A stretch of 63,995 nucleotides of DNA, filler included, from Ionaspis alba (Eukaryota): assembly GCA_964255285.1 (NCBI GenBank). It is 3 parts of 3 records of this genome, joined end to end, with 100 filler letters (N's around TTAATTAATTAA, not from the genome) between each part and the next. Parts side by side here need not be neighbours in the genome. Positions count along the whole stretch, not along the records: positions 22,587 to 45,054 come from CAXUUL010000207.1; 2 more parts are not named here. One strand, given 5' to 3'. Both the position numbers and the translations under genes were made by a program. Shown one piece after another: positions 1 to 63,995 of the stretch. The notes beneath the pieces were generated by a model. The model worked only from the letters and a program-made list of their open reading frames with translations, was not told the origin of the DNA and did not search any database. How positions within the stretch are numbered: position 1 is the first letter of the stretch; every line of letters begins with the position of its first letter.

Positions 1-807
1 GTTACAGAACATCTGAGCACCCTTGCGACGCAGCCGTGGTTGACGGTCGCACTCAACGCGTGGTGTGTCTTGCCAAGATAGATCAAGGGTGCCACCAAGT
101 GGCAGAAGGTCGAAGGCGACAAGTGTATCGTGGAGGCGGAGATGTCTATCGAAGTTGCGGCAGGACCCGGCAGTGGAGACCTGATGGGAGGCTCACGTCC
201 GAGGAGGGACTGGGAAGGATACGCGCTAGGTAGCGGTCGGGGCGGATCAGCACGACAGGGAAGCGAGCTCCCATTCGCTGGTGTCTAGCCTGATTTGAGG
301 ATGAGGAGACTCAACACCACGACTCTTCCTTCTTCCACCTTCTTTCTCTCCACTCGTTACCTCACTCTTTCCTTCCATCACTACTGTCGGAGGAACGCGC
401 ATTGTTCTCTCATCATCACATCTTATTGTATTTAATCGTCTCTGGTCGTCAATCATCGGTCCTCAATAAGACCTTAGCCTAGCAGACAATAGGATCTCGT
501 TTCGCACAATAGGGTCTTACGTAACCGGTAAGGCGCTTTTCCGTGACATTTTGCTTTGAGTAGTTTGAAGTCTCGTCGCGCAACCTCTTGTGCAATTTCC
601 GTCTTCAACTCCACACGTTCATCTGTGTCTCTATCCCCTTGGTCGCTATTGCAACACTTCATCTACCTCTCATCTCGACCACGTTTTTGCTCCCACAAGT
701 CGCATCCGTTGTGCAATCTCACACCATCTGGAACGCGTGAGAACTTACACCTGTGACAGCAGCCACATCCCGTCCTGCTACCTCGAAAATTATCCTCCAC
801 CCTAGTC

Positions 808-3013
808 ATGGCAGACGAGAACGTCGACACCACCGTCTCCTCTACTGCACCTGTCAATGACACTGTGGACGACGCTGCCCCTGCAATAGAAGAGACTCAG
901 GAGACGAACGCGACGGGTAAGTCATCGATCACAAATGGCATAAAAGAGCCACGGTCACTTTGGAGCGCGATAACCAGCCGTCACCCAAGCCTCCCGACCA
1001 GTCTCGTTTGTGTGAATTATAGCTAATGCACTATTCATGCAGGCACCGAAACCAACGGAGACCACAAAGCTACTGACGCCACCGAACTCTCTTCAGATCC
1101 TGCGCAAGTTCAAGAAGATACCGAGATGAAGGACACCGAGGAGCCCGGTGAGGGTGTCGCTCCAGAATCGAGCACTGCGGCCGCGCCCACCAACGGGACA
1201 CCAGCTTCGTCTAAGAAGGCTAGCAACGGTTCTGCCAAAAAAAAGTCTTCAGCAGTTCCCGAACATAAATCACGCAAGCTGAACAAGAAGAAATCGAAGC
1301 CTACACTGCGGCTAGACGCGAAACCAGGGGACCTCTATTTAGCGCGTATGAAAGGTCACCCCCCGTGGCCATCAGTCATCTGTGATGAGCCGATGCTACC
1401 TCAGATATTGCTTCAGAGCCGCCCCATCACCACGGCCCAGCCCGACGGAACCTACAGGAAGCCAGAGTATGAGGATGGAGGCAAACGTGCTTATGAGCGG
1501 ACGTTCCCTATCATGTTCCTGTAAGTGGCATACGTATCTTGTTGTTCATGTACACTAACGTCGATAGGGAAACAAACGAATTGTAAGTACTTCTAATGGT
1601 CATGGTGATTTGGAGTTCTATGCTCCATTTGCCCTGGATCTCACGAACCTACGATCTCTTTGAACTACGCGCTAATGCTAGTCTATAGCGCGTGGATAAG
1701 CAATACCGAGCTCACTCCAATAACCCCTGAAGACTGCAAGGATGTCCAAGAGAAGGGCAAATCCAAACTCCTCATCCAAGCCTACAGTATCGCTGCTGAA
1801 GGTCATGACCTGGCATGGTTCAAAGAAATGTTACGTGAACATCAGGCTGCCATGGATGAAGATGCCGCGGCCCGCGCCGAGAAGGAAGCAAAAAAGGCCA
1901 ACAAGTCAAAAAGGAAGAGCATGGATGTGACAGCTACTGCAGCCAAAGACGAGGATGCTGATGAGATGGACGTGGATGAGGAGGACGGCGAGTCGAAGCC
2001 TAAATCGAAAAAGCGCAAGAAGAGCCTGGATAGTGATGGTGCTGAAGAAAAGGTATGGTCCTCTACTCCACCAAAACTTGCAATCGTCTTATTTAACTTA
2101 GCCCGCGAAGACTCCGAAGACCGGCACCAAGCTCAAAGTCAACCCCCCGAAGACTCCAGCCGAATCTGCTTCCAAGAAAAAGGCTGCCAAACCAAAGTCT
2201 TCCGGCAAGAAATCAGCGGCAAAGATCGATGCGAGCGACGATGAGGCGGTCGAGACTCCGAAGATCGAAGAGAAGCCTCTTACGCCTGCTGAGGCATTGG
2301 AGAAGAAAGAGAAAGAGAGTGAGTCAACAATGTACCAGGTTACTTGACTATGCTGACAGCCACAGTCTGGGTATACAGACACAAGCTGCAGAAAGGCTTC
2401 TTGTCCCGAGATACCGTGCCCTCAGACGACGAGGTCAAGGTAAGCAAGCCCCTTGCCACCATTGTTACCCAGCAACCACTAACACATTCTTCAGTCCATG
2501 TCCGGCTACCTCACCAGGCTCGAAGCGTTTCCCGATCTCGAAGGCAGCATCATCCGCGCCACCAAAATCTACAAAGTCCTCAAACGCATCATCCGTCTGG
2601 CCTCCATTCCCAAAGACGACGAATACAATTTCAAGAAACGTTGCCATGCTCTCCTTACTAAATGGAACAAGATCCTCCGCGACGACCCCGAAGGCGGCGC
2701 TGATGAAGGCGATGAGTCGAAGCTGGAGGGTGAAACAAATGGCGTAAGCAAGGATGGCGAGGCCCTGGCTGAGAAAGCCGATGAGGCTGAGGTTGAGAAA
2801 GCGGCTGCTCCGGAAGTGAAGAAGGAAGTTCTAGAGAAGAAGATTGGCACGACTGTTGAGGGGGAGAAGGAGGCTGAGGAGGCGACTACGGGCGAGGAAA
2901 TCAAGAAAGAGGTGAAGCTGACCGGGAAGACCGAGACTGATGAGCCGAACATCGAGACCAAACCCGAGGAGGGTTATCAGCCACCCAGCGCACCGGTCGA
3001 GGCCACTGCATAG
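808..3013 (+). CDS. PWWP-domain chromatin protein (Ioc4/Pdp3-like), about 7 exons
   Basis: Motif LARMKGHPPWPSVICDE followed by FPIMFL-ETNEF-AW, which joins only through a 15-nt microexon (1568-1582) with GT-AG introns. The lysine/acidic-rich middle is followed by a C-terminal helical domain (YRHKLQKGFLSRD...IIRATKIYKVLKRII). Confidence 0.9.
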
Positions 3014-3682
3014 GTCCTTTACTGGGTCTCTTTCACAAAAATCTTGTCTAGCTGAACTGGAGCGGAGTAGGAAAGTGTTGAGCAAGTGTGAGGGAGGTTT
3101 GAAGTGCAAATTTGGGAGGCAGAGGGTGGAGAGGATCTGCAATGTATTCTACAAACACGAGGTACCAGGGCATCTGCACCCGCATTACTATTCCTGGGCC
3201 GGGAGAGCGAGCCATGGGCTACAACCAGGCGTATCGTCGAGACCTGGTCGGCTGTGGGCTAGGCTTGGTCTAGCTAATACATGTGAGAGCTCATCGGCTG
3301 TTGTTGTATCTGGACTTCTTTTTCATGGGGAGGCTAGGGAATATCTTGCTGGGCGGAGGCGGTCTGATTTGGTAGAAATGAATTGAAAAGTTGTTTCAAC
3401 ATGATTTGACGTGGTTGAGTGTGCTTGGGGCAGGGCGTGACTTTGGTGTGTTGATGATATACATAATACAGCGTTCAAGGCAGGTCACAGATCTAGATTC
3501 TTGTTGCTGTAAGCTGTAAACGCTTCTTGTCAATCTACGGCTAAACACTTGTGAGATCACTCATAGCAAATGCTCCGGAACGGGAGTGCCAGTATTGACA
3601 GTAGACCAGCCATGCAATTGTATCCAGCTTGGAGCAGTGATCTGGCCTCAACCATTTATAGCCCCTAAGTATTACATATCTA

Positions 3683-5489
3683 CTACTCCTTAATTCCAGT
3701 CCCAGCCTTCCGCAGAGCCTTTACCTTCTCCCTAAGCAGTCTTTCTCTTAGTTCTGTTGACGTCAGGGTAGGAGAACGTGCCTAGCAAGAGAGCAATCTA
3801 TCAGCCAGTGTCTCTTACAAATACAACACCGAGCCAAAAGTTGGGACAGAAGAGAAATCCAACCAGTATATCAGCCACTGCTCAAGAATCGCTACCCACC
3901 TCTTCGTTGCCTGTCCCTGGCTCAGCTCTCACTCCGTTGTGTTCCGGAGGTCCATCTTTCGTCTTAGCTGCCGGCCTGCTACTCTCCTCCTCATCGGACG
4001 AGTCAGCTGTTTTACGGCGCTTTCCAATTGGTGAGGACACAGAAGAGGTATTCCGTCTTCGCCTGCCAGCTGGTGCGTACCGCTGTATGGAGCGATGCCT
4101 CTTTCGTTCCCGCAGCCGCTCTCGAGAGCGGCTCCTGCTTCTGCTGAGCTCAGCCCGCGGGCGTCTCGCGATAAGATCACGGCTGCGACTGCGGCTGCGA
4201 CTTAGGCTCCGGCTGCGACGGCGTCCGTCATGATAATTTCGTCCTTTGCGATAATCAGCGCGTTTGTCAACTCGATCATCGTCAGTATGGTAAGAAGGTG
4301 ATCTCCTTGCTCTACCCGCAGGTCTGCGATCTCTAGCTAGGGAACGAGAACGAGAGCGCGAGATGGAAGAGGAAGAAGGGTGGCGGCCACGACGGCGACC
4401 ATAGCTTGATCTGCGGGGTGGTGAGGGACTGCGCGATATGGAGGGACTGGGTCGCCTCTGCGGTCTTCTTCTAGGTGAACGTGAGCGAGAGCTCGAGGAC
4501 GGTGTCAAGGATCTGGCGCGATCATCACCACGATCTGGAGTCCTGCGCCTTCTTCCATCTGCTCTTCTGCGGGGAGGAGGCGGAGATCTGCTCGGTGAGT
4601 AGCGGCGTCTTCTCGGTGGAGTTATGGAGCGAGATCGGGACGGCGACGGTGAGTGCCTTGGAGATGGCGAGCGGCGTCTTCTGTCATCCGAGTGTCGACC
4701 TCCTCGACCTCTTGGGATGTAGGTGTCGATGTCTCGTCGTGGAGGTGGACCACGATAATCTGGAGAGTCACGGCGCCTGGGTGGAGGAGATCTCGAGTAT
4801 CTTGGTGGACGACGATCAAAATCTGGACCAACTCTCCCACCTCTGCCTCGTCCCCGACCTCGGTCACCTCGTTCCCTCTGTCGTATATTATCAATGTTGC
4901 GGTCTCGTAATCTTTCCTGCTCCTTACGACGTTGAGCTTCTTCGGCAGCTTTCTCTGCCTCAATCTAGCAAGCCAATCAGTCCAAAGCTCAAACCAAACT
5001 TATAGCCATCGCCGTACCTTCTCCTGTATCAATTCCAGCTTTTTGGCTTCAAGAAGCTCCTTCGGCACGCCTTGCGCATTGCTTTGCGCGCTGAGACATA
5101 GATTCCATAGCTCTTTGCAGAATTTTGGAGTGTCCTTGTCAAGGAAACCGGTGAGTTGGATTTGTAGAACTTTGATATCGGGCTACAAAGGTTTGTTAAC
5201 TCGGGGGTCCAAAGGTCACGAACAGAACACCTCTTACAAAGCGTGCGCCCTCGAGGAGGTTGAAGCAGAGTTCGATAACGACGTCGTCTTCATTGCCCAG
5301 GACCTCAGATATCTTACCTGCAATCCATCTAGCATGGGTGTCAGTCAATTCCAGAGAAGGTGCGGTATCCCCGGTTATGGCATACTTTTTCATTACCTCG
5401 ACATTGACCTTCTTCATGTCGACTTTCTGGGAGAACTCAGGTGGGAACTTGGTCTGCTTCAGCAGCTTCGCATCTACTGAGGTCGCCAT
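3683..5489 (-). CDS. PWI-domain serine/arginine repetitive matrix protein (SRm160/SRRM1-like splicing factor), spliced
   Basis: N-terminal PWI domain MATSVDAKLLKQTKFPPEFSQKVDMKKV...WIAGKISEVLGNEDDVVIELCFNLLE, then long RS/SR dipeptide tracts. The last exon ends LREKVKALRKAGTGIKE*. Confidence 0.88.
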
Positions 5490-5770
5490 GCCGAATTGCT
5501 TTACTTGTTTGCTGAAAGATACTGCCGCGCACGAATTTGGTGTAGAGCTGGGCAGCACGGCGGGCAACTTCTCTGAGCGGAAGCGAGCCGAGAATCGCGC
5601 TTGCCCTGACTGTTAAGAAGTTGGGTATGCACATGTCATTTAGCTCAAGTTTTTTTTTATGCACTACTATGGAATCTTCGACTTCAGATCCTCATACATT
5701 CATTCTGCATCCAAATTCACATAAATCCATCACACTCGTTTGAAAATCAATTATCGCCTTATGAGTTAAA

Positions 5771-7446
5771 ATGTCTACCACTACCGCCAGCACTCCTTCT
5801 GGTAGGAGACCCCAGCTGGAGTCTAAGAACAAGTCATACGGATGGGGCTGGCCTCGTTTAGTTGACAGATCTGCAGCTCAATCCACCGCCAGCTCTAAGG
5901 CAGACTCAAGGTCAAGGTCAGATAGTGATCCTTCGCCACGGATTACCGTGGAGGTATCCACCAAGCGACGCCCAATGCCGGAAAGGGTCAATGAGGATCA
6001 AGAGGCAAACGAAGCTGGATCTGGGACGAAGGAGATGACGACGAGTAAATTCGATGCTCTCAAGCAGGCGCCAAGCAATGTGAGCAAGTCAGAATCTCCA
6101 AAAGGACGTTGCGAGCTGACGCTACCAAGGAATTGGTACCCGACGAATCTGTCAAGCAGACCGGTCCTTCCATGAAAACAAACACGGCTGGTGGTGACTC
6201 GACAGATGTCGTCGAGACTAAGCAGTCCACCAAGGGGGAAGAAGTCGCCAGATGGGTGGATACCACCAATCCAGATTCGGCCAGTGATACTGCTACGATC
6301 CGTCAGCCTGACGCAGCCAAAGAGACCTCTTTTCGAGGAAAGCGAGACGTGAGCAGCGAAGCCGAGACGGCTCAAGGGTATGACACCGCGGATGAAATGG
6401 TTACCACTGCTACGTCTGTCGAGGCAACAGAGGACAGGAGCACTCACACAGACAATGAAGCAGACGATGAAGCGGGAGAAGACTCGGATGCCTCGGCCTC
6501 GGACGCAGAAATCCTCCAAGCATCTCCCCATGAGCTTCGAAAACCTCCTAAACTTATCATTCGAATCCCGACAACAAAAGGGTCATCCTCTCCAACACCT
6601 TATCCCGGAACAAAAGGGCCTGAGCCTGCAGGAGCAACATCAGAGGAAAAAGACCCATCAGCATCCAGTAAGACCCCAGCAACTGCCAAAGCTCTATCCC
6701 CAGTGATCGAGCTCATGCCAGTCAAAACCTCTGCTGTTTCAAAGGAAACACCTACCATCGAGCTCCTATCGACCATACCTCCAGGACAAGAGCCCGAATC
6801 CGACAACGATGCACCAACCCCCAAAGCCACAAAAGGCGACCTCTCCGAAAGCTGTGGTGAATCTCCTCATACTAAGTCTCAAACCCAGACCAAACTCCCA
6901 CCTCCACGTATCTTCTTGACCCGAGCCACTGAAGACACAAGCAACGAGCCCTTCCCTACACCTGCCGCACCGTCATCTGCAGACTACATGAGCGCGTCAC
7001 CCCTACCTTCCGAAATCCAGACCGTCCTCAACAGCGAACCGGCACCAGTTTTACCAGCACGACCGACACACGCGTCTACTGCACTCATCAATGAGGAGTT
7101 TGGCCACCTCGACGTCCCTGTGCAGGCAAAGCGTCGAGTCCGCAGACGGAAGAGAGTTATCAGACGGACGAGGAAGGTAGTGCTTCGGACGCCGGTGCTC
7201 AAGGTACTATTGGGACGGCAGCTGGCAGCGACGACAAGACCGATTCTAGTAGTCATTGCTGAGGCCGAGACAGAGGCTATGCTAGGAGTTGTCGAAGCTG
7301 GGGATGGGGAGGTCGTAACGGAGCTTGCAATGGAGGTGGTACCGGCCGAAAAGGTGAAGGAGAAAAAGGTGAAGTTCGAGAAGATGGATGGTAAAAGGCG
7401 ATCAGTGTCGGTCGTGCCGAAGACTGTTGCGGGTGTTCCGGCTTGA
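5771..7446 (+). CDS. Hypothetical Ser/Thr/Pro/Glu-rich protein with basic C-terminal segment, 2 exons
   Basis: ORFs 5771-6175 and 6109-7446 join in frame through a 50-nt phase-0 intron 6080-6129 (GTGAGC...GCTGAC...AAG). The protein is low complexity with a KRRVRRRKRVIRRTRK cluster. Confidence 0.7.
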
Positions 7447-7725
7447 GACTCCTGGGTGAAGGGGCAGTGGTAGCATAGCGATTGTCGTTCTGCGCTGGTA
7501 GCTGGGTATCCTTAGGACCATTAACTCATTCTTTCAAGCCCTTGTTTCCTCATCACCATCGTGGCTAGACCTAATTTCTGTGTAGGAGTAAATCTCTGTG
7601 GTGGCAGCCAGATATCTTCTCCACTATCAATCGACTTGTACACACATTGGTCTCTTTCCTTTCTGCGTGACTGAGTACAATATCGTACGAGGCCCATGCT
7701 ATCCAAACACCATGTCACTGTCAGA

Positions 7726-8176
7726 TCACCGTCCCCTAGAATTCTTCCCATCTTCTCCTCTCATTTTCTCAACCACCATATCTACCTCTGCCCTTGCCTT
7801 CGTCAATCCCATATCCTCGCCCCTGATATACTTCTCCTTGATACCGTAGTGCAGCTCCACTAGATCTAATGCACGCTGGAGATCAGGATCATCATCTGCG
7901 TCGGCTAGACTGGTCGTGCGTCTAAATGATGGTGGTCTTGTTTCCGATATATCTGCTGAAGTGGATTGTTTTTGCGAGGAACTGGGGGCTGTAGAGGTTC
8001 GGCGCGTGGAGTCAGAGTCAGTGGTGGGATTGTCGAGGGTCTCGTGAACGGTGACGAGGGCAAGGGCAGCGGAATGGTCCTCGGATAGGTCAGTTTGGGC
8101 GGAAAGGTGGAAGAAGGAGGGAACATACGCAGACGCGGAGGGAGGTCAGATCTGAGAGGATGGAGGCGATTTGCAT
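7726..8176 (-). CDS. Small fungal hypothetical protein, 2 exons
   Basis: MQIASILSDLTSLRVC, intron 8080-8128, then DHSAALALV...DPDLQRALDLVELHYGIKEKY...* in an open frame. It resembles a conserved ascomycete hypothetical family (from recall, not searched). Confidence 0.7.
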
Positions 8177-8472
8177 GGTGGGCTATTGTGAAGCTGGAGT
8201 GTTGAAGATGCGAATGGTAAAAGTACAGAATAATGAGTACGGATTGGGAGGATTTGAAGCCAAGGATTAAATGCTCCGTCCACACTACAACGACAAGGCC
8301 TATTGCATAGTAATTCCACATAAGTACAGCACTTTACTTGAAAGTCCCCAGATTTCTGAAACAGAGTGCTATGCATGGTTCGCAATTCAACCACTTCAAT
8401 GCTCAAAAGCTGGCTCCATTCGTCTCTCAAATTGCTCTGGTCCGCTACTTTGTACGTTGCTACTCGACACAT

Positions 8473-9615
8473 TTAGATCTCCTCTTCACTCTCCTCTCCT
8501 TTCTTCAAAGCCGCTTCCAATCTCATCTCCATCTCCTTCTCTAACGCCTCAATCTCACTCTTCAATTGCACCTCCCGTCCAGTAGTCCCCTCCTCCGTTC
8601 CCCCATCCAGCTTCGTCCTCTCGAACGCCTCCAACTCCCCTTTCAACTCCCTCTTCCTCCTTCCCATATCCACATACTCCACATACCCACCCTCTCCAAA
8701 ACAAACTCCAAACCCATCACAATAACACGCCTCCTCATCCGGACACCTCACTTCCTCCCCCGTGAAAACAAACTGCCAAACAAACTCCCACAGCCTCCCC
8801 GAGAAATAATCCGTCAACGGCGTCCTCAGCAACCAATCACGATAAAACACCCACCTCTCCCTCGGAACCTGCAGCACCCTCTCCCTACTAACCGCAAACT
8901 GGCCACAACACGGCTGCGCCAACACCCTTGGCATATCATCAAGCGGGAACAGTTCGTGCCAGCATTTGGCCAGCAGGCCTTGCTCTTGCTTTCCGAGGGA
9001 CTCGCCTTCTTCGAAGGGGTGCAGCCATTCGGGACAGCCGGGATCCCAAGCGCAGCGAAGGTTCATGTAGCCTTCTCTGACGACTCTGTCTGCGTTCAGG
9101 CGAGAGATAGTCTGCACGGCGTCGTTGCCGAGGAGCTCGTTGTTGTGCCAGGTGTGGCGGTGGGCGTGCATGAAGATGAGGATGGAAGGGAGGGAGTGGT
9201 AGTGCGTTATGATGTAGGTGAGGTAGGCCATTACTTCGTGGCCTTTGTTTTTGGGGGTCGTGAAGGAAGGGTCCGTGGGAGCGTCGACGGTGTAGATGGC
9301 GAGGGGGTGAGAGGGGAGGTGGGTTTGGAGCCAGGAGGTGTCGTCGGAGGAGGTGTGTGGAATGATGAGGATGCGGGTGTGGTTGGAGTTGGAGAGTTGG
9401 GAGTCGCTTGGTGGACTGGATTGAAAGGATGAGCGGACAGGACCGAGAATGCTGTTGACTTTTGGAAGTTGAGACGGATCTGTTCGATGACTCGGTGGGA
9501 GAACGTGTGTCAAGATTCTAGCGGTACTAGATTCGTGGAATATGTAGAAGAGCAAGAGGCAGAGGATGAGTGCGGACGCCGCCGCGAGTGCTTTTGGTCG
9601 CTGTAGGACAGCCAT
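8473..9615 (-). CDS. DUF3431-domain type II membrane/secreted protein
   Basis: Single ORF with an N-terminal signal anchor. Motifs PKNKGHEVMAYLTYII, FMHAHRHTWHN, GYMNLRC.W.PGCP, QPCCGQFAVSRERV and SGRLWEFVWQ are typical of DUF3431. Confidence 0.88.
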   Translation of the reverse strand: MAVLQRPKALAAASALILCLLLFYIFHESSTARILTHVLPPSHRTDPSQLPKVNSILGPVRSSFQSSPPSDSQLSNSNHTRILIIPHTSSDDTSWLQTHLPSHPLAIYTVDAPTDPSFTTPKNKGHEVMAYLTYIITHYHSLPSILIFMHAHRHTWHNNELLGNDAVQTISRLNADRVVREGYMNLRCAWDPGCPEWLHPFEEGESLGKQEQGLLAKCWHELFPLDDMPRVLAQPCCGQFAVSRERVLQVPRERWVFYRDWLLRTPLTDYFSGRLWEFVWQFVFTGEEVRCPDEEACYCDGFGVCFGEGGYVEYVDMGRRKRELKGELEAFERTKLDGGTEEGTTGREVQLKSEIEALEKEMEMRLEAALKKGEESEEEI

Positions 9616-10114
9616 CTCTATTGGTACCCGTGGAGAAATCAAGTCTAACTAGTATGGATTCAGCGGCTTGTTCGATAATTGGAACAACGCCCGACTGTTG
9701 TTGTTGAGCGGTGGTTGTGATGCGCGAAGAACCAGGTCGGACCGGAAACCCTAAGCTCAAACATTATCAGCGATACAGGATTTGTAGAAAGTATATCTCG
9801 ATGAGTGAGGTAGACGATATGCAGAAAACATCCGCGTTTTACTGAATCTATGAAATGCCTTCATACCTCGAAATCCGCCCCTAGCTAACAGTAATAAAAC
9901 ACTTCTATCTGAAAGGCTAGGTATTAGGAATCGAGATCGCTAGTAATATCAACGCCATGACAATAACATTGACGCCAAGAAAAATACCTGCCTATCCTTA
10001 CAGGTAGCCGGCAGAAATTCCACTTTTACAGTACCAAATCGTCAACGTAGTGAAAACACATCCACAACGCTAGGGTATCATCCTTCAACGAACGCCCCAA
10101 CAATTCATCCCCCC

Positions 10115-12355
10115 TTAGTGCGTCCGCAATGAATACGGCGACGACGACCTCACGGAGCTCCCATTCGGAAAATACTCCCCACTCGTCCTCCCCCTCTCAT
10201 CCCTCTCCCCACTCCTCCTCTCTCCCATCCCCACCACCATCGCAACCGGCGGCGCCTGTTTCCAGCGTCGATTAACCTCCTTCTCATCATCCACCAAGAC
10301 AATCATCCAAACGCCAATATGGCCATTACTTCCCAACAAAGGCGTACAATGGATCCAGCGATTGCGACCATCCTCGTCCGAGCGGGAGACTTTCCAGAAA
10401 ATGCGGGCCGTGACGCCCCGACCTTCGGCGAGGGCAGTGGTGAGTTCGTCCCTGACGCGAGTGGAACCCCCGATTTTGTTCATGAAGGGGGATTGCAGGA
10501 TTCCGGGGACGCGCAGGGAGGGGGAGGCGAAGAGGATGCGGAGGGACGGGTACGGGCGGACGAGGAGGTACTGGGACTTATCAGTACGAGAGAGCGTGGA
10601 AAGAGCAATAGGTTAGGGAACTCGTGGCCGGACTTACGTGCTGATAGACGCCGCTAAGTTTGCCTGAGGCACGAGCGTTGGGATTGTAGTTTTTGTTGAG
10701 GTCAGGACTGGCTTCTTTCAGGTGAAGTCGACGCTTGGAGGTGATGCCGTTGATGTTTTCGTCGTAGTCTTCGATTTGTTCTCTGTGCATTCGGCCGCCG
10801 TGGTTGCGGACGGTGTCGAGTTCGCTCATGTTGAGCATCTCGCTCAGTTCTTGGAATTCGTCTTTCTTGGTTGAGGGGACTCCCACGTCAACCATTCCGT
10901 CAGAGCTTCTTCTATGAGGGTCGAATGCTTCAATGTTCCCATTCATCTCGTCGTTGTTGCGCCTCTGCTCGATCACCAGACGCTGTAAGGATTCTAGGTC
11001 TGTGCAGTCTTTTACTAGCCCACTAACATCGACTTGAGCACCGATGAAGTACCGTATTTTGCCTCGACTATCGCACAAGGGCGCGATCATGAGCATGTTC
11101 ATGAATGGAGAACCATCACGTCGACTGCGAGCCAGTCAGTGCCACACAAGCTAGAGGAGCTTGGAGAAGCACTCACTAATTGAGAAAGACTTCGCAGTGC
11201 TCCTTCCCAGCCTCTACAGCCTCCTTGATCCTTCGTACACTATGTTGATTTGTCTTGGGACCCTGCAAAAAGCGACAATTACGTCCTATAGCATAGCTCA
11301 TTCCATACTGTGTAGTCCTGTGGAACTCTACATCAAATGACATCAGCAGGCGCACTCTACCAGGGCAAGAATGTCATACCTTCCGACGAGAACACAATTG
11401 GATTATCCGGTCGAGAAGGATCTGTCAGACAAAAGACCTCCGCCAGACCCTCTGACGCTTCTCGCAAATGTGGAGCCAAAGTTCCAGTAATCCTCTTCGT
11501 AATGCTCAAGCTTACTATTTGTATGTATATGTGCGCAATGTAGGCAGGTAGATCTTCATTCACCATAACATCGAACGCCTGAGCGGCTCTCTCTTCAAGG
11601 GCGGAACTTTTGTTTTGCTGTGGCGGTTGATCCGTAAAATTGTGGCCATCTATTGGTTGCAATGCTTCCACAATGGCGTTTGCATAGGCCATGGCTTTTA
11701 TTGCTTTTAGAGCGTCGAGGTAGTAGATCAGCATTGGTACTGATTCGGGTCTCTCGCTGCTTAGGAACGCCGTGAATCGGAGCAGTAGAGAGGGGTCTGA
11801 GAAGATGATCTGAAGATGCTCGCGGGAGAGAAGTTGTCGTGAGCGTTCTTCCAGAGAGTATGCTTTCCTTCCTGGTCTAGGAGGAAGGACTAGATCAAAA
11901 GATTGGGGGTCGTCTCCCTCCACCGGTTCCAGCTCATCTGTGCCATCTGTAGGTCCTTTGGTTTGCAGCCCCGAGAGTATCATCGAGGTTGCCCTTGTAT
12001 CGTGGGTTTCGTGAGAAGAAGTGATAGACATTGGAGTGGTAGAGACGGAGTCGCTGAGTTTGCGTCGTCGTGGAGAATGTTGTCGACCGTTTCTGCTACT
12101 GTTCTCACTATCAGTGAATTGTCGTGTGAATCCACGGACCCCTGCTTTTGCTTACTTGTTCCGCGTGGGTAGTTGCATGGACCGCTGATGAGGCTCTGTG
12201 GAAGTTGCTCGTCTGAAGGGGAAATCCTGCTGGGGAGGACTTTGAGGTAAATCCATGGCAGAGGAGTATAGATTTGGCTCGGCTTTGTGGCGTAGGTTCT
12301 GCGCAGAAGAATACTGTTTGGGATACTGGTGACGGTAGTTATAAGCATGTGACAT
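10115..12355 (-). CDS. RGS-LOV blue-light photoreceptor (RGS-like domain + LOV + C-terminal PAS-like domain), spliced
   Basis: AEVFCLTDPSRPDNPIVFSSE, the photoactive motif GRNCRFLQG (about 11260-11286), and NYRRDGSPFMNMLMIAPLCDSRGKIRYFIGAQVDVS. An upstream helical RGS-like region reads SREHLQIIFSDPSLLLRFTAFL. The start at 12355 is inferred through an intron near 12100-12155. Confidence 0.88.
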
Positions 12356-13760
12356 GATGGAAGAATAATGGTAGCGACGCAATAACGCAGTTACAGCAAA
12401 TGAATGTACTGAGAGGAAACAGCCGATAGTAGAGTTCGGCGGAGTACTGTAGTGACGGCAAGACTAAAAAGAAAGACCGGACTTCGAACTCACGAGGGAA
12501 TAAGAAGCCATTTCTATCCATCAAGCCACCAGCAGAGCAACCACGCTTGAGAAACCAATAAATTCACAATCGACGAAAGGAGGTCGCCCCGGTATTGAAG
12601 ATCCTTACCTCACGTTGCAACCCACGAGGTTCATCCAGGTCAACATGAAGATGATCATTGGCTCATCTTCGCTCTTTTCTTTCCTGTCGATTTCATCCCA
12701 CCCAAACACTGGACGACAGACCTGGGGAAGCCGCTTTTCGATCCCGGAGACCGGGCGGGCACCTGCACGATCAAAACCAGGGAAAGGGCCGCTGCACGAT
12801 GAAGGCATTTTGCCCGATTCGGTCGTTTCCTTCGACGCCTCGCAAGCCTCTTCAATCCATCATCTCCGCTAAACCCCTGCTGGACCACGATGGCACGGTA
12901 GCTCGAGATGCCGGTCCTGGATCTTGGTTCGCCAGCTCTTTCAGGGGTTGGCGATTGGCGAGGGCACATCGCTACATTTGGGTTGCACGCTCCCGAATTC
13001 AGTGTGCTCAGGTGTCAGATGTCATCTGTCAAAGAACAGCCATCGTTCGGTCTGTTGTAAGCCATTTTCACTGTTGCGAGATGTTATGCAGTAGAGAAAA
13101 AGTCAAATAAGCCATCGTTATCGATAGCTTTTGTAAACCAGTTGGTTGGTGCGCTTTTCTTGGTATGAGAATTTCAGTTTCGTTGTGGAGTACATCATAT
13201 AGAGTACATATGCATGCTCCATGCAGCGGACTGTAACGTGGGCGACGACGGGGCTGAGATTGATATGTGCCTGAGATCCAGTCACGACACACCACTTCGA
13301 CTTGGTTAATGGTCTGGCTGATTATTCTGCCTATGTAAAGGGCCTTCAGATCCCCAGATCCTGGTTTGATGAAGCAACATGTGGTTCCGTCACCGGTATT
13401 GCTCCACCTTTTGATGTGTCCTGATAATAAAATCCTTATTCGTGCAGGAAGAGGTGGCGTTTTATCTCGGCGGTGGTTTGTTCGACGACATGAAATGGTA
13501 TCCANNNNNNNNNNNNNNNNNNNNNNNNNNNNNNNNNNNNNNNNNNNNNNNNNNNNNNNNNNNNNNNNNNNNNNNNNNNNNNNNNNNNNNNNNNNNNNNN
13601 NNNNATAATTACATTCTTTGCGCTAAACCTTCCAATAATGCTTCACATGCATTCCACACCAACATAGGGTACTCCGGGAAATCTTTGCGATAAGAATATC
13701 TCCGGCGCGATGCGTTGTTACCAAAAGAATCCAAAAACCCTCCGATCCAAGCGCCATACA

Positions 13761-16401
13761 TCAATCTACCCCGTCCTCGAAATCCTCCACCGTCGTTGCC
13801 CGACCTTTGCCCTTCGCAGCCCTCCGCTCAGCACTTGATACGGTCTGCTCGTCTGTTGTCTGTGATCCACTGGCTATACTATCGCCACTCTTGCCTCCTC
13901 TTGAACTATCTCCCCACTGTGGTATCGAGTCAGATACAACTTCCACAGCCGCACCTCGTCCAATGGTCGAGTGGCCGTTGGCGGCCCTGTCTGAAGCTCC
14001 CGGCTCTCTTTCCGAAGGACCTGAACTATTCGTCGATATTCCAGACTCCACCTGAGAAGAAGGATCTGGCCTTCTTTGGGGTGTGCTTAGATGTCCAAAT
14101 CCGCTGCTAGACCCCACGGTGTCACTTGCAGGGTTGGCTTCCAACTGAGTGTGAGAATGTGACGAGCTAGCCAAAGAGCTATGATGAGGTAAGGCGGTAT
14201 GAGTATGTCTTGTTTCATCAGATGTAGTTGGTGTGAGATTGGTTGGAAGACCATCACCAAGGCTGGTATGATTTGAAAGCCGTTGAAGTGGTGTGAGCGT
14301 CCAGCCTTCTGGCAAAGTCAAACCAGGAGGTAGATCTGGATGGCCGGAACGTAGACCTGGTTGGTGTTGCTGATTGGTGCTGAACGCTTGAACGCTTGGG
14401 GCAGGAATCCCTTGAAATGGCGACGGAAAGGCAGGTACGCCAATCGCAAATGGGTTCTGGCTGGGGTTAAGGTTGTTCACATTATTATGAATTGCTCCAT
14501 TGGCTTGAGCTATCCGCAATCTTGCCAATTCCCCTTGTAGGGCTCGCACCAAGTGCAACTGATCAAGCTGAGCTTGGAGGCCGTTGATATCTCGCATCAG
14601 TTGCTGTTCGATTACTTGCAGCTGTCTTTGAACAGTGCTTGGAGGAAAGCCTGCAGAGATTGCTGGTTGTGGGGCTGGTGGCTGTCGACCAAAGCGAAGC
14701 CCGAACCCGTAGCCTCTTCCGGCCCCGTTATCTGGAAGTTGTCGCTGTTGGTGTGGGAGTGGTTGGTTATTTAATTGTTCTGCCAGGCCCTGGATGTCTC
14801 GTCCAGCGCCAAACCCAAACCGTATTGGACCGAAATCGAAGTACCGCAATCGATTCTGTTCAGCGTCGTGACGATGATTATTTGCTGGGGCAGGTATAGC
14901 ATTGGCATGCGCTTCTCCTTGTGGACCAGGACCTTGGTTCGGTTGGGGTTGAGTTGGACTTCGCACTGCCGAAGAAGGGGCCAGTACAGGCTGGCGGCAT
15001 GTAGGACAGTTCTGTTGTCGTTCCAGCCAGCTACGAAGGCATGCAAAGTGGAGGATATGGTTACACGGAAGCTTCTTAGGTCGGAGTCGCTCATCGTTGT
15101 TGTTCGATCGGTCTTGTGAAGGTGCGCCATTATTTGCCGGTTGCTCATTTTGGTCTGTGGTTGTACGCCATGGTCTCATAGGTTCACGGCAGATAATACA
15201 AGTATCTTCCCTTTCGATCTCCTCGGCGGTTGCGTCGGGGTACCGGTCATTCATATCTTTTGTTGCGTGCCGATACTTGACGAAGTCTGTTATCCGTTTG
15301 TAGAATGATTTTATGGTCATGGCGACATCCCGGATAATATGGATAGGCATGCCATAGAACATGCAGAGGACACAGAAGAATGTTAGGTAGAGAGTGAGCT
15401 TGAAGAAATCTGTTCACAGCATTTAGACACAATAATGGAGAGTAATGATGGCTGACATACCCGTCGCAAGATCAAGATAGAAGACATAACGACCTTTTTC
15501 TTCCCATCCCGGGACATCCACATCCAGCTGTTCCAATTCCTCGTCAATCGAGATTGGATCTGCTTGCGGCGAGTCCTCAAATTCTGGTACTTCCTCTGCA
15601 GCCCTTGCCCGTTCCCGTACAATCTCTTCTCGGCGCTGCTGCAATCTGAGCATGGTTTGGCTTTTAATCACAGCGGCTTCATAGAGAGATATCGTGTATC
15701 GCGCAAATGTCGAAATCGATGTTACAGCTAATACTGCAAACTCGAAGGCGAACATGACCATCATATCAGGACGTGCTTGTTGCCTAACGGTCTGAACGCA
15801 GTAGTTCAACATGTATAACTCGAACAGGATCGAGAAGCACAACGAGGTCGAGAGTCGAGCATGAAAGAGCCGAGGATTTTGCGGAGGTTGTTGTTCCAGT
15901 ATCTCTACTCTTCCCTCCCCTATCCACCCCCATACTTTGCCGATCAACAAAGATATGAACATGACGACGAACCATCCTCCTACTTCTTCTCGGAATATCG
16001 TCATGGCAAGACATGTTTCAGTAACGGCGAACCATGCCTTCTCGTACAGTTGTTCGACTTCAATAGGACGTAGCGGGCCGTAGAAGATCCTTTGTAAACT
16101 GAGCATTGTCATACCAACGGCGAGGAGTACGAGATTCGTCAATATCTGTGATTGAGATCAGCCAATCTGTCGTTCTACGAACAGTCCCAAGGCTTGGTCC
16201 ACCATACCATTAAACAGGCGTTACTCTGAGCAAGATAGACACATGCTGAGTAGAAGTTGGCTCGCTCATGTAGGGCACGAATTATCACACCTGTTGCCAG
16301 GACCATGGAGGTCTAGGAGAGCAGGTCTAGTCAGCGCAGTCCTCACCGAAGCTATCGAATACGGGAGAAAGCCATACCCCAGCGTATGCGGCGAAACGCA
16401 T
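13761..16401 (-). CDS. HRD1: ERAD E3 ubiquitin ligase Hrd1 (synoviolin), spliced
   Basis: Multi-TM N-terminus ([35 protein letters not shown]) and a RING-H2 domain (CIICRE...[28 protein letters not shown]). Confidence 0.95.
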
Positions 16402-16687
16402 CTTCTCTGGCGTCTGAGAATTTTGTTGAAACGCTGGAGCTATCACGCAGCGAAAGCGGTTTTCCTCCTTGCCATACTGCTGATCAGAGGGTGATGTCTA
16501 ATCTCAATACATCACTTCATAGATCTTGAAGACAGGATCGCAGAGATCGCAGAATGTCGTCGCGGTCTTCGTTAGTTTAGATCTCGATGGGCGGCGAGCT
16601 CTCGTGCTTGTTAAACAAAGCCACGGTGTGTAAATCGCCCACGCCGCAGGTTAGGTAAGCTCCCGTAATAAGGCTACAGCGGTGTGC

Positions 16688-16695
16688 TGACGTCA
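16688..16695. promoter_or_regulatory. Palindromic CRE/ATF-type bZIP site TGACGTCA in the HRD1/MFS divergent promoter
   Basis: Exact TGACGTCA seen between the two divergent starts. A second ACGT-core site, ACACGTGTC, lies at 16905-16913. Function is inferred only. Confidence 0.35.
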
Positions 16696-16927
16696 AACAG
16701 CCGAAAAGGCCGACTTGAGAAGCTGACACGCTAAGGTGCGTGTAGTTTCGAGGTTGGCTCGATTAAATTGATGACAGCGGAGACAAAAGATCACGCTATG
16801 AGTATGCTCTCCTAGTTCCTAGATACTCATCTCTTGTGCGACCTCGTTACTCTTCATGTACCAAGTCGGAGCAGGCTTGTAGTGCTCAGGAATGACCTGA
16901 CATTACACGTGTCGGATATCAACAGCC

Positions 16928-18853
16928 ATGTTTACTGCTACTCGGCTTCAAGCTGCCACTTACCTTCTCGGAGTCTGTTTATTCTCCATATCATTCTTGG
17001 TCTTTCTCAACTCGACTGTGTCATTTGTCATTACCGACTTGATCAGGCAACGAGAAGGTGTAGGCAATGCAGTGGGGACTCTTGGCTTCGCAGATGAGCT
17101 TGTGGCCTTGATTGCTTGTCCCGTGTGGGGAATATTATCAGATCGCATCGGAGTCAGAACGGTTCGTACCCACTGTATAGATAATGCCTCAAGCTACTGA
17201 ACATTTGCAGGTCTGTGTCTTGGGCTACTTCATTGTTGGTCTAGCTCTATTCTTGTTCGTTCAAGCCAAAAATGTCTATCCTCAATTGCTACTGGCCAGA
17301 CTGTTCTTCAGCATTGGAGGCGCGGCAACTGCGACCATGGTTACTGCGATATTGCCTTCAATGACCGCTACCTCTGTGGGAAACAAAGCCAATCAGACTC
17401 TGGAAAATGATGAACATGCTGCTGGACGTCCTGTGTCGCCTTCCGTGTCTTCTGAGCTTACGATCACGCCTGCGCGGCTCGAAACTCAGTCATCATCTCC
17501 TTCTCGAGAGCAAGAGCAAAAGCAGAAGCCATGGCAGAACGCCTCTCCAACACGCTTGGCAGGCCTGGTAGGCATGTTCACTGGATTCGGGGCTCTTCTA
17601 GCCTTGGGGTTGTTCCTCCCATTGCCTGCGCGATTACAAAAGCTCAATCTCAGTCCTGGCCAGGCATTAGCTGATACATACTATATCGTCGGATCTATAG
17701 CATTGTTGATCGCTTGCTTCTGTTTCTTCGGTCTCATGAAATTGAAAGGCGAGGAAGGCAAGAGCTGGCGGGACATTGGTAGCACTCACCACAACGTGGC
17801 TGATACCTCATCACCGAAGACCCGCAGCAATGCTTACTTTCATCTCTTACTTAAGGCTATACGATTGGGTCTGCGCAACCCCTTGATTGGCCTGGGCTAC
17901 GTCGGTGGCTTTGTCGCACGCGCTTCGTCCGTGGGCATCTCTTTATTCATACCTCTATTCGTAAATGCCTACTTTATCTCGTCTGGGCTCTGTAAAATCG
18001 ATGACCCAGTCGACGTCAAATCTCAATGCAGGGAGGCCTATATCCTTTCAGCCAAGTTGACCGGAACATCTCAGCTCATCGCCCTACTCTTTGCGCCTGC
18101 ATTCGGGTACCTCGCGGATCGATATCGACGATTTCATATACCTCTGATTTCCGCGGCAATCAGCGGAATCGTCGGATACGCCAGCTTCGCATCCTTGAGA
18201 AGTCCTGAATCCAGCGGGAAATCTGGCAGTCCCTTCGTCTTTCTCATCGTGTCCTTACTCGGAATTAGTCAGATTGGCTGTATCGTCTGTAGTTTGGGGC
18301 TCATTGGTCGTGGTATTTCAGATTCTACGGATAAACATGAGGATTCTACATCATTTGGGGATGAAGGGTACACAACATCGAATGGCTCGGGTTCTCGTCG
18401 TCCCGACGTCTCCGAGGATGATCACGNNNNNNNNNNNNNNNNNNNNNNNNNNNNNNNNNNNNNNNNNNNNNNNNNNNNNNNNNNNNNNNNNNNNNNNNNN
18501 NNNNNNNNNNNNNNNNNNNNNNNNNNACAACATCGAATGGCTCGGGTTCTCGTCGTCCCGACGTCTCCGAGGATGATCACGGAGACGAACATCAAGAGTC
18601 AACGGGTTTGTTGAGCCAGGAAGCTTCATTGAACGGATCAATCATACATCTCAAAGGGTCAATTGCCGGAGTTTATTCACTCACTGGAGGAGCTGGAATT
18701 TTGTTACTGGCAAAGCTTGGTGGCTTTCTTTTTGATGCCAAATCGCCTGCCTCCCCTTTCTATATGCTTGCAGGTTTTAACGCCTTACTCCTCCTGGTCG
18801 CAATATTGTGTGGCTTTTACGAATTGGGGCGTACTCGTCTCAGTCTAAAGTAG
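16928..18853 (+). CDS. Major facilitator superfamily transporter (spliced; spans an assembly gap)
   Basis: Many hydrophobic TM segments and MFS loop motifs WGILSDRIGVR and FGYLADRYRR. Collapsing the duplicated 55-nt flanks of the gap restores the frame (DDHGDEHQESTGLLSQEAS...). Confidence 0.88.
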
Positions 18854-20531
18854 TCAATACCCGAGGAACGCTCCACTTGCCTTTCATCAAGGCCAGAAAT
18901 GAACTTGGAAAGGTGGGCTGTACATTTCGATGCATGTCAGTTGAATGGAGGCCGAAGTACATGCAAGTCGAGCTCTACTAGCTGATAGCAAATTCACTAC
19001 TGGTCCGGAAGCTGTCTGTGCGGAGGCCCTCTGAGATCCTTTCAATTGTGCTGCGCACGACAGGAGCTACTGTATGTCTCGGAATTCGAGGTTGGCACGT
19101 GCAGAAGATCACACACTCTCCAGTGAAAGCCTGGACAATATGGGAACCTGCCTCGGACAAGTGCGGCCAGAGTGGCTTGACCGAGTTCGTTACATTTTCT
19201 TCAGATCCTACTATCGAAGTCAACCATGGTTCGAGTCATGATGTTCTAGTCATTGCAAGGACTCGACATCATCGACAATTCGGGGATGCTTCGTGGAAGT
19301 AGAATTTGCGTAGCTGGAGGGCCGGTATGAGCCGCAGCATGATCTACAGTTGTTAGTTTGCTTGAGCAATCACCTGCATCACGATCGGCTAGTCGAGAGG
19401 ACTTTCACTGCACGAAGCCGTTCTACGGCTAAGCAGCGTTGAGACCAACAGCAGTGATACACCAAGAAGGAGAAACTATATTCCACATCAACCTAGGCAC
19501 GTGCTTTATGTATGACATTTTACCATACAACGGTTGATCAATCTCACATCGCGATCAAGCTCTGATTCTGGAGCCATGGTTTCCTATGCTATCTGTGATT
19601 TTCGAATGCTACACCCTACGATATGGAGAGGCCTTTCGATAAACCATAGCAATCCCTGTGCTCCAAGACTGTAATATGCATCGTTGCGTTCTCTTAAGCC
19701 TTTCTATAGTGGCATGTCTCACTTTGCTCCCGACAGCAGTCCTGCTATACAAAGCGCCAGCTTTATGAGCAAACGTACCTTATACAGCGAGTGAATGAAC
19801 ACCACGCTGCTTATTGTGCGAAATTCCAACCAGTACTTGAAAATCACATTGATATTGTTTCGCTTTCTCTGTGTTTTCCATGTCTTGGTGATCAGTGGCC
19901 TCGTTCAGAAACCAGCATCTGCGGCATGTTTCCTGCTTTCCGTCCAACAGTAGCCCCACATGAGGTCGCTCCCTCCAAGCGAAGTTCAGGACTGGATGGG
20001 TATCTCTTTCCTATTTGCTATGGTGAATGGTCGTTTTAATGAAACGATCCAGAGTCAAGCCTCGTTTGCAACACTCTTGTAGGTCCACTTGGGAAGAAAT
20101 CATCCATGGTCCCAATAGATTCTGACGCTCTGGCGAATAGTTTCTTGTCTGCGACCTGTGCAGCATCTACGGATATGATCAAATACCAAGTTCAGGTCTC
20201 ACCGCTTCGAAGCTTCTTAACCATCACATCTTTGATCTAAGCAGGAGATATCAGCCGTACTACTGCAACCACCCACTGTTCACCCCAATGTAAGGATGGT
20301 AGCTCTTACCGACTGCTTGCGTGATATCATCCCTAGGAAAATAGATCTGATGAAGGCGGTCGACCACATCAGCTCACACTGCAGCATCTGCTCAGAGTAT
20401 GGAGCATATATGTACCACCCATACCACAGTCCTAATCATACCCATTTTCTGGAGTCGCCTTCGAAACCTCAGTTATACCATTGGCCTTTTATACAGAGAG
20501 CACGATCTTGAGCGAGAGTCTCGGCTTAGCA

Positions 20532-22136
20532 ATGCAACCCCTTCACCAACGCGCAAGATCATCCCCTCAATCATTGGTAATGAACGACATGTAGTCACTC
20601 GTTATATCGTCAAGCTAATAGTACGCAGGAACCAATACGCCCATCCAATTCCAGAACAGCCGAAGAGACTCTCGGTCATGGAGATTCGACACTTACCGCA
20701 TGGGAGCGGCATAACGTTGACGACTTGAGTGTTCTTCCGCCTGCCCCAGATTTGGAAGAGATGGTCGTCGCATGTTTCTGTGGGCCTACTTGGTCAAGAG
20801 CTGACAATCTCACAGTCATCTCCTTATGAGTATCCGCGTTTGACCGACCAGGTGTACCCTCCTGCGCTAGACTATCAGGACGATCCTCGAAGACAACCCG
20901 ACTATTCTATCGCATGCCTACTACCTGGTGAAACCATGGTTACGAAGAAGGACAACGTCGAGTTTGTCACTTCACGAAATCTCGAGTCGCATGAGTTCAG
21001 TGACTCTCATAGTCACTTGCAATCACTGGAGAACGGTCTCGTATACCAGAATAACAACACAGAAGATTGCCATGATATAAGTCCATCAAGTCTCGAGATA
21101 TCAGCGTTTCATAATCTAAATATACCTAATATTCATCATTCGTCTCTAGCTTCTTACTCGACAGACAACTGGCTGTATGAGTCCTCCCAATTAGCACCGA
21201 CCATATCTGGAGAGGCGACGAGCACTCACACAGAGGATGATGATAACGGAGAGTCTCTCAGCCATAGCTTCAGACAGAGAGAAAAGGTTCTGGGTTCCCC
21301 ATATGATGCACGCCATCATCACCACTCTTACTTAGAGGCATGCCAGGGACTCGCAGCCTCCTTCGATCACAGATCAAAGCTGAACCTAGGCATCGAAAGC
21401 CACCAAATTCCACCCTGTCCTTGCCAAAATATACCCATTTCCAGACTACAGCACCCGTATGAGCCGACATGTCCAGTGCACCTCTACCAAACCACAACCC
21501 AGAATATGTCTCTCTCAACATTCTCAAACAGCAACGACGACGTTACTACTCACACCAACCCACCCGGATCCAGTAAATCCCATCGCGATGCTCGAGATCG
21601 GTTTCTTATCTCTTCTAAGCTCTCCGGCATGTCTTATAAAGAGATCAAATCACGCGGTCGCTTCAAAGAAGCCGAATCGACCCTCCGTGGACGATTCCGC
21701 ACTTTGACGAAAGCGCCGGAGCAGCGCCTTAGGAAGCCTGTTTGGAGTCCTCATGATGTGAGTTCCTCGATCTCGTGTTCCCCTCATCCACGCTATACTT
21801 TCGATCACAAATCGTGTACAACACATCTGACAACATTGAACCCAATTTTCTGACTACGATGTTCTACAGGTCCAGCTCCTCCGGCAAGCGGTAGAGGAGA
21901 TTATGATGAAGAACCCAGAACTCACAAAGAACGGTGGGAAAGTCGAGGATGCAGATGACGGCGAAGGCGATGGAGCGGTGGACGCGGCTAAGCTTCCGTG
22001 GAAGAAAATCGCAGCTTATGTGGCTGAGAGAGGAGGGTATGGTTTCTCATTTGCAGGATGTCGGAAGAAATGGGATGAGATTTGTGAGATGGGAGAGAAG
22101 GGGACTGGGAATGGATTGGGGGATGAACTAGAGTAG
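20532..22136 (+). CDS. Fungal Myb/SANT-like DNA-binding protein (start uncertain), spliced
   Basis: C-terminal motif RDRFLISSKLSGMSYKEIKSRGRFKEAESTLRGRFRTLTKAPEQRLRKPVW, intron near 21758-21870, then KLPWKKIAAYVAERGG...CRKKW. The 5' exons (20532-20576, 20629-20763) are tentative. Confidence 0.7.
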
Positions 22137-22218
22137 TGGAATAGAGAATGAAGATCTTTACACACACACCTTCTAATGTTATGGTTTCCAAATGGTTTAG
22201 AAGCAGCGGTTGAGAAAT

Positions 22219-22282
22219 ATATATATCGATGACCTTTCGAAGGCGGGGGAATATATATCCATGACCTTTCGAAGGCAGGGGA
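22219..22282. repeat. Tandem duplication, 2 x 32 bp
   Basis: ATATATATCGATGACCTTTCGAAGGCGGGGGA followed by ATATATATCCATGACCTTTCGAAGGCAGGGGA (2 mismatches). Confidence 0.85.
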
Positions 22283-22486
22283 ATTGCCCTGGAAATAGTC
22301 ATGCTTTATGAATCCAGCCCTGTATCAAAAAAAAGTTACCCGAATCCCCTCTATGACATAGCTCCTTCAATTCCCCCACTGCTCCAAAAAACAATCCATT
22401 CAAACCCTCATCATCCCCCAATCCTCTCTCCACAACCCATCCTCTCTCTCCCTCATGCCCACTTAACCCTCTCCTCCACCCCACCC

Positions 22487-22586
22487 NNNNNNNNNNNNNN
22501 NNNNNNNNNNNNNNNNNNNNNNNNNNNNNNTTAATTAATTAANNNNNNNNNNNNNNNNNNNNNNNNNNNNNNNNNNNNNNNNNNNN
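22487..22586. other. Assembly gap containing artificial six-frame stop linker TTAATTAATTAA (22531-22542)
   Basis: N-run / TTAATTAATTAA / N-run, 100 nt in total, identical in layout to 45055-45154. Confidence 0.95.
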
Positions 22587-23481
22587 CCCTTCTTATTAGA
22601 TTAGAGGCTATTTAATTAGGTTAAACATTTATACTTTTATATGTAAAAATCAATTTTTACTATAAATGTAAAAGATAATTCATACGGTAAATTTACAGGG
22701 ATCTTTTACAGGATCCCTACTGGTGAGAGTGGTAGTAGGGAAAAAATGTTATTAAGGGCAAGCCAATGAGGGGTCCCAAGCAGGTGTTCACTTCCCCCAC
22801 GCGATCCCACCGTTTCCCGACACTAAGCGGATTCCTTATCGGCATATCCTCATTTACTCGGACCAACAGCACGAGTGGAAGACGGAGTTCCTACACTTGG
22901 CAGGCAAGTCCCACGAGCACGGTGATTAGTCGTACACGATCTCGTCAAGAATTCCATCCAACGTTGCCACAGGCTTCCACTCGAAGGGCTCTGCACCAGC
23001 TCCGGCCGAGTTTGTCTACACCAAGCCTGCCGACCAACCGAGCAGTGCCATCCTTACCCCAGCAGAGCGGCACAGGGTACAAGCCTGTGCATTGAGGCGA
23101 GTGCGTTGAAGACGTGCGTTGTGGCGTCTGGCCCTGCATGAAAAGCCAGGCACGTGATGTCTTCAATGGGCATGTCGAGGCGAGAGACGAGCAGGACCGT
23201 TGAGGAAAAGGGCGTTTGTTTGGGCCCACAAACGGGGAAAGGGTTCGCGCTCACAGAAAGGGGACAGGACTTTTTCTTGCACGAGAAGGAAGGGAGAATG
23301 TTGCGCGCACAGCCACGCTGGAAATGGCCTGAGTCATGACTAGCATGTGAACAAATCGAAAGGGAGTAGAATCGGGAGATGAGGACGATAGCAATGTGAT
23401 TGCGGGACTGGGAAGCCGCGTTCGAGTCAGGACCGCGAGAATCCCAATCGGGGTCCAATACCGTCCGATGCATGAGACCTG

Positions 23482-24663
23482 TCATTTCAAGTGATCCCCT
23501 CGAACTCCGTCCTTCCACGCCCGATACAGGCTTCGACTCCCCCATACCTCTCCTTTCCTCAACAAACACTGCTGTCTCCACTCCTCCCTGCCGGCACAGT
23601 TCACATATCGTGATGGCTCGATGCAGATCCCACTTCGCTTCCCTCGGGCGGGTACTTTGACCCCTTGGCTGGTTTCGGTCTCCGGGACGTTGACGTAACG
23701 GCCGCAGTAGAACTGGAAGGCAGGCTCGGTGCTGTGCACTTCGAGATGGAGGCCGGTGTCCGGATGGTAGAGTTCAGCCAGCGTGTTCAACGGTGAGCTG
23801 CGGGTGTCGAGTGGAATCGAGGTAGCATCAGTGTTAATGACAAAGCAGTCGTCCGGGTCGGGAGAGGTCGCCGTCAGGGTGAAGGGCGTCGATGCTGCCG
23901 GAGGTATGCCAGGGTAAGGAACGATGCGTCCGGTCGGGATTCCGGTAGAATCGGTCTCAAGAAAGGATGATGTGCCCAACTTGACCACAGTATTGGTGAT
24001 ATCGGGAGATGGGAGGTTGAGGTTGAAGTAGCTACTCGAGGACCAGAACGACCATCAGTTCTCAAGGGGATTCTGCATATGGCGAGATCGTTGTTTTACG
24101 GGTATGCTTGATTGCAGCCATGGGACGGATCTTGGAAGGGTTAAGAGAGACTCGCACCTGTGATTGGTCATTCCGACGACCGTCGCTTCGCATTCGTCCC
24201 CAACAAATTCGGCTTCATATTCCACTTCCAACTCGGTCTTGCCGTCCTTGTCCTTTCCTGCAGTATACCAAACCCTCGCATCGACGGTGCCCGGATAGCC
24301 TTCTTCGCCGTGCTCACTGCGATACTGGAACAGCACGCCTTCGCGTCCATTGCGATGGACGGCCCGAGGCCCGTCCCACTGCTTCTTCCCCCAGCCCTCG
24401 AGCCCGCCATGCAGGCTGTTCCCTGCACTGTTGCTACGCAGCTCGTACGTTCGACCATTGAGATTGCGAAGCTTGGCGTGCTGGATGCGGTTAGTGGTCC
24501 TGCCTATCGTTTCGCCGAAGTAGGGATGGTCGACGGAGGCGTAGAGGGCGGCCTCGGGAAAGGCCAGCACGATGTCGTGGCCAGCGACTTGGAACTGCTG
24601 GATGGCGGCGCCGCGGGGAAGGAAGGTGAAGGCTGACTCTGCTGCCTGTGAGGACGCCGACAT
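23482..24663 (-). CDS. Aldose 1-epimerase (galactose mutarotase, GalM family), 2 exons
   Basis: PYFGETIGRTTNRI, NSLHGG, EEGYPG, MTNH|SYFNL across intron 24032-24157, DDCF, STEPAFQFY and ICIEP. Confidence 0.93.
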
Positions 24664-25795
24664 GGTCGAGGATGGCTGGAAGTGGGGTTTAGACTTTTGG
24701 TGGTGGCGACACTCTCTCCATGCAGCGCGCAATAGAGCACAGCGCAGCGCAAGTAGTAAATAATACAGTCGGTTGTGGGAAGGGGAAGAATGTTACGCGT
24801 CGGGAGGGATGTGAGGAAAAGTGGGGTAGAAAGGGATCGCACCGTCAGGATTATTTGATCGCGTAGCACGGAGGCTTGCCACGAACACTTTCTGTGAAAG
24901 GGGGAGAGAGAAGGAGGGGGGAAGAGATGTACCATAGGTTAAGTAGAACGATTTGGATTTCTAGGCAAGGCAGTACGCCGCTGGCCGCCATGCATTGGTT
25001 CCACGGCGATGGGGCTGCTTGGACGGGTGGCACGCTGGTGCGTCGATGCATCCTGGCACGATCTGCGCCCTCACAGCGGAGGTGAGTCCGGACAGGCGAG
25101 CAGGCGCACTGAGTGGTCGCTTGCTGACGGAATCAATCAGTGGCTTTGGCGGCGACAACACGAGCAGGACGATCGACGATGGACTGCACGAAATCGCCCC
25201 CTCCCCTTGCCCCGCACAGTCGACCAGAAAGCTTCAGCAGACGGCCGAGGAGATTGATCAGTCACGGCAGGAAGAGGAGCAACCCCATCATGCACAGCAC
25301 TGGCAGACTTGGTCTTGGCATCAAGATGTTTGCGCTTTCATCGACCTTTGCCAACACGCTGGAGCTACGGCGAGAGGGCAGGAGCGTTGAGCAGAGCCTT
25401 GCCCCTATTCACACTAATTTGCCGGCGATACGAATTGCTCCCACCCTTTCCTCTTACCATTCCCACAATGGCACGTGTGTACGAGACACCAGATTGGGTA
25501 TATCTTGCCTGAAACGCCCCGACGACAGCTGGCCCCTGCAAAGTGGCCGATGCATGGATGTTTCTTATCTCAGATCCTCCCTCCTTCGCCACGGCTTCTG
25601 TGGCATTGTTCGACATGCAATGCCTCCAAGCCTCCGCATTGTTTAGCCGCTCGACTGACTACCAGGGGACATCAAGACACCCTCCCGCACCCCCCAACCA
25701 CCCCTTCCCTTCCCATCGGAAACGCCAAGTCATCCCACCACCCGCTGCTCTGGCTCTCCGGGTCTCTGACAGAACCAGAAGGCTTGATGCCCGCT

Positions 25796-26845
25796 TCAGC
25801 TGAGTGGCGTGTCCAAGAAAGATACATAATCATCCTCGATCCAGTCAGGCATTGTCGCTTCCCCTGCTAGCGCTACCTGCTGCTGGCCAACATCCATGTT
25901 GACGAAATGGGCCAACCCTTCTCCGCCAAGCGAATCGGACGATGCTTCATACGGCAGTGGGGATTCTGCCCACGCTCGACTCTGGAGGATGGCAGGGTTC
26001 ATGCTAACCCCTCCCCAAGCTAGGTGACCGGGATGTATCTGCAACGATTGTGATCGGATCTGCGCTGGCTTGACCGAGGTCTGCCACATGAACTCTTGCG
26101 CCGACTGAGCATCCGACGGACTGAGCATCGGCGGCGTAGGGAGCTGGGAGATTGCAAAGGGATTCCGATATGTCGGTCGTTGTTGTCGTCCCACATCGAA
26201 GGTGACCTGCGTGGGGACTTTCTCGTAGTCTGAATCGGGACTCTCTCGTGGATGGACCATGTCCGCTCCGTCGCTGATCAGACGTTGTTGCAATGTGTCG
26301 AGATCTTCATCAAATAGTGTGCTGGCACTCTGGGACTCGCTGTGCAGGACGCCCAGACTGTGGAGTATGTCGTGCGTCAAGGGCCGCCCATTCCCACCGT
26401 CGGCCAGCAAAGGCCCTTCCCAGCCCTGATCGGAAGTTGCAATCTTGTAAAGCTCCTGCAAGCCATTGACCAGCTGGGTCTGTTGATGTTCGAGCATCTC
26501 CACGTATCTATCATGGTGGAAATCAGTCGATGCTTCGACGGGATCAAGCAGCCGAGTGCCCACCCTTTCGGATACACTTTGTCGTGTGTCTTCTTCCTCT
26601 CCCCAAAGATGCAGATAGCATTGTCTGATTTGCATCGACTGCAAGGGGTGGTGCCGTCACACTAGAGAGTGATTGATCAGTCTCGGTAGGAACGCCGTGA
26701 GTGGGGCGAAGGGGGGTCGCTGAGGAAGCAAAATTAGACGGCTGACCTTTGACTTCTTCAGCCGGCACCGGTCACAAGCTTTGCAGACTCGCTTGCGCAC
26801 ATTGAGATCAAGCTCCAAGGGGGTAGTGCTCTGGTCCGAAGCCAT
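25796..26845 (-). CDS. Zn(II)2Cys6 transcription factor (Fcr1-like), 3 exons
   Basis: RKRVCKACDRCRLKKSK|CDGTTPCSRCKSDNAICIFGERKKTHDKVYPKG|YVEMLEHQQTQLVNGLQELY, plus PLTHDIL. Confidence 0.9.
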
Positions 26846-29229
26846 GGAGAGATGGCAGACAGTACGAGAATTGAGTGAGGATATCAACACGAGATCGAAG
26901 ATAGTGGCTTCGAAAAGACAAGTCTCATATAGCGGGAGAATATTAAAGCTCTGGTTTAGTTGGAATAAAGGATGTTGTCACGGTGATCGGGTACCAGTAG
27001 AAAGGGCGTAAGAATATATGTAAGAACGATAAGGGAAAAGGGAAAAGACAAAGAGGTGTGGGGACGGTGATGCTGGGATATGGTGTTAGTGGTACTCAGA
27101 CAAGAGGAAGTTCTGGAAGAAAGACGGGCGTGCAACAGTGCTGGAGATGATATTAAAAGTTATGGGGGCTGGAGCGGTGCTGGTGTAGGAGGATGGGGTT
27201 GTGGGAAAACATGTAACATCCGGCTTTAAGCTCATGGAAGAATGAGAGCCAAGACGACATGACAATACCGTAATGTGAAAGCGGTGCGCTCAGGTCAGCA
27301 ACGCAACGAACGAGGATGGCAGAACGGCGCCAGAAGATGCACAGAGCCAATGTCGAGCAAGACCAGGCACGCAATGTCATCAGCCTGATCCTTGCTGCGG
27401 TATCAGTAAGCCGAACGAGCGAGAGCGAGAGGGAACAATAACGCCGTTGGGGGAAGCGATGTCCCGCAGCAGGGACATGCCTGGTGGCGTCTCTCTGCAT
27501 CGCTAGAAGGTATATGGGTGGTGCACCGTCACAGCAGTCAGATAGTCGATAGTCGATACAAGTAGCGATTCAGTTGGGACGATAGATTGACGGTGTCCTC
27601 TCTTCTCTCCTGTCCACGGAGTAGTGATACTTTTCTTGGGGTCTTCCTTTCCCTTTCGCAACCTGTAGCCCCACTCGTCATTCAGTGGCCGTTCTTGACC
27701 CCATGAACCCAACAGTGCAAAGGAGCCAAGCCCTGCAGATGGCATATCATTGAGACTGGCGACGGACAGCGGAAAAGACCGAACGCTGGTCGGGGCTGAA
27801 GAGTCTTGACTGGACGGAGCATCGTTACGATCGGTATGATGCAAAGCATTGTAAGATTCCACTAGTCAGAGCCGTCGGGCACCATGATCAATAATGTAGT
27901 GGGTGAGGAAAACGAGAAATCGGGTGATATCCATGATTACTTGTATTAATACCCTACATGTAACTCCAGTCCAGTAGTGACAAGGGCTCCGAGCGCATGT
28001 TGTTGATCGCCATTGCCATGATTACTGGGCCATTAATGCTGCTGACGAAGCAATACCACGTGACTTATAAGACTCCCGCCGGGTATAGCCCTGCCAAGAG
28101 AACGGAAAGGCTGTCTNNNNNNNNNNNNNNNNNNNNNNNNNNNNNNNNNNNNNNNNNNNNNNNNNNNNNNNNNNNNNNNNNNNNNNNNNNNNNNNNNNNN
28201 NNNNNNNNNNNNNNNNTTTTTCTTTCTTTCTTTCTATCTACAGCTTCCTAGTCTTCAGGACTTGTGTAAGTTGAATATGCTTGCAATCACAATGCTTCGT
28301 TCACCCATCAGATCTATTCATCCACCAAGGTGTCTCTAATATATCCCTCACCGGCGACTGTGATGACACCCGCTTATGGTCTACCAAGTTCCGCACTCCT
28401 TCCGGCTCGGACACTCGGCACCGGCTGCACATGCCTGCCTGCTCAGCCAACGTGAAAACATTGAGGAGCTTCGTCATCTTCAGGCGCAAGGACTATCACG
28501 TAGCTTGCAACCCATCTCTAGCTGACAACTGCTAGTCCGCCGATTCATAAGGCTGTACCTTTGCTTAGTCTTCACTTTAGTCGATGTTGGATTGCATGAC
28601 TTGCTTGTTGCTTCCCTATCAGTAGCTGGGCTTGCTTCAAGATCCTCCGACTTTAGGCCTAAGCTTCGATTCATTCTTTTTTTTCTTCTTTCTTTTTTCT
28701 GATCGTTATGGGTTGAGGGTACGGGGAGGTGTTCTGTAGGCTCACCTGTGATACACGCCATGACCGATGTTGGGGTTTCCAGCGACTTACTCACCGTGAC
28801 TGTAACCCTAAAGATTGATGGATAATCTATCAGCTCAGAGGAGAGAATTGGGCGGAGTGTTGCTGGGCTTTGCAGTGTAGAGTGGGTTAAGAGCGATCAG
28901 AGACGAGGAGAGGCGCATAGAAATCGTAGAACTCATAGAAGGCACCTGTCCAGAGAATGCAACGACACTTTATCTCGGGTCAGTCATACACCAACAAATA
29001 TTATGCCTACAATGCTGTCGATCAATCGTCAGTGGTACAAATCTATTACAGTCAAAGGGATGCGGGTCGCTCGCTTGAGCCTGCCCCCGCCAGCAGCCCC
29101 AGCACAACTACTACCTCCAACTTTCGGTTTATCGTTGATCCGTCCTACCTGACTTCACCGGCAAGCACAGATAGGAAGGTATGTTTAAGGCTCACACGAT
29201 CGCAACGAACTGTCCCGGCTTTCCTCGTA

Positions 29230-30982
29230 ATGGCGGAACGTGCCAAAAAGAGCCTGGACTTCCCACATCGGGAGGCTACGTCGGTGTCCCCTCGTTCGAG
29301 CGAGGAACCGCGGTCGCCACCAAGTCGTTCCCCTTCCATGCGTTTGAATTCTATGCCCGCCCCGTCTCCAACCCATCGCCATTCCTTCAGTGATCAGTTT
29401 CGCGGCATTCCGCCCTCTCCCCGCTCTAGTCGAAATTTCTTCCTTTCTTCGGCCGGCGTGCAGGACTTGTTGAATAACCCTCCGAAGGCTGGTTCGGCCG
29501 ACCCATCCTTCCTCGGACGTGACTGGCATGGAATATCCGTCGGCGAATTGGTGGACGCAAAGGATGTCCGTTTCGTGGGAATGGAAACGGGGATTGAAGA
29601 TGCCACCAACGTCAGTCATGATTTTGTGGTCATGAACGTCCACATCCGCCACGGAAAAGCAAACGGCTGACTATCTTTCAGCTTTTGATCGAATCTGGCG
29701 TACCTGTCCTCCTAATCTCTTCTGCTGCCTCGGACAAATCTGCCATTGGCACGTTTGACTACAAAGATCTCAACCAGTACCTGCTCTTTGCCACCGGGAG
29801 CCTTCGCCCGGATGAGGAGCACCTGGAATTCTTCCAAGACCTGGCGAAAAAGGCTCAGCGAGGCTCCAAGATACCTGTGAAGGATGCCAAAAGTTTGGGT
29901 ACTAAAGAGCCTTTCGTGATTCTTCCCCACACAGCCAACCTCACGGCAGCGGTCGAGAACTTTGGTGGAGGTGTACATCGCATCGTGATTGTCAGGGAGG
30001 GCACGAAACGGGTTATCGGTGTTCTTAGCCAATTAAGGCTTGTGAAATTCCTCTGGGAGAACGGGCCGAGCTTCCCGGTGCTTGATCAGCTCTACCATCA
30101 AACCATCAAAGATCTTGGTATCGGGTCTCAGAACGTCATTTCCATTAAGTGGGTATTCACGGTCATCACTTGTGGTAACCCGTTCTAATCGACGTAATGT
30201 TCAGCGGGGACAAACCCTTGAAAGAAGCCTTGGTGCTCATGGACGGAGAGGGTATCAGCTCTCTAGCCGTCGTTGACAATCAGCAGAATGTGATTGGCAA
30301 TATCTCTACAGTGGATGTGAAGGTATATGCTCAAGGCTAGCTGTCACTTGATTGATGGGTTGTTTTTTTAACCAGTCATAGCTTCTCACGAAATCGAGCT
30401 CAGCGCCTCTTTTGGACAATACCTGTATCCATTTCATTTCGGTCATCTTATCCACACGAGGCATGAATGATGGCAAAGACTCCTTCCCAGTCTTTTACGT
30501 CAGCCCATACTCTACTCTAGCACACACCGTAGCCAAGCTGGTTGCGACCAAATCCCACCGGTACTCCACTTCTTTCATTCCCAAAGAAAATATCAAACTG
30601 ATGATGGAAAACCAGCATGTGGGTCGTCGATTCCCCCTCACCATCTTCTTCCGGACCTCCTACCCCTGCTATTCAACCCGCCGTCCTACACGCACCCCAC
30701 CAAGTCGCCTCGGTCCCGCCAGCGACTCCATCCTTCACGGCTCTTCCGTCCACACCTTCAGTGCCAGCGTCGGCACTGCCAGGCGCTCATATGTCAGGCC
30801 GTCTTTCCGGCGTGGTCTCTCTTACCGATGTCTTAAACCTTTTTGCACGTGCGAGTGGGCTCAATCCCAACGATCCCAATGAGACCAGAAGGCATAGGCG
30901 GAGATCTAGTAGTAGCTCCCTTGTCAGGGGGAGCCTGGACTCTGCAAGGAGCTCGAGCGTGGATGTTTCGAAGCAGCGCTAA
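29230..30982 (+). CDS. sds23: CBS-domain protein Sds23/Sds24, spliced
   Basis: QDLLNNPP...[65 protein letters not shown] and [14 protein letters not shown]. Confidence 0.9.
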
Positions 30983-31778
30983 GCGACTATGTCTTTCCGG
31001 CTTGTTGAGAAGCACTTGCTGAGACGTCGGTTGCTTTCCTTCTCGAGGTTTCTGTTGTGATGAAAAATCATGGTTGATACACTAATGGCGTGCAAAATCC
31101 AACAGATAGTGAGCGTAGATGGCGATAGCGGAAGGGTTCTCACGATTAGTCAAAGCTCTCGATGAGATTAATGCTAACTTCTGCCTCTCAATGACACAAA
31201 CAAAACGGTAATTGAGAAGCATTGCGGATTGTGCTTTGAATGACATTAAACAGCCACATGAATATCACCTCCTGGCCTTGGCAGAGTCACGATTTACGAT
31301 TCCTGACACCGCGTACGAAATTTCACAGCACAATGACGACGAAAGCATGGTTCTTTAGGTGTGTCCGGCGAACACAGCATCGGTTTGACGTGCACATGAT
31401 CGTGGGATCCTCAACACATTGCATTGTACACCACCCCTCCATCCTTCCAGGCTATTGGAGGCGCGAGCCTAACCAGGTAGTCTACCTAGTCATTCACATA
31501 TGTTTCATCTTCTCGTTCGGTCGTTTCGTCACAACGACACGTGATTCTTCGTCATCCAAAACCGCGATCTCCTTCCTTCCTGCTTCATCTTCTTTCTCAT
31601 CACTCTCACCCGCCTTGCCTTAATCTGAACCGTCACCTCCCTTCATCTTACCACTCCCGGCCATTTCTTGTATCAGGTATCCGTCGTGATCAGCCATAAG
31701 CTGTCTGCCCATCGCTAGATCAGTGATCTTCGGTTCCCAACACTCCGATACTGTCAATCTTTGTCGACGACTGCAACC

Positions 31779-33419
31779 ATGAAGGCCATCTTTTGCCTCA
31801 TAGTACTTGGCCCACTTATATTGAATCTCGTCTCCGCTGCTCCCCTTCAAGTAAGTTCAGTCCCAGGCATGAAAGCTTTGTTGTCCATACATACCTACTC
31901 ATTTATCTTAGAAGACGGCCACACGCAGCATTGTGGAATCTGGAGATGTGCTTTCTACTAACTGCCCTTGGTGCGTGCCTGACGTGATCTGGAGTGAGGG
32001 ACAGGACAGTAATCACCGTACGGGAGAAGGTGCTCAGCTGGCTTGTCTCGATGAAGGCTCTCGTACAACTGAGCCAACACTCTGTTGCTCCAAGGCTGCT
32101 CGCTTTGGCGTCTGTCTGAGAACGGTGCCAGCTGCCCCGCAGAGGCGCCATGAGGTAACTCACGGTCACCAAACCCTCCGCCGCTTCTCAGGACAGATCG
32201 TTGATAGCCGAAAAGGTTCTGAATCTAGCAACCCGTGCACCACGTGTACCAATCAAGAATTCTTGCCTGCTTGAATCAGAGAGAACCGTCTGTGACGGAT
32301 CGAAGCGTACCGACATGGCCTCCACAGACGGCAGATCTACTTATGGACCCAATCGTCGTCTGCCAGAGCTTGGTGGGCTATTGCCTATGAACGATGCGCA
32401 GAATGTGGCTAGCATTACTGACACCAATGTACAGAACTCCGTAGCCCTAGCTCGGAGAATTCCATGGACACCGCGCGTGACTTTACCAATCGTCTGGCTC
32501 ATCTCGCCCAAGGTCCATGCGCTCTGAACTCAGGAGATCTGGAATGTGGCGATCTGCACTCTGTGCCATGGACTATACTTAATGCGATCTTGCACGAAGC
32601 GCTATTTTGCTACGAGGTAAACTAGTGAAACCTGGGAAAGCCGCCTGCTATACTCACACACTAATCGCATGAAGCATCCGGACGCCGCGATTTGTATTCC
32701 TGTGCGAAATTCTGCCGACGATAGCACGAAACGCAGCGAAAATTCATGGTGCTCAGAGGTGAGCGAGCTAATCTTACACAGGTATCCTCCTCGATGCGAC
32801 ATTTCAGAACTGACTTCCTAGAAGCATCCACGCTTTGCACCGTGCATCCCGACCACGCAAATCGCAGACATGAAACGTGATGAGTCTAGTTGGTGTTCAA
32901 TGGTAATCCAGGACCACCCCAGAAAGACTCTCTGCCTACTTCCCGTTACTAAAATCATCAAGCATCCCGAATTCGCATCCTGTATCCCAGTGGAACAGAT
33001 CAGCCAGACAAAACGAGACAAATCCACTTGGTGCTCGATAGTAAGGATGGGCAACATTCAAATTAACTCTGGTTACGTAAAGTCTCATGACTGACCTGGT
33101 AAAGCATCCCAAGTTCGCGCCTTGTATCCCAGTGAGGGCGACTCACGGCAGCGGTTCGAAGCGTGGCAGCGTTAGTAACCTTACAGTTGGTATCGATGGA
33201 TCTATCGTTAACAAGACGATTTATTAGGCAAATAGCATTTTTTCGAACATGCTACGTATCATCTCACAAGAGGAAGAGCGCCGCAGTGTGAGTAGAAGTC
33301 TATCTCGTTCCGAGCATAATGCCAATCACTGATTGCCCCAGCTTTGCAATGCGTCAACATCGTGCGAGATCTACCCCGGATGCGCAGAATGCATCGGACC
33401 TGGCTTCTATGGCCCATAA
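31779..33419 (+). CDS. Secreted Cys-rich repeat precursor protein (Kex2-processed repeat protein-like), 10-exon model, about 365 aa
   Basis: Signal peptide MKAIFCLIVLGPLILNLVSAAP. Exons 31779-31850, 31912-32154, 32216-32372, 32435-32616, 32675-32758, 32825-32902, 32963-33040, 33105-33170, 33228-33287 and 33342-33419 splice GT-AG into one open frame with repeated WCSxHPxFAxCIP units separated by KR. The exon 2/3 and 3/4 junctions are the least certain. Confidence 0.75.
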
Positions 33420-33987
33420 CTGCTTTTAAGCCCGGCCTTGTCTTCGGGAATCAGGACTTGCTCTCTTGGCTGAACAATTCTCCTGGGTGGACAGTAACAT
33501 CTGGTGGTTCTGGTCGGACTGGCAAGAAGCTATCTGGACCGGGTAGACATGGTTTGGGACGACCATGATGTCTGTAGCTGAATTGGCCGTATCAAACTAG
33601 CATGGAAGAACAGATAGTCGAGTATGCTGGTTACTTAGAGTGAAACGTATTGTGACCTCTCAATTTCCCTGCAGTGACTTGCGAGAAAACGATACTCGAA
33701 GTTCTCATCAAGCATGTCGTTAGAGCAGAACTCTAAAACGTGTGTCACTAAAACAACCAATCCCTGAAACTCTATGACGTCTTGAGCCATGCCATTCCAC
33801 GCACCTACTCTGTCGTTCCAGGAATATTACTTTACTTGCATGCGGATACTAATTAGAACTTAAGCAGCGATCTACTCCTTCTCCAGTCTTGACAGTCCCG
33901 GTCTGCTCCACCTCTGATCTGCCTCGGCCATGTTTGCCAGGTCTTGCTGAACACGCGAATGCGGATGCCACGAAGCCAAACATTATT

Positions 33988-35775
33988 ATGTACAACGTCC
34001 GCTTGGGGCCTCGAACTTTTCGTAGCATCTGCAGCGTTTGTCGTCGAGCAGATAGACTCGATGATATGAAATTAAGCTCTTGCCGCCGCTTCGCTAGCCA
34101 CTCATCGGCTCTCCTTGCCACCTCTGCTTGCCCATTCCGGACCCGCTCCCTCTGCCTCATCATCATCGTTGGGGCCGGTGCGGTATTCTACCAAGGCTCC
34201 GATCGGCTAGGCTTGAGAGAGCTCCAGGCAGAATCACCGCCCGCGGCCACCGAGATTGTGATCGAGAAGTCGATCAAGAGAAATAAAGGACTATCGAAAG
34301 AGGATAATCGCGAGCTGATCAGCTCGCAACATTTGCAGGTCAAAAGAAGCTGGGAAAACCCTGGAGTCTATGCTTGGGGCTCCAACTCAGGACGGGTGGT
34401 TGCGCCAGACTCGGAGGAGGCATTGATCAGATCACCCAGAAGGATACCCTTCTTTGACGGAGTGCTCCTACGAGATCTCAAGCTAGATAGAAACTTTGGT
34501 GCTGCTATCACAGAAAAGGGCGACCTCTTGCAGTGGGGTACGGCATATTCTCTCGACTCCACGGGGCCGACGCCGACCTTGACGGGGAAAGACCTCATCT
34601 CCATCCAGATCTCTCGTGATCGGGTAATTGGCCTTTCTTCGTCTGGAAAGGTCTTTTCGCTCCCAGTTGCCAAGGCGGATCAATTGGCAGGTCCAAAACC
34701 TCGTGAGAGCTGCTGGATCCCGTTCTGGAGTTCGCGATCGCCCATTTCCTACCGCTCCGTACAGCCACAATTATCGGGCTGGTTCGACCGGGTCGTTGCC
34801 ATCTCTTCGGGACTCGAGCATCTCCTACTTCTCACCTCCTCTGGCCGCCTCTTCTCCGCCGCTTCCAGCAGCACTGAATTTCCTTCACGCGGCCAGCTCG
34901 GTGTCCAGGGGTTGACTTGGGAGCATCGACCTCCCGGACCCTACGATCAGCCTCATGAAATCACCACTCTTCGGGGGTTTGACATCCGCTGTATTGCTGC
35001 CGGCGACTATCATTCCCTGGCAGTTGACTCCGAAGGTCGTGTCTTCTCTTTTGGCGACAACTCCGTGGGTCAATTGGGTTTTGATTACAACTCCGAATCG
35101 ACATTTGTCGACTCACCCTCCCTCCTACCCATCCAGAAGCTTTACACCGGCAGCAATCAAGTGGCTCGAGTGACCTCTGTGGCTGCGGGAGGTGTGAACT
35201 CTTTTTTCACTATCGATGCCACCCGGCTGGCGGCTCGGGGCGAAAGAACTCAAACAAGAGGCGTCGGTCGTGTTACAGCCGATACCTGGTCCTGCGGACA
35301 AGGAACCTATGGCGGACTCGGCAACGGTCGTTGGACCCATATGCAAGGCACGCCTACCAAGGTGAAGTCGCTCTCGGGTCTCTATGAATTCGATGAGAAG
35401 CACAATTCGGTCATCCCCATTCGCTTGTCACGTTTCAGCGTGGGCAGTACGCACGCCTCCGCGACCATGGATAACGTCACCCACGTTGGCGCGCATTCAG
35501 GAAGCGGTGAGAACGACACAAATTGGGGTGCCGACGTGCTGTGGTGGGGTGGTAACGAACACTACCAACTAGGTACAGGAAAGCGAAACAACGTCAGCCA
35601 GCCAGTCTACATCGCGCCCCTGGATCTAACGGCGGATAAGGAGAAAGGGAGGCGAGAGGAGCACAGGTTTCAGATCACACCGAAGAAAAGAGTGAATGTC
35701 AATGGGCGGGCGGTGGATCTAGAGCAGAGGATTGAGTGTGGAAGATTTGTCAGTGCAGTGTACTCAGGTGTATAG
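33988..35775 (+). CDS. FMP25: Mitochondrial RCC1-repeat protein Fmp25
   Basis: Intronless ORF: Arg-rich presequence, TM segment, SSQHLQVKRSWENPGVYAWGSNSG, RCC1 repeats (IAAGDYHSLAVD, FSFGDNSVGQLG, WGGNEHYQLGTG). The exact start ATG is uncertain. Confidence 0.85.
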   Translation: MYNVRLGPRTFRSICSVCRRADRLDDMKLSSCRRFASHSSALLATSACPFRTRSLCLIIIVGAGAVFYQGSDRLGLRELQAESPPAATEIVIEKSIKRNKGLSKEDNRELISSQHLQVKRSWENPGVYAWGSNSGRVVAPDSEEALIRSPRRIPFFDGVLLRDLKLDRNFGAAITEKGDLLQWGTAYSLDSTGPTPTLTGKDLISIQISRDRVIGLSSSGKVFSLPVAKADQLAGPKPRESCWIPFWSSRSPISYRSVQPQLSGWFDRVVAISSGLEHLLLLTSSGRLFSAASSSTEFPSRGQLGVQGLTWEHRPPGPYDQPHEITTLRGFDIRCIAAGDYHSLAVDSEGRVFSFGDNSVGQLGFDYNSESTFVDSPSLLPIQKLYTGSNQVARVTSVAAGGVNSFFTIDATRLAARGERTQTRGVGRVTADTWSCGQGTYGGLGNGRWTHMQGTPTKVKSLSGLYEFDEKHNSVIPIRLSRFSVGSTHASATMDNVTHVGAHSGSGENDTNWGADVLWWGGNEHYQLGTGKRNNVSQPVYIAPLDLTADKEKGRREEHRFQITPKKRVNVNGRAVDLEQRIECGRFVSAVYSGV

Positions 35776-36231
35776 GAGGCCGTTGGTGTATCGCTGAGCC
35801 AACCTATAGCTTTCCATGGCGGATCTGAAATTTCAGCTGGAAGGACGAAGCGTTTGAGCTTTATTTTCATCATGAAACTTTTAATTGATCTCTAACTATC
35901 CCCGATGTCTGCCTCTGCCTTGTATGGATCTGTTGCATCAATATATCTTTGTAGCGCTGGCTAATACACTCCGCATTCGCGTGACCGCTGGCTATCTCTG
36001 AGGCACATCTTATATCCGTAGGAAAGGATACGTTCCCAAGCTTTTAATAATAGCGCAAAACTAGGGCAAGGTGGTCAGTACCCTAGGACCTTAGTTCAGC
36101 CCTACAATATCAACCTTCGGTCAATCATTTGTCCAGCAACGAAGAAGTACAAAGTTCATTCAAGATAGAGCATGTTTCAGTTGCATGTAGCCGTCGCCTA
36201 GGCTCTGGCGATCTCGAGTCCCGTTCAGATC

Positions 36232-37573
36232 ATGGAGGCTTCAGACGTGGAGGAAGGGTCGTTACAGAGAACTTTCAAAGATCTTGTCGCTGGTGCGGCC
36301 GGCGGCATTGCCCAGGTTCTCCTCGGTCAGTGAGCAAGATATGTGGTTCTGTTAAATTATCAGTCAGCCTCCGTAGAGCCTTTTAGGTTCTCCAATATTC
36401 GAGCTTTACTATTTTACTTTACAGGCCTTGTTCATCCAGTGTTTCAAAGCTGTCCTTGGTCATTGTTCACCGCCATGATGCTTGCCTACATTCCATGTCG
36501 TACCAATTATTATTCGGGCATCATGTACTAACTTCAGCGCCTTTCGAATGACCAGGACAGCCATTCGGTATGCGCTACTGCACACTTGGCCATGGTCCTC
36601 CTTTTGACAGAGCCAGACATCGTCAAGGTCCGCTTACAGACAACGACTCAATACTCGACCGCGGTTGACTGCGCTAGCAGAATCTTCAAGCACGAAGGGG
36701 CTGCGGCATTTTATAAGGTATCGGAGTGGCTTGCAAGAAATGTGTGGTTCGCTGATCAAATCATACATAGGGCACCTTAACCCCACTTGTGGGCATTGGG
36801 GCTTGTGTACGTATCTAGATCATTTTCTATAGCCACGGTATATGCGTTTAACCTAGCTAGGTCTCCATCCAATTTGGCGCCTTCCACTGGGCCAGGAGGC
36901 GTTTCGAGGCATCAAATGTAGCATCCAAGCATTCCGATCCCAGCCTTTCGTACGGCCAGTATTATCTCTCCGGCGCGTTCGCCGGCATATCCAACTCCAT
37001 GATCTCCGGTCCGATTGAGCACGTCCGCATTCGACTTCAAACACAACCTCATGGCGCGGGTCGGCTCTATAATGGCCCAATCGATTGCATCCGCAAGATT
37101 TCCGCGCATGAAGGCATTTTTCGTGGTCTCTATCGTGGCGAAGCTGTCACGATCTTGCGAGAAGCTCAAGCTTACGGAATCTGGTTCTTGACCTTTGAGT
37201 ACATGATGAATAGGGATGCTGCGAGGAACACGATCAAGAGAGAAGATATCTCCAGCTACAAGGTCGCTGCATACGGTGGGCTGGCAGGCGAAGCTCTGTG
37301 GATGGCAAGTTATCCCTTTGATGTGATCAAGAGCAAGATGCAGAGTGATGGTTTTGGCAAGGACATACGATATCGTAGCATGCGAGACTGCTTTGCTCAA
37401 ACGTGGAGGCTCGAAGGACCGAGGGGTTTTTGGAAAGGAATTGGGCCTACTCTGCTCAGGGCCATGCCTGTTAGTGCTGGTACTTTCGCCGTGTCAGTAC
37501 TGAATACTCCTTCACATGGGAGTGTGCTAAACTTTCTGATAGTGTTGAGGCGACGATGAGAGCTCTGGGGTGA
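36232..37573 (+). CDS. Mitochondrial carrier protein (Ymc1/carnitine-acylcarnitine carrier subfamily), multi-exon
   Basis: Three carrier signatures: PFDIVKVRLQ (assembled through 12-nt microexon 36556-36567), PIEHVRIRLQ and PFDVIKSKMQ. Ends ...VEATMRALG*. Confidence 0.92.
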
Positions 37574-37802
37574 TATCGAAATCCAGGGTTCTTTCGCCGA
37601 CGACCGACCAGGCATTGAATCACCACCTCGCTACGTAGGCGTGACCCGCTCTAGGGCAATTACGTATGGCAAAGGCTCCTTCGCGTGCAATGATGCGAAG
37701 CAACACTGCATCGACCACGCAAGGGAGTGAGTGCATTGTGTTCGAATACACTATGTCATAGGATACAGATGTCAACTGAGCACTGGTACTCTATTTGAGA
37801 GA

Positions 37803-38962
37803 TTACCTAGCACTGATCGCCTCCCCTAATCCAAACTGCATCGGGACATAAGTAATTTGGCCCTTCAGTGCTTTCTCTGTCCGCAATTTCTGTCCTTCTT
37901 CCCCAGCTCTGCCTAGTGTACCCGCGATGACCTGCACGCACCGTAGACTATCGTCATTGGCAGGGATAGGATAGGTGACCCATGTGGGGTCGGCATCTGT
38001 ATCGACAATCCCAATGGTTGGGATATGGTTTAATCCACACTCATGCAACATCACCCAGTTCTCCATCGGGTTCAGACAGACAACTAGATCCGGCTTCAAC
38101 ACCGAATGATCACCCAGTTGTTCTCGGAAACCTTCTAAATCCCGATCGTACTCGTCCACGACTTTGAGCTGACATCCACCAAGTATCTGCTGTCCGTTCG
38201 TGATACTACCCGGGATCCAGCGCTCGAACAGATGACAGCCTCCTGCCAACCTTGCTGCGTTAACAACGCATCTGTCCTGGCCTGGTCTGGTCCCCACAAA
38301 CAGAATCAAGCCGCCTCGTTCCGCGACACCTGAAACCACTCGACATGCCCGCCTCAGGTGCGACGCTGTTACGTCAAGAGATATGATGTGAATCCCCTGA
38401 CGGATTCCAAAGATGTACCGAGAATTCATAGGATTCCAAAGAGAAGTTGAATGTCCGAGATGGGATTGTGATGCTAGTAGGAGCTCCAGAGTGATAGATG
38501 ATGGGGAAGGAGGATTGGAGAGGAGTGCATGAGGCTGGTAATAGGGCGCAATCTCGCTACCGAGAACACCGATAGTGCTTTCTGTGAAAATCAACATGAT
38601 TAACTGACAGCTTGGATATGATTTGGATCAAGGAAGTAATACGTTGGTGTTTAAGGGCATAATGTTTCTGGACGATTGGACCGGACTGGAACTTTGATGT
38701 AGGCCGTGTCACCGGATCCATCCTGCAAGCCGGTGCGATTCTTTGATCCTGTACCCGGGACTCAACAGACCGGATTTCTTTGATACTGTTTTCGACTGCT
38801 GCTTCGATCGCATCTACTCCACTGGCAAACGGCCGAACCCACGACTTGAGTGGATGCAAGGTCAACAAGAGCCCTGCTTAATTGTCAGAATCCGCAGAGT
38901 ACGTTAATGTGACAGTCTCTATCTAGCTAACCTTGCCGTAGTACTGTCTGTCTGATGATCAT
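37803..38962 (-). CDS. MRP4: Mitochondrial ribosomal protein uS2m (Mrp4), spliced
   Basis: LLASQSHLGHSTSLWNPMNSRYIFGIRQGIHIISL, LFVGTR, ERWIPGSITN, IPTIGIVDTDADP and YPIPANDDS are S2 signatures. Confidence 0.93.
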
Positions 38963-39153
38963 GCTGGGAAATTATTACGACGGTCGTGGTTGGAGATGGA
39001 AAATGGCGGTCCAGGTGGGTTTTTGGATGTTTCGTGTGTGACGGGCTTGGCACCCATGTTTGGAAATGATGGGCGCCTTTGCCAGTATCTATTTCCTCTA
39101 AGCACACATGTCTTACCACAATCCACATTCAATGACGATATTTCGTTTCAATA

Positions 39154-41936
39154 ATGTACGACGATCCCTCATACCATGCCTTCGTACCCAGCTCACAGCA
39201 TGAAGCGGAGAAGCCATTGTATATCAGCCACCAACGGAAGACTTCTTTGATTGCACAACCAAGTGTACGCATGGCATTCTAGCGTATTACTCAAATAGTC
39301 TCTAATTGTATACACAGAATAACCCTCAAGCTACCGTTAGCCTGTCACAAGTGAAGTTAAAGACGATCGGAGACCAAGACCGAATTTCTAGCCCACCGAT
39401 AGCAAGTCCTAGCCGTCGTGCCCAAAGTTACTCCGACTTCCACGATGCAGCTCTGCTCGTGCTGCGGGCGAGTCCGCAAACTACAGAGCAGCACAGCAGA
39501 ACATTCGAGAGAAATGTTAGGAACGATCTCGAAATCAGCCACTGGTATCAGAGCCTCGAGGGCGATCTTCATGAAGCCAGCCATGGTAAATACAAGTATG
39601 ACAGTCCAAAACGACCCAGATGACTAAGAACCGGGTGACTGACATGCTAAATCGTCGTTCTTAGAGCCTACCGGAACGAGCTCAACTCTTCGAATTCTTA
39701 CCTATCATCGCTTTCAGGCAGCGCCTCGACCGCCCTCGACCTGCTAACCGAGTTATCTGAATCCTTCAAAATCGTCGGGGCTCAGACAACGGCTTTTCAG
39801 AAACAGTGCGAGAGGATGCTTGCAAGCCAACAAGCTGTTACGGCGCTGTCGGACCAAATGAGACATAACCTTGATTTCTACAATTCTCTTGGGCCGATCA
39901 CAAGGAGACTCAACGCGCCAGGGGCTGGAAACTTTGTCAAGAGTAAAGAATTTTCTGGGATTTTGGCTCGACTTGACGAGTGCCTTGAATACATGGATAC
40001 TCATGTACGGATGTGTCCGGCACTCAAGTGACAAGATCAGCTAATTTGATCAGTCATCACAGAGAGAAGCCGATACCTATCGATCGCGTTACCGACTGCT
40101 CTTGACAAGAGGTCTGACATTAATTCGACTGCACTTCGTGGGTGCCCTACGGGACATCGCACAAGATGTGACGCGGCGAATTGCTGATCCACAATTAACA
40201 GACACGACCATGTCGGCACTTCTCTATGCCAAATTCCGAGTTGGCGCACCGGAGCTGAGGGATATCGCACATGAGGTTCGGCGAAGAGCTGTAGTGCCGG
40301 TGAAGGCTGGACCCGGTCACGACGTTGAGTATCAGAGCTTGATGAATGAGCTATACACGAGTTACTCTGCTACACGAGGCAAACTCGTACTTCCATTGGT
40401 TCGGAAACAGATCACTCAGATCTCTATAGGATCAAATACACCGAAGGACCTAGCATGGTTCGCGCGGAGTAGCATAAGTTACACCAGGGGTGTTTGTTCT
40501 GACGAGTATAACCTCTGGCGCGAATGGTTCGACGACGAGGATGGTCTATTCAATCTTCTCGAATCTGTATGCGAGCCTCTCTACGATCACTTAAGGCCTC
40601 GTATCATCCATGAGAATCAGCTTGCTAAACTGTGCGAGCTTTGCACTTTGATACAGACACGTTATATGCGTGATCAAGATGATGACTCCGAGAGCGTATC
40701 CGTCACCCAATTCGACTTTTCCGCCTTGATCCAACCTCTTTTAGAAGATACGCAGACACGAATAGTCTTCCGTACTCTAGCAATCCTAAAGGATGATATT
40801 CAGAGCTTCAAACCAAAGCCAGAGGACCTTGACTACCCTTCGCACAAGCAGACGCCCGGCTTTTCCCACAACGAGACGAACGGAGCGGCCACTTCGGGCA
40901 GAAAAGTCTCTTTGCCCAGAAACAAATCATCGAACTCCGCAGATTCTGTGTTGCTTGATGACGGCGATATTTTAAAAACACACCACGACTACGATGCTGG
41001 ACCTATACTCATAGATTGCTACCCTACGTTGAAGAGAGCAATTTGGCTGCTCAGTCGCATCTATCGACTCGTGAATGTACGTTCTCATTCTTCGAAACTT
41101 TTGTGCCCACAACTTATCCAGGATATCAATAGTCGTCTGTCTTCGACGATCTTGCGCACCAGATAGTCCACGAGACCACTATGTCGCTACATCGAGCATC
41201 TACCCTCCTTGCTTCACCTGCCAGTGGTTTGGACGCTCAGCTTTTCCTCCTCAAGCACCTTCTTCTCCTCAAGCAGCAGATAGTAGCTTTCGATATCGAA
41301 TACGTGACCCCTGAGGTTGCCTTCGACTTCTCAATTGCCACGAACACTTTTTACGAGTTACGCGACCGGGGAGGACTCTTTGATCCAAGGGTCCTCTGGC
41401 GTTTGGTCGGAGGTGGTCTCCTACCGCGAGTCGTGGAGAATATGCTGGATGCAAAAGTGGAATTAGACGGACGACTTAGAACGGTGATAAATGCTTTCAC
41501 TATAGACTGCGCCTACAGAATAACAGGTACGATGGACGAGTTGGTCACGATGACTCACGTAGAAGGGCCTAAAAGCGTGGTTCAAAAGGTCAAGCTGGCA
41601 GCAGAACGCGAAGCGCCTGCAATACGTCGCAGACTGGATGAATATCTTGACGATATTCGAACGAAGGAGACGCTGATCGGCGCCGTTCGAACCCAAATGG
41701 TGCAGAACTATGAGGCTTTCTACGAATGGTCAATGACTCAGAAGAAAGCGATTGAAGAAGCAGTGAGTACGAAGGGCAAGGGGAGGGGGGATGATCTATG
41801 GGATGTTGATACTCTCGCCGAATGGTCTGAAGAAGTCTTCCAGGCCCAACAGCGAGAGCATGAGGACGTAATGGCCAGAGGAGCCCGCCGGAGTCCGGGT
41901 ATCAATAGAAGTATGACTCGCAACGGGAGCATTTGA
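39154..41936 (+). CDS. COG3: Conserved oligomeric Golgi complex subunit 3 (Sec34), spliced
   Basis: LGPITRRLNAPG, RLDECLEYM, YRSRYRLLLTRGLTLIR, EPLYDHLRPRIIHE, CYPTLKRAIWLLSRIYRLVN and AQLFLLKHLLLLKQQI. Confidence 0.93.
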
Positions 41937-42889
41937 AGAAACGTCCCTAGAACTCGAAGGATTGTACGGAGTGTAAAACCAGTTCGTTGGAATGGAATGA
42001 TTGTACGAATAGTACTTGAATCGTGGCAAGTGATGAAGGCACTTTGGTGGTCCAGATATGGCACCGAGAGCGGAAGGTACAGCTCAACACTGTTACTCTA
42101 CCCAAGTCCACATCGTGCTTTTATTCCAAGCCGCATATAGCACACGTTCATCACTGGATCAGTCATATCGCTCAATACTCTTCCTGGAGACATCGAAATC
42201 TTATTGGCGATGGGTTTGCTGCCCACTTCCGTCCTGCTGTGGATACAATAGCCTGTACACAGCCTCGTAGCTCCACTTAGGACTGGTGAATGACAAGAGC
42301 TCCTTATAATGGACACGAACCATAGTGAGACCGTCCATGAAAATATGCCAAAAATTCATATTACTTTGGCCAAATTGAGGTAACCAAAGGGATAGCCCAG
42401 ACTTTCAGAGCCATGGGGTTAATATTTATCCCAAAAGACACCTTTCCTAAGTGCAGCCCAACCCTCTGACTACATTAGATAGGAGTTTGATAAGGGTAAA
42501 GGTGTGCTACTCCTTGAGCTGTGTCCAGGAGGCTGTCAAAGTTTCAATAATGTAGAGTTACACGAGGTCTGCCCTAGTCTAAAACTCTCTCAAGCACATC
42601 AATTCCCGAGCAGCTAGCGGATACTATACCAGGCTCGTAGTCTGAGGACGTTTCCGGATAAAGGAAACATAGTGGATGATACTGGGGGAGCTAAGTCCTT
42701 TACACACCACAGCGAGGAACGGTCACCAGGGATTTCGCTACTGAGAAAAGCCGTCCACGCCATACAGAGCTGAAGCTGATTTGTAGGCAATGTGGAGATA
42801 AGTCGGTGACAGATCACATCGAATCTACTAACCTACAATCGCTGCCTGTTTCGGTTTCGACAACCGATACCGACCAGAACCATCGAGCG

Positions 42890-44840
42890 CTAATCGTCAG
42901 GGTACTCGTCTTTGATATTACTGACGAAACTGTGGGTAGAACGATCCCATCGCTTGAAGTGGCGTCCTGCTAGACTCATCAGGCGACGAGGGAAGTCTGG
43001 TGTCTGGATTTCGACATTGTCCTCAGCGACATATCTAACACTTTTGTCCTCAACCCTACACAACATGCATTAGTTAAAGGCGACATATAAGCTAGGGGAA
43101 CATACAGGACATGGTAGAAGCTTTGATGCCTCCCTCTAGCCAGTTCATCGACACGCATTGCCACCATCCACTGCTCGTCGGCGCCGCACTCGACGTCCCA
43201 GCCCATGATAATACCGTGATATCCGTAGCGTTTGTGCCGGAACACCTGTCCAATTTTATACCGTACATGCTCGGCTATCTCCCTGGTGCGAGGCTTGACC
43301 TGTTTTGGCACGGAATCACTGCATCGCATAACTCTGATTGTTTCCAGTAACGGGAGATGTTCTCCGAAAGTCTGAAAGAGCGGAACCACGTAATGTTCGA
43401 TCAATGACACATCTGTGGGAAAGTGAGTCTCGAAGTGCTCCACGAAAGATGGAAGGAAAGTGCTTCGGCGTGCGGCAGCTACCCCTGGTCGATCAACGTA
43501 GGAAGGTGTTCCTACCAACACTGACGCCCATAGTGCGCCGTAGTAGGCAAGTTCGGGGTCTGGAGACCAGCATGCCGAGTCAAAATCATCGGGAATGCCG
43601 TTGTCGCGACGCATAAGATTGATGCGGTGGCGATCTTGAACAGACGTCAGGATGTTACGTGCTGTGCGGAGCACGATCTCGGTAGTCGATGCTGCCTCCA
43701 ACGTCTTCGCATGACTAGAATCTGGAGCACCCATGGCACGGAGCTGGGCTGTCAGCTGTTCGGTGGCTGTTTCTCGGTCTGATCGGAAGGGATCCATGTA
43801 CATCGGAGCCGGAGGTATATCATCCAGAGGTGAGGGGTGGCCGCCCATGTCAAAGCCGGCCGTAGGCTTGATCACGGCGATGACGTGGAATGGAAAGCTG
43901 CAGGCATGAGCGTCAAGGCCCAACCTCCTCGCGATACAGCAGAAGATCGCGGTCGATATAAGCGGCATTGACGGGTGTTCGTCACCGTGAAGTGCTATAC
44001 CCAGGAAGCAGTTCTGCAGATTATGATAATGACTGATATCTTTCAATCCAAGCAGATGATTCGCACGTAGATAAGTCACAATGATGACAGCTCTCTGTCG
44101 GGGGGTCTGTGCTTGCAGATCCGGGTGGGCTTTCCGGATCTTGTCTGCAATAACATCCAACTGATAGGAGATCTGACAAGTCAGCGATGCTGTTGACAAT
44201 CGAGCATGGCTTGGAGCTCCCACCTCGTCGAAATCTCCTTCCCTGTCTCGTAGGACGAACATGTCGAAGGAGGCGAGGGCCGTGTCTAGTGCAACTTCTT
44301 TCCCCTTCTGAAGGTTTGACCACTGCTCGACGGCGGCGGTGCGATGTAGTAACGCAAGGACAGCATCACTATAGTGCCTGGCGAGTCAGTCAATTTAGGA
44401 CACTTCGTCGACGCGATGTTGTGTTACCTTCTGGCAAGGACATCCTCTGCGTCATCATCCACCGTCAAATGCCTAAGTAGTGTGTCTTTTGCATCGTACC
44501 CGTACTCGACGATACGATCAAATTTCTCAACCCGGTTCACCTGGCTGGCCAATATACCATCCAACAATTTGCTGATTGCCACATCGGCCTTGTACCGCTG
44601 CATAAAAACATTTTCCCAATCCGCGGCTCCTACTGCGCCCGAGAATTTCTCCTTGATGTGATGCTTCGGGCTCCAGTATCGGAACTCGGTATTGCAGTGA
44701 TGCCGCCACACGAATGGCTCGACCAGGTCACGCAGCCTGCGTGACAGACATCGGAACGCCGCGAGGGAAGGTGCAGGAACGTAGAGCAGGATCTGTTGGA
44801 TAACCTCGTTAGGTAGGCTGCCGAGAGAAATGGACGGCAT
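42890..44840 (-). CDS. F-box protein with SirB1/transglutaminase-like and YccV-like (HspQ) domains (FBXO21-like), spliced
   Basis: N-terminal F-box LGSLPNEVIQQILLYV, central SMPLISTAIFCCIARRLGL...FPFHV...YMDPF, and C-terminal VRYKIGQVFRHKRYGYHGIIMGWD...QSFYHVL...YVAEDN...NIKDEYPDD*. Confidence 0.88.
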
Positions 44841-45054
44841 GCTGTGGATCCAGAAATATGATCACTTTCAAGGGCAACTATCAGGGAAGAGTCGCGGATC
44901 GAGATGCACATGTAGAGAGACAAAAATACAAGGGCAAATTACAGAAATAACCCCCAAAAGCGATTTTTTTTGATTAATTTGACTTTTTTTCTTCTAATTG
45001 TCCGATATTCGCTTATATCTTTTATTTTCAATAATTTTTTGAATATTTAATTGT

Positions 45055-45154
45055 NNNNNNNNNNNNNNNNNNNNNNNNNNNNNNNNNNNNNNNNNNNNTT
45101 AATTAATTAANNNNNNNNNNNNNNNNNNNNNNNNNNNNNNNNNNNNNNNNNNNN
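45055..45154. other. Assembly gap containing artificial six-frame stop linker TTAATTAATTAA (45099-45110)
   Basis: Same N/linker/N layout as 22487-22586. Confidence 0.95.
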
Positions 45155-46073
45155 TGGGGTATGATGAAATAAGCTGGTGGCAGATGTTCAGCTTCCTCGT
45201 CGACGTCAATGTGTTATATTCCATATGGCTGTTCGAATCTGCTCGGACTAATTCTCGCACAGCTATAAGTTTGTTCGTGTTCCCCCTCCTCCTTACATGA
45301 ATCCTGTCTAAGGCAGTCTTCATAGTCCGATGATCTGGGGATTTTCAGCACAAGTGCTCGGCATCGGCTTGGTCGCTCCTATCTACTGCTTTGTCCACTA
45401 CGTCTTTATGCCGACTCCGCTCAACAGGAGCTCAGGACCCTTTCTTACCGACCGGACACTTTCTCTCACCATCGTCCCAGTGGTGTTCCTGTTCTCTAGC
45501 ATCCCAATATACTTGGCCTACCTAGCGCCAACACCCGCTACACGCCATTACTGGGTTTGGGCCTGGCAGATGTTCCCGTTATGGATCAGTATCAACCAGG
45601 TCTTGCTGCAACAAACAGTCATGAGAATTGCAGACAGAGAAGCTGGCAATGATGGTGGTAAGCCAGCTCGTGATCTCCTCATTAAGCGTCTCACTCTGGG
45701 TTTCTTTGCTGCCCAGGGAGCTGTGGTATGGATCTACCTACTGTTTCGATCTCCTTTCACCCTCTCTACCATCTTCCTTCCCCAAATTGCGTTCGAGGTC
45801 GATTTTGTCCCTGCAATGCGCCGCTGCCTGCAGTATGATGAGATTTTCGGATTCGGCAGCTATTTCCTGTGGCTGGGATACTTGTTTTTGGACCTCAAAC
45901 GCGTGAAGCTGCTCAGTCAGAGCTGGCTCGTTATTGTGGGTTCAGCAGTTTTGGGTACAGCATGCTTTGGACCAGGGGCCATGCTTGCACTGGGTTGGCT
46001 GTGGAGAGAGGAAAATCTAGTGAATGTGGATCGTAGAGCAGCACTTATCGAGAAGAGAAGGAAAAATAAGTAG
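45155..46073 (+). CDS. 5'-truncated integral membrane protein, PaxA/AtmA/CtvD-like (possibly the C-terminal half of an FAD-monooxygenase fusion)
   Basis: Exon fragment SWWQMFSFLVDVNVLYSIWLFESAR, then AQVLGIGLVAPIY, WVWAWQMFPLW, LQYDEI and FGPGAMLALGWLWREE. It begins at the contig edge, and the family call is from motif recall. Confidence 0.65.
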
Positions 46074-47403
46074 AGTAGGCAGGACTGGTATCACAGGATG
46101 AGGAGTAGGGCACGAGACGTCCGGGCAAGGAAAGGGGAAAGGCCCATTCATGTGAAGTCGAGTTCCGCCTGTTGGAGTCTCGCTCGGGATGATTCTCCGG
46201 ATTACATGCACAACCTGTTGCGGATGCAAAGCACGGCGTGTGGGGCTTCTCTGCGGCGCACAACCCTATCATGTCCTTCTCAGCTTTCGACAAGATCAAA
46301 GCCTCTTGGTTCGAGGAGCTGAAAGACAAGAAACTGAACATACGGCTAGGCTCATTCGATGGGCAGTAACCCCGTTCCACATGTGACCTTGATACGTGCT
46401 GCAAGGCAGACCACTACTGACACTCCCTCTTCCGTACCTGGCATCATGTGCGCATCGGGGCAGAATAACCATAAGTTGAACCCAGAAAATAAGGATGGTG
46501 GTGCCTTACTCCTGATGATCGGTGTAAGCGAAGAATGTGGGAGGGCTTGCCGTGCCCCTGTTTCATCATGCCATTTCCTGACTAGCTCCTGCAACGTCTT
46601 GGCGGAGCCTCAACCCACGACGATACTGCAACCCTTGAACGCTACCAGAACCTGCGGAACGAGATTCGTCGGAGAAAAGTTGTGTGTATCGGAGGTTCTA
46701 CAGGAAGAGGATTCATTCCTCTCCAACAGAACATACGAAGCAGAGAAAAAGGATAGTTCATCCCAATTGGAAGCGGTTCATCCCATCTCAGTCAAGACCG
46801 AAATCCTCAACATGCTAATTGGTGCTGCTGAATCTCGAGCCGCATACACTGCCCCTTCTATTGAAGCTTCCAAACCTTCTGTCTCATACGCCGCCTTCAT
46901 AGTCTTTTTACGGTGTCTTTGATTGCTTGCAACAGGCCTTTTTTAGCGAAAACCGCCGTCCAATCTGCCTGATCTCCGATTTTCGAACATGGTATCCCAT
47001 GTGCACATGCTAGGACCCAGCATTGTCCTGATTCACTCTCACAATGGTGTACTAGATGATCTTCACCGCGTTACATTAGTAGTGGAGAAGGTCAAGGGTC
47101 CATTCCTACTGGTACCACAGCCGACGCGGTCTTCCGCCTACAATGGTACCTCTGCAGGGTGATAGGTGTGGACGAAGACCTCGTCCCGCACTTACTCCGA
47201 AACCTGCCAAGCTATGTTCTGTATATTAGCTCTGACTTCGTTCTTGATTCAAGTCTATAATGACTTGAGAGCATCCATTCTTTATTCTTCATTGCAATTG
47301 CCTGCTATACACTCGTTCCTAGCTACGGCTCCAGCAGGATATTTATTAGTGCAGTATCACACTCTTTATCTTTTCATTGGCAAATTTCACTCGCATCATA
47401 GCT

Positions 47404-49744
47404 ATGTTCTTGAATACGGCTCTCTTCTGGAGCTTGACATTGGTTTGGGCATTGCTTAGTACTCCTGCATTTGGCGGTCCTGTACATGCCCAGCCACATG
47501 TCAAGATTGTTGAGTCTCGTGATGTTCCCAATAATCGTGTGCTTACAGCAGTGCGAGGAACCCTGGCGAAAAGAGTCCAGGATACAAGTGAAGCGTTTGT
47601 GCTGAAGTCAGCGTTGACTCTGGACTATGCAGACAGTATGTGTCCCCGCTTCTCGTGATTAAGTGGCCGAAGCTTCCCTATTATGGATTGTTTGGCCCAT
47701 AATTTGAATCTGCTGACGATTATGATTGCCACAGAAGAGTCCCTGGAGGGTGCTGAGCCTTTCGGTGCCTCAATGCTGGTTGAAACGAAGCATCCAGCAC
47801 TAGTTCTGGAAGACATCGATAGCTATCTGACATCCATTCAATGCTCCCGATCTGGTATCTCGCTTGGCTTCCAATCAAGCCAGCAGTCTATCGCAGCTGA
47901 GAAGGCCTGGAATACATCGGATTTCCTAGTTTTCACCTCTCATCGGGGCTGCAATAAAAACGGCGAACGGCAGCCATATCTGTAAGTAATGTCATGAAGT
48001 TCTTGTCTCACTCCTTGCAGCCCCAAAATCTTGCTGACTATTCAGGGTCTCTGCTGTCTCGTTTGATCATAAATTAGCCTCTGCTACCCTGACGGCTCAG
48101 CCTGTTGGTTGGGAAATGACATATGTTACCCTCGAGGTCAAGTTTGGTGTTCAAAAACCTATCCGAAATCCAAACACGGAGCGCTCCGTTTCGACTTCTG
48201 CTCTCTCGAAGCGAGCGTCGAAAGACATCAGCTTCTCCCTAATCAACAAGCAGCTCATCAGACTGTACGTCGTCCCTCTTGCATATATTCGTCTAGGGAG
48301 TATTAACTTTGGTCAAGCACTGTACCGGGGACAGTAATCACATCAACTTGCAAGACTTGCACAGGAACCGGCACGTTTACTATTCAAAGCGGTGGCTTCA
48401 AGATGCACAATTCTGGAGGCTTCTTCGGAGGCATTCTGGGCGGACTCAAAGATATCAGCCACATCGCAGAATTTGCTTTTGTGGACATAGTCGCAAACAA
48501 CCTTCGTGCAAGTTTCGACATAGAAACAACAATTCAATTCCAAAAGGTTTTCACTTTTCATTTACTTGGCGGTCCAGTTGGTCTGCCGGGTTTCTCTGTA
48601 TGTCATACTCTCGTCAGCATTCAATTGCATGTGGCTAAGCACATCATATAGATCGCCGGTGTCTTTTCCATCGGTCCATCGATTGACCCTACTATTGTCG
48701 CAGCGATTAAATTGGCCGAGCCACTCACCTTCGACCTTGGTTTCGACATGGCCGTTCCCGATGGAGCTAGCCTCAATATCGACATCGTAAACGTCGCGAG
48801 ATCGTCGGCATCAGGATTGTGCGTATTTACCGGGCTATCTAGGAATTCGTTGTCCCCCCTTGCTAATGATAGCTAGTGATGCTACGAAGTTCACCGAACA
48901 TCCACTACAACTTGAAAGCAAGATCGGCTTGAACTTCAGTCTGGCTTTCCGACCTGTCATAGAATTTGGTATATCTGTTTTCAAATTCGACTTCGATCCA
49001 ATCCAGGTATTTGCCGACGTACCAAAATACGACGGAAGTCTGGTGCTCGTCTCCGGCGTAGACGACAATTGTAACCCGTCTCCAGCCAGCACCGGCCAGC
49101 ACCTATCATATAATGGTGACTTCAGCTTCGACATTGGCGTTGGCGCAAAAATCGACCTTACCGACAAGATTGCCTTCGCTCCCCAGCATGTCATTGCTAG
49201 TACCAAAGTCTTCCCAGCGTCCACTTGCTTCGCAATCGGTCCCAAGGCAACGCCGGTTGCCATCGTGTCGACTCCAGCTGCCGTTGTAACTAAGGAGTCG
49301 GTGTCAGCCCTAGACCCCACTACGAGTGCTGCCGGCGTGACTACGGCCGCAGTCCCAGAGACAACTGCTGTCTCAAACTCCACCGTTCCTTCATCTTCTC
49401 GATTCACCCTCAAACACCGCAAGTCTACAGCTACCGTGGGTCCTCTCTCGACTGCCTTGCCTAGTGGTGGGCTCACCACTACCACTGTGGTATTGTCGCG
49501 TCTCACCACGTATCCCGTGACAATCACTCAGATCTCTAACTCATCAGCCTATACTACGACAGTAGAAACCACCTCCGCTATTGTCTTTACTAGAACAATG
49601 ACGTATTGCGCTACTTGTGCTGCCCCAACAGCGACCGGTTCTGGGGACGGTCCGTGGTTGAATGGTACCGCTGATGGTTCTGCTCCGCCAACAGCCGCCA
49701 TCCCTCGCCTTCGTCGTCGGCTGGGAAATTTTCGATTGATTTGA
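47404..49744 (+). CDS. Secreted fungal protein (DUF7029/DUF7223-like beta-rich domains, Ser/Thr-rich tail), multi-exon
   Basis: Signal peptide MFLNTALFWSLTLVWALL, then LTLDYAD, PALVLEDID, AEKAWN...FTSHRGCNKNGERQPY, a CTG...CKTCTGTG segment, GLPGFS|IAGVFSIGP, and a Thr-rich C-terminus. Confidence 0.7.
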
Positions 49745-50413
49745 GATGCTACATTCGCTCCTTCCGTGGTGCCTGCGCTCATCTCGGGATATGAAACCGG
49801 GACTGACGACTCTCTTTACATATCTCCGGGTTAGCGTGACTTGATAATGAATTAATGGGTATTTGGCAGGACTTTTGTGTTACTGAAGCATTTAGATATT
49901 AGGAAGCACAATCTATTTACCATATCCAGTCTCCGCATCCTCTGTCAGAGACTCCAGTAGGTGTGAAAGAGAGCGCTTGAATGTATTCACGAGATCCTTA
50001 TAATGCGACACCACCCTCAAATGTAACCGTAGGATAGTGAGGATTTGCAAAGAACGTTTCATAATTCTAGTTTGAGGTCTAGGGATTTGCAGCTCATATA
50101 GCTCTTGTGAGGACGATCAGTCCGCAGAGACCTGGTCGAATAGTCATGTGGTGGACCAAGATACTTTAACTCCACGCTGAGGTGATGCACGGCGCAGCCA
50201 AGGGTTTTGCACGGCGTTGCAGTTTAGGGGTTACCGACTTGGCGAGGCTGAGCCCGCGGCCGCCTAAGCCGAATGGCGTAGTTCATGCTGACTGTGGATT
50301 TAACGGCGCAATACCGATGACTTGCAGCGCTGACTATCAGAAAAGATACGCAGCTCATATACGCTGCAGTCCTCATATCGAGGAGACACATACATGCCAG
50401 GACTTTATCGACC

Positions 50414-52005
50414 ATGTCTCAGACGCATCCTCCACACACAGATTCGATAGAGGAGAGGGAATCGAATGAAACGGAGAAGAAAGTGAAGAGCAGGAGACCA
50501 GCAAGTATGCTCGCCGTTATTGGGATAGGGCCTCAGGTCTGGAAGCACCAGGAGACTGATAGACATTTTCTCTACGTTAGACACTGCATTCCGACAGCAG
50601 CGACTGAAAGCATGGCAGTAAGCCTGTCCAGTGCGAAATCGTAGCGAGCTTCACTGATGTGATCTGCAGACCCATCCTTACTCCCAAAACCGTACTCCCT
50701 CTGTTCTTCATCATTGGGGTCATCTTTGCACCGATAGGTGGACTCCTACTTTATGCCAGCGCGAAAGTCAGCAGTCCTTGACAATCCCCCAAAAGAAGGA
50801 AACCGTGGGCAAACGGCCTGGGCTTTGCAGGCTGACAGCTATCTCAGGTCCAAGAGATCTCAATAGACTATTCGGAGTGTGCCTCTCGAGCACCGCAATC
50901 AGATGACATGTCCAAATTCGCGGAAATACCGAAGGACAAGTACTACTCATACTTCAAAAATGACATCAATCCTGGCGAATACCCAACCTGGAAGCAAAAC
51001 ACAACCGACATCACGTATAGCAAAGGGCATCCAGCTCCTCCAGATACCAAGGGTGGTGTTAAGGTCTCGACCACCATTTGCTCTATCCAATTTACGATAC
51101 CGGACGATCTCGACCCTCCAGTCCTTTTCTACTATCGCTTGACAAACTTCTACCAGAACCATCGGAGATATGTCAAATCGCTCGATACGGATCAATTGGC
51201 GGGAACAGCCATTACGCAAGGGAGCTGTGATCCTCTGCGTAACACCAGCGATGGCACGCCGTACTACCCATGCGGGCTCATTGCCAATTCGTGGTTCAAT
51301 GACACATTCGTTTCTCCCGTAGGATTGAACATTGCTAATTCCACCGATCCCGTCATGTACAGCATGACAGATAAAGGGATCGCATGGGATAGCGACAAGA
51401 AACTCTACAAGAAGACTGCTTATAAGCCAAACCAGATTGCCGTGCCACGAAACTGGCAGGTCAGATGGGGAGAGAAGGGATACACAGATGATAATCCTCC
51501 CCCTGCTTTGGACGAAGACGAAACGTTTCAAGTTTGGATGCGGACTGCTGGCCTCCCAGCATTTAGTAAATTAGCTCTGAGGAACGATACCCATACCATG
51601 CAGTCAGGCAGGTACATGGTGGATATTCGCATGAGTACGGGACTTTCCCCATTTCACGCTTGGCGCATTTATTGACAACGAGCAGACTTTCCAGTGACCG
51701 AGTACGGAGGTACGAAATCGATCGTGATTTCAACCCGAACCGTTATGGGAGGTAGAAACCCTTTCCTTGGTATCGCCTACGTTGTGGTATCAGGGCTCTG
51801 TGTTATTCTTGGAATTGTTTTCACCATAGCCCATCTCATCAAGCCTAGGTGAGTCTCGTCAGGTCCGAACGACGGTCCCACGTGGCGTGCTAACAAAGGT
51901 TCTTACAGGAAACTGGGCGACCATACCTACTTGACGTGGAATAACGACCAGCCTAGCACTGCGACCGCAACCGGCATTTCTAGACCTGGACATGATACAG
52001 CGTGA
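50414..52005 (+). CDS. CDC50/LEM3 family phospholipid flippase beta subunit, spliced
   Basis: [71 protein letters not shown] and [12 protein letters not shown]. Confidence 0.95.
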
Positions 52006-52648
52006 TTAGAACCTCTTTCTCTTTACGCGCAGGCGTTTCTGGTGGCGGGATGATAGGGCGTCTGGATGACTTTTGCGTTGGTCTTTGTCCGTCGAATTTA
52101 TGCTTGGAACTGCGAATCTGTTTCGCAATACAGCTAGCGCACTGACACCATGCTTTACGGACGAGATAATCATCTTGCCAATTTCTTCTTATTTGCTACC
52201 GTGATTCAGGTTCTTAGTATCGCCAGTCGCTGATCGAGCAGGAATAAGCTGGGGGCGGTCCAGAGGCTTTATGGCTGCTGGGGCTGGCTGGCTGAGGCTT
52301 GAAATCGCCGTTTGCGGTCATGTCCAACGGGTTCGAGGTGGCCCACCAAATACCCAGCCCGACAAGCACATCTGGGTCATGAACTAGATGGCTGACACTT
52401 TGTTGACGCGGTGTAGAGAATACGTGCTGATCTTTTGTAGTTGTTTGATGCTTCAACTTTGTCTGGCACCAAACGAGGGTTTTCGTGTCGATCACCAGTC
52501 TTTTCATGATGTCTATAAATCTTTCAATCATCCCGAGCATGTCTATCGACATTCAGAGAGATCTGAATAACTTTCCTAGTCTTTCAAGAAGATCTTCTCA
52601 CTTACCAAATCGATATCAATCTCTGTCGATCTCACTCATCACTGCAAC

Positions 52649-53675
52649 ATGTGGTTTCCTATCTCCTTTCTCGTTTTGGGAGCTGCTGCCCTCCCGACGT
52701 CTCTAACATCTCCAAAGGATCTTCCCAAAGTCAATGCAACTGTCCTCCCTACCGGCACTGGCCCTAGCACAAATCTTACCGATGTTCCCTCACGCCATTG
52801 CGGAACCGGGCCACCATCAATTCATCTGGTCGAAGCACATCGATCCCTGCGCGCCGATGCTCTTCACAAACGGGCGATCAACAACAACAGGAAGTACACG
52901 GTGAACACCTACTTCCATGTTATCACAAGCACGGCCAAGTCCAAAGCCATCACCCCTTCTATGATCTCCAACCAATTCGGTGTCCTGCAACAGGCTTATG
53001 CTGCCTCCTCCATCAATTTCCGCCTCCTCGGCACCACAAACACCATCAACGATACCTGGGCCAAGGATGGCGCTGACGCCGACATGAAATCAGCTCTCCG
53101 CCGCGGCAACTACTCCACCTTAAACATCTACTTCCAATCCGATCTCAGCAACATCGCCGCAGGCCAGTCATCCCAGCTGCTGGGCTACTGCACGCTGCCC
53201 ACAAATGTCACCTACGTGCCCTGCTCCACCTGCGCGCCTCGCGAGTACCCAGCGCAGGACTACGTCATGGACGGCTGCAACATACATGCCGGGACCATGC
53301 CAGCGGGTTCGCTCAATGGTTACAACTTAGGCAAGACCGCCGTTCACGAGGTCGGGCATTGGTTTGGCCTGTTGCATACTTTCCAGGACAACACGTGCAA
53401 CAAGGGTGATGCGGGCGATTTCATCGATGATACGCCTCAGCAGAGCGTGCAGACGGATGGGTGCCCGGCGAAGAAGGATAGTTGTCCCGGACTACCGGGT
53501 TTGGATCCGATACATAATTATATGGATTATAGTACTGATAAGTGGTAAGTATCTGTCTCCTATACACTTTTATCTACGAGATCGATGCTTATACGGTTGC
53601 AGCTATGAGAACTTCACCGGCGGTCAGGTGCAGAGGATGCAGAATATGTTCCAGACGTTGCGATTTGGCTATTAA
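52649..53675 (+). CDS. Secreted zinc metalloprotease, family M43 (pappalysin/ulilysin-like, Mep1 type), 2 exons
   Basis: Signal peptide, propeptide CGT cysteine switch, KR maturation site (LHKR-AINN), zinc motif HEVGHWFGLLH and Met-turn HNYMDYS. Intron at about 53545-53601. Confidence 0.95.
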
Positions 53676-54635
53676 GGGAAAGGGTGACATTGTGCATATG
53701 AGTATCAGGCTAGACTGTAATATGACCGGGGGCCGCGAATGTAATCAATTTCTTTTCTCGGCGGGACCTCGATGCATAGTGTGACCGAGAAGTGCGCGGC
53801 CTGGGGAAGTGCATTGGTCGGGTAGGGAGAGTCTTTGTCTTTCTGGGCTGGAAATAGATATCGGGATTGGATAGACTGGTCAAAGGTTTCAAATAGCAAA
53901 GGTCTTCTTTATTGATTCGTGAAGAGGACGTGTGATTTGACTGACTCGCGTCTCCCTTTGGCTGCATGTTCGTGGGTGCTTGCTGATGACTCTAAGGCGT
54001 AAGGTATGCGTATTCCTTCATCGTCAGGACTTTGTCGAGTGAGAAGTGCTTGCATAAGTGGTTTGCTCTACGCACTTGAAGGCCAATGACCAGCCAGGTG
54101 ACTGTCATGTTGCTAAAGATAGTGAAAGAAGCATTCGCCACTCTCTGCCACCGCTCCTTTATTACGATGTGCTTGGAATTAATACCTTGAAACGGCACTC
54201 TGGCCACCGTTAGCTCTTTGTCGCGCGAGGCATTCCGCGGTGCTGATCCGACGAGTTAATCTCTATGATTGGGAAGCGCATGTCTCGTGCGTTCCTCGTG
54301 CGTATGTGGTTGCTAAGCAATCAATTCTCACATGCTGTGAATTAGGATCTTTTTTGATCATGGGGTGATGGCTATAAGGCTATGTTGAATAAACAATTAC
54401 GATTGACGTTCAGCCAGTAGCGGGGACGAAGAGTTCCACTTAGCATTCAGGAAAAGTCATCAAATGTGAGCCAGGAATGATGAACTTATATGGATTGATA
54501 TACTTCCATTCTAGCCAACTCCCCCGAACATTACCATTTGCCAAAACCTACTTTTATTGACATTGTGCTTCCCACGTATATCATACACGGTTATGAGAAG
54601 TATTCAAGAATCCTCAGTTCAAAAAACGATTTCCT

Positions 54636-56920
54636 TCAAAATGCTCTTGCATATACCGCAACGGTATTTGAGGTATATATTCCGCACTCCCCCGTTCCGG
54701 AATTGCACAGCGCACAATTGTTGTCGGGAGCCTGCCCATTCATTAAAGTGGTGATAGTGACGTAATTGAGTGAGCTTCCGCAATAGCAATCCCCTGCTGT
54801 CGTGCCATTGTTGACCGTACCGAAAAATGTTGTGCCTAGTGCAAGACAAGCGGCGGAGCACTGGGCGTTGACGCTCCCCGTGTATGTGGCTTGGAAATTT
54901 GAAAGTACTTTGCCAGTAAGTATCGTGGGTAGACCTATACCCAAACCCGTTAGTATGTGACAAGACGATTGCCAGCTGGAACAATTTTACCGGTCTGATA
55001 GAAGCAACCTGAGACAAAAGTAGTTAGCAAATCGTAAGGGCTGAGCTCCTGCAGGGAGGGATTAAATACCGAGGTATGAATACGTGATGCCAGCTAAAGT
55101 TATAAATCAGCACATTAAACAGGCCTCACTCTCAGATCAACACTTACTAGGACCTCGGGGGCCCGTGGCGCCTGGTGATGCTTGTCAGAAACTCGACGTG
55201 GCAAGCCAATGAAGGGACGACTCACCTGTCAAACCAGTAGGTCCTATTGGACCGGTAGGGCCGATCGGTCCAGTCGGCCCATCTGCTCCTGCTGGTCCTG
55301 CTGGTCCTGCCACACCTGTTGCACCGGGTAACCCACTTAGTCCGCTCACGCCAGTCGGTCCAGTCGGTCCGATCTGCCCCGATATACCGCTTATTCCAGT
55401 AGGCCCAGCCACCCCTTGCGGTCCTGTGGGACCCGTAGGTCCTGCCACACCGTTCAAGCCACTCAAACCGCTGATACCCTGTGGCCCCTGAGGCCCAGTC
55501 AACCCTTGTGGTCCTGTTGCACCTGTAGGACCTGCGACGCCGTTCAAGCCACTCAAACCACTGATACCCTGGGGTCCCTGAGGGCCAGTCAATCCTTGCG
55601 GTCCCGTAGCTCCNNNNNNNNNNNNNNNNNNNNNNNNNNNNNNNNNNNNNNNNNNNNNNNNNNNNNNNNNNNNNNNNNNNNNNNNNNNNNNNNNNNNNNN
55701 NNNNNNNNNNNNNCACTGATACCCTGGGGTCCCTGAGGGCCAGTCAATCCTTGCGGTCCCGTAGCTCCTGTGGCACCTGCTAAACCACTTAAACCACTCA
55801 AACCACTGATACCCTGGGGTCCTTGGGGGCCGGTCAACCCTTGCGGTCCCGTAGCACCTGTCGGGCCCGCTACTCCATTCAAGCCGCTGAGACCACTAAA
55901 ACCTTGAGGTCCTTGAGGCCCGGTCAGTCCTTGGGGTCCTGTAGCTCCCGTAGGGCCTGCTGCACCATTTAAGCCGCTCAGACCGCTAACTCCCTGAGGT
56001 CCTTGAGGCCCAGTCAGTCCTTGGGGTCCCGTAGCTCCCGTAGGACCTGCTACGCCAGTCAAGCCACTTAAGCCGCTCACACCCTGAGCGCCTTGAGGTC
56101 CTACGGCCCCAGTGGGTCCTATGGGGCCAGTGGGTCCTGTAGGCCCTGATGGGCCGGGAGGGCCGTTTGGAGCAATGTTTGATGCGCATACGAGGTTTAG
56201 ATCACTGACATAGAGATCAACAAAGACACACCCGACAGGGTTACCGCCCAGAGAAAAGACTGCGACCAAGGTGTTATCGCTCATTACGCAGAACAGCGCA
56301 TTGCCGTTAAAGAAGTTGGGGTTGACCCATTGGAGAACACCGTTCCGTCCGAGCGAGAAACTTTGCGTTATGGCTAATGGAAGCGAATGTGGTTGTAAGA
56401 TGGTGAAGTTGACATTGTTGGGAGCTGAGTATTGCAAGACAGTGCCGTTGCTCAATAGCCAGAAGAACTCCCCGTTCACTATGGCATAAGTCCCAGCATC
56501 GGCACAAGATGATGTTATTCTGTTGTGAATACCAAGATAACTGATTTTTGTCTGCCGACGATTATTTCTTTTCCGCGGATCCTTGACAGTCAAAACGAAA
56601 GGAGCACCACTGGCAATTGCGGTTGGTCTTGTTGCTGATAGAGACACGGTTTTGATGCTCGAAATCTTGGAGGTATACGTTGTAGTGAGGTCTATACTTG
56701 TCGGCGCGTTCCTAACGGTTATGGTGAGTTGGGGGTTGACTTCGAAGGTCGTATTCGATAGAACGTTTGTGTTAATAGCCACAGTATTTTCATAGACAAG
56801 AACCTTGGTAATTACTCGAGAACATCCTCCAATGGTATGGGTACTGGTCCACGCCAAACCCGGAGCAGCGAGACCAAGAAAGCAGAGGAGGTCGAAGTAT
56901 AACAACGAACGGAGCAGCAT
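54636..56920 (-). CDS. Secreted collagen-like protein: signal peptide, N-terminal beta-rich domain (DUF7908-like), about 90 Gly-X-Y triplets, C-terminal WSC domain
   Basis: Signal peptide [24 protein letters not shown] and an uninterrupted G-X-Y tract at about 56163-55148. Small 3' exons splice to YLGCFYQT|GLP...CSAAC...FFG...CYCG...C..C...CG...AVY*, matching the WSC pattern. Confidence 0.85.
55226..56163 (-). repeat. Coding tandem repeat, 90-nt / 30-aa collagen unit ([30 protein letters not shown])
   Basis: About five near-complete copies plus degenerate flanking triplets, interrupted by gap 55614-55713. Confidence 0.9.
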
Positions 56921-57615
56921 ATCGAGAAGGACTCGCAGAAAGACACTGGAAAGCAGCAGAATAGAAATGCAGAACGCTGGAGCGCAGCAAAACAAATGCA
57001 GAGCGACACATGAGAACATCAATAGTCCAACGCAAACGTGTATAGCAGAAGACGCAAGCAGGGAATCGAGTGGATATAGCGATGTATTGCTCAGAACAGC
57101 ATAAGGAATTTACTGGAATTCGTGATTTATGCATGGATGCATTCCAGCAGGGAGATGATCAACAAACTACTGTGACACGAAAGATTAATGTGTCCTTCAA
57201 AGAGATGCTTCGATGTCTGAAGGATCATAGACAGCTACCAGGAGCTTGTAGACGTATACTTAAGATGATGTTCCACAGTATATAGTTCGATTCGAGGCGC
57301 ATGGTGGGTGTATTGGTAACCTTTGCATTTCCTTCCCTGGCCATGGATGACCATGTGGCGGGCACATGCAGAAAGTACAGTCTCATTAGATCCATATCCT
57401 AGAACGATCACCAACCATGACCAACCATAAGAAGATGAGGTAGTGGATGTGCGCGAACACGGACATCATTACAAAACGTTTGCAGGTCGAGCCTACTTGC
57501 AAGGCTGGAAGCTCTAAGCGAGTGCCGAGGTACAGTGATGGAGGGATCAGTCTAAAATGCCAACCTCTTCCTCGACAAGTACCAACCCATAGAAGTGTCG
57601 CATTCTCCCAGCACC

Positions 57616-58935
57616 ATGGCGGAGCTATATAAGCAAGCGTGCTCTCATATACCGGATAAGATTACTTTACCCGCGACCTGGTTACATGCCTATGAAGAAT
57701 TTATCTCTAAGAACTCGAGCTCAGTCTCGCAGATAGAGTCCGCTTTACGGTCCCTTACATATATCATACCAGGTACGAGCTGGAACTGGTGTTATGATGA
57801 AACGGTAGAACTGACAGTGGGACCAGGACGGTATCGCGAATCCGAAATTGCCTCCGAGTCTCGTCCGTGCTATCCTTTCTGTATTCTATTCCCCCTACTA
57901 ACATAATTCAAGTCTACTCTGGCGTCCAGCTACTTGCCCTCTACCATGATTCCCTCCTTGCAAAAACCATCTCTCGCCTCCCCTCTTCTATCCCACGCCC
58001 GACACCTACGCTCCACAATCGATATACAAAATTCTGGGCGGCTAAATCCTTAGTCTATAAGCGGGTCGCGTTACTGCTACAAACCATCCAATATACCGAG
58101 CTATTATGGGAGATGGCGGCAAAGAGAAAGGGGGAAAAGATCCGTTGGCGTGTAGTCGTGATCCTGGAGATGATCAAAGCAGTGTGCCGAATGCTGCTGA
58201 TGCGCCTCACAAACTCGAGACCATTAGTCAATCCTCCCTTGCCTGAAAGGGAGGTCGATCCTCGGATAGCTGAGGAAGAAGCGCCAGAGAAGTCGCAATG
58301 GAATGGCATGCAGACGCCCCCGATAAGCGAGAGTGGCTCTGAGTTGAGCTGGACTATGCCTCGGACGGGATTGAGCCTACCTACATTACCGGACTCGAGC
58401 GAGATCACCGAATATCTATTGAAAAAGGTCCTGACGGCAGACGATATCAAAGCTCCAAAGCAGCTTCTGCACCGAATGACCACCAATCAAGGACAAATAG
58501 CGGAACTTATGTGGATCACGAGACCAGTAATCTATGCCTTAGCTATGCAAAGGTGGCAGGGGAACAAAAAGAGCTGGAGTCCATGGCTGATAGGCATTAG
58601 TCTTGAACTTGCAGCAAGACAGTTGGCCAAGAAGGATTTGGCTGAACGTGTAGCTGGTGGGTTGAAGGGGCTCACTGGATTGGAGAGGGAGGAGCTCAAG
58701 AAAAGGGGATGGAGCATGGCCTGGTGGACCATGCGAGGAGCCTTTTACGAGAATATTACAAGGTAGGTCATGAAAAGCCTTTTGAGATATCCAGGCACTA
58801 ATACTTCTTAGGAGTTGGATTCAAGCAGTCACCGGAAAGCTCAAGGGAAAACTGCTCCTTGACATGGTTGGGACAATTATCGAAGATTACGATTATCTGT
58901 GGGACGAATACCATTTCTCAACAGCAACTATGTAG
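57616..58935 (+). CDS. PEX16: Peroxisomal membrane protein Pex16, spliced
   Basis: YEEFISKNSSSVSQIESALRSLTYIIPG|RYRESEIASE, TIQYTELLWEMAAKRKGEKIRWRVVVILE and LEREELKKR...RGAFYE...DYLWDEYHFSTATM*. Confidence 0.93.
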
Positions 58936-59330
58936 GGACCTCAAGATGCAAGGGCCTTGGCTTTGATCAATGGCGTTGGGTAATGGTCATGCAAGAATAC
59001 CCTTGGGATCTTTTTGTTGGAAATTCCAGTTGATTTGTCTATATTGTGTATCAATAGATTTTGCGTGCCAGACGACCGAAGCGGATTCAGCCGTGGTTGC
59101 TTCCTACTCGATGTGAAGAACAGTTGGGATTCTCTGCTATGAAACTCGTTTAGCTCAGTAACCCAACTACTGTTTGCATGCTTCAGTTACTGCCCGGTTT
59201 GTGTTACATCAACAGCTTGAGTTCCTGCATCTCCCCCACGTGATTGAGGTAGGCTCATGACCAGCAATGCTGTGGCTTGTTTGAGCATCCTACTTAACGT
59301 GCTCTTGAGTAGCAGAGAGAGCTCAGAGTG

Positions 59331-60557
59331 TCAAAAGACAGCTTCTGCAACAGGCCTCCCAAACCAATTCGCTAGATCATTCGACTCCTCTTCCGTACCT
59401 CCCATTCCTCCTGAAACAAAAAAGTCTGTGACCCGCATCGACTGTTCCTCATCGTCTCCTCTAGGCCAGTCAACCTTGGTAACGCCTCCTTTGCTCTCCA
59501 GGAGGTCTTTCGCCGTGCCCCAGCTGAACCGACATTCGCTTCCCCAACCAAAAAGTGGTTCCATGTTGTTTTTCAGCCATGAAGTGCATCGACCGTCTGA
59601 AGGATACCCGGAGCCCCATCCGTCGGCGGCATCTGCTGGTCCTTCGGCGTTTGGAGAAACACAAGACTTATAACAGACTTCCAAGGCTGCATCTCTGGTG
59701 ACTTTAGCGCAGACCGATGCCGCTGACACACAGGGATAGAGGGAATCGGCCTTCTTGGCGACTGTGATCATCGTGGTTGGAAACATCCTCTCAATCTTCT
59801 TCTGGTATGTCGCAGGATTTCCAATGGTATCAATATATATCTCTTTCACATTCACGCCTTTGGCAAACACTTCTTTGATGAGCTCAATCGTGGCATCCAT
59901 TGCTTGAGCATTGAGATTGTATGATCCAACCGGTTTTAGCATACCCGCAGATATATCCCGTGCCGACATCACTCTCGTGGCCCATCCACAGATCTGATAC
60001 AAATCTGTACCGGGTGCGCACAGCTTCTCCATCAGTGACGATCGCACTGCAGGAGTGAGGACTTTGGAATCGTCGAAATGGTGTATATCTACCAGTAATA
60101 CTCGATGTACTAGCAGGGGAAGATAGAAGAGGCCGTAGACCATGGGACCTTTTGGAAACAATGTTACTACCGAGCTTGTAAACGAGGAAGAGAGAAACTA
60201 CCGAGGACAGGTCCCCTTCCAGCTTCATCAATCCCGAGAACACATTCCGTAGTCAGTTTCTCTGTCATAATCTTTGGTATAGGGGAATGATAGGTGTAGG
60301 ATCTGCCTAGTAAAATCTCTTTCTCATTTNNNNNNNNNNNNNNNNNNNNNNNNNNNNNNNNNNNNNNNNNNNNNNNNNNNNNNNNNNNNNNNNNNNNNNN
60401 NNNNNNNNNNNNNNNNNNNNNNNNNNNNNTGATAGGTGTAGGATCTGCCTAGTAAAATCTCTTTCTCATTTATTGATGGAGCGATGAAGACATCCTTCAC
60501 TGGTGTCTCCTGAGCAACTTCCGGGGATTCGAGGTTTTCCATAGTAGAAATTTTCAT
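59331..60557 (-). CDS. RNH201: Ribonuclease H2 catalytic subunit A, spliced (spans an assembly gap)
   Basis: CVLGIDEAGRGPVL|GPMVYG, FDDSKVLT, YNLNAQA, IYIDTIG, KKADSLYPCVSAASVCAKVTRD and WGSGYPSD. Confidence 0.95.
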
Positions 60558-60659
60558 CTAGTCATGTAACTGTCGACCTCGCACTAGTACTCAACAATCC
60601 GAAAGATGCGAGTCGAATACTGAACTATCGACACATCCAATGTCTCTACTCAGCCGAGG

Positions 60660-60788
60660 ACGCGTTGAGGGAGACGCGCCTGCCAAGAAAATTGTCGTTA
60701 GCGTGATCTCCGCTCATCTAGCGTTGTTTTGATATCTCATCCTCGCTTGCGTCTGGATTATTGAGGGCATCAGGTTTTGTCGACGCGT
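60660..60788. promoter_or_regulatory. MCB (MluI cell-cycle box) elements in the RNH201/MIF2 bidirectional promoter
   Basis: ACGCGT at 60660-60665 and 60783-60788, plus an ACGCG core at 60674-60678. Confidence 0.55.
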
Positions 60789-60889
60789 AGGCCAATCCTA
60801 ACGGCAAAGGTTCCCTCTTCTCATCTACGAGCCATTGAGCTCTTCTATGAATTACGATACTACGCAGAGATATACAATAAACAGTCTCT

Positions 60890-63337
60890 ATGGCACCTTC
60901 ACGAACGCCGGGGCGCAGTAAGCGCGAACCGGATTATTCAAAGGTCGGAGTGGAAGGAAGGTTAGCATAAGCAAAGAACAGCGACGAGAGTCTATCGCAA
61001 GGTATGCTGATGTGTATTAGAAAAACCGGTGTGACCCTTAGAGATACTGGCATTCGCGACGAGCATGGTCTGGAGCCTATTGATGGCATCTTCTCGTCAC
61101 CTGAAAAGTCGCCGTTCAAGCGCAACGGCACTGCTCATGAGTCTACGATCGAGGAGGAGGAAGACATGGATATAGGACAAAGTACGCTCAGTAGCGACAA
61201 AAGTGAACCAAGAGCTCCTATCTGACCCTGCTCCAGGCACCATCCCAGAGCCTACTGAGGTGTTAAGTGCTCGACGAAATGGCAAACCAATATTACCACC
61301 TCCGCACGCCCGATCTCCTATCAAAACTGCCTTGAACTCATCACCGCGACGATCGGTCGGGCCGACATCGTCTCCAGCACGACGTAGCAGTAGTGACACA
61401 CCAAGTCGCGCAATGTCGCATCCGCTCCTCGGTCGAAAGCTCGACTTCTCGACAGGAGAGCCTAGCCAAAGTATAGAGCATTCGCCACGCAAAGCTCGAT
61501 CTTCTGCTTCTCCGTCGCCTGCAGTGAAGAGCGGCAAGCTTAAGCGAAAGGCAGTACAAGGCAAAGAACGAGTATTCGATCTGTCTCTCGAGGAAGATGA
61601 AGAAGAAGGGGAATTGGAACAAAGCGAGGAAATCACAGCAGACACGCTCGGAGCTGGACGTGGCGAGGATTTTGAAGAGGATGGTGTTTTCTATGATGCT
61701 TCGGCGCCTCCGATGGATGACGACGAGTCGCTACATATCAACGGCAACGAGATCTCAGAGGTAGAGGATGAGACTCAAGAGGCGTCTGATCTGGTTCCTC
61801 GAAATACGAAAGCCCAGCCAAAGGGTAAACGTGGGCGAAAACCCAAGGCGGGAGCCTCGAAGCTACAGGAGGTTGAGCCATCAGTCATTGAGGATGACCC
61901 GATTCCTCCACCCAAAGCCATGAAGCGTGCTGGGAGACCCAAGAAGACCGTGCATGTCGAGGAGGAACAACCCCATGCTACGGACGAGCAGCCGCAGCAC
62001 GCTAAAGGCAAACCGGGAAGGAAAGCGAAGCAAGAAGTGTTCCGAGATATAGAAGAGGAAGTAGAGACGGGATCTCCCAGAGGATCGAAAAGACAAAGGC
62101 TCGAATCGGTGGAAGCGACTCCCGTCGAAGCCAAGAAGAAAGGGCCAAAACCGAAAACAAGACCGCCTCCATCGGAAAGAGATCCTAACGCAAAGATCGT
62201 TGCAGCGAAGCGGAGAGACAAAGCACCATCTGCTGAATCTGCAAAAAAGTTCGCTCGACCTAGATCACGAGGTCTGACGATCTCACGGAGTGGCACACCA
62301 GCGGAGGACGATGGCGCCAGGGTGCTCAAATCAGGCCGTACGTCTGTGAAACCCATAGCGTTTTGGCGGAACGAGCGCATCGTCTACGGAGATTCAAATT
62401 TGGATGGCAAAGATCTGATATTACCGGGTATCGAGGAGATCATTCGGACGGAGGAGATCATTGTTCCAAGGCCTAAGCAGGCGTATAGGAGACACGGTTC
62501 TAAGTCCAACACTCGCCCACTAGCAGAAGTCGAGGAGGAGGACGAAGATCAGGAGGAGTGGGAGATCGACCCTGGATATCTACGTTCCGAGGTCATGCAA
62601 TGGGACCCGGAGTTGGAAAGGGGTATTGACGAGGATCCTGAAGAAATTGGTGCGCATACAGTCAGATTGTCCTCTTCGCTCCTTCATACTGATATAGATA
62701 ATAGAGGTGGCTCTTGCACCGCTCTGCCTGGAAAGGCTCTTCCGCGAAGTCAAGGGTTCCGAGTTCAAATACGCCAAAACGGTCACTCTACCTTTCTTCC
62801 ATTCGGGAATGGTTGATCTTCCGCCCGGAGGCGAGAAGAAGACCAAGAATTCGAGGAAGAATCATATGGTTTTCATGGTTTTCTCAGGTCGGGTTCAGGT
62901 CAAAGTCGCAGATACAACTTTCAGTATTGGGAGAGGAGGCATGTGGCAGGTTCCTCGAGGTATGTCGGACTTTCTATCATTGTGCGCGAATTTCTCTATT
63001 ACGTTCTCCATCTTTCTTGTCCTGCCCAGTCCATAGTGCACAAGACATACATCCCCGTTGACTAGCCGGAAACGGTTACTCGGCTCGTCACAGTATACGG
63101 GGGCTCCAGGGAAATGCTGTGTAACCCTCGGCGGAAGAACTTCTTGCCGTGCTCTGCTTCCTTTCTTCTATTTGCCGCGTCCACTTTTAGCGAGACGCCA
63201 CTGATCTTCTTGCCACAGGGAATCTCTACAGCATCGCCAATGTCCACACGCGTGCTTCACGCATCTTCTTTGCTCAAGGTTGCTTTATGACCCCAGAAGA
63301 CGTCGAAGAGGAAACTATACCACCTGGAACCGAATAG
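60890..63337 (+). CDS. MIF2: Inner kinetochore protein Mif2/CENP-C, spliced
   Basis: N-terminal VGVEGR|KTGVTLRDTGIRDEHGLEPIDGIFSSP, CENP-C motif SGRTSVKPIAFWRNERIVY, and cupin GMVDLPPGGEKKTKNSRKNHMVF...WQVPR|GNLYSIAN...RIFFAQG. The last intron is 62960-63218. Confidence 0.93.
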
Positions 63338-63995
63338 TTGGACAGGTCAAACCATGCTTGGTTTCACATTTCGAGAAGGTTGTGGGAAAGGCTCTCAATC
63401 GATACTTGCGACAATCGGCGTCCGGATGGCTGCTAGGGAAAGGCGTTAGACTGGGCGGAATAGTAGCTAAGGAAAAACAGAAGCGCTTACGGTTGGGATG
63501 AATTTGCGTCATCTTCACAGGATAGCTTTGTGCTTGATTGCGAATGGAAGTAATCAGCTTCCGAATTTAACGCTTCTGCTTTATAGCCACCCCCAATACA
63601 TTGTTCTAGCATTAAAAACCCACGTTCTTGCAGACCTATTTCATCACAATAGCACGAAAAACTTCTGGCTGGGTATTTGTTTATGCAATGGATATAACAT
63701 CTACATCTTCTTTCGAAGAATCCTCTACTCTCACAACCTTCCACTCCTCAAACAACTAACCCGAGATCTCCCTTCCAGCTCTCATTCACCACCTACCTAC
63801 CCACTCTCACCCCGAAAAACAAAATGGCCTTCAACCATGTAAAACTTCCACCAGCTGCGTCCTAAGACCGAAACGCAAGCCATGTGCCAGAGCCAGCTGG
63901 AACCAACCCACTACACCTCAACATTACAAAGAGCTGATAAGCTCGCACTTGCGGATCCCACAAGCCAACCAACCTCATCGCCCACCCCTTTTCCC

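Follow-up and report, generated by a model that had tools for sequence, protein, structure and literature searches.

Between the housekeeping genes sds23 and FMP25 of Ionaspis alba, a lichen-forming Lecanoromycete, on the + strand at positions 31779 to 33419 of the window (the whole stretch of DNA that was analyzed, 63,995 nucleotides with filler), lies an unannotated spliced gene that is very probably real and whose predicted product is a probable new Kex2-processed repeat protein (KEP). We give roughly even weight to the complete form of this reading, namely, that a genuine, intron-rich Lecanoromycete gene specifies a 373-residue pre-pro-protein of the KEP type. Secretion, the splicing of exons 1 to 4, cleavage and further processing, disulfide formation, and the activity of the products are what we infer from the sequence.

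Gene model and splicing

Ten + strand exons spliced via nine GT..AG introns form a single frame of 373 codons plus a stop codon (1122 nt). The initial annotation had proposed this ten-exon, nine-intron model; all the features it had read were found in place, and the C-terminal reading that it quoted is matched exactly by the spliced model, whereas the length it gave, about 365 residues, has to be corrected to 373 codons and a stop. From the first to the ninth, the introns measure 61, 37, 62, 58, 66, 60, 64, 57, and 54 nt, and eight of the nine are in phase 0. The inferred introns of the neighboring genes span 51 to 71 nt, and all four carry G at position +5; three donors in the precursor gene are weak, having no G at that position (GTAACT, GTAAAC, and GTAATC).

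Exon 1 (31779..31850, +; 24 codons) holds the start codon and a signal-peptide-like N terminus and is followed by a consensus GTAAGT donor. Exon 2 (31912..32154, +; 81 codons), which is provisional and lies within a 120-codon open frame, encodes six cysteines, two of which make up the first C-x8-C pair, and ends directly downstream of an RR; its codon score is +0.072 bits/codon in frame, the other two frames yielding -0.16 and -0.62, and alternative acceptors are present. Exon 3 (32192..32372, +), likewise provisional and within a 122-codon open frame, carries the second C-x8-C pair, then a KR and then an RR site, and scores +0.033 against -0.44 and -0.16. The 37-nt intron 2 between them (donor GTAACT) has a 61-nt alternative at 32155-32215 that would drop 8 residues. 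In exon 4 (32435..32616, +), placed by its codon score (+0.089 against -0.13 and -0.45 in the other frames) and by the donor GTAAAC at 32617, the 5' side is provisional; the exon contains the third C-x8-C pair, and its 3' end, F-C-Y-E, gives the first repeat loop its first cysteine. Under lenient rules, exons 1 to 4 allow 2417 open GT..AG paths, of which the chosen model is one, and their splicing is thus, judged by sequence alone, not unique.

Downstream, intron 4 (32617..32674, +; 58 nt, GTAAAC...CTAAT...AAG) is homologous to introns 5 to 7 according to the gene model and the DNA alignment. The repeat array (32675..33170, +), delimited by protein and DNA alignments and by synonymous (pS) and nonsynonymous (pN) differences, comprises exons 5 (32675-32758), 6 (32825-32902), 7 (32963-33040), and 8 (33105-33170), all on the + strand, together with introns 5 to 7. 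Exon 9 (33228..33287, +; 20 codons), flanked by GTTAGT...TTAAC...TAG and GTGAGT, is free of cysteine and ends with RR-S, and exon 10 (33342..33419, +), as modeled, encodes a C-terminal segment of four cysteines that includes a loop copy in diverged form (C-x8-C, then I-G-P), and also holds the stop codon. Intron 5 contains an in-frame stop, intron 6 (60 nt) keeps the frame, intron 7 shifts it, and intron 8, if left unspliced, would place a stop in frame at 33225-33227. For the gene as a whole, the codon score of its own frame is +0.062 bits/codon; the two other frames come out at -0.22 and -0.33 and the introns at -0.40 to -0.46, and housekeeping ORFs score higher, at 0.10 to 0.17.

The repeat array and its constraint

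Each of the repeat exons 5 to 8 begins with HPxFAxCIP and continues with a tail that varies, then KR, four spacer residues, and WCSx, except that exon 8 breaks off behind KR-G-S. In every case WCSx is separated from HP by the intron, which thus lies inside a C-x8-C loop. The motif HP..A.C[IVL]P occurs four times in the window, each time within the gene and in two different genomic frames, and not once in related fungal loci totaling 992,441 bases. The cores are 55 to 64% identical to one another, and Tandem Repeats Finder reported no array at the locus because the copies are too diverged.

Among the four repeat exons, pS ranges from 0.62 to 0.97, meaning that synonymous sites are saturated, while pN is only 0.27 to 0.40; the three of six repeat pairs for which dS could be computed give dN/dS values of 0.28 to 0.43. 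The invariant residues (P, A, C, I, P, K, R, C, and S) are each written with two or three different codons. KR and both cysteines belong to this pattern, being invariant across the repeats in spite of differing synonymous codons, and KR is retained in four of four repeats with variable positions on either side. Since synonymous sites are saturated and invariant residues stand in varied codons, the repeat frame has been under protein-level selection, seen on H-P, A, C-I-P, K-R, and W-C-S, and it is this selection that makes the gene very probably real. No repeat exon contains a frameshift or a stop. The repeat introns have a pooled identity of only 0.48, and they have kept GT, an ACTNA branch motif, and AAG; in the DNA alignment of the repeats, these elements are conserved together with the CATCC that directly follows AAG. 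By their divergence, the four exon-sized repeats are old duplicates.

These data bear on whether the locus is a working gene at all. A relic, or an unexpressed frame at a rearrangement junction that has stayed open by chance since its function was lost, would be in keeping with the weak codon score, the three weak donors, the single 37-nt intron, the position at a synteny breakpoint, and the missing homologues described below. It accounts poorly for a 373-codon frame that stays open over nine introns, for long-term protein-level constraint that has kept motifs and splice signals despite synonymous saturation, and for repeat exons uniformly free of frameshifts and stops. We therefore consider a relic distinctly unlikely.

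Predicted signal peptide, cysteine loops, and dibasic sites

By rule of thumb, an N-terminal signal peptide is predicted, as the initial annotation had claimed: K stands at position 2, a 16-residue hydrophobic core follows, and small residues occupy positions -3 and -1 before residue 21. Among 19-residue Kyte-Doolittle windows, the sole strongly hydrophobic one is N-terminal (mean, 2.38 at residues 3 to 21); the five top windows all fall within residues 1 to 23, and hydropathy indicates no later transmembrane segment.

The protein contains eight C-x8-C pairs, seven of them simple loops and one, at the C terminus, with a third cysteine inside. The count of eight loops, three of them upstream of the repeats, and the accompanying KR sites had been noted before and could be reproduced here. 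Residue shuffling gives a mean of 1.27 such pairs, and none of 20000 shuffles reached 8; for the three upstream loops the expectation is 0.43 (p about 0.006, post hoc), and for the five KR sites it is 0.87 (p = 0.0007), with the reservation that the repeats are homologous, so that loops and KR sites are not independent events. Altogether there are eight dibasic KR/RR sites. Cutting in silico at [KR]R yields nine fragments with 6, 2, 0, 4, 2, 2, 2, 0, and 4 cysteines, an even number in every case, so that each fragment would be able to close its own disulfides.

An intact secreted cysteine-loop repeat protein (wall-associated, adhesive, or effector-like), in which the C-x8-C pairs are structural mini-loops and the conserved KR contributes to the surface or to binding, would fit the signal peptide, the loops, and the selection. 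It would also sit comfortably with the N-terminal 60% of the protein, which is not organized as clean KR-delimited repeats, with the loop at model residues 194 to 203, which has no dibasic site behind it, and with the presence of only three full repeats. The KR might also be conserved for a role unrelated to cleavage. Against an intact protein, the four repeats share an unchanging KR with varying codons and varying flanks, every dibasic-delimited fragment has an even cysteine count, and the Pfam and PDB searches found no domain in the pieces tested. The residues in the P1' position (S, D, D, G, and S) also suit kexin, whose P1' preference accommodates them. Taken together, we regard an intact protein as unlikely.

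Proposed processing and significance

Under the KEP-type reading, a signal peptide that is probably removed behind residue 20 would direct the protein into the endoplasmic reticulum, where each local C-x8-C pair would be oxidized to a 10-residue ring. At all eight KR/RR sites, Golgi kexin (Kex2) would then cleave behind the dibasic pair, leaving basic residues for a Kex1-type carboxypeptidase to remove. The expected products are three paralogous peptides of 24 to 26 residues (residues 247-272, 273-298, and 299-326 before trimming), each with a polar 4-residue head, a tryptophan, the ring C-S-x-H-P-x-F-A-x-C, I-P, and a variable tail. Further expected products are a related 26-residue four-cysteine C-terminal peptide and larger N-terminal fragments that contain the other three loops, and the peptides may act extracellularly as a diversified signal or defense set. 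It is tempting to speculate that they define a new fungal family of 24- to 26-residue disulfide-cyclized W-C-x8-C-I-P peptides, released by Kex2 and encoded with one phase-0 exon per repeat, which would serve the lichen as a signal or defense cocktail, possibly directed towards the photobiont or competing microbes; we advance this only tentatively.

Lichen fungi have hardly been explored for peptide signaling. If confirmed, the gene would provide lichen biology with a concrete candidate for a secreted peptide signal or defense molecule and would extend the KEP class by a type that is cysteine-looped and exon-modular. If the exon-per-repeat layout is correct, copy number and content could be altered by exon duplication or skipping. 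On its own, the locus represents a single predicted orphan gene in a large and diverse known class, KEPs being known as numerous and highly diverse.

Searches for relatives and genomic context

Relatives went undetected in protein, structure, family, and metagenome searches, in agreement with the initial annotation, which had proposed a candidate new peptide system. The queries of the protein searches were unspliced pieces: a 90-residue ORF spanning two repeats matched none of 1.84 billion representatives at an E value of ≤0.001 and no longer protein at an E value of ≤1, and exon 2 matched no longer protein. In the ESM Atlas, the repeat ORF reached a top score of 0.76, and exon 2 gave nothing usable. 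In queries that interrupt the junction-spanning loops, four gene pieces gave nothing above noise in Pfam, and two had no match at an E value of ≤10 among PDB sequences. Of the 11 pattern stretches that a metagenome scan with a repeat profile picked up, none was confirmed, and the lowest E value for the spliced model in a tblastn search of 80 related loci was 1.8. Judged by FMP25, the nearest genera are Toensbergia, Varicellaria, Xylographa, Trapelia, and Lambiella. The closest homologues of the neighboring genes are only 71 to 74% identical, so orphan status says little; with the nearest sequenced relatives this distant, an absent homologue is weak evidence of novelty, and, no relative having been found, the gene has no comparative support.

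No piece of the precursor gene is present in the searched protein collection, which does contain the adjoining intronless gene of I. alba (P0001); the 595-residue neighbor protein has no exact match there, being represented by a shorter call of the same protein (P0001). The case shows that small multi-exon secreted genes are missing from ORF-based protein collections. Two DNA data sets are identical to the window, one over the whole stretch, of which it is probably the source, and the other as six short, low-depth contigs. Rfam detected no RNA family in 30900-34100, and a scan for bacterial-type promoters and terminators, irrelevant to a fungus, stayed at background level.

The position between housekeeping genes had been taken to suggest a lineage-specific gene. 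This proved too simple, since sds23 lies near FMP25 in none of 80 related loci, 35 of which have COG3 at the corresponding place. The sds23-FMP25 adjacency is itself peculiar to the I. alba lineage, and therefore the interval, which had been proposed for comparison among relatives, is not comparable across them. The precursor gene is located at a synteny breakpoint.

Comparison with known peptide precursors

Two-cysteine alpha pheromones have been described in several Pezizomycotina classes, according to PMC6339444 (section 8). Their precursors resemble the present one in the secreted KR-repeat build and in a core that runs from near W-C to near P-C, and a strongly diverged alpha-type mating pheromone precursor of this lineage, read by a Ste2-type receptor, would explain the signal peptide, the KR-delimited repeats, the W-C with which each core opens, and the P or S before the second cysteine. 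A literature search gave no description of a Lecanoromycete alpha pheromone, nor is there any mention in PMC11515122, and comparison thus does not speak against an ordinary one. The details argue otherwise. All loops are C-x8-C, not C-x6-C as in the examples C-HLPGQG-C and C-GGRGTP-C from PMC6339444; G-Q is absent from the rings; a 9- to 13-residue variable tail follows each ring; and the cores, at the identities given above, are strongly unlike one another. Their 24 to 26 residues lie at or above the range of 9 to 24 given in PMC6339444. The fragments after KR/RR start with S-E, D-E, D-K, G-S, and S-L, none of which is an XA/XP (Ste13) spacer, and these starts and the loop lengths bear out the earlier point about x8 loops and missing Ste13 spacers. 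There is, in our view, only a small chance that the gene encodes such a pheromone.

Dikaritin precursors (UstA type) and Epichloe GigA also combine a signal peptide with repeated cores between Kex2 sites. Tyrosine is the cross-linked residue in ustiloxin-type cores and is required in dikaritin cores. Compared with these, the cores of the I. alba precursor are far longer (24 to 26 residues after trimming), contain cysteine, and, in the three repeated copies, have no tyrosine. A precursor of this or another modified RiPP, with tailoring enzymes encoded elsewhere in the genome, would share the KEP architecture, and a study of lichen RiPP clusters (PMC12048977), which found UstY-type clusters without a repeated precursor, raises an unlinked precursor as a possibility. 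Nevertheless, the neighbors are housekeeping genes, and none of 237 ORF translations of the window (sets of 8, 84, and 145, covering ORFs of at least 120 codons throughout and those of 70 to 119 codons within 14000-51000, with eight ORFs overlapping N runs set aside) matched DUF3328/UstYa, a tyrosinase, or a methyltransferase, in line with the earlier remark that no DUF3328/UstYa gene lies nearby. We assign this reading a very slight probability.

Returning to the KEP-type reading, Candida albicans Ece1, the candidalysin precursor, is likewise secreted as a polyprotein, from which cleavage at KR releases several nonidentical peptides, a layout similar to that proposed here; the Ece1 peptides differ in that they are not known to be cysteine-loop peptides, and the two precursors share no known sequence similarity.

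The KEP class was defined by Le Marquer et al. in 2019 (PMC6339444) and surveyed by Umemura in 2020 (PMC7329392). As set out in PMC6339444, the screen retains proteins that have a signal peptide but no transmembrane segment, that fall into 4 or more fragments with a repeated pattern in 3 or more of them, and whose repeats cover at least 15% of the length. The I. alba precursor has, by rule of thumb and hydropathy, a signal peptide and no later membrane segment; it yields nine KR/RR fragments in silico; three of these are complete repeats (model residues 247-272, 273-298, and 299-326), the exact minimum, preceded by a partial copy and joined by a diverged copy at the C terminus; and the repeats make up 19% of the protein (3 x 24/373). 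The KEP-like reading of the initial annotation, based on the signal peptide and dibasic-delimited repeats, is thereby upheld in silico. In the main text of PMC6339444 and PMC7329392, the words "intron" and "disulfide" do not occur, and "cysteine" appears only in PMC6339444, with regard to pheromones; the repeat motifs were not found in the supplementary text of either paper, which may be incomplete. Thus, the precursor resembles known KEPs in its predicted signal peptide, in the absence of a membrane segment, and in KR/RR fragments of which at least three are related and clustered in one region, and it differs from them in that each core bears an x8-spaced cysteine pair, the cores are unlike one another, and each repeat occupies one exon with a phase-0 intron inside the loop.

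Predicted splicing joins four repeat copies into one frame

Ten exons on the + strand (31779-31850, 31912-32154, 32192-32372, 32435-32616, 32675-32758, 32825-32902, 32963-33040, 33105-33170, 33228-33287, and 33342-33419) were found, by reading the sequence and listing its open frames, to join into one frame of 1122 nt (373 codons and a stop). This bears out the spliced frame proposed in the initial annotation, whose C-terminal reading was reproduced exactly, although the protein has 373 residues rather than about 365. All nine introns are GT..AG (61, 37, 62, 58, 66, 60, 64, 57, and 54 nt, in order), and eight of them lie in phase 0.

The model is firmly anchored in its 3' half. All four matches to the motif HP..A.C[IVL]P across the 63,995-base window fall inside the candidate gene, and related fungal loci totaling 992,441 bases have none. 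The four copies are spread over two genomic frames; intron 5 has an in-frame stop and intron 7 shifts the frame, so that the copies can be read together only once spliced. The splice signals are conserved: when the four repeat units, each an intron plus its exon, are aligned as DNA (A1), the introns have diverged except for the GT, an ACTNA branch-point motif 10 to 14 nt upstream of the acceptor, and AAG with CATCC after it; pooled over pairs, identity is 0.48 for introns versus 0.55 for exons. Intron 6 (32903-32962; 60 nt) is in frame and free of stops, and its retention would place 20 extra residues between two repeats with the frame intact; exons 5 to 10 are in phase 0 at both sides throughout, so exon skipping would also preserve the frame.

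The 5' half is less certain than the 3' half. With lenient rules for donor and branch site, the stretch between the ATG and the end of exon 4 allows 2417 open GT..AG paths. At 37 nt, intron 2 is short and has a GTAACT donor, and an alternative of 61 nt (32155-32215) would drop eight residues. Three donors of the gene have no G at +5, a base present in all four introns inferred in neighboring housekeeping genes (51 to 71 nt). Some 160 to 220 bases 5' of the start codon lies a pyrimidine-rich CT tract (31560-31625), overlapped by an open frame of 127 codons (31240-31623) that lacks a Pfam match; this may be promoter or 5' untranslated region instead of coding sequence.

Codon evidence for selection on the repeats

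We compared the four repeat exons codon against codon. The proportion of synonymous differences is saturated (0.62 to 0.97, with dS not computable in three of six pairs), that of nonsynonymous differences is 0.27 to 0.40, and dN/dS is 0.28 to 0.43 where dS could be computed. Invariant residues are encoded by varied codons: the two prolines by CCG/CCA/CCC and CCT/CCG/CCA, alanine by GCG/GCA, isoleucine by ATT/ATC, serine by TCA/TCG, the two cysteines by TGT/TGC and TGC/TGT, and the dibasic site by AAA/AAG for lysine and CGC/CGT/CGA for arginine. Together, these patterns indicate that the repeats are old duplicates whose peptide motif, with both cysteines and the dibasic site, has been kept by selection. 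We regard this comparison as the strongest evidence for the putative translation of the frame. A score of codon usage, trained on housekeeping open reading frames (ORFs) of the same window (5547 codons), also backs a coding reading: the gene scores +0.062 bits/codon in frame, against -0.22 and -0.33 in the other two frames and -0.40 to -0.46 in its introns. This signal is weaker than that of the housekeeping ORFs (0.10 to 0.17), as might be expected of a relic without function; given the selection on the motif, we consider such a relic improbable and the gene probably real.

A predicted precursor of ring peptides

Residues 3 to 21 form the only strongly hydrophobic stretch of the protein, with lysine at position 2 and small residues before residue 21, which by rule of thumb makes the N terminus a predicted signal peptide. 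The 22 cysteines that follow contain the eight C-x8-C pairs counted in the initial annotation (mean, 1.27 after shuffling; eight reached in none of 20,000 residue shuffles). Three of these lie upstream of the repeats, against 0.43 expected (post hoc P of about 0.006). The protein has eight [KR]R sites (3.0 expected), five of them KR (0.87 expected; P = 0.0007); homology among the repeats means that loops and dibasic sites are not independent events. The loops would also suit a cysteine-loop repeat protein that stays uncleaved, a reading that we hold to be unlikely, if the most credible of the alternatives, since KR is kept in every repeat by varied codons.

Cutting in silico at each [KR]R yields nine fragments of 83, 41, 17, 85, 26, 26, 28, 21, and 26 residues with 6, 2, 0, 4, 2, 2, 2, 0, and 4 cysteines; every count being even, disulfides could be closed within each fragment. 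Fragments 5 to 7 are the repeated peptides: after a polar head of four residues come W, the ring C-S-x-H-P-x-F-A-x-C, I-P, and a tail that varies. The C-terminal fragment carries a diverged ring copy with I-G-P after it. The exon (HP...KR...WCSx) is the unit of evolution, and the presumed product (KR, then ...WCSx joined to HP..., then KR) is a circular permutation of it; this is why exon 4 ends in F-C-Y-E and exon 8 ends just past KR-G-S.

The best reading, in which we place about even confidence, is that the gene encodes a pre-pro-protein of the Kex2-processed repeat protein (KEP) type. The precursor would enter the endoplasmic reticulum, form local disulfide rings, and be cut by kexin after KR/RR, with Kex1 trimming the cut ends, to give three paralogous ring peptides of 24 to 26 residues, one related peptide from the C terminus, and bigger pieces from the N-terminal part. 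The frame, the repeats, the selection on them, and the retention of splice signals are direct findings; secretion, cleavage, oxidation, and activity are deduced from the established alpha-factor/KEP pathway (PMC6339444). The strong divergence of the cores, with ring-forming residues kept, suggests a diversified ligand or defense set, not many copies of one signal.

Relatives and genomic neighborhood

Searches with pieces of the gene returned no relative. The 90-residue two-repeat ORF had no hit among 1.84 billion representatives (E ≤ 0.001) or longer proteins (E ≤ 1), and exon 2 matched none of the longer proteins. Pieces of the gene gave nothing above noise in Pfam and nothing among PDB sequences at E ≤ 10; in the ESM Atlas, the repeat ORF reached a top score of 0.76, and exon 2 had no usable match. 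A metagenome scan with the repeat profile gave 11 pattern matches, none confirmed, and the spliced model reached at best E = 1.8 (tblastn) against 80 related loci.

The downstream neighbor is an intronless Fmp25-type RCC1-repeat gene (FMP25; 33988-35772). In the protein collection searched, named relatives of its protein are all Lecanoromycetes (Toensbergia, 74% identity over 92% of the query; Varicellaria, 71%; Xylographa, 68 to 70%; Trapelia, 69%); since identity is 71 to 74% at best, the host is a lichen-forming fungus, and that collection contains no close sequenced relative of it. The collection's own entry for this protein (P0001) has 569 residues and begins at an internal Met, which looks like an ORF caller's choice of start, as relatives extend over the full 595 residues that begin with the ATG at 33988. 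The host's entries look like ORF-type calls that would miss a ten-exon gene. With no close relative and such calls, orphan status argues only weakly for novelty.

A scan of metagenome contigs with the Fmp25-type neighbor gave the 80 loci (51 to 72% identity), 48 of them with at least 3 kb of upstream sequence. An sds23-like gene lies near FMP25 in none of the 80, and COG3 lies divergently upstream of it in 35 (median, about 1 kb). The window has COG3 3.9 kb downstream of FMP25 in the same orientation, separated from it by genes for a mitochondrial carrier and for mitochondrial ribosomal S2. Comparison of this order (33988-41933) with L042, L043, and other loci suggests that a local inversion or rearrangement occurred in the host lineage. 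The siting between sds23 and FMP25, from which a lineage-specific gene had been proposed, holds as to position, but the junction is thus itself a lineage-specific rearrangement, with the candidate gene inside it.

Pfam scans of window ORFs (8 + 84 + 145 translations, excluding eight ORFs overlapping N runs and without repeating those scanned earlier) identified the neighbors as housekeeping genes. The window holds nine N runs of 44 to 100 bases, including 13505-13604, 18427-18526, 22487-22586, 28117-28216, 45055-45154, 55614-55713, and 60330-60429; the sds23-like gene has one of them about 700 bases upstream. ORFs at 47659-47982 and 52580-53545, matching DUF7029 (E = 9e-20) and Peptidase_M43 (metallopeptidase-like; E = 9e-9), respectively, are possibly secreted or less common genes.

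Comparison with known precursor families

The same translations contained no DUF3328/UstYa, tyrosinase, or methyltransferase, in agreement with the initial annotation as regards UstYa. Dikaritin precursors have a linked UstYa gene and a Tyr core, and neither was found for the candidate. That the gene is a RiPP precursor whose tailoring genes are unlinked is accordingly very unlikely, even though a lichen study describes UstY clusters without repeated precursors (PMC12048977). Two-Cys alpha pheromones, from which the gene had already been set apart, have an x6 loop in the PMC6339444 examples, against x8 here, and XA/XP spacers, which the candidate lacks; its peptides lie at or above the 9 to 24 residues quoted in that source. 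A very divergent alpha pheromone is thus very unlikely.

By the operational KEP definition, in contrast, the protein shows every in silico feature: a predicted signal peptide, no transmembrane segment, nine fragments, three of them repeated, and 19% repeat content. The main texts of two KEP surveys (PMC6339444 and PMC7329392) never use "intron" or "disulfide," and their searched supplements do not contain the candidate's motifs; neither one exon per repeat nor an intron within the loop has a counterpart in the two, a limited search that is not proof of an unpublished arrangement. The KEP class is already large and diverse, which tempers the weight of one predicted orphan gene; the candidate is best filed as a putative new orphan member of that class, with an unusual gene architecture.

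What the first reader, a model, noticed from the sequence alone, without database searches (positions are those of the whole stretch)
32617..33104. Repeat units expanded as exon+intron modules, with an intron splitting each peptide core at the same codon
Seen: four phase-0 introns (32617-32674, 32759-32824, 32903-32962, 33041-33104) each fall between C-x-x and H-P. All four end in the less common AAG acceptor followed by CATCC, and the exons between them are 84, 78 and 78 nt. Intron bodies are diverged while the exon motif is kept. Inference: the units arose by old tandem duplication of an exon/intron cassette, with selection on the peptide. Each core is assembled from two exons, so exon skipping would stay in frame and give chimeric C-x8-C loops, a possible combinatorial peptide-diversification mechanism.
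Basis: partly seen in the sequence, partly recalled or inferred. Interest (0 to 1): 0.7.

Follow-up and report, generated by a model that had tools for sequence, protein, structure and literature searches.

The report
Intron-split fungal secreted repeat-peptide precursor
A fungal gene that grew by copying one exon together with its intron most likely makes a secreted protein that is cut into three small disulfide-looped peptides; this is a known kind of gene, and the proposed reshuffling of the peptides by exon skipping has no support.

Summary
The four phase-0 introns lie at the stated coordinates, between C-x-x and H-P, and end in AAG|CATCC. They fit an 8-exon, 338-residue model (31779-33227): a signal-peptide-like start, a six-cysteine domain, then three Lys-Arg-bounded 24-26-residue peptides with one W-C-x8-C loop each, and a fourth loop in a longer fragment. 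Old exon+intron duplication under purifying selection is supported: synonymous sites are saturated, pN is 0.11-0.26, the introns keep faint mutual likeness, and AAG is only about 10-18% of control acceptors. The model meets the KEP criteria I could test. It is not the alpha-pheromone, which lies on another contig, and no UstYa gene is near. Exon skipping would stay in frame, but that follows from copying a phase-0 cassette, and skipping is rare in fungi. Unexplained: the third intron is in frame, stop-free, weakly signalled and reads like a degenerate half-repeat (1 of 8000 random pieces, post hoc). One homologue of the N-terminal domain was found, none of the repeats. Splicing, processing and function are inferred, not shown.

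The parts
31779..31850 (+). Exon 1 (predicted): ATG and signal-peptide-like hydrophobic stretch, about 20 residues
   Evidence: Kyte-Doolittle 19-residue mean 2.38 at the start, at most 1.05 elsewhere; SignalP not available
31851..31911 (+). Intron 1 (predicted, 61 nt, phase 0, GTAAGT..TAG; an AAG acceptor 3 nt further is possible)
31912..32154 (+). Exon 2: six-cysteine domain of no known family
   Evidence: homologue P0001, 52% identity over residues 14-76 of the 120-residue query, E 1.8e-15, all six Cys kept; no Pfam, PDB or Atlas match
32155..32215 (+). Intron 2 (tentative, 61 nt, phase 0, GTAACT..AAG, weak branch TTGAT); links the signal peptide to the repeats
   Evidence: the least secure junction of the model
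32216..32372 (+). Exon 3 (tentative): linker with one Lys-Arg and one Arg-Arg site
   Evidence: best coding score in the model frame
32373..32434 (+). Intron 3 (predicted, 62 nt, phase 1, GTGGGC..CAG, branch CTGAC)
32435..32616 (+). Exon 4: ends in the first C-x-x half-loop
32617..32674 (+). Repeat intron A (58 nt, phase 0, GTAAAC..AAG)
   Evidence: stops if retained
32675..32758 (+). Repeat exon (84 nt): H-P-x2-A-x-C-I-P, spacer, Lys-Arg, W-C-S-x
32759..32824 (+). Repeat intron B (66 nt, phase 0, GTGAGC..TAG-AAG tandem acceptor)
   Evidence: in-frame stop if retained
32825..32902 (+). Repeat exon (78 nt)
32903..32962 (+). Repeat intron C (60 nt, phase 0, GTAATC..AAG, non-consensus branch CTAAA); in frame, stop-free, translation resembles the H-P-x4-C half-repeat
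32963..33040 (+). Repeat exon (78 nt)
33041..33104 (+). Repeat intron D (64 nt, phase 0, GTAAGG..AAG)
   Evidence: frameshift and stop if retained
33105..33227 (+). Last exon: fourth H-P-x4-C half, Lys-Arg, 20-residue tail, stop TAG at 33225-33227

Best explanation
A single-copy, lineage-restricted fungal gene for a secreted Kex2-processed repeat protein (KEP). Seen in the DNA: four homologous phase-0 introns, repeat exons under purifying selection, Lys-Arg sites. Inferred steps: all seven introns are spliced constitutively; the 338-residue precursor enters the ER by its signal peptide, where each C-x8-C pair forms a disulfide; Kex2 cuts after Lys-Arg in the Golgi and Kex1 trims the basic residues; three 24-26-residue looped peptides are released, with a longer fragment that bears the fourth loop and an N-terminal six-cysteine domain. 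The peptides most likely act unmodified outside the cell as signalling or partner-interaction ligands, in the manner of the two-cysteine alpha-pheromones but with another target (about 45% among functions; defence or antimicrobial about 25%; structural or other about 30%; these three figures are my judgement). The shared intron position, phase and AAG acceptor are inherited from one ancestral exon+intron cassette copied in tandem. AAG may persist because the commonest change at that base (A to G) would destroy the acceptor (inference).
For: Intron anatomy. All 8 model exons score best in the model's frame under a codon model trained on 63 long ORFs of this genome (a weak model). pS saturated, pN low. 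Residual likeness among the four introns: quartet p 0.002-0.004, pair A-C p 0.004 against 1275 control pairs. KEP criteria of PMC6339444 (section read) and PMC7329392 (section read): 8 fragments, 3 alike, 23% of the protein, no later hydrophobic segment. A proprotein-convertase P domain, as in Kex2, is in the genome. The N-terminal domain has a homologue in another assembly. The repeat motif occurs only here in the genome: 4 matches, control 0.
Against: No transcript or peptide was seen. Intron 2, which joins the signal peptide to the repeats, has a weak branch site; if it is not spliced, the first two exons end at their own stop (ORF to 32274) and the repeats have no signal peptide. SignalP and the published repeat detectors were not run. 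No relative of the repeats was found, so intron positions and unit number could not be compared. pS rests on only 11-16 sites per pair, and the core was chosen for its conservation. Upstream introns 1-3 also show slight likeness to A-D (for example C with intron 1, p 0.017), so composition may add to the intron signal. The half-repeat-like reading of intron C is not explained.
Confidence: 0.68

Rival explanations
1. Same precursor, but intron C is often retained and is functional: it carries a degenerate extra half-repeat, so retention turns one 24-residue loop peptide into a 44-residue, three-cysteine peptide (or two pieces if its Arg-Lys is cut). A milder form: the ancestral intron was born from a duplicated repeat copy, and intron C keeps the trace without function.
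For: Intron C is in frame and stop-free, with the only non-consensus branch of the four. Its translation matches the exon half better than 51 of 51 control introns; 5 of 20000 stop-free 20-mers and 1 of 8000 random pieces in three frames reach its score. Intron retention is the main alternative splicing in F. graminearum. Intron birth by tandem duplication or intronisation is described (PMC3443670, passages).
Against: Noticed after the fact. Without the one-residue gap 45 of 8000 pieces reach the score (about 0.02 over four introns). No DNA-level likeness between introns and exons (p 0.35-0.83). Introns A, B and D show no significant match (951, 6835 and 7952 of 8000). One in-frame stop-free intron among four is not rare by itself (estimate). 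An odd cysteine would be left unpaired.
Confidence: 0.17
2. One reading: exon skipping joins C-x-x halves to later H-P halves and yields chimeric loops as a combinatorial peptide library.
For: All four introns are phase 0 and the exons are multiples of three, so any skip stays in frame and six further loops are possible. The donors and AAG acceptors are not the commonest ones. Tandem exon copies go with alternative splicing in animals (PMC3342872, passages).
Against: Frame compatibility is a by-product of copying one cassette. Skipping is rare in fungi, 4 genes against 211, and not biased to frame-preserving exons outside animals. Skips would mean removing 202-488 nt as one intron where most control introns, scanned in a 48-90 nt range, are 50-70 nt. 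Chimeras differ from native loops at few residues, and each skip loses a whole peptide.
Confidence: 0.07
3. Two separate products or a decaying gene: exons 1-2 make a small secreted cysteine-rich protein on their own, and the repeat part is not secreted or no longer expressed.
For: Intron 2 is weak and exon 2's frame stays open to 32274. Likeness to P0001 ends at the sixth cysteine.
Against: Only about 160 nt lie between that stop and exon 4. All exons join into one frame without a stop and score best in it. The Lys-Arg sites and Cys pairs are kept while synonymous sites are saturated, which fits a secreted, still selected product.
Confidence: 0.08

Closest known systems
Kex2-processed repeat proteins (KEPs), Le Marquer 2019 (PMC6339444) and Umemura 2020 (PMC7329392)
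   Same: Signal-peptide-like start, at least three similar fragments between dibasic sites, repeats over 15% of the protein, no relatives (2560 of Umemura's 7878 KEPs stand alone; abstract).
   Different: A long N-terminal part with a six-cysteine domain; one intron inside each core. The main texts of both papers hold the words intron and exon 0 times. Six short motifs of this gene gave no hit in the supplements held as text.
Pezizomycotina alpha-factor pheromone precursors
   Same: Kex2-bounded repeats with W-C at the start of a two-cysteine loop.
   Different: No XA/XP dipeptides after Lys-Arg, cores of 24-26 instead of 9-14 residues, no GQ or PG turn (criteria from PMC10569646, section and passages). 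The genome's own alpha-factor gene is on contig C100.
Dikaritin RiPP precursors (ustiloxin UstA, phomopsin, epichloecyclin GigA)
   Same: Imperfect repeats of about 26-28 residues released by kexin (GigA: 27-residue repeats, variable in number; PMC10540207, passages).
   Different: No Tyr in the three cores and no UstYa/DUF3328 or tyrosinase gene found in the window; neighbours are housekeeping genes.
Internal gene duplication of exon+intron units; tandem exon duplication
   Same: Repeats that carry their intron along, with the same phase and position.
   Different: In animals copied exons often become mutually exclusive alternatives; here each core needs two neighbouring exons and nothing shows alternative use.

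Membership tests
KEP | N-terminal signal peptide | tested here: inconclusive
   Hydrophobic stretch at residues 1-20, mean 2.38; SignalP not available; link to the repeats rests on predicted intron 2
KEP | No transmembrane segment | tested here: met
   Highest 19-residue hydropathy after residue 25 is 1.05 (a proxy for TMHMM)
KEP | At least four fragments after cutting at KR/RR, at least three alike and 8-100 residues long | tested here: met
   8 fragments, three alike of 24, 24 and 26 residues; judged by alignment, the papers' own detectors were not run
KEP | Repeats cover at least 15% of the protein | tested here: met
   23%
KEP | Kex2-type protease in the organism | tested here: met
   One PF01483 match over the cut-off in a 690-residue frame on contig C49; the whole gene was not examined
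KEP | Peptides are actually released | not testable with these tools
   needs peptidomics
alpha-factor pheromone precursor | STE13 dipeptides (XA/XP) after the dibasic site | tested here: not met
   Second residues are E, E, K
alpha-factor pheromone precursor | 9-14-residue mature repeat, mostly with GQ or PG | tested here: not met
   24-26 residues, neither dipeptide in the loops; a typical alpha-factor gene lies on C100
dikaritin RiPP precursor | UstYa/DUF3328 gene among the neighbours | tested here: not met
   15 matches on 8 other contigs; 0 of the 12 fetched loci overlap or match the window; 0 of 77 window ORFs of 130 residues or more hit the family
dikaritin RiPP precursor | Tyr in the core for the ether ring | tested here: not met
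   0 Tyr in the three cores
exon-skipping diversification | Skipped isoforms exist as transcripts and peptides | not testable with these tools
   no transcript data at hand; only frame compatibility shown

The most novel reading that the evidence does not exclude
A fungal multi-peptide precursor whose peptide set is changed by splicing: the third repeat intron hides an in-frame degenerate half-repeat kept by selection, so retention (and perhaps skipping of the phase-0 exons) switches the disulfide loops that Kex2 releases.
Probability: 0.15. Interest if true: 0.62.

Novelty: new member of a known kind. Interest (0 to 1): 0.3.

Why it matters
As it stands it adds an orphan, cysteine-looped KEP with three or four candidate peptides of unknown target. 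It also shows why such genes are easy to miss: the cores exist only after splicing, so six-frame and ORF-based searches do not see them. My paper searches turned up no description of one-intron-per-core KEPs, but three unchecked notes of this scan report the same layout in other genomes, so it is probably a common, little-described route of KEP growth. If splicing did change the peptide set, it would be a new level of control for fungal peptide precursors, testable with one RT-PCR.

Tried and rejected
RNA: no RNA holder listed. Run X1 holds the stretch identically and may be this DNA's source; X2 gave only short, low-depth, identical pieces; neither informs on splicing or unit number. Homologue searches that found nothing: repeat frame against proteins of 155-2000 residues; N-terminal alignment against 189-2000 residues (1093 candidates, none scored); repeat-exon alignment against 71-2000 residues (49 candidates, none scored); Atlas twice; PDB sequences; Pfam (only weak sub-cut-off hits); JGI metagenomes with the N-terminal alignment (322 stretches, none confirmed); own genome, self only. 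These blanks are weak evidence. P0002 is a repetitive protein with a compositional match and was dropped. Synteny: 0 of 80 loci of the downstream RCC1-like gene hold a match to the model or the upstream CBS gene; many of these loci are short. The DNA around P0001 could not be reached, so the one orthologue's introns were not seen. Structure prediction of the six-cysteine domain failed (pLDDT 37.6), so no fold search was run. The first two ab initio intron scans were too noisy or too strict; the ORF-flanked scan still holds an estimated third to half false introns, hence the background subtraction. A bacterial promoter scan was irrelevant. Rejected readings: alpha-pheromone, dikaritin precursor, AAG as a coding Lys in all four units (no upstream AG after the branch in three of four). 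Papers: passages or single sections only, as cited; none read whole; other hits were seen as search listings. Figures and any supplement tables held as pictures were not visible, and the text held for PMC6339444's supplements was small (89,120 characters), so a listed relative could have been missed.

Full report
The observation. Each begins GT, ends AAG, is followed by CATCC, is phase 0 and splits C-x-x from H-P; the exons between are 84, 78 and 78 nt. A branch-like pentamer lies 9-10 nt before each acceptor. In 862 kb of this genome, introns predicted from a strong donor, a branch site and open flanking frames are mostly 50-70 nt (scan range 48-90) with the branch 9-12 nt from the end; after subtracting a reversed-donor control, AAG is about 10-18% of acceptors. 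Four of four is therefore not chance if the introns were independent. A pattern written for this arrangement occurs 7 times in 1.6 Mb of control sequence and 4 times in 700 nt here. All of this is prediction from DNA.

The gene. The window is fungal, of the filamentous ascomycete type: the genome has an alpha-factor gene, Ste2 and UstYa genes. The repeats are the 3' half of a gene between a CBS-domain gene and an RCC1-like gene. With three more introns upstream, an ATG at 31779 opens one 338-codon frame that stops at 33225-33227. All 8 exons score best in that frame under a weak codon model trained on this genome. The product has a hydrophobic first 20 residues and no later hydrophobic segment, a six-cysteine domain, and dibasic sites that give 8 fragments. 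Three fragments of 24, 24 and 26 residues are alike, each with W-C-S-x joined across the intron to H-P-x-F-A-x-C-I-P; net charges are -2, -4 and +2. A fourth loop ends an 85-residue fragment. The six-cysteine domain has one homologue among 1.84 billion proteins (P0001, 52%, E 1.8e-15), an unnamed sequence seen on 3 contigs. The weakest link is intron 2 (32155-32215), on which secretion of the repeats depends.

Origin. Between cores, synonymous sites are saturated (pS 0.78-0.93 on 11-12 sites) while pN is 0.11-0.26; the two 78-nt exons give 0.97 and 0.27. The four introns are more alike than random quartets from 51 control introns (p 0.002 for bodies, 0.004 whole; A-C 0.004), though three of six pairs are unremarkable and composition may contribute. 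The shared phase, position and AAG need no further cause.

Exon skipping. Any skip stays in frame and six more loops could form. But this is automatic for a copied phase-0 cassette. In F. graminearum 4 genes showed skipping and 211 intron retention (PMC3577648, passages). Across 65 eukaryotes the frame-preserving bias of skipping was found in animals and lacking in nearly all others (PMC6142364, passages). I put functional skipping at about 7%. It is untested, not refuted.

An unexplained detail. The third repeat intron is 60 nt, in frame, stop-free, and has the only non-consensus branch site of the four. Its translation contains H-P-x4-C followed by residues like those of the exons. It scores above all 51 control introns; 1 of 8000 random pieces read in three frames reaches it, 45 of 8000 without gaps. 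There is no DNA-level likeness to the exons, the other three introns show no significant match, and I noticed it after the fact. It may be chance, a relic of an intron born from a repeat copy (mechanisms in PMC3443670, passages), or a selected retained-intron form. Retention here is a more plausible route to variant peptides than skipping.

What it is. The model meets the testable criteria for Kex2-processed repeat proteins (PMC6339444, methods section; PMC7329392, methods section), and a Kex2-type P domain is in the genome. It is not the alpha-factor: it lacks STE13 dipeptides and the GQ/PG turn (criteria: PMC10569646), and a typical alpha-factor precursor with four W-C-x3-G-Q-x-C repeats lies on contig C100. 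It is not a dikaritin precursor: no Tyr in the cores and no UstYa gene found in the window. Most likely it is spliced constitutively, secreted, oxidised to one disulfide per core, and cut by Kex2/Kex1 into looped peptides that act as extracellular ligands; the processing route is established for KEPs (PMC9769878, passages), its use here and the function are inferred.

Relatives and novelty. No relative of the repeats was found (0 of 80 syntenic-candidate loci; no motif hit in the supplements held for two KEP surveys). Stand-alone KEPs are common (2560 of 7878; abstract). My searches found no paper on one intron per KEP core, while three unchecked notes of this scan describe that layout in other genomes; these are leads, not support.

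Verdict. Observation confirmed; duplication and selection supported; skipping unsupported. A new member of a known kind, interest 0.3. The most novel reading, splicing-switched peptides, has about 15% probability and would deserve about 0.6.

Noticed in passing
G000:C100:5743-6197 (+); L123:1406-2009: Typical alpha-factor pheromone precursor with four W-C-x3-G-Q-x-C repeats, XA/XP spacers and Lys-Arg sites; its one intron lies in a spacer, not in a core.
   Followed up: partly
window 32903-32962: In-frame, stop-free intron whose translation resembles the exon half-repeat.
   Followed up: yes
window 33853-41933 and loci L003-L082: In 16 of 80 loci from other fungi the RCC1-like gene lies head-to-head with COG3; here a mitochondrial carrier and a ribosomal S2 gene lie between the two and the RCC1-like gene points the other way.
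   Followed up: no
window 55188-57109 (-): Collagen-repeat gene with DUF7908, built of 90-nt tandem units and broken by an assembly gap.
   Followed up: no
window 18300-18600: The same short coding stretch stands on both sides of the N gap at 18427-18526 in an MFS transporter gene, probably an unmerged overlap of the assembly.
   Followed up: no
G000 contigs C24, C99, C122, C702, C745, C1123, C1126, C1150: 15 UstYa/DUF3328 matches on 8 contigs, apparently two genes on C1150: candidate peptide-tailoring loci elsewhere in this genome.
   Followed up: no
window 31912-32154: Six-cysteine domain of no known family with one homologue (P0001); structure prediction failed.
   Followed up: partly

Follow-up and report, generated by a model that had tools for sequence, protein, structure and literature searches.

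The minus-strand gene at positions 56920-54636 of the window (the whole stretch of Ionaspis alba DNA that was analysed, 63,995 nucleotides including filler) begins, on translation of the window, with an ATG at 56920 and encodes in order a signal-peptide-like start, a beta-hairpin module, a DUF7908 domain, a collagen tract and an eight-cysteine WSC-like domain. The sequence supports a single gene for a protein of secreted type that combines a long, perfect collagen tract with a C-terminal WSC-type domain, and modelling predicts a two-headed protein, with a beta-trefoil at the N-terminal end of the rod and the WSC-like domain at its C-terminal end. We see an even chance that the product is secreted as a trimer and serves, with its two heads, as a polysaccharide bridge or an adhesin in the wall or extracellular matrix.

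The start codon and the hydrophobic, signal-peptide-like N-terminus (approximately residues 1-24; 56849..56920, minus strand) were assigned using translation, hydropathy and orthologues, in which the alignment shows the start to be as far from the first conserved block as it is in the window protein. The signal peptide proposed in a preliminary description of this locus agrees with hydropathy, with 11-residue Kyte-Doolittle means of up to 2.09 at residues 5-15. When the gene is read unspliced, a stop follows directly after exon 1. In the predicted in-frame splice model, exon 2 (24 nt; 55148..55171, minus strand) carries the last collagen triplets, with the same junction as in the relative P0005, and exon 3 (24 nt; 55070..55093, minus strand) carries the end of the helix and the start of the first WSC-like strand, residues that are kept in relatives. 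Exon 4 (18 nt; 54991..55008, minus strand), placed by the splice model and family conservation, supplies the first conserved cysteine of the WSC-like domain, and its Gly-Cys-aromatic start is conserved both in the family and in bona fide WSC domains. The remaining seven cysteines and the TGA stop (54638-54636) lie in exon 5 (54636..54934, minus strand; Pfam WSC 16.3 bits), the open frame of which has no methionine ahead of the WSC-like domain. All four predicted introns have GT..AG ends, lengths of 54-61 nt and a CTRAY motif 17-19 nt upstream of the acceptor, and the predicted spliced part of 753 nt keeps the frame. The small exons by which the preliminary description reached a WSC-type domain were recovered with coordinates agreeing to within 1 nt. 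An AATAAA 78 nt past the stop (54553..54558, minus strand) is a consensus match only. No hydrophobic tail is present at the C-terminus (mean hydropathy of the last 15 residues 0.53) and, as judged by hydropathy only, no transmembrane segment or GPI signal is apparent there, in agreement with the preliminary description. A tblastn search within the window found no second copy of the gene, and a metagenome scan gave a single related locus (L001, 2163 nt), which ends shortly after the trefoil.

The collagen tract contains a 100-N scaffold gap (55614..55713) within its repeat. Part A (55715..56164, minus strand; residues 253-402) consists of 50 unbroken Gly-X-Y triplets ahead of the gap, and 47 unbroken triplets follow beyond it, where part B (55226..55613, minus strand) forms the rest of exon 1 and ends at a GT donor. 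Pfam Collagen (PF01391) was matched by the two parts at 85.0 and 79.3 bits, respectively, relative to a cut-off of 27.2, and part A is a tandem repeat with a period of 90 nt, 4.3 copies and 81% matches. The final 55 nt ahead of the gap are identical to the first 55 nt beyond it, which equals six duplicated triplets, so that the counts agree exactly with the 50 and 47 triplets, six of them duplicated, given previously. At the gap edge, a contig overhangs by 11 nt, and this overhang continues like the far side; the contigs of run X1 break up at the gap, none of them bridging it. The contigs of both sequencing runs aligned to the stretch are DNA, pass through the introns unspliced and do not span the gap. 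Because the edges are identical and the overhang agrees, a plain overlap would give 91 triplets and an in-frame reading frame of 634 codons; additional 90-nt units may lie in the gap beyond the 91 triplets.

The Y position was found to be poor in proline, as earlier stated (2 prolines among 97), and is Thr, Gln or Ser in three of four triplets; charged residues number just 2 in the 97 triplets. Because the tract is nearly free of charge, has a Y position almost devoid of proline and is rich in Thr, Gln and Ser there, stability of the helix would most likely depend on X-position proline and on sugars O-linked to Thr/Ser in the secretory pathway. In the available part of one report, glycosylated threonine is described as able to substitute for hydroxyproline in stabilising the triple helix, and a (Gly-Pro-Thr)10 peptide as a random coil unless its threonines are glycosylated (PMC11923368). 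The same text calls Thr triplets atypical of eukaryotic collagen-like proteins, and the composition of the Ionaspis alba tract is therefore unusual for a eukaryote (PMC11923368). In 20 relatives, representing four fungal classes, the tracts extend over 38-114 triplets with glycine at each third place and proline at 24-65% of X positions; the tract is single and unbroken in 15 of these, or in 16 if two short outlying runs in P0117 are ignored.

Two folded parts are predicted ahead of the helix. The beta-hairpin module (residues 25-103; 56612..56848, minus strand), which contains an invariant N-T-T sequon, was delimited from invariant columns in alignment A1 and from the AlphaFold model, where its strands at 11-70 have a pLDDT of approximately 90. 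Pfam gave no significant family for residues 25-103, and the ESM Atlas gave no usable match for residues 25-116 or for the C-terminal domain. Residues 104-239 (56204..56611, minus strand) matched DUF7908 (PF25485; E 2.9e-25), confirming the suggested family at 89.5 bits against a cut-off of 27, and were confidently modelled as a beta-trefoil fold (mean pLDDT of the N-terminal model 84.1; 135 of 228 residues at 90 or above). Comparison of the trefoil with 48,161 chains using VIA-align gave a best match of Z 9.8 (rmsd 3.1, 128 residues) and 37 chains at Z >=8, values to be read against the aligner's stated background of Z 7-8, relative to which Z 8-10 is only moderately higher. A second structural comparison agreed with the first, 97 of Foldseek's best 991 matches being at Z >=8. 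Titles among the best-ranked matches include beta-trefoil lectin, ricin B-like lectin and beta-trefoil protease inhibitor, and only DUF7908 and Collagen were listed by Pfam for the N-terminal part at E <=1, with no Ricin-type family. The beta-trefoil fold is frequent among lectins but is found also in non-lectins, including protease inhibitors, cytokines and a fungal effector. A lysenin-like pore former, suggested by weak top matches in Foldseek (E ~3e-3, rmsd 27 Å), was rejected since the match is confined to the trefoil of lysenin (residues 158-297).

Two further elements of the N-terminal region had been reported, and each was found with a different setting from the one proposed. The KR/RR sites are present (KR at 117-118 and RR at 121-122; 56555..56572, minus strand), but the region that holds them is predicted to be a folded beta-trefoil and not a mere leader, and the sites, as matched, form a basic loop within that trefoil and do not lie between a pro-piece and a domain. 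R121 is invariant in alignment A1, and in the 50-sequence alignment A4 the arginine is invariant and the glutamine that follows is kept in at least 90%; the loop belongs to a lower-confidence part of the model (block 91-100, pLDDT 74). The cysteine just ahead of the helix is likewise present (Cys245, 8 residues before the first triplet; 56186..56188, minus strand), but it is a cysteine of the DUF7908 family at large and so does not signal a collagen-specific disulfide knot. It was found in 122 of 134 aligned DUF7908 members (80 without a nearby collagen tract and 42 with one), a non-random sample made up of the retrieved proteins that align at the site. A collagen-specific interchain disulfide knot at this cysteine was rejected because 80 members carry it with no collagen nearby.

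Other proteins containing DUF7908 show the company that the domain keeps. Pfam scanning of 146 representatives identified two with an above-threshold WSC domain (P0125, 50.7 bits; P0131, 96 bits) and three with GLEYA, two of which also have PA14, and DUF7908 occurs in tandem copies among relatives as well. As far as domain content can indicate, the partnerships with collagen, WSC and GLEYA/PA14 point to cell-surface adhesion. Many gene models of the DUF7908 family are truncated.

The C-terminal domain appears to be a divergent relative of WSC, an assignment made by remote homology. Its PF01822 score was below the cut-off of 27.8 in every such C-terminal domain checked, with a range of 16.3-23.6 bits (16.3 for window exon 5 alone, 21.2 for P0005, 23.6 for P0172, and 22.4 and 19.9 for two others), although 16 of 17 family members matched PF01822 at E <=0.1, the best at 1.6e-5. 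Alignment of the family with three bona fide WSC domains using hhalign gave a probability of 92.5% and a score of 41.2 over 62 columns, compared with maxima of 3.0% and 18.2 among 40 column-shuffled control profiles. The eight cysteines of the domain are all conserved in the family and match the three WSC domains in alignment or spacing; a conserved set of cysteines is described as the mark of WSC domains in the available portion of a recent preprint (bioRxiv 10.1101/2025.11.24.690177). By HMM-to-sequence comparison, the family profile matched bona fide WSC domains weakly (9.0 and 3.2 bits), and a profile search of PDB sequences returned no WSC chain, only a chance-level match (E 0.07). The AlphaFold model of the P0172 C-terminal domain had a mean pLDDT of 43.4, too low for a fold search. 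Three family members carry the UniRef label 'WSC domain-containing protein'. The WSC domain named in the preliminary description thus holds at the level of remote homology (92.5%), but the window sequence, at 16.3 bits, does not reach the Pfam cut-off of 27.8.

The same three-part protein was found in Cladonia, Stereocaulon, Pycnora, Friedmanniomyces and further assemblies. The earlier assignment of the collagen and WSC-type parts to one gene is upheld by these proteins, as the fusion is kept in all ten found to have the C-terminal domain, each of which also carries Collagen and DUF7908. The closest relative, P0005 (494 aa, 71% identity over the N-terminal region), has the same part order and the same helix-to-domain junction as the window protein. 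Overall, the three-part design recurs in at least four ascomycete classes from exposed rock, bark and resin, many of them lichens; the proteins of the relatives are gene predictions, several of which are split up or retain an intron as coding sequence. In fungi, a long and perfect collagen helix is a rarity, and Mcl1 was the only fungal long-collagen example found in the literature searched. Word searches of the literature found no publication on this architecture or on DUF7908, and in three lichen genomics papers the words 'collagen' and 'WSC' were absent from the main text, while supplements might list the gene. Related lectins do feature in available passages of two studies, which report that ricin-B-like lectins are over-represented among the thallus-upregulated genes of a lichen fungus (bioRxiv 10.1101/2024.08.16.608140) and that the soluble beta-glucan matrix of Serendipita indica is enriched in secreted lectins with WSC domains (PMC9252488).

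The design was compared with collagen-stalked lectins, a known kind of architecture of which it would be a variant. Like the collectin, ficolin and C1q family, the Ionaspis alba protein has a collagen tract followed by a C-terminal globular domain of recognition type, is of secreted type and has no membrane anchor; by analogy, a trivalent head on a rigid stalk would be expected. It differs in that Pfam identified neither a C-type lectin nor a fibrinogen or C1q domain in the window parts or P0005, in that there is no coiled-coil neck of the collectin type, the head starting 0-5 residues past the last triplet in the relatives and the window protein, in that a second folded head (the predicted trefoil) lies at the N-terminal end, and in that the helix is far longer (at least 91 triplets), charge-free and not of the Pro-Hyp type. 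The likeness is an analogy, not homology. Of the collectin/ficolin-like architecture first described, the collagen stalk and C-terminal head therefore stand, but the presence of two heads and the lack of a neck and of a C-type lectin or fibrinogen domain depart from it.

Mcl1 of Metarhizium is GPI-linked and has a Cys-rich N-terminal domain. Going by its description, the Ionaspis alba protein differs from Mcl1 in having no GPI-type tail and in carrying DUF7908 and a WSC-like domain, while the accessible text on Mcl1 presents features that the two would share, namely secretion, a Gly-X-Y domain in the middle of the chain and action at the cell surface (PMC4546252). Bacillus BclA and the Thr-rich collagens of prokaryotes and viruses, as outlined in the portion available of another report, resemble it in their Gly-Pro-Thr-type triplets without hydroxyproline sites, their C-terminal globular domain and their probable dependence on Thr glycosylation (PMC11923368), whereas the Ionaspis alba protein is eukaryotic, intron-bearing and has other end domains. 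An eight-cysteine WSC-type domain on a long stalk is shared with the WSC lectins of Serendipita indica and the Wsc sensors. According to the parts of the sources at hand, the former are beta-glucan binders located in the extracellular matrix (PMC9252488), and the latter, which sense wall stress, have a Ser/Thr-rich stalk topped by a WSC head (bioRxiv 10.1101/2025.11.24.690177). In contrast to these fungal WSC proteins, the Ionaspis alba domain scores below the Pfam WSC cut-off, is C-terminal and follows a collagen rather than a Ser/Thr-rich stalk; unlike the Wsc sensors, the protein has no transmembrane segment or cytoplasmic tail. The predicted fold of the N-terminal head is that of the ricin-B-like lectins CNL, MPL, SSA, RSA and PSL and of the mycocypins (Z 7.8-9.5 over 115-132 residues), but sequence identity to these is just 4-12% and no Ricin-type Pfam family was found. 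Fungal beta-trefoil lectins and mycocypins are small and mostly cytoplasmic, whereas the Ionaspis alba trefoil would be part of a secreted multidomain protein.

The protein would have at least 634 residues, with 91 or more triplets in the collagen tract and a WSC-type domain directly after the last of them. Because DUF7908 models as a beta-trefoil, the protein is read as two-headed and not as a one-headed, collectin-like molecule. Three chains would wind into a triple-helical rod of approximately 80 nm, a figure estimated from the rise per residue, and this rod would end in a trio of trefoils on one side and a trio of WSC-like heads on the opposite side. The most likely function would then be that of a multivalent spacer binding polysaccharide at both ends: fungal glucan, in the wall or in the extracellular matrix, may be held by the WSC-like end; a second glycan, whether it belongs to the matrix, to an adjacent hypha or to a partner cell, may be held by the trefoil end; and the matrix would be cross-linked or glued as a result. 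An extended version of this proposal, which we regard as unlikely, is that lichen and rock fungi make a counterpart of the collectins, in which a trimeric rod of ~80-100 nm with three trefoil lectin heads and three glucan-binding WSC heads fastens the glucan matrix of the fungus itself to another glycan, perhaps that of the photobiont wall, and helps to build the gel of the thallus or rock biofilm, its Thr-rich, charge-free helix being held by O-mannosylation. Sugar-stabilised collagen is known from bacteria, viruses and a vent worm.

The bridge must be weighed against other uses of the same parts. A surface coat or masking protein similar to Mcl1 is improbable; here the WSC-like head would sit on the fungus's own wall glucan, and the glycosylated rods would form a hydrophilic nap that hides polymers or spaces surfaces. 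The uncharged, Thr/Ser-rich tract fits such a nap, a WSC-type head could provide non-covalent attachment to the wall, judging from the available parts of two sources (PMC9252488; bioRxiv 10.1101/2025.11.24.690177), and Mcl1, itself a collagen-like fungal protein, is said in the accessible text to envelop hyphae and camouflage beta-glucan (PMC4546252). A hydrophobic C-terminus of GPI type is lacking, however, and both the conserved trefoil, predicted to be well folded, at the far end and the fusion of DUF7908 to WSC or GLEYA in relatives argue that the distal end binds something too. That same trefoil could instead be the active part, as a protease inhibitor or toxin-like effector that the collagen-WSC portion merely tethers or displays on the wall. 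We consider this quite improbable even though the trefoil lies structurally close to MoErs1, a secreted effector (Z 8.6), and to three fungal protease inhibitors, macrocypin, clitocypin and cocaprin (Z 8.1-9.5), and Pfam detected no ricin-type sequence family. Lectins occur at equal Z, so that the fold search cannot separate the functions, and the pairing of DUF7908 with sugar-binding heads and its tandem copies are more typical of adhesins.

Two further alternatives concern the rod and the gene model. If the Gly-X-Y tract formed no triple helix, it would be a flexible, O-glycosylated spacer in a monomer, comparable to the Ser/Thr-rich stalks of the fungal wall, and this too is improbable. The two charged residues and two Y-position prolines in 97 triplets, the fast change of tract length among relatives (46 to 114 triplets) and the random coil adopted by unglycosylated (Gly-Pro-Thr)10, as given in the available part of the report (PMC11923368), are all compatible with a spacer. 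A spacer has no need of a strict period, yet glycine is kept at every third place over 38-114 triplets, 15 of 20 relatives, which represent four fungal classes, have the run without a break, proline occupies 24-65% of X positions, and Pfam Collagen scores are far over threshold. It is very improbable that the collagen protein ends after exon 1 and that the C-terminal domain is separate or untranscribed. Mini-exons of 24 and 18 nt are easily mis-called and, among the database models of relatives, several are split up or retain an intron as coding sequence, but the frame of exon 5 has no start codon ahead of the domain, the four introns keep the frame, are canonical at their ends and are of fungal type in length and branch motif, and the conserved mini-exon residues supply the first strand and first cysteine that a WSC domain needs. 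The contigs of the split models are, moreover, equal in size (120958 and 15889) to those of the matching N-terminal models, as expected of one gene broken by its repeat.

Lichen and rock fungi depend on a thick extracellular matrix, and lichens depend on contact with the photosynthetic partner; to our knowledge, almost no lichen glue or recognition molecules are known. As a by-product of the analysis, the Pfam domain DUF7908 is now predicted to fold as a beta-trefoil. Should the rod exist and bind sugars at both ends, the two-headed protein would give lichens a candidate structural glue or recognition molecule that is simple to test, and would provide a eukaryotic test case for a collagen that is stable without hydroxyproline or salt bridges.

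The reading frame is opened by an ATG at position 56920 on the minus strand and begins with a hydrophobic, signal-peptide-like N-terminus (peak 11-residue hydropathy mean of 2.09), followed by approximately 230 non-repetitive residues and, from residue 253 onward, by pure Gly-X-Y. A GT donor is reached after the last long triplet stretch; without splicing, an immediate stop would follow. Four introns were predicted (54, 54, 61 and 56 nt), all GT..AG and all with a CTRAY motif 17-19 nt upstream of the acceptor. In this splice model, exon 2 (55171-55148) still encodes collagen triplets, exon 3 (55093-55070) and exon 4 (55008-54991) complete the helix and start the C-terminal domain with its first strand and first Cys, and exon 5 (54934-54636) encodes the remainder of that domain, all on the minus strand. 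These coordinates agree within 1 nt with the small exons proposed in the preliminary description. The spliced part is 753 nt long and keeps the frame, and an AATAAA lies 78 nt past the stop.

An incorrect gene model is an unlikely rival reading. A search of sequencing runs returned no RNA run that covers the locus, and the contigs of the two aligned runs (X1 and X2) are unspliced DNA there. The frame of exon 5 has no Met upstream of the C-terminal domain, so that a separate gene is not easily possible. The closest relative, the 494 aa database protein P0005, is 71% identical in the N-terminal region and shares both the order of parts and the helix-to-domain junction, and Collagen and DUF7908 are present in all 10 of the 10 proteins found to have the C-terminal domain (themselves gene predictions). 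One relative's database model reads through an intron exactly where the window model places one. Other database entries divide the gene at the repeat, with N-terminal half and C-terminal domain annotated separately on equally long contigs (lengths 120958 and 15889; pairs P0011/P0172 and P0012/P0173). In those assemblies, sequence assembly or gene prediction evidently fails at the collagen repeat, so that database counts understate how often the architecture occurs. Comparison of the predicted sequences with relatives thus supports the five-exon model. The neighbouring genes in the window are ordinary fungal genes (CDC50, M43 peptidase, Pex16, RNase HII and Mif2). The adjoining open frame at 52580-53548 (+) probably encodes a secreted metalloprotease, as it starts with a hydrophobic stretch and weakly matches Peptidase_M43 (E 8.6e-9). 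Another open frame, of 317 codons at 48791-49744 (+), is rich in Thr, Ser and Ala in its second half, matches no Pfam family and possibly encodes another wall or secreted protein.

The collagen tract is interrupted by a scaffold gap of 100 N (55614-55713), with 50 triplets before and 47 after it, as previously counted, and Collagen (PF01391) scores 85 bits before the gap and 79 bits after it (Pfam cut-off 27.2). The underlying DNA repeats with a period of 90 nt (4.3 copies with 81% matches before the gap, 2.3 copies with 86% after), and the 55 nt on either side of the gap are identical. No contig of the aligned runs spans the gap; the sole overhang at its edge, 11 nt from run X1, continues like the far side. 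If the edges simply overlap, the tract has 91 triplets and the frame stays open for 634 codons before the stop. Extra 90-nt units may have collapsed within the gap, and "about 90 triplets" is therefore a minimum. Run X2 also contains a 22-kb contig from a second organism that matches the gene only at 55283-55303 and 56736-56777, with 2148 letters between the matched pieces vs 1432 in the window; it is probably a relative's copy of the gene with a longer middle part. The joins at 22487-22586 and 45055-45154 each consist of two 44-N runs with 12 bases between them, unlike the 100-N scaffold gaps elsewhere.

Upstream of the helix, DUF7908 (PF25485) was matched at residues 104-239 (E 2.9e-25, 89.5 bits, cut-off 27). 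It is preceded by a strongly conserved module with an invariant N-T-T sequon (residues 25-103; 56612-56848), for which no Pfam family was matched. An AlphaFold2 model of residues 24-251, built with an alignment of 50 relatives (A4), had a mean pLDDT of 84.1, with 135 of 228 residues at 90 or above. Model residues 11-70 form long beta-hairpins, and model residues ~73-225 superpose on solved beta-trefoils: among 48,161 representative chains, 165 had Z ≥2, 147 had Z ≥5 and 37 had Z ≥8 (best match 3win_A, Z 9.8, rmsd 3.1 Å over 128 residues), and realignment of Foldseek's top 991 chains gave 97 with Z ≥8. Besides those titled beta-trefoil lectin, ricin B-like lectin or beta-trefoil protease inhibitor, many other matched chains are also trefoils. 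Plain Foldseek gave no match at E ≤1e-3. Best Z scores of 7-8 are common background for the aligner, and the trefoil call is based on the uniform match list and whole-domain coverage more than on the Z score; DUF7908 is, by prediction, a beta-trefoil. The dibasic sites noted in the preliminary description are present (KR at 117-118, RR at 121-122; 56555-56572), and since the model places them past the first matched strand, where confidence is lower (model residues 91-100, pLDDT 74), they would lie inside the trefoil and would not separate a pro-piece from it. Both alignments (A1 and A4) show one invariant Arg in the RR pair, and ≥90% of the 50 diverse DUF7908 proteins in A4 keep the Gln that follows; the stretch may serve for Kex2-type nicking or as a functional loop. 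The Cys reported just before the helix is Cys245, 8 residues ahead of the first triplet. Of 134 aligned family members, 122 share it, including 80 with no nearby collagen tract, and it thus belongs to the DUF7908 domain.

The C-terminal domain had been called WSC; homology to WSC is supported, while Pfam scores fall below the cut-off of 27.8 bits (last exon 16.3, P0005 21.2, P0172 23.6). PF01822 was matched at E ≤0.1 by 16 of 17 family members (best 1.6e-5), and UniRef labels three members 'WSC domain-containing protein'. Within the DUF7908 family, above-threshold WSC domains occur in P0131 (two domains, 96 bits) and P0125 (50.7 bits). Hhalign of a trimmed profile of the C-terminal domain (alignment A5) against three WSC domains of P0131 and P0125 gave a probability of 92.5% and a score of 41.2 over 62 columns, relative to maxima of 3.0% and 18.2 in 40 column-shuffled WSC alignment controls. 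The aligned part spans the first five Cys, and the last three then follow in WSC-like spacing. HMM-to-sequence scores were weak (9.0 and 3.2 bits), a model of the domain from 17 sequences was unusable (pLDDT 43.4), and neither a PDB profile search nor the ESM Atlas returned a match. Together, the sequence comparisons support homology of a divergent WSC-type domain.

A profile of the N-terminal half found 717 representatives at E ≤1e-3 among 1.84 billion searched (249 at ≤1e-10, 60 at ≤1e-30). A Pfam scan covering 146 of the best 150 detected DUF7908 in 138, Collagen in 18 (E ≤1e-3), WSC in four (two above threshold, and two below it and located after collagen) and GLEYA in three, two of them also with PA14. 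Eight of the 146 had no Pfam match, at least six of which match the hairpin module only. GLEYA replaces collagen-WSC at the C-terminus of P0093, P0130 and P0134 (PA14 in the first two), and such fusions include those of the plant pathogens Septoria linicola and Cercospora zeina. By simple triplet count, 26 of the best 150 have ≥6 triplets and 17 have ≥10, and the family profile places the C-terminal domain in six. Their median length is only 249 residues, and in 20 more the model stops within a short Gly-X-Y run or directly behind it, indicating that truncation at the repeat hides many cases. Trefoil plus collagen occurs in Xylographa (Lecanoromycetes) and, in the same group, the lichen fungi Cladonia, Stereocaulon and Lasallia, in Pycnora (Candelariomycetes), in Sarea (Sareomycetes), and in Friedmanniomyces and Elasticomyces (Dothideomycetes, Teratosphaeriaceae), with which Oleoguttula is placed; these fungi form lichens or dwell on rock or resin. 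The full three-part protein was found in Cladonia, Stereocaulon, Pycnora, Friedmanniomyces and several further assemblies.

Members carry automatic names (hypothetical, DUF7908 or WSC proteins). No literature was found on DUF7908 or on a collagen triple helix in lichen-forming fungi, search listings showed nothing relevant on the trefoil-collagen-WSC architecture, and the main text of the lichen genomics papers examined contained neither 'collagen' nor 'WSC'. The design is analogous to that of collectins, ficolins and C1q, whose defining domains, and the collectin neck, are absent here. The collagen-stalked recognition design is known, whereas the trefoil-collagen-WSC-like combination, on which no paper was found, appears to be new.

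In the 97 visible triplets, the X position is occupied by Pro (44), Leu (22), Ala (13), Val (9) and Ile (7), and the Y position by Thr (34), Gln (21), Ser (19), Ala (10) and only two Pro, with two charged residues in total. Twenty relatives are alike (0-5 charged residues; Thr/Ser/Gln at 48-88% and Pro at 0-15% of Y positions). According to one study (PMC11923368), collagen-like proteins of bacteria, archaea and viruses, but not those of eukaryotes, have an excess of Thr triplets, (Gly-Pro-Thr)10 is a random coil unless Thr is galactosylated, and bacterial collagens without hydroxyproline otherwise rely on salt bridges. The window helix, as predicted, has neither hydroxyproline sites nor salt bridges, so that if it forms, glycosylated Thr/Ser and X-position Pro must carry its stability. 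A monomeric glycosylated spacer protein is accordingly a less likely rival reading of this composition; that relatives from four classes keep a strict Gly-X-Y period over 38-114 triplets points to selection for a triple helix rather than for a loose spacer.

Three such chains would most likely form a rod of ~80 nm, given the rise per residue of a collagen helix, bearing the three trefoils at one end and the three WSC-like heads at the opposite end, and would act as a multivalent bridge or adhesin tying wall or matrix glucan to a second glycan. A masking coat of the Mcl1 kind is a less likely alternative; the window protein lacks the GPI-type tail of Mcl1 and has other end domains. Also less likely is a tethered trefoil inhibitor or effector, although the matched chains include beta-trefoil protease inhibitors alongside the lectins. 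Within the family, DUF7908 is repeatedly fused to sugar-binding heads (Pfam scan), which fits the bridge or adhesin reading. In published work, the soluble extracellular matrix of Serendipita indica is enriched in WSC-domain lectins, which bind beta-glucan (PMC9252488), the WSC head of Wsc sensors sits on a long stalk within the wall (bioRxiv 10.1101/2025.11.24.690177), and the thallus-upregulated genes of Xanthoria parietina contain an excess of ricin-B-like lectins, for which a role in symbiont recognition is proposed (bioRxiv 10.1101/2024.08.16.608140). A bridge or adhesin joining glucan to a second glycan is the simplest reading of the architecture. The weakest link in the case for a trimer is the dependence of the helix on glycosylated Thr/Ser and X-position Pro, which is also what makes the protein interesting.
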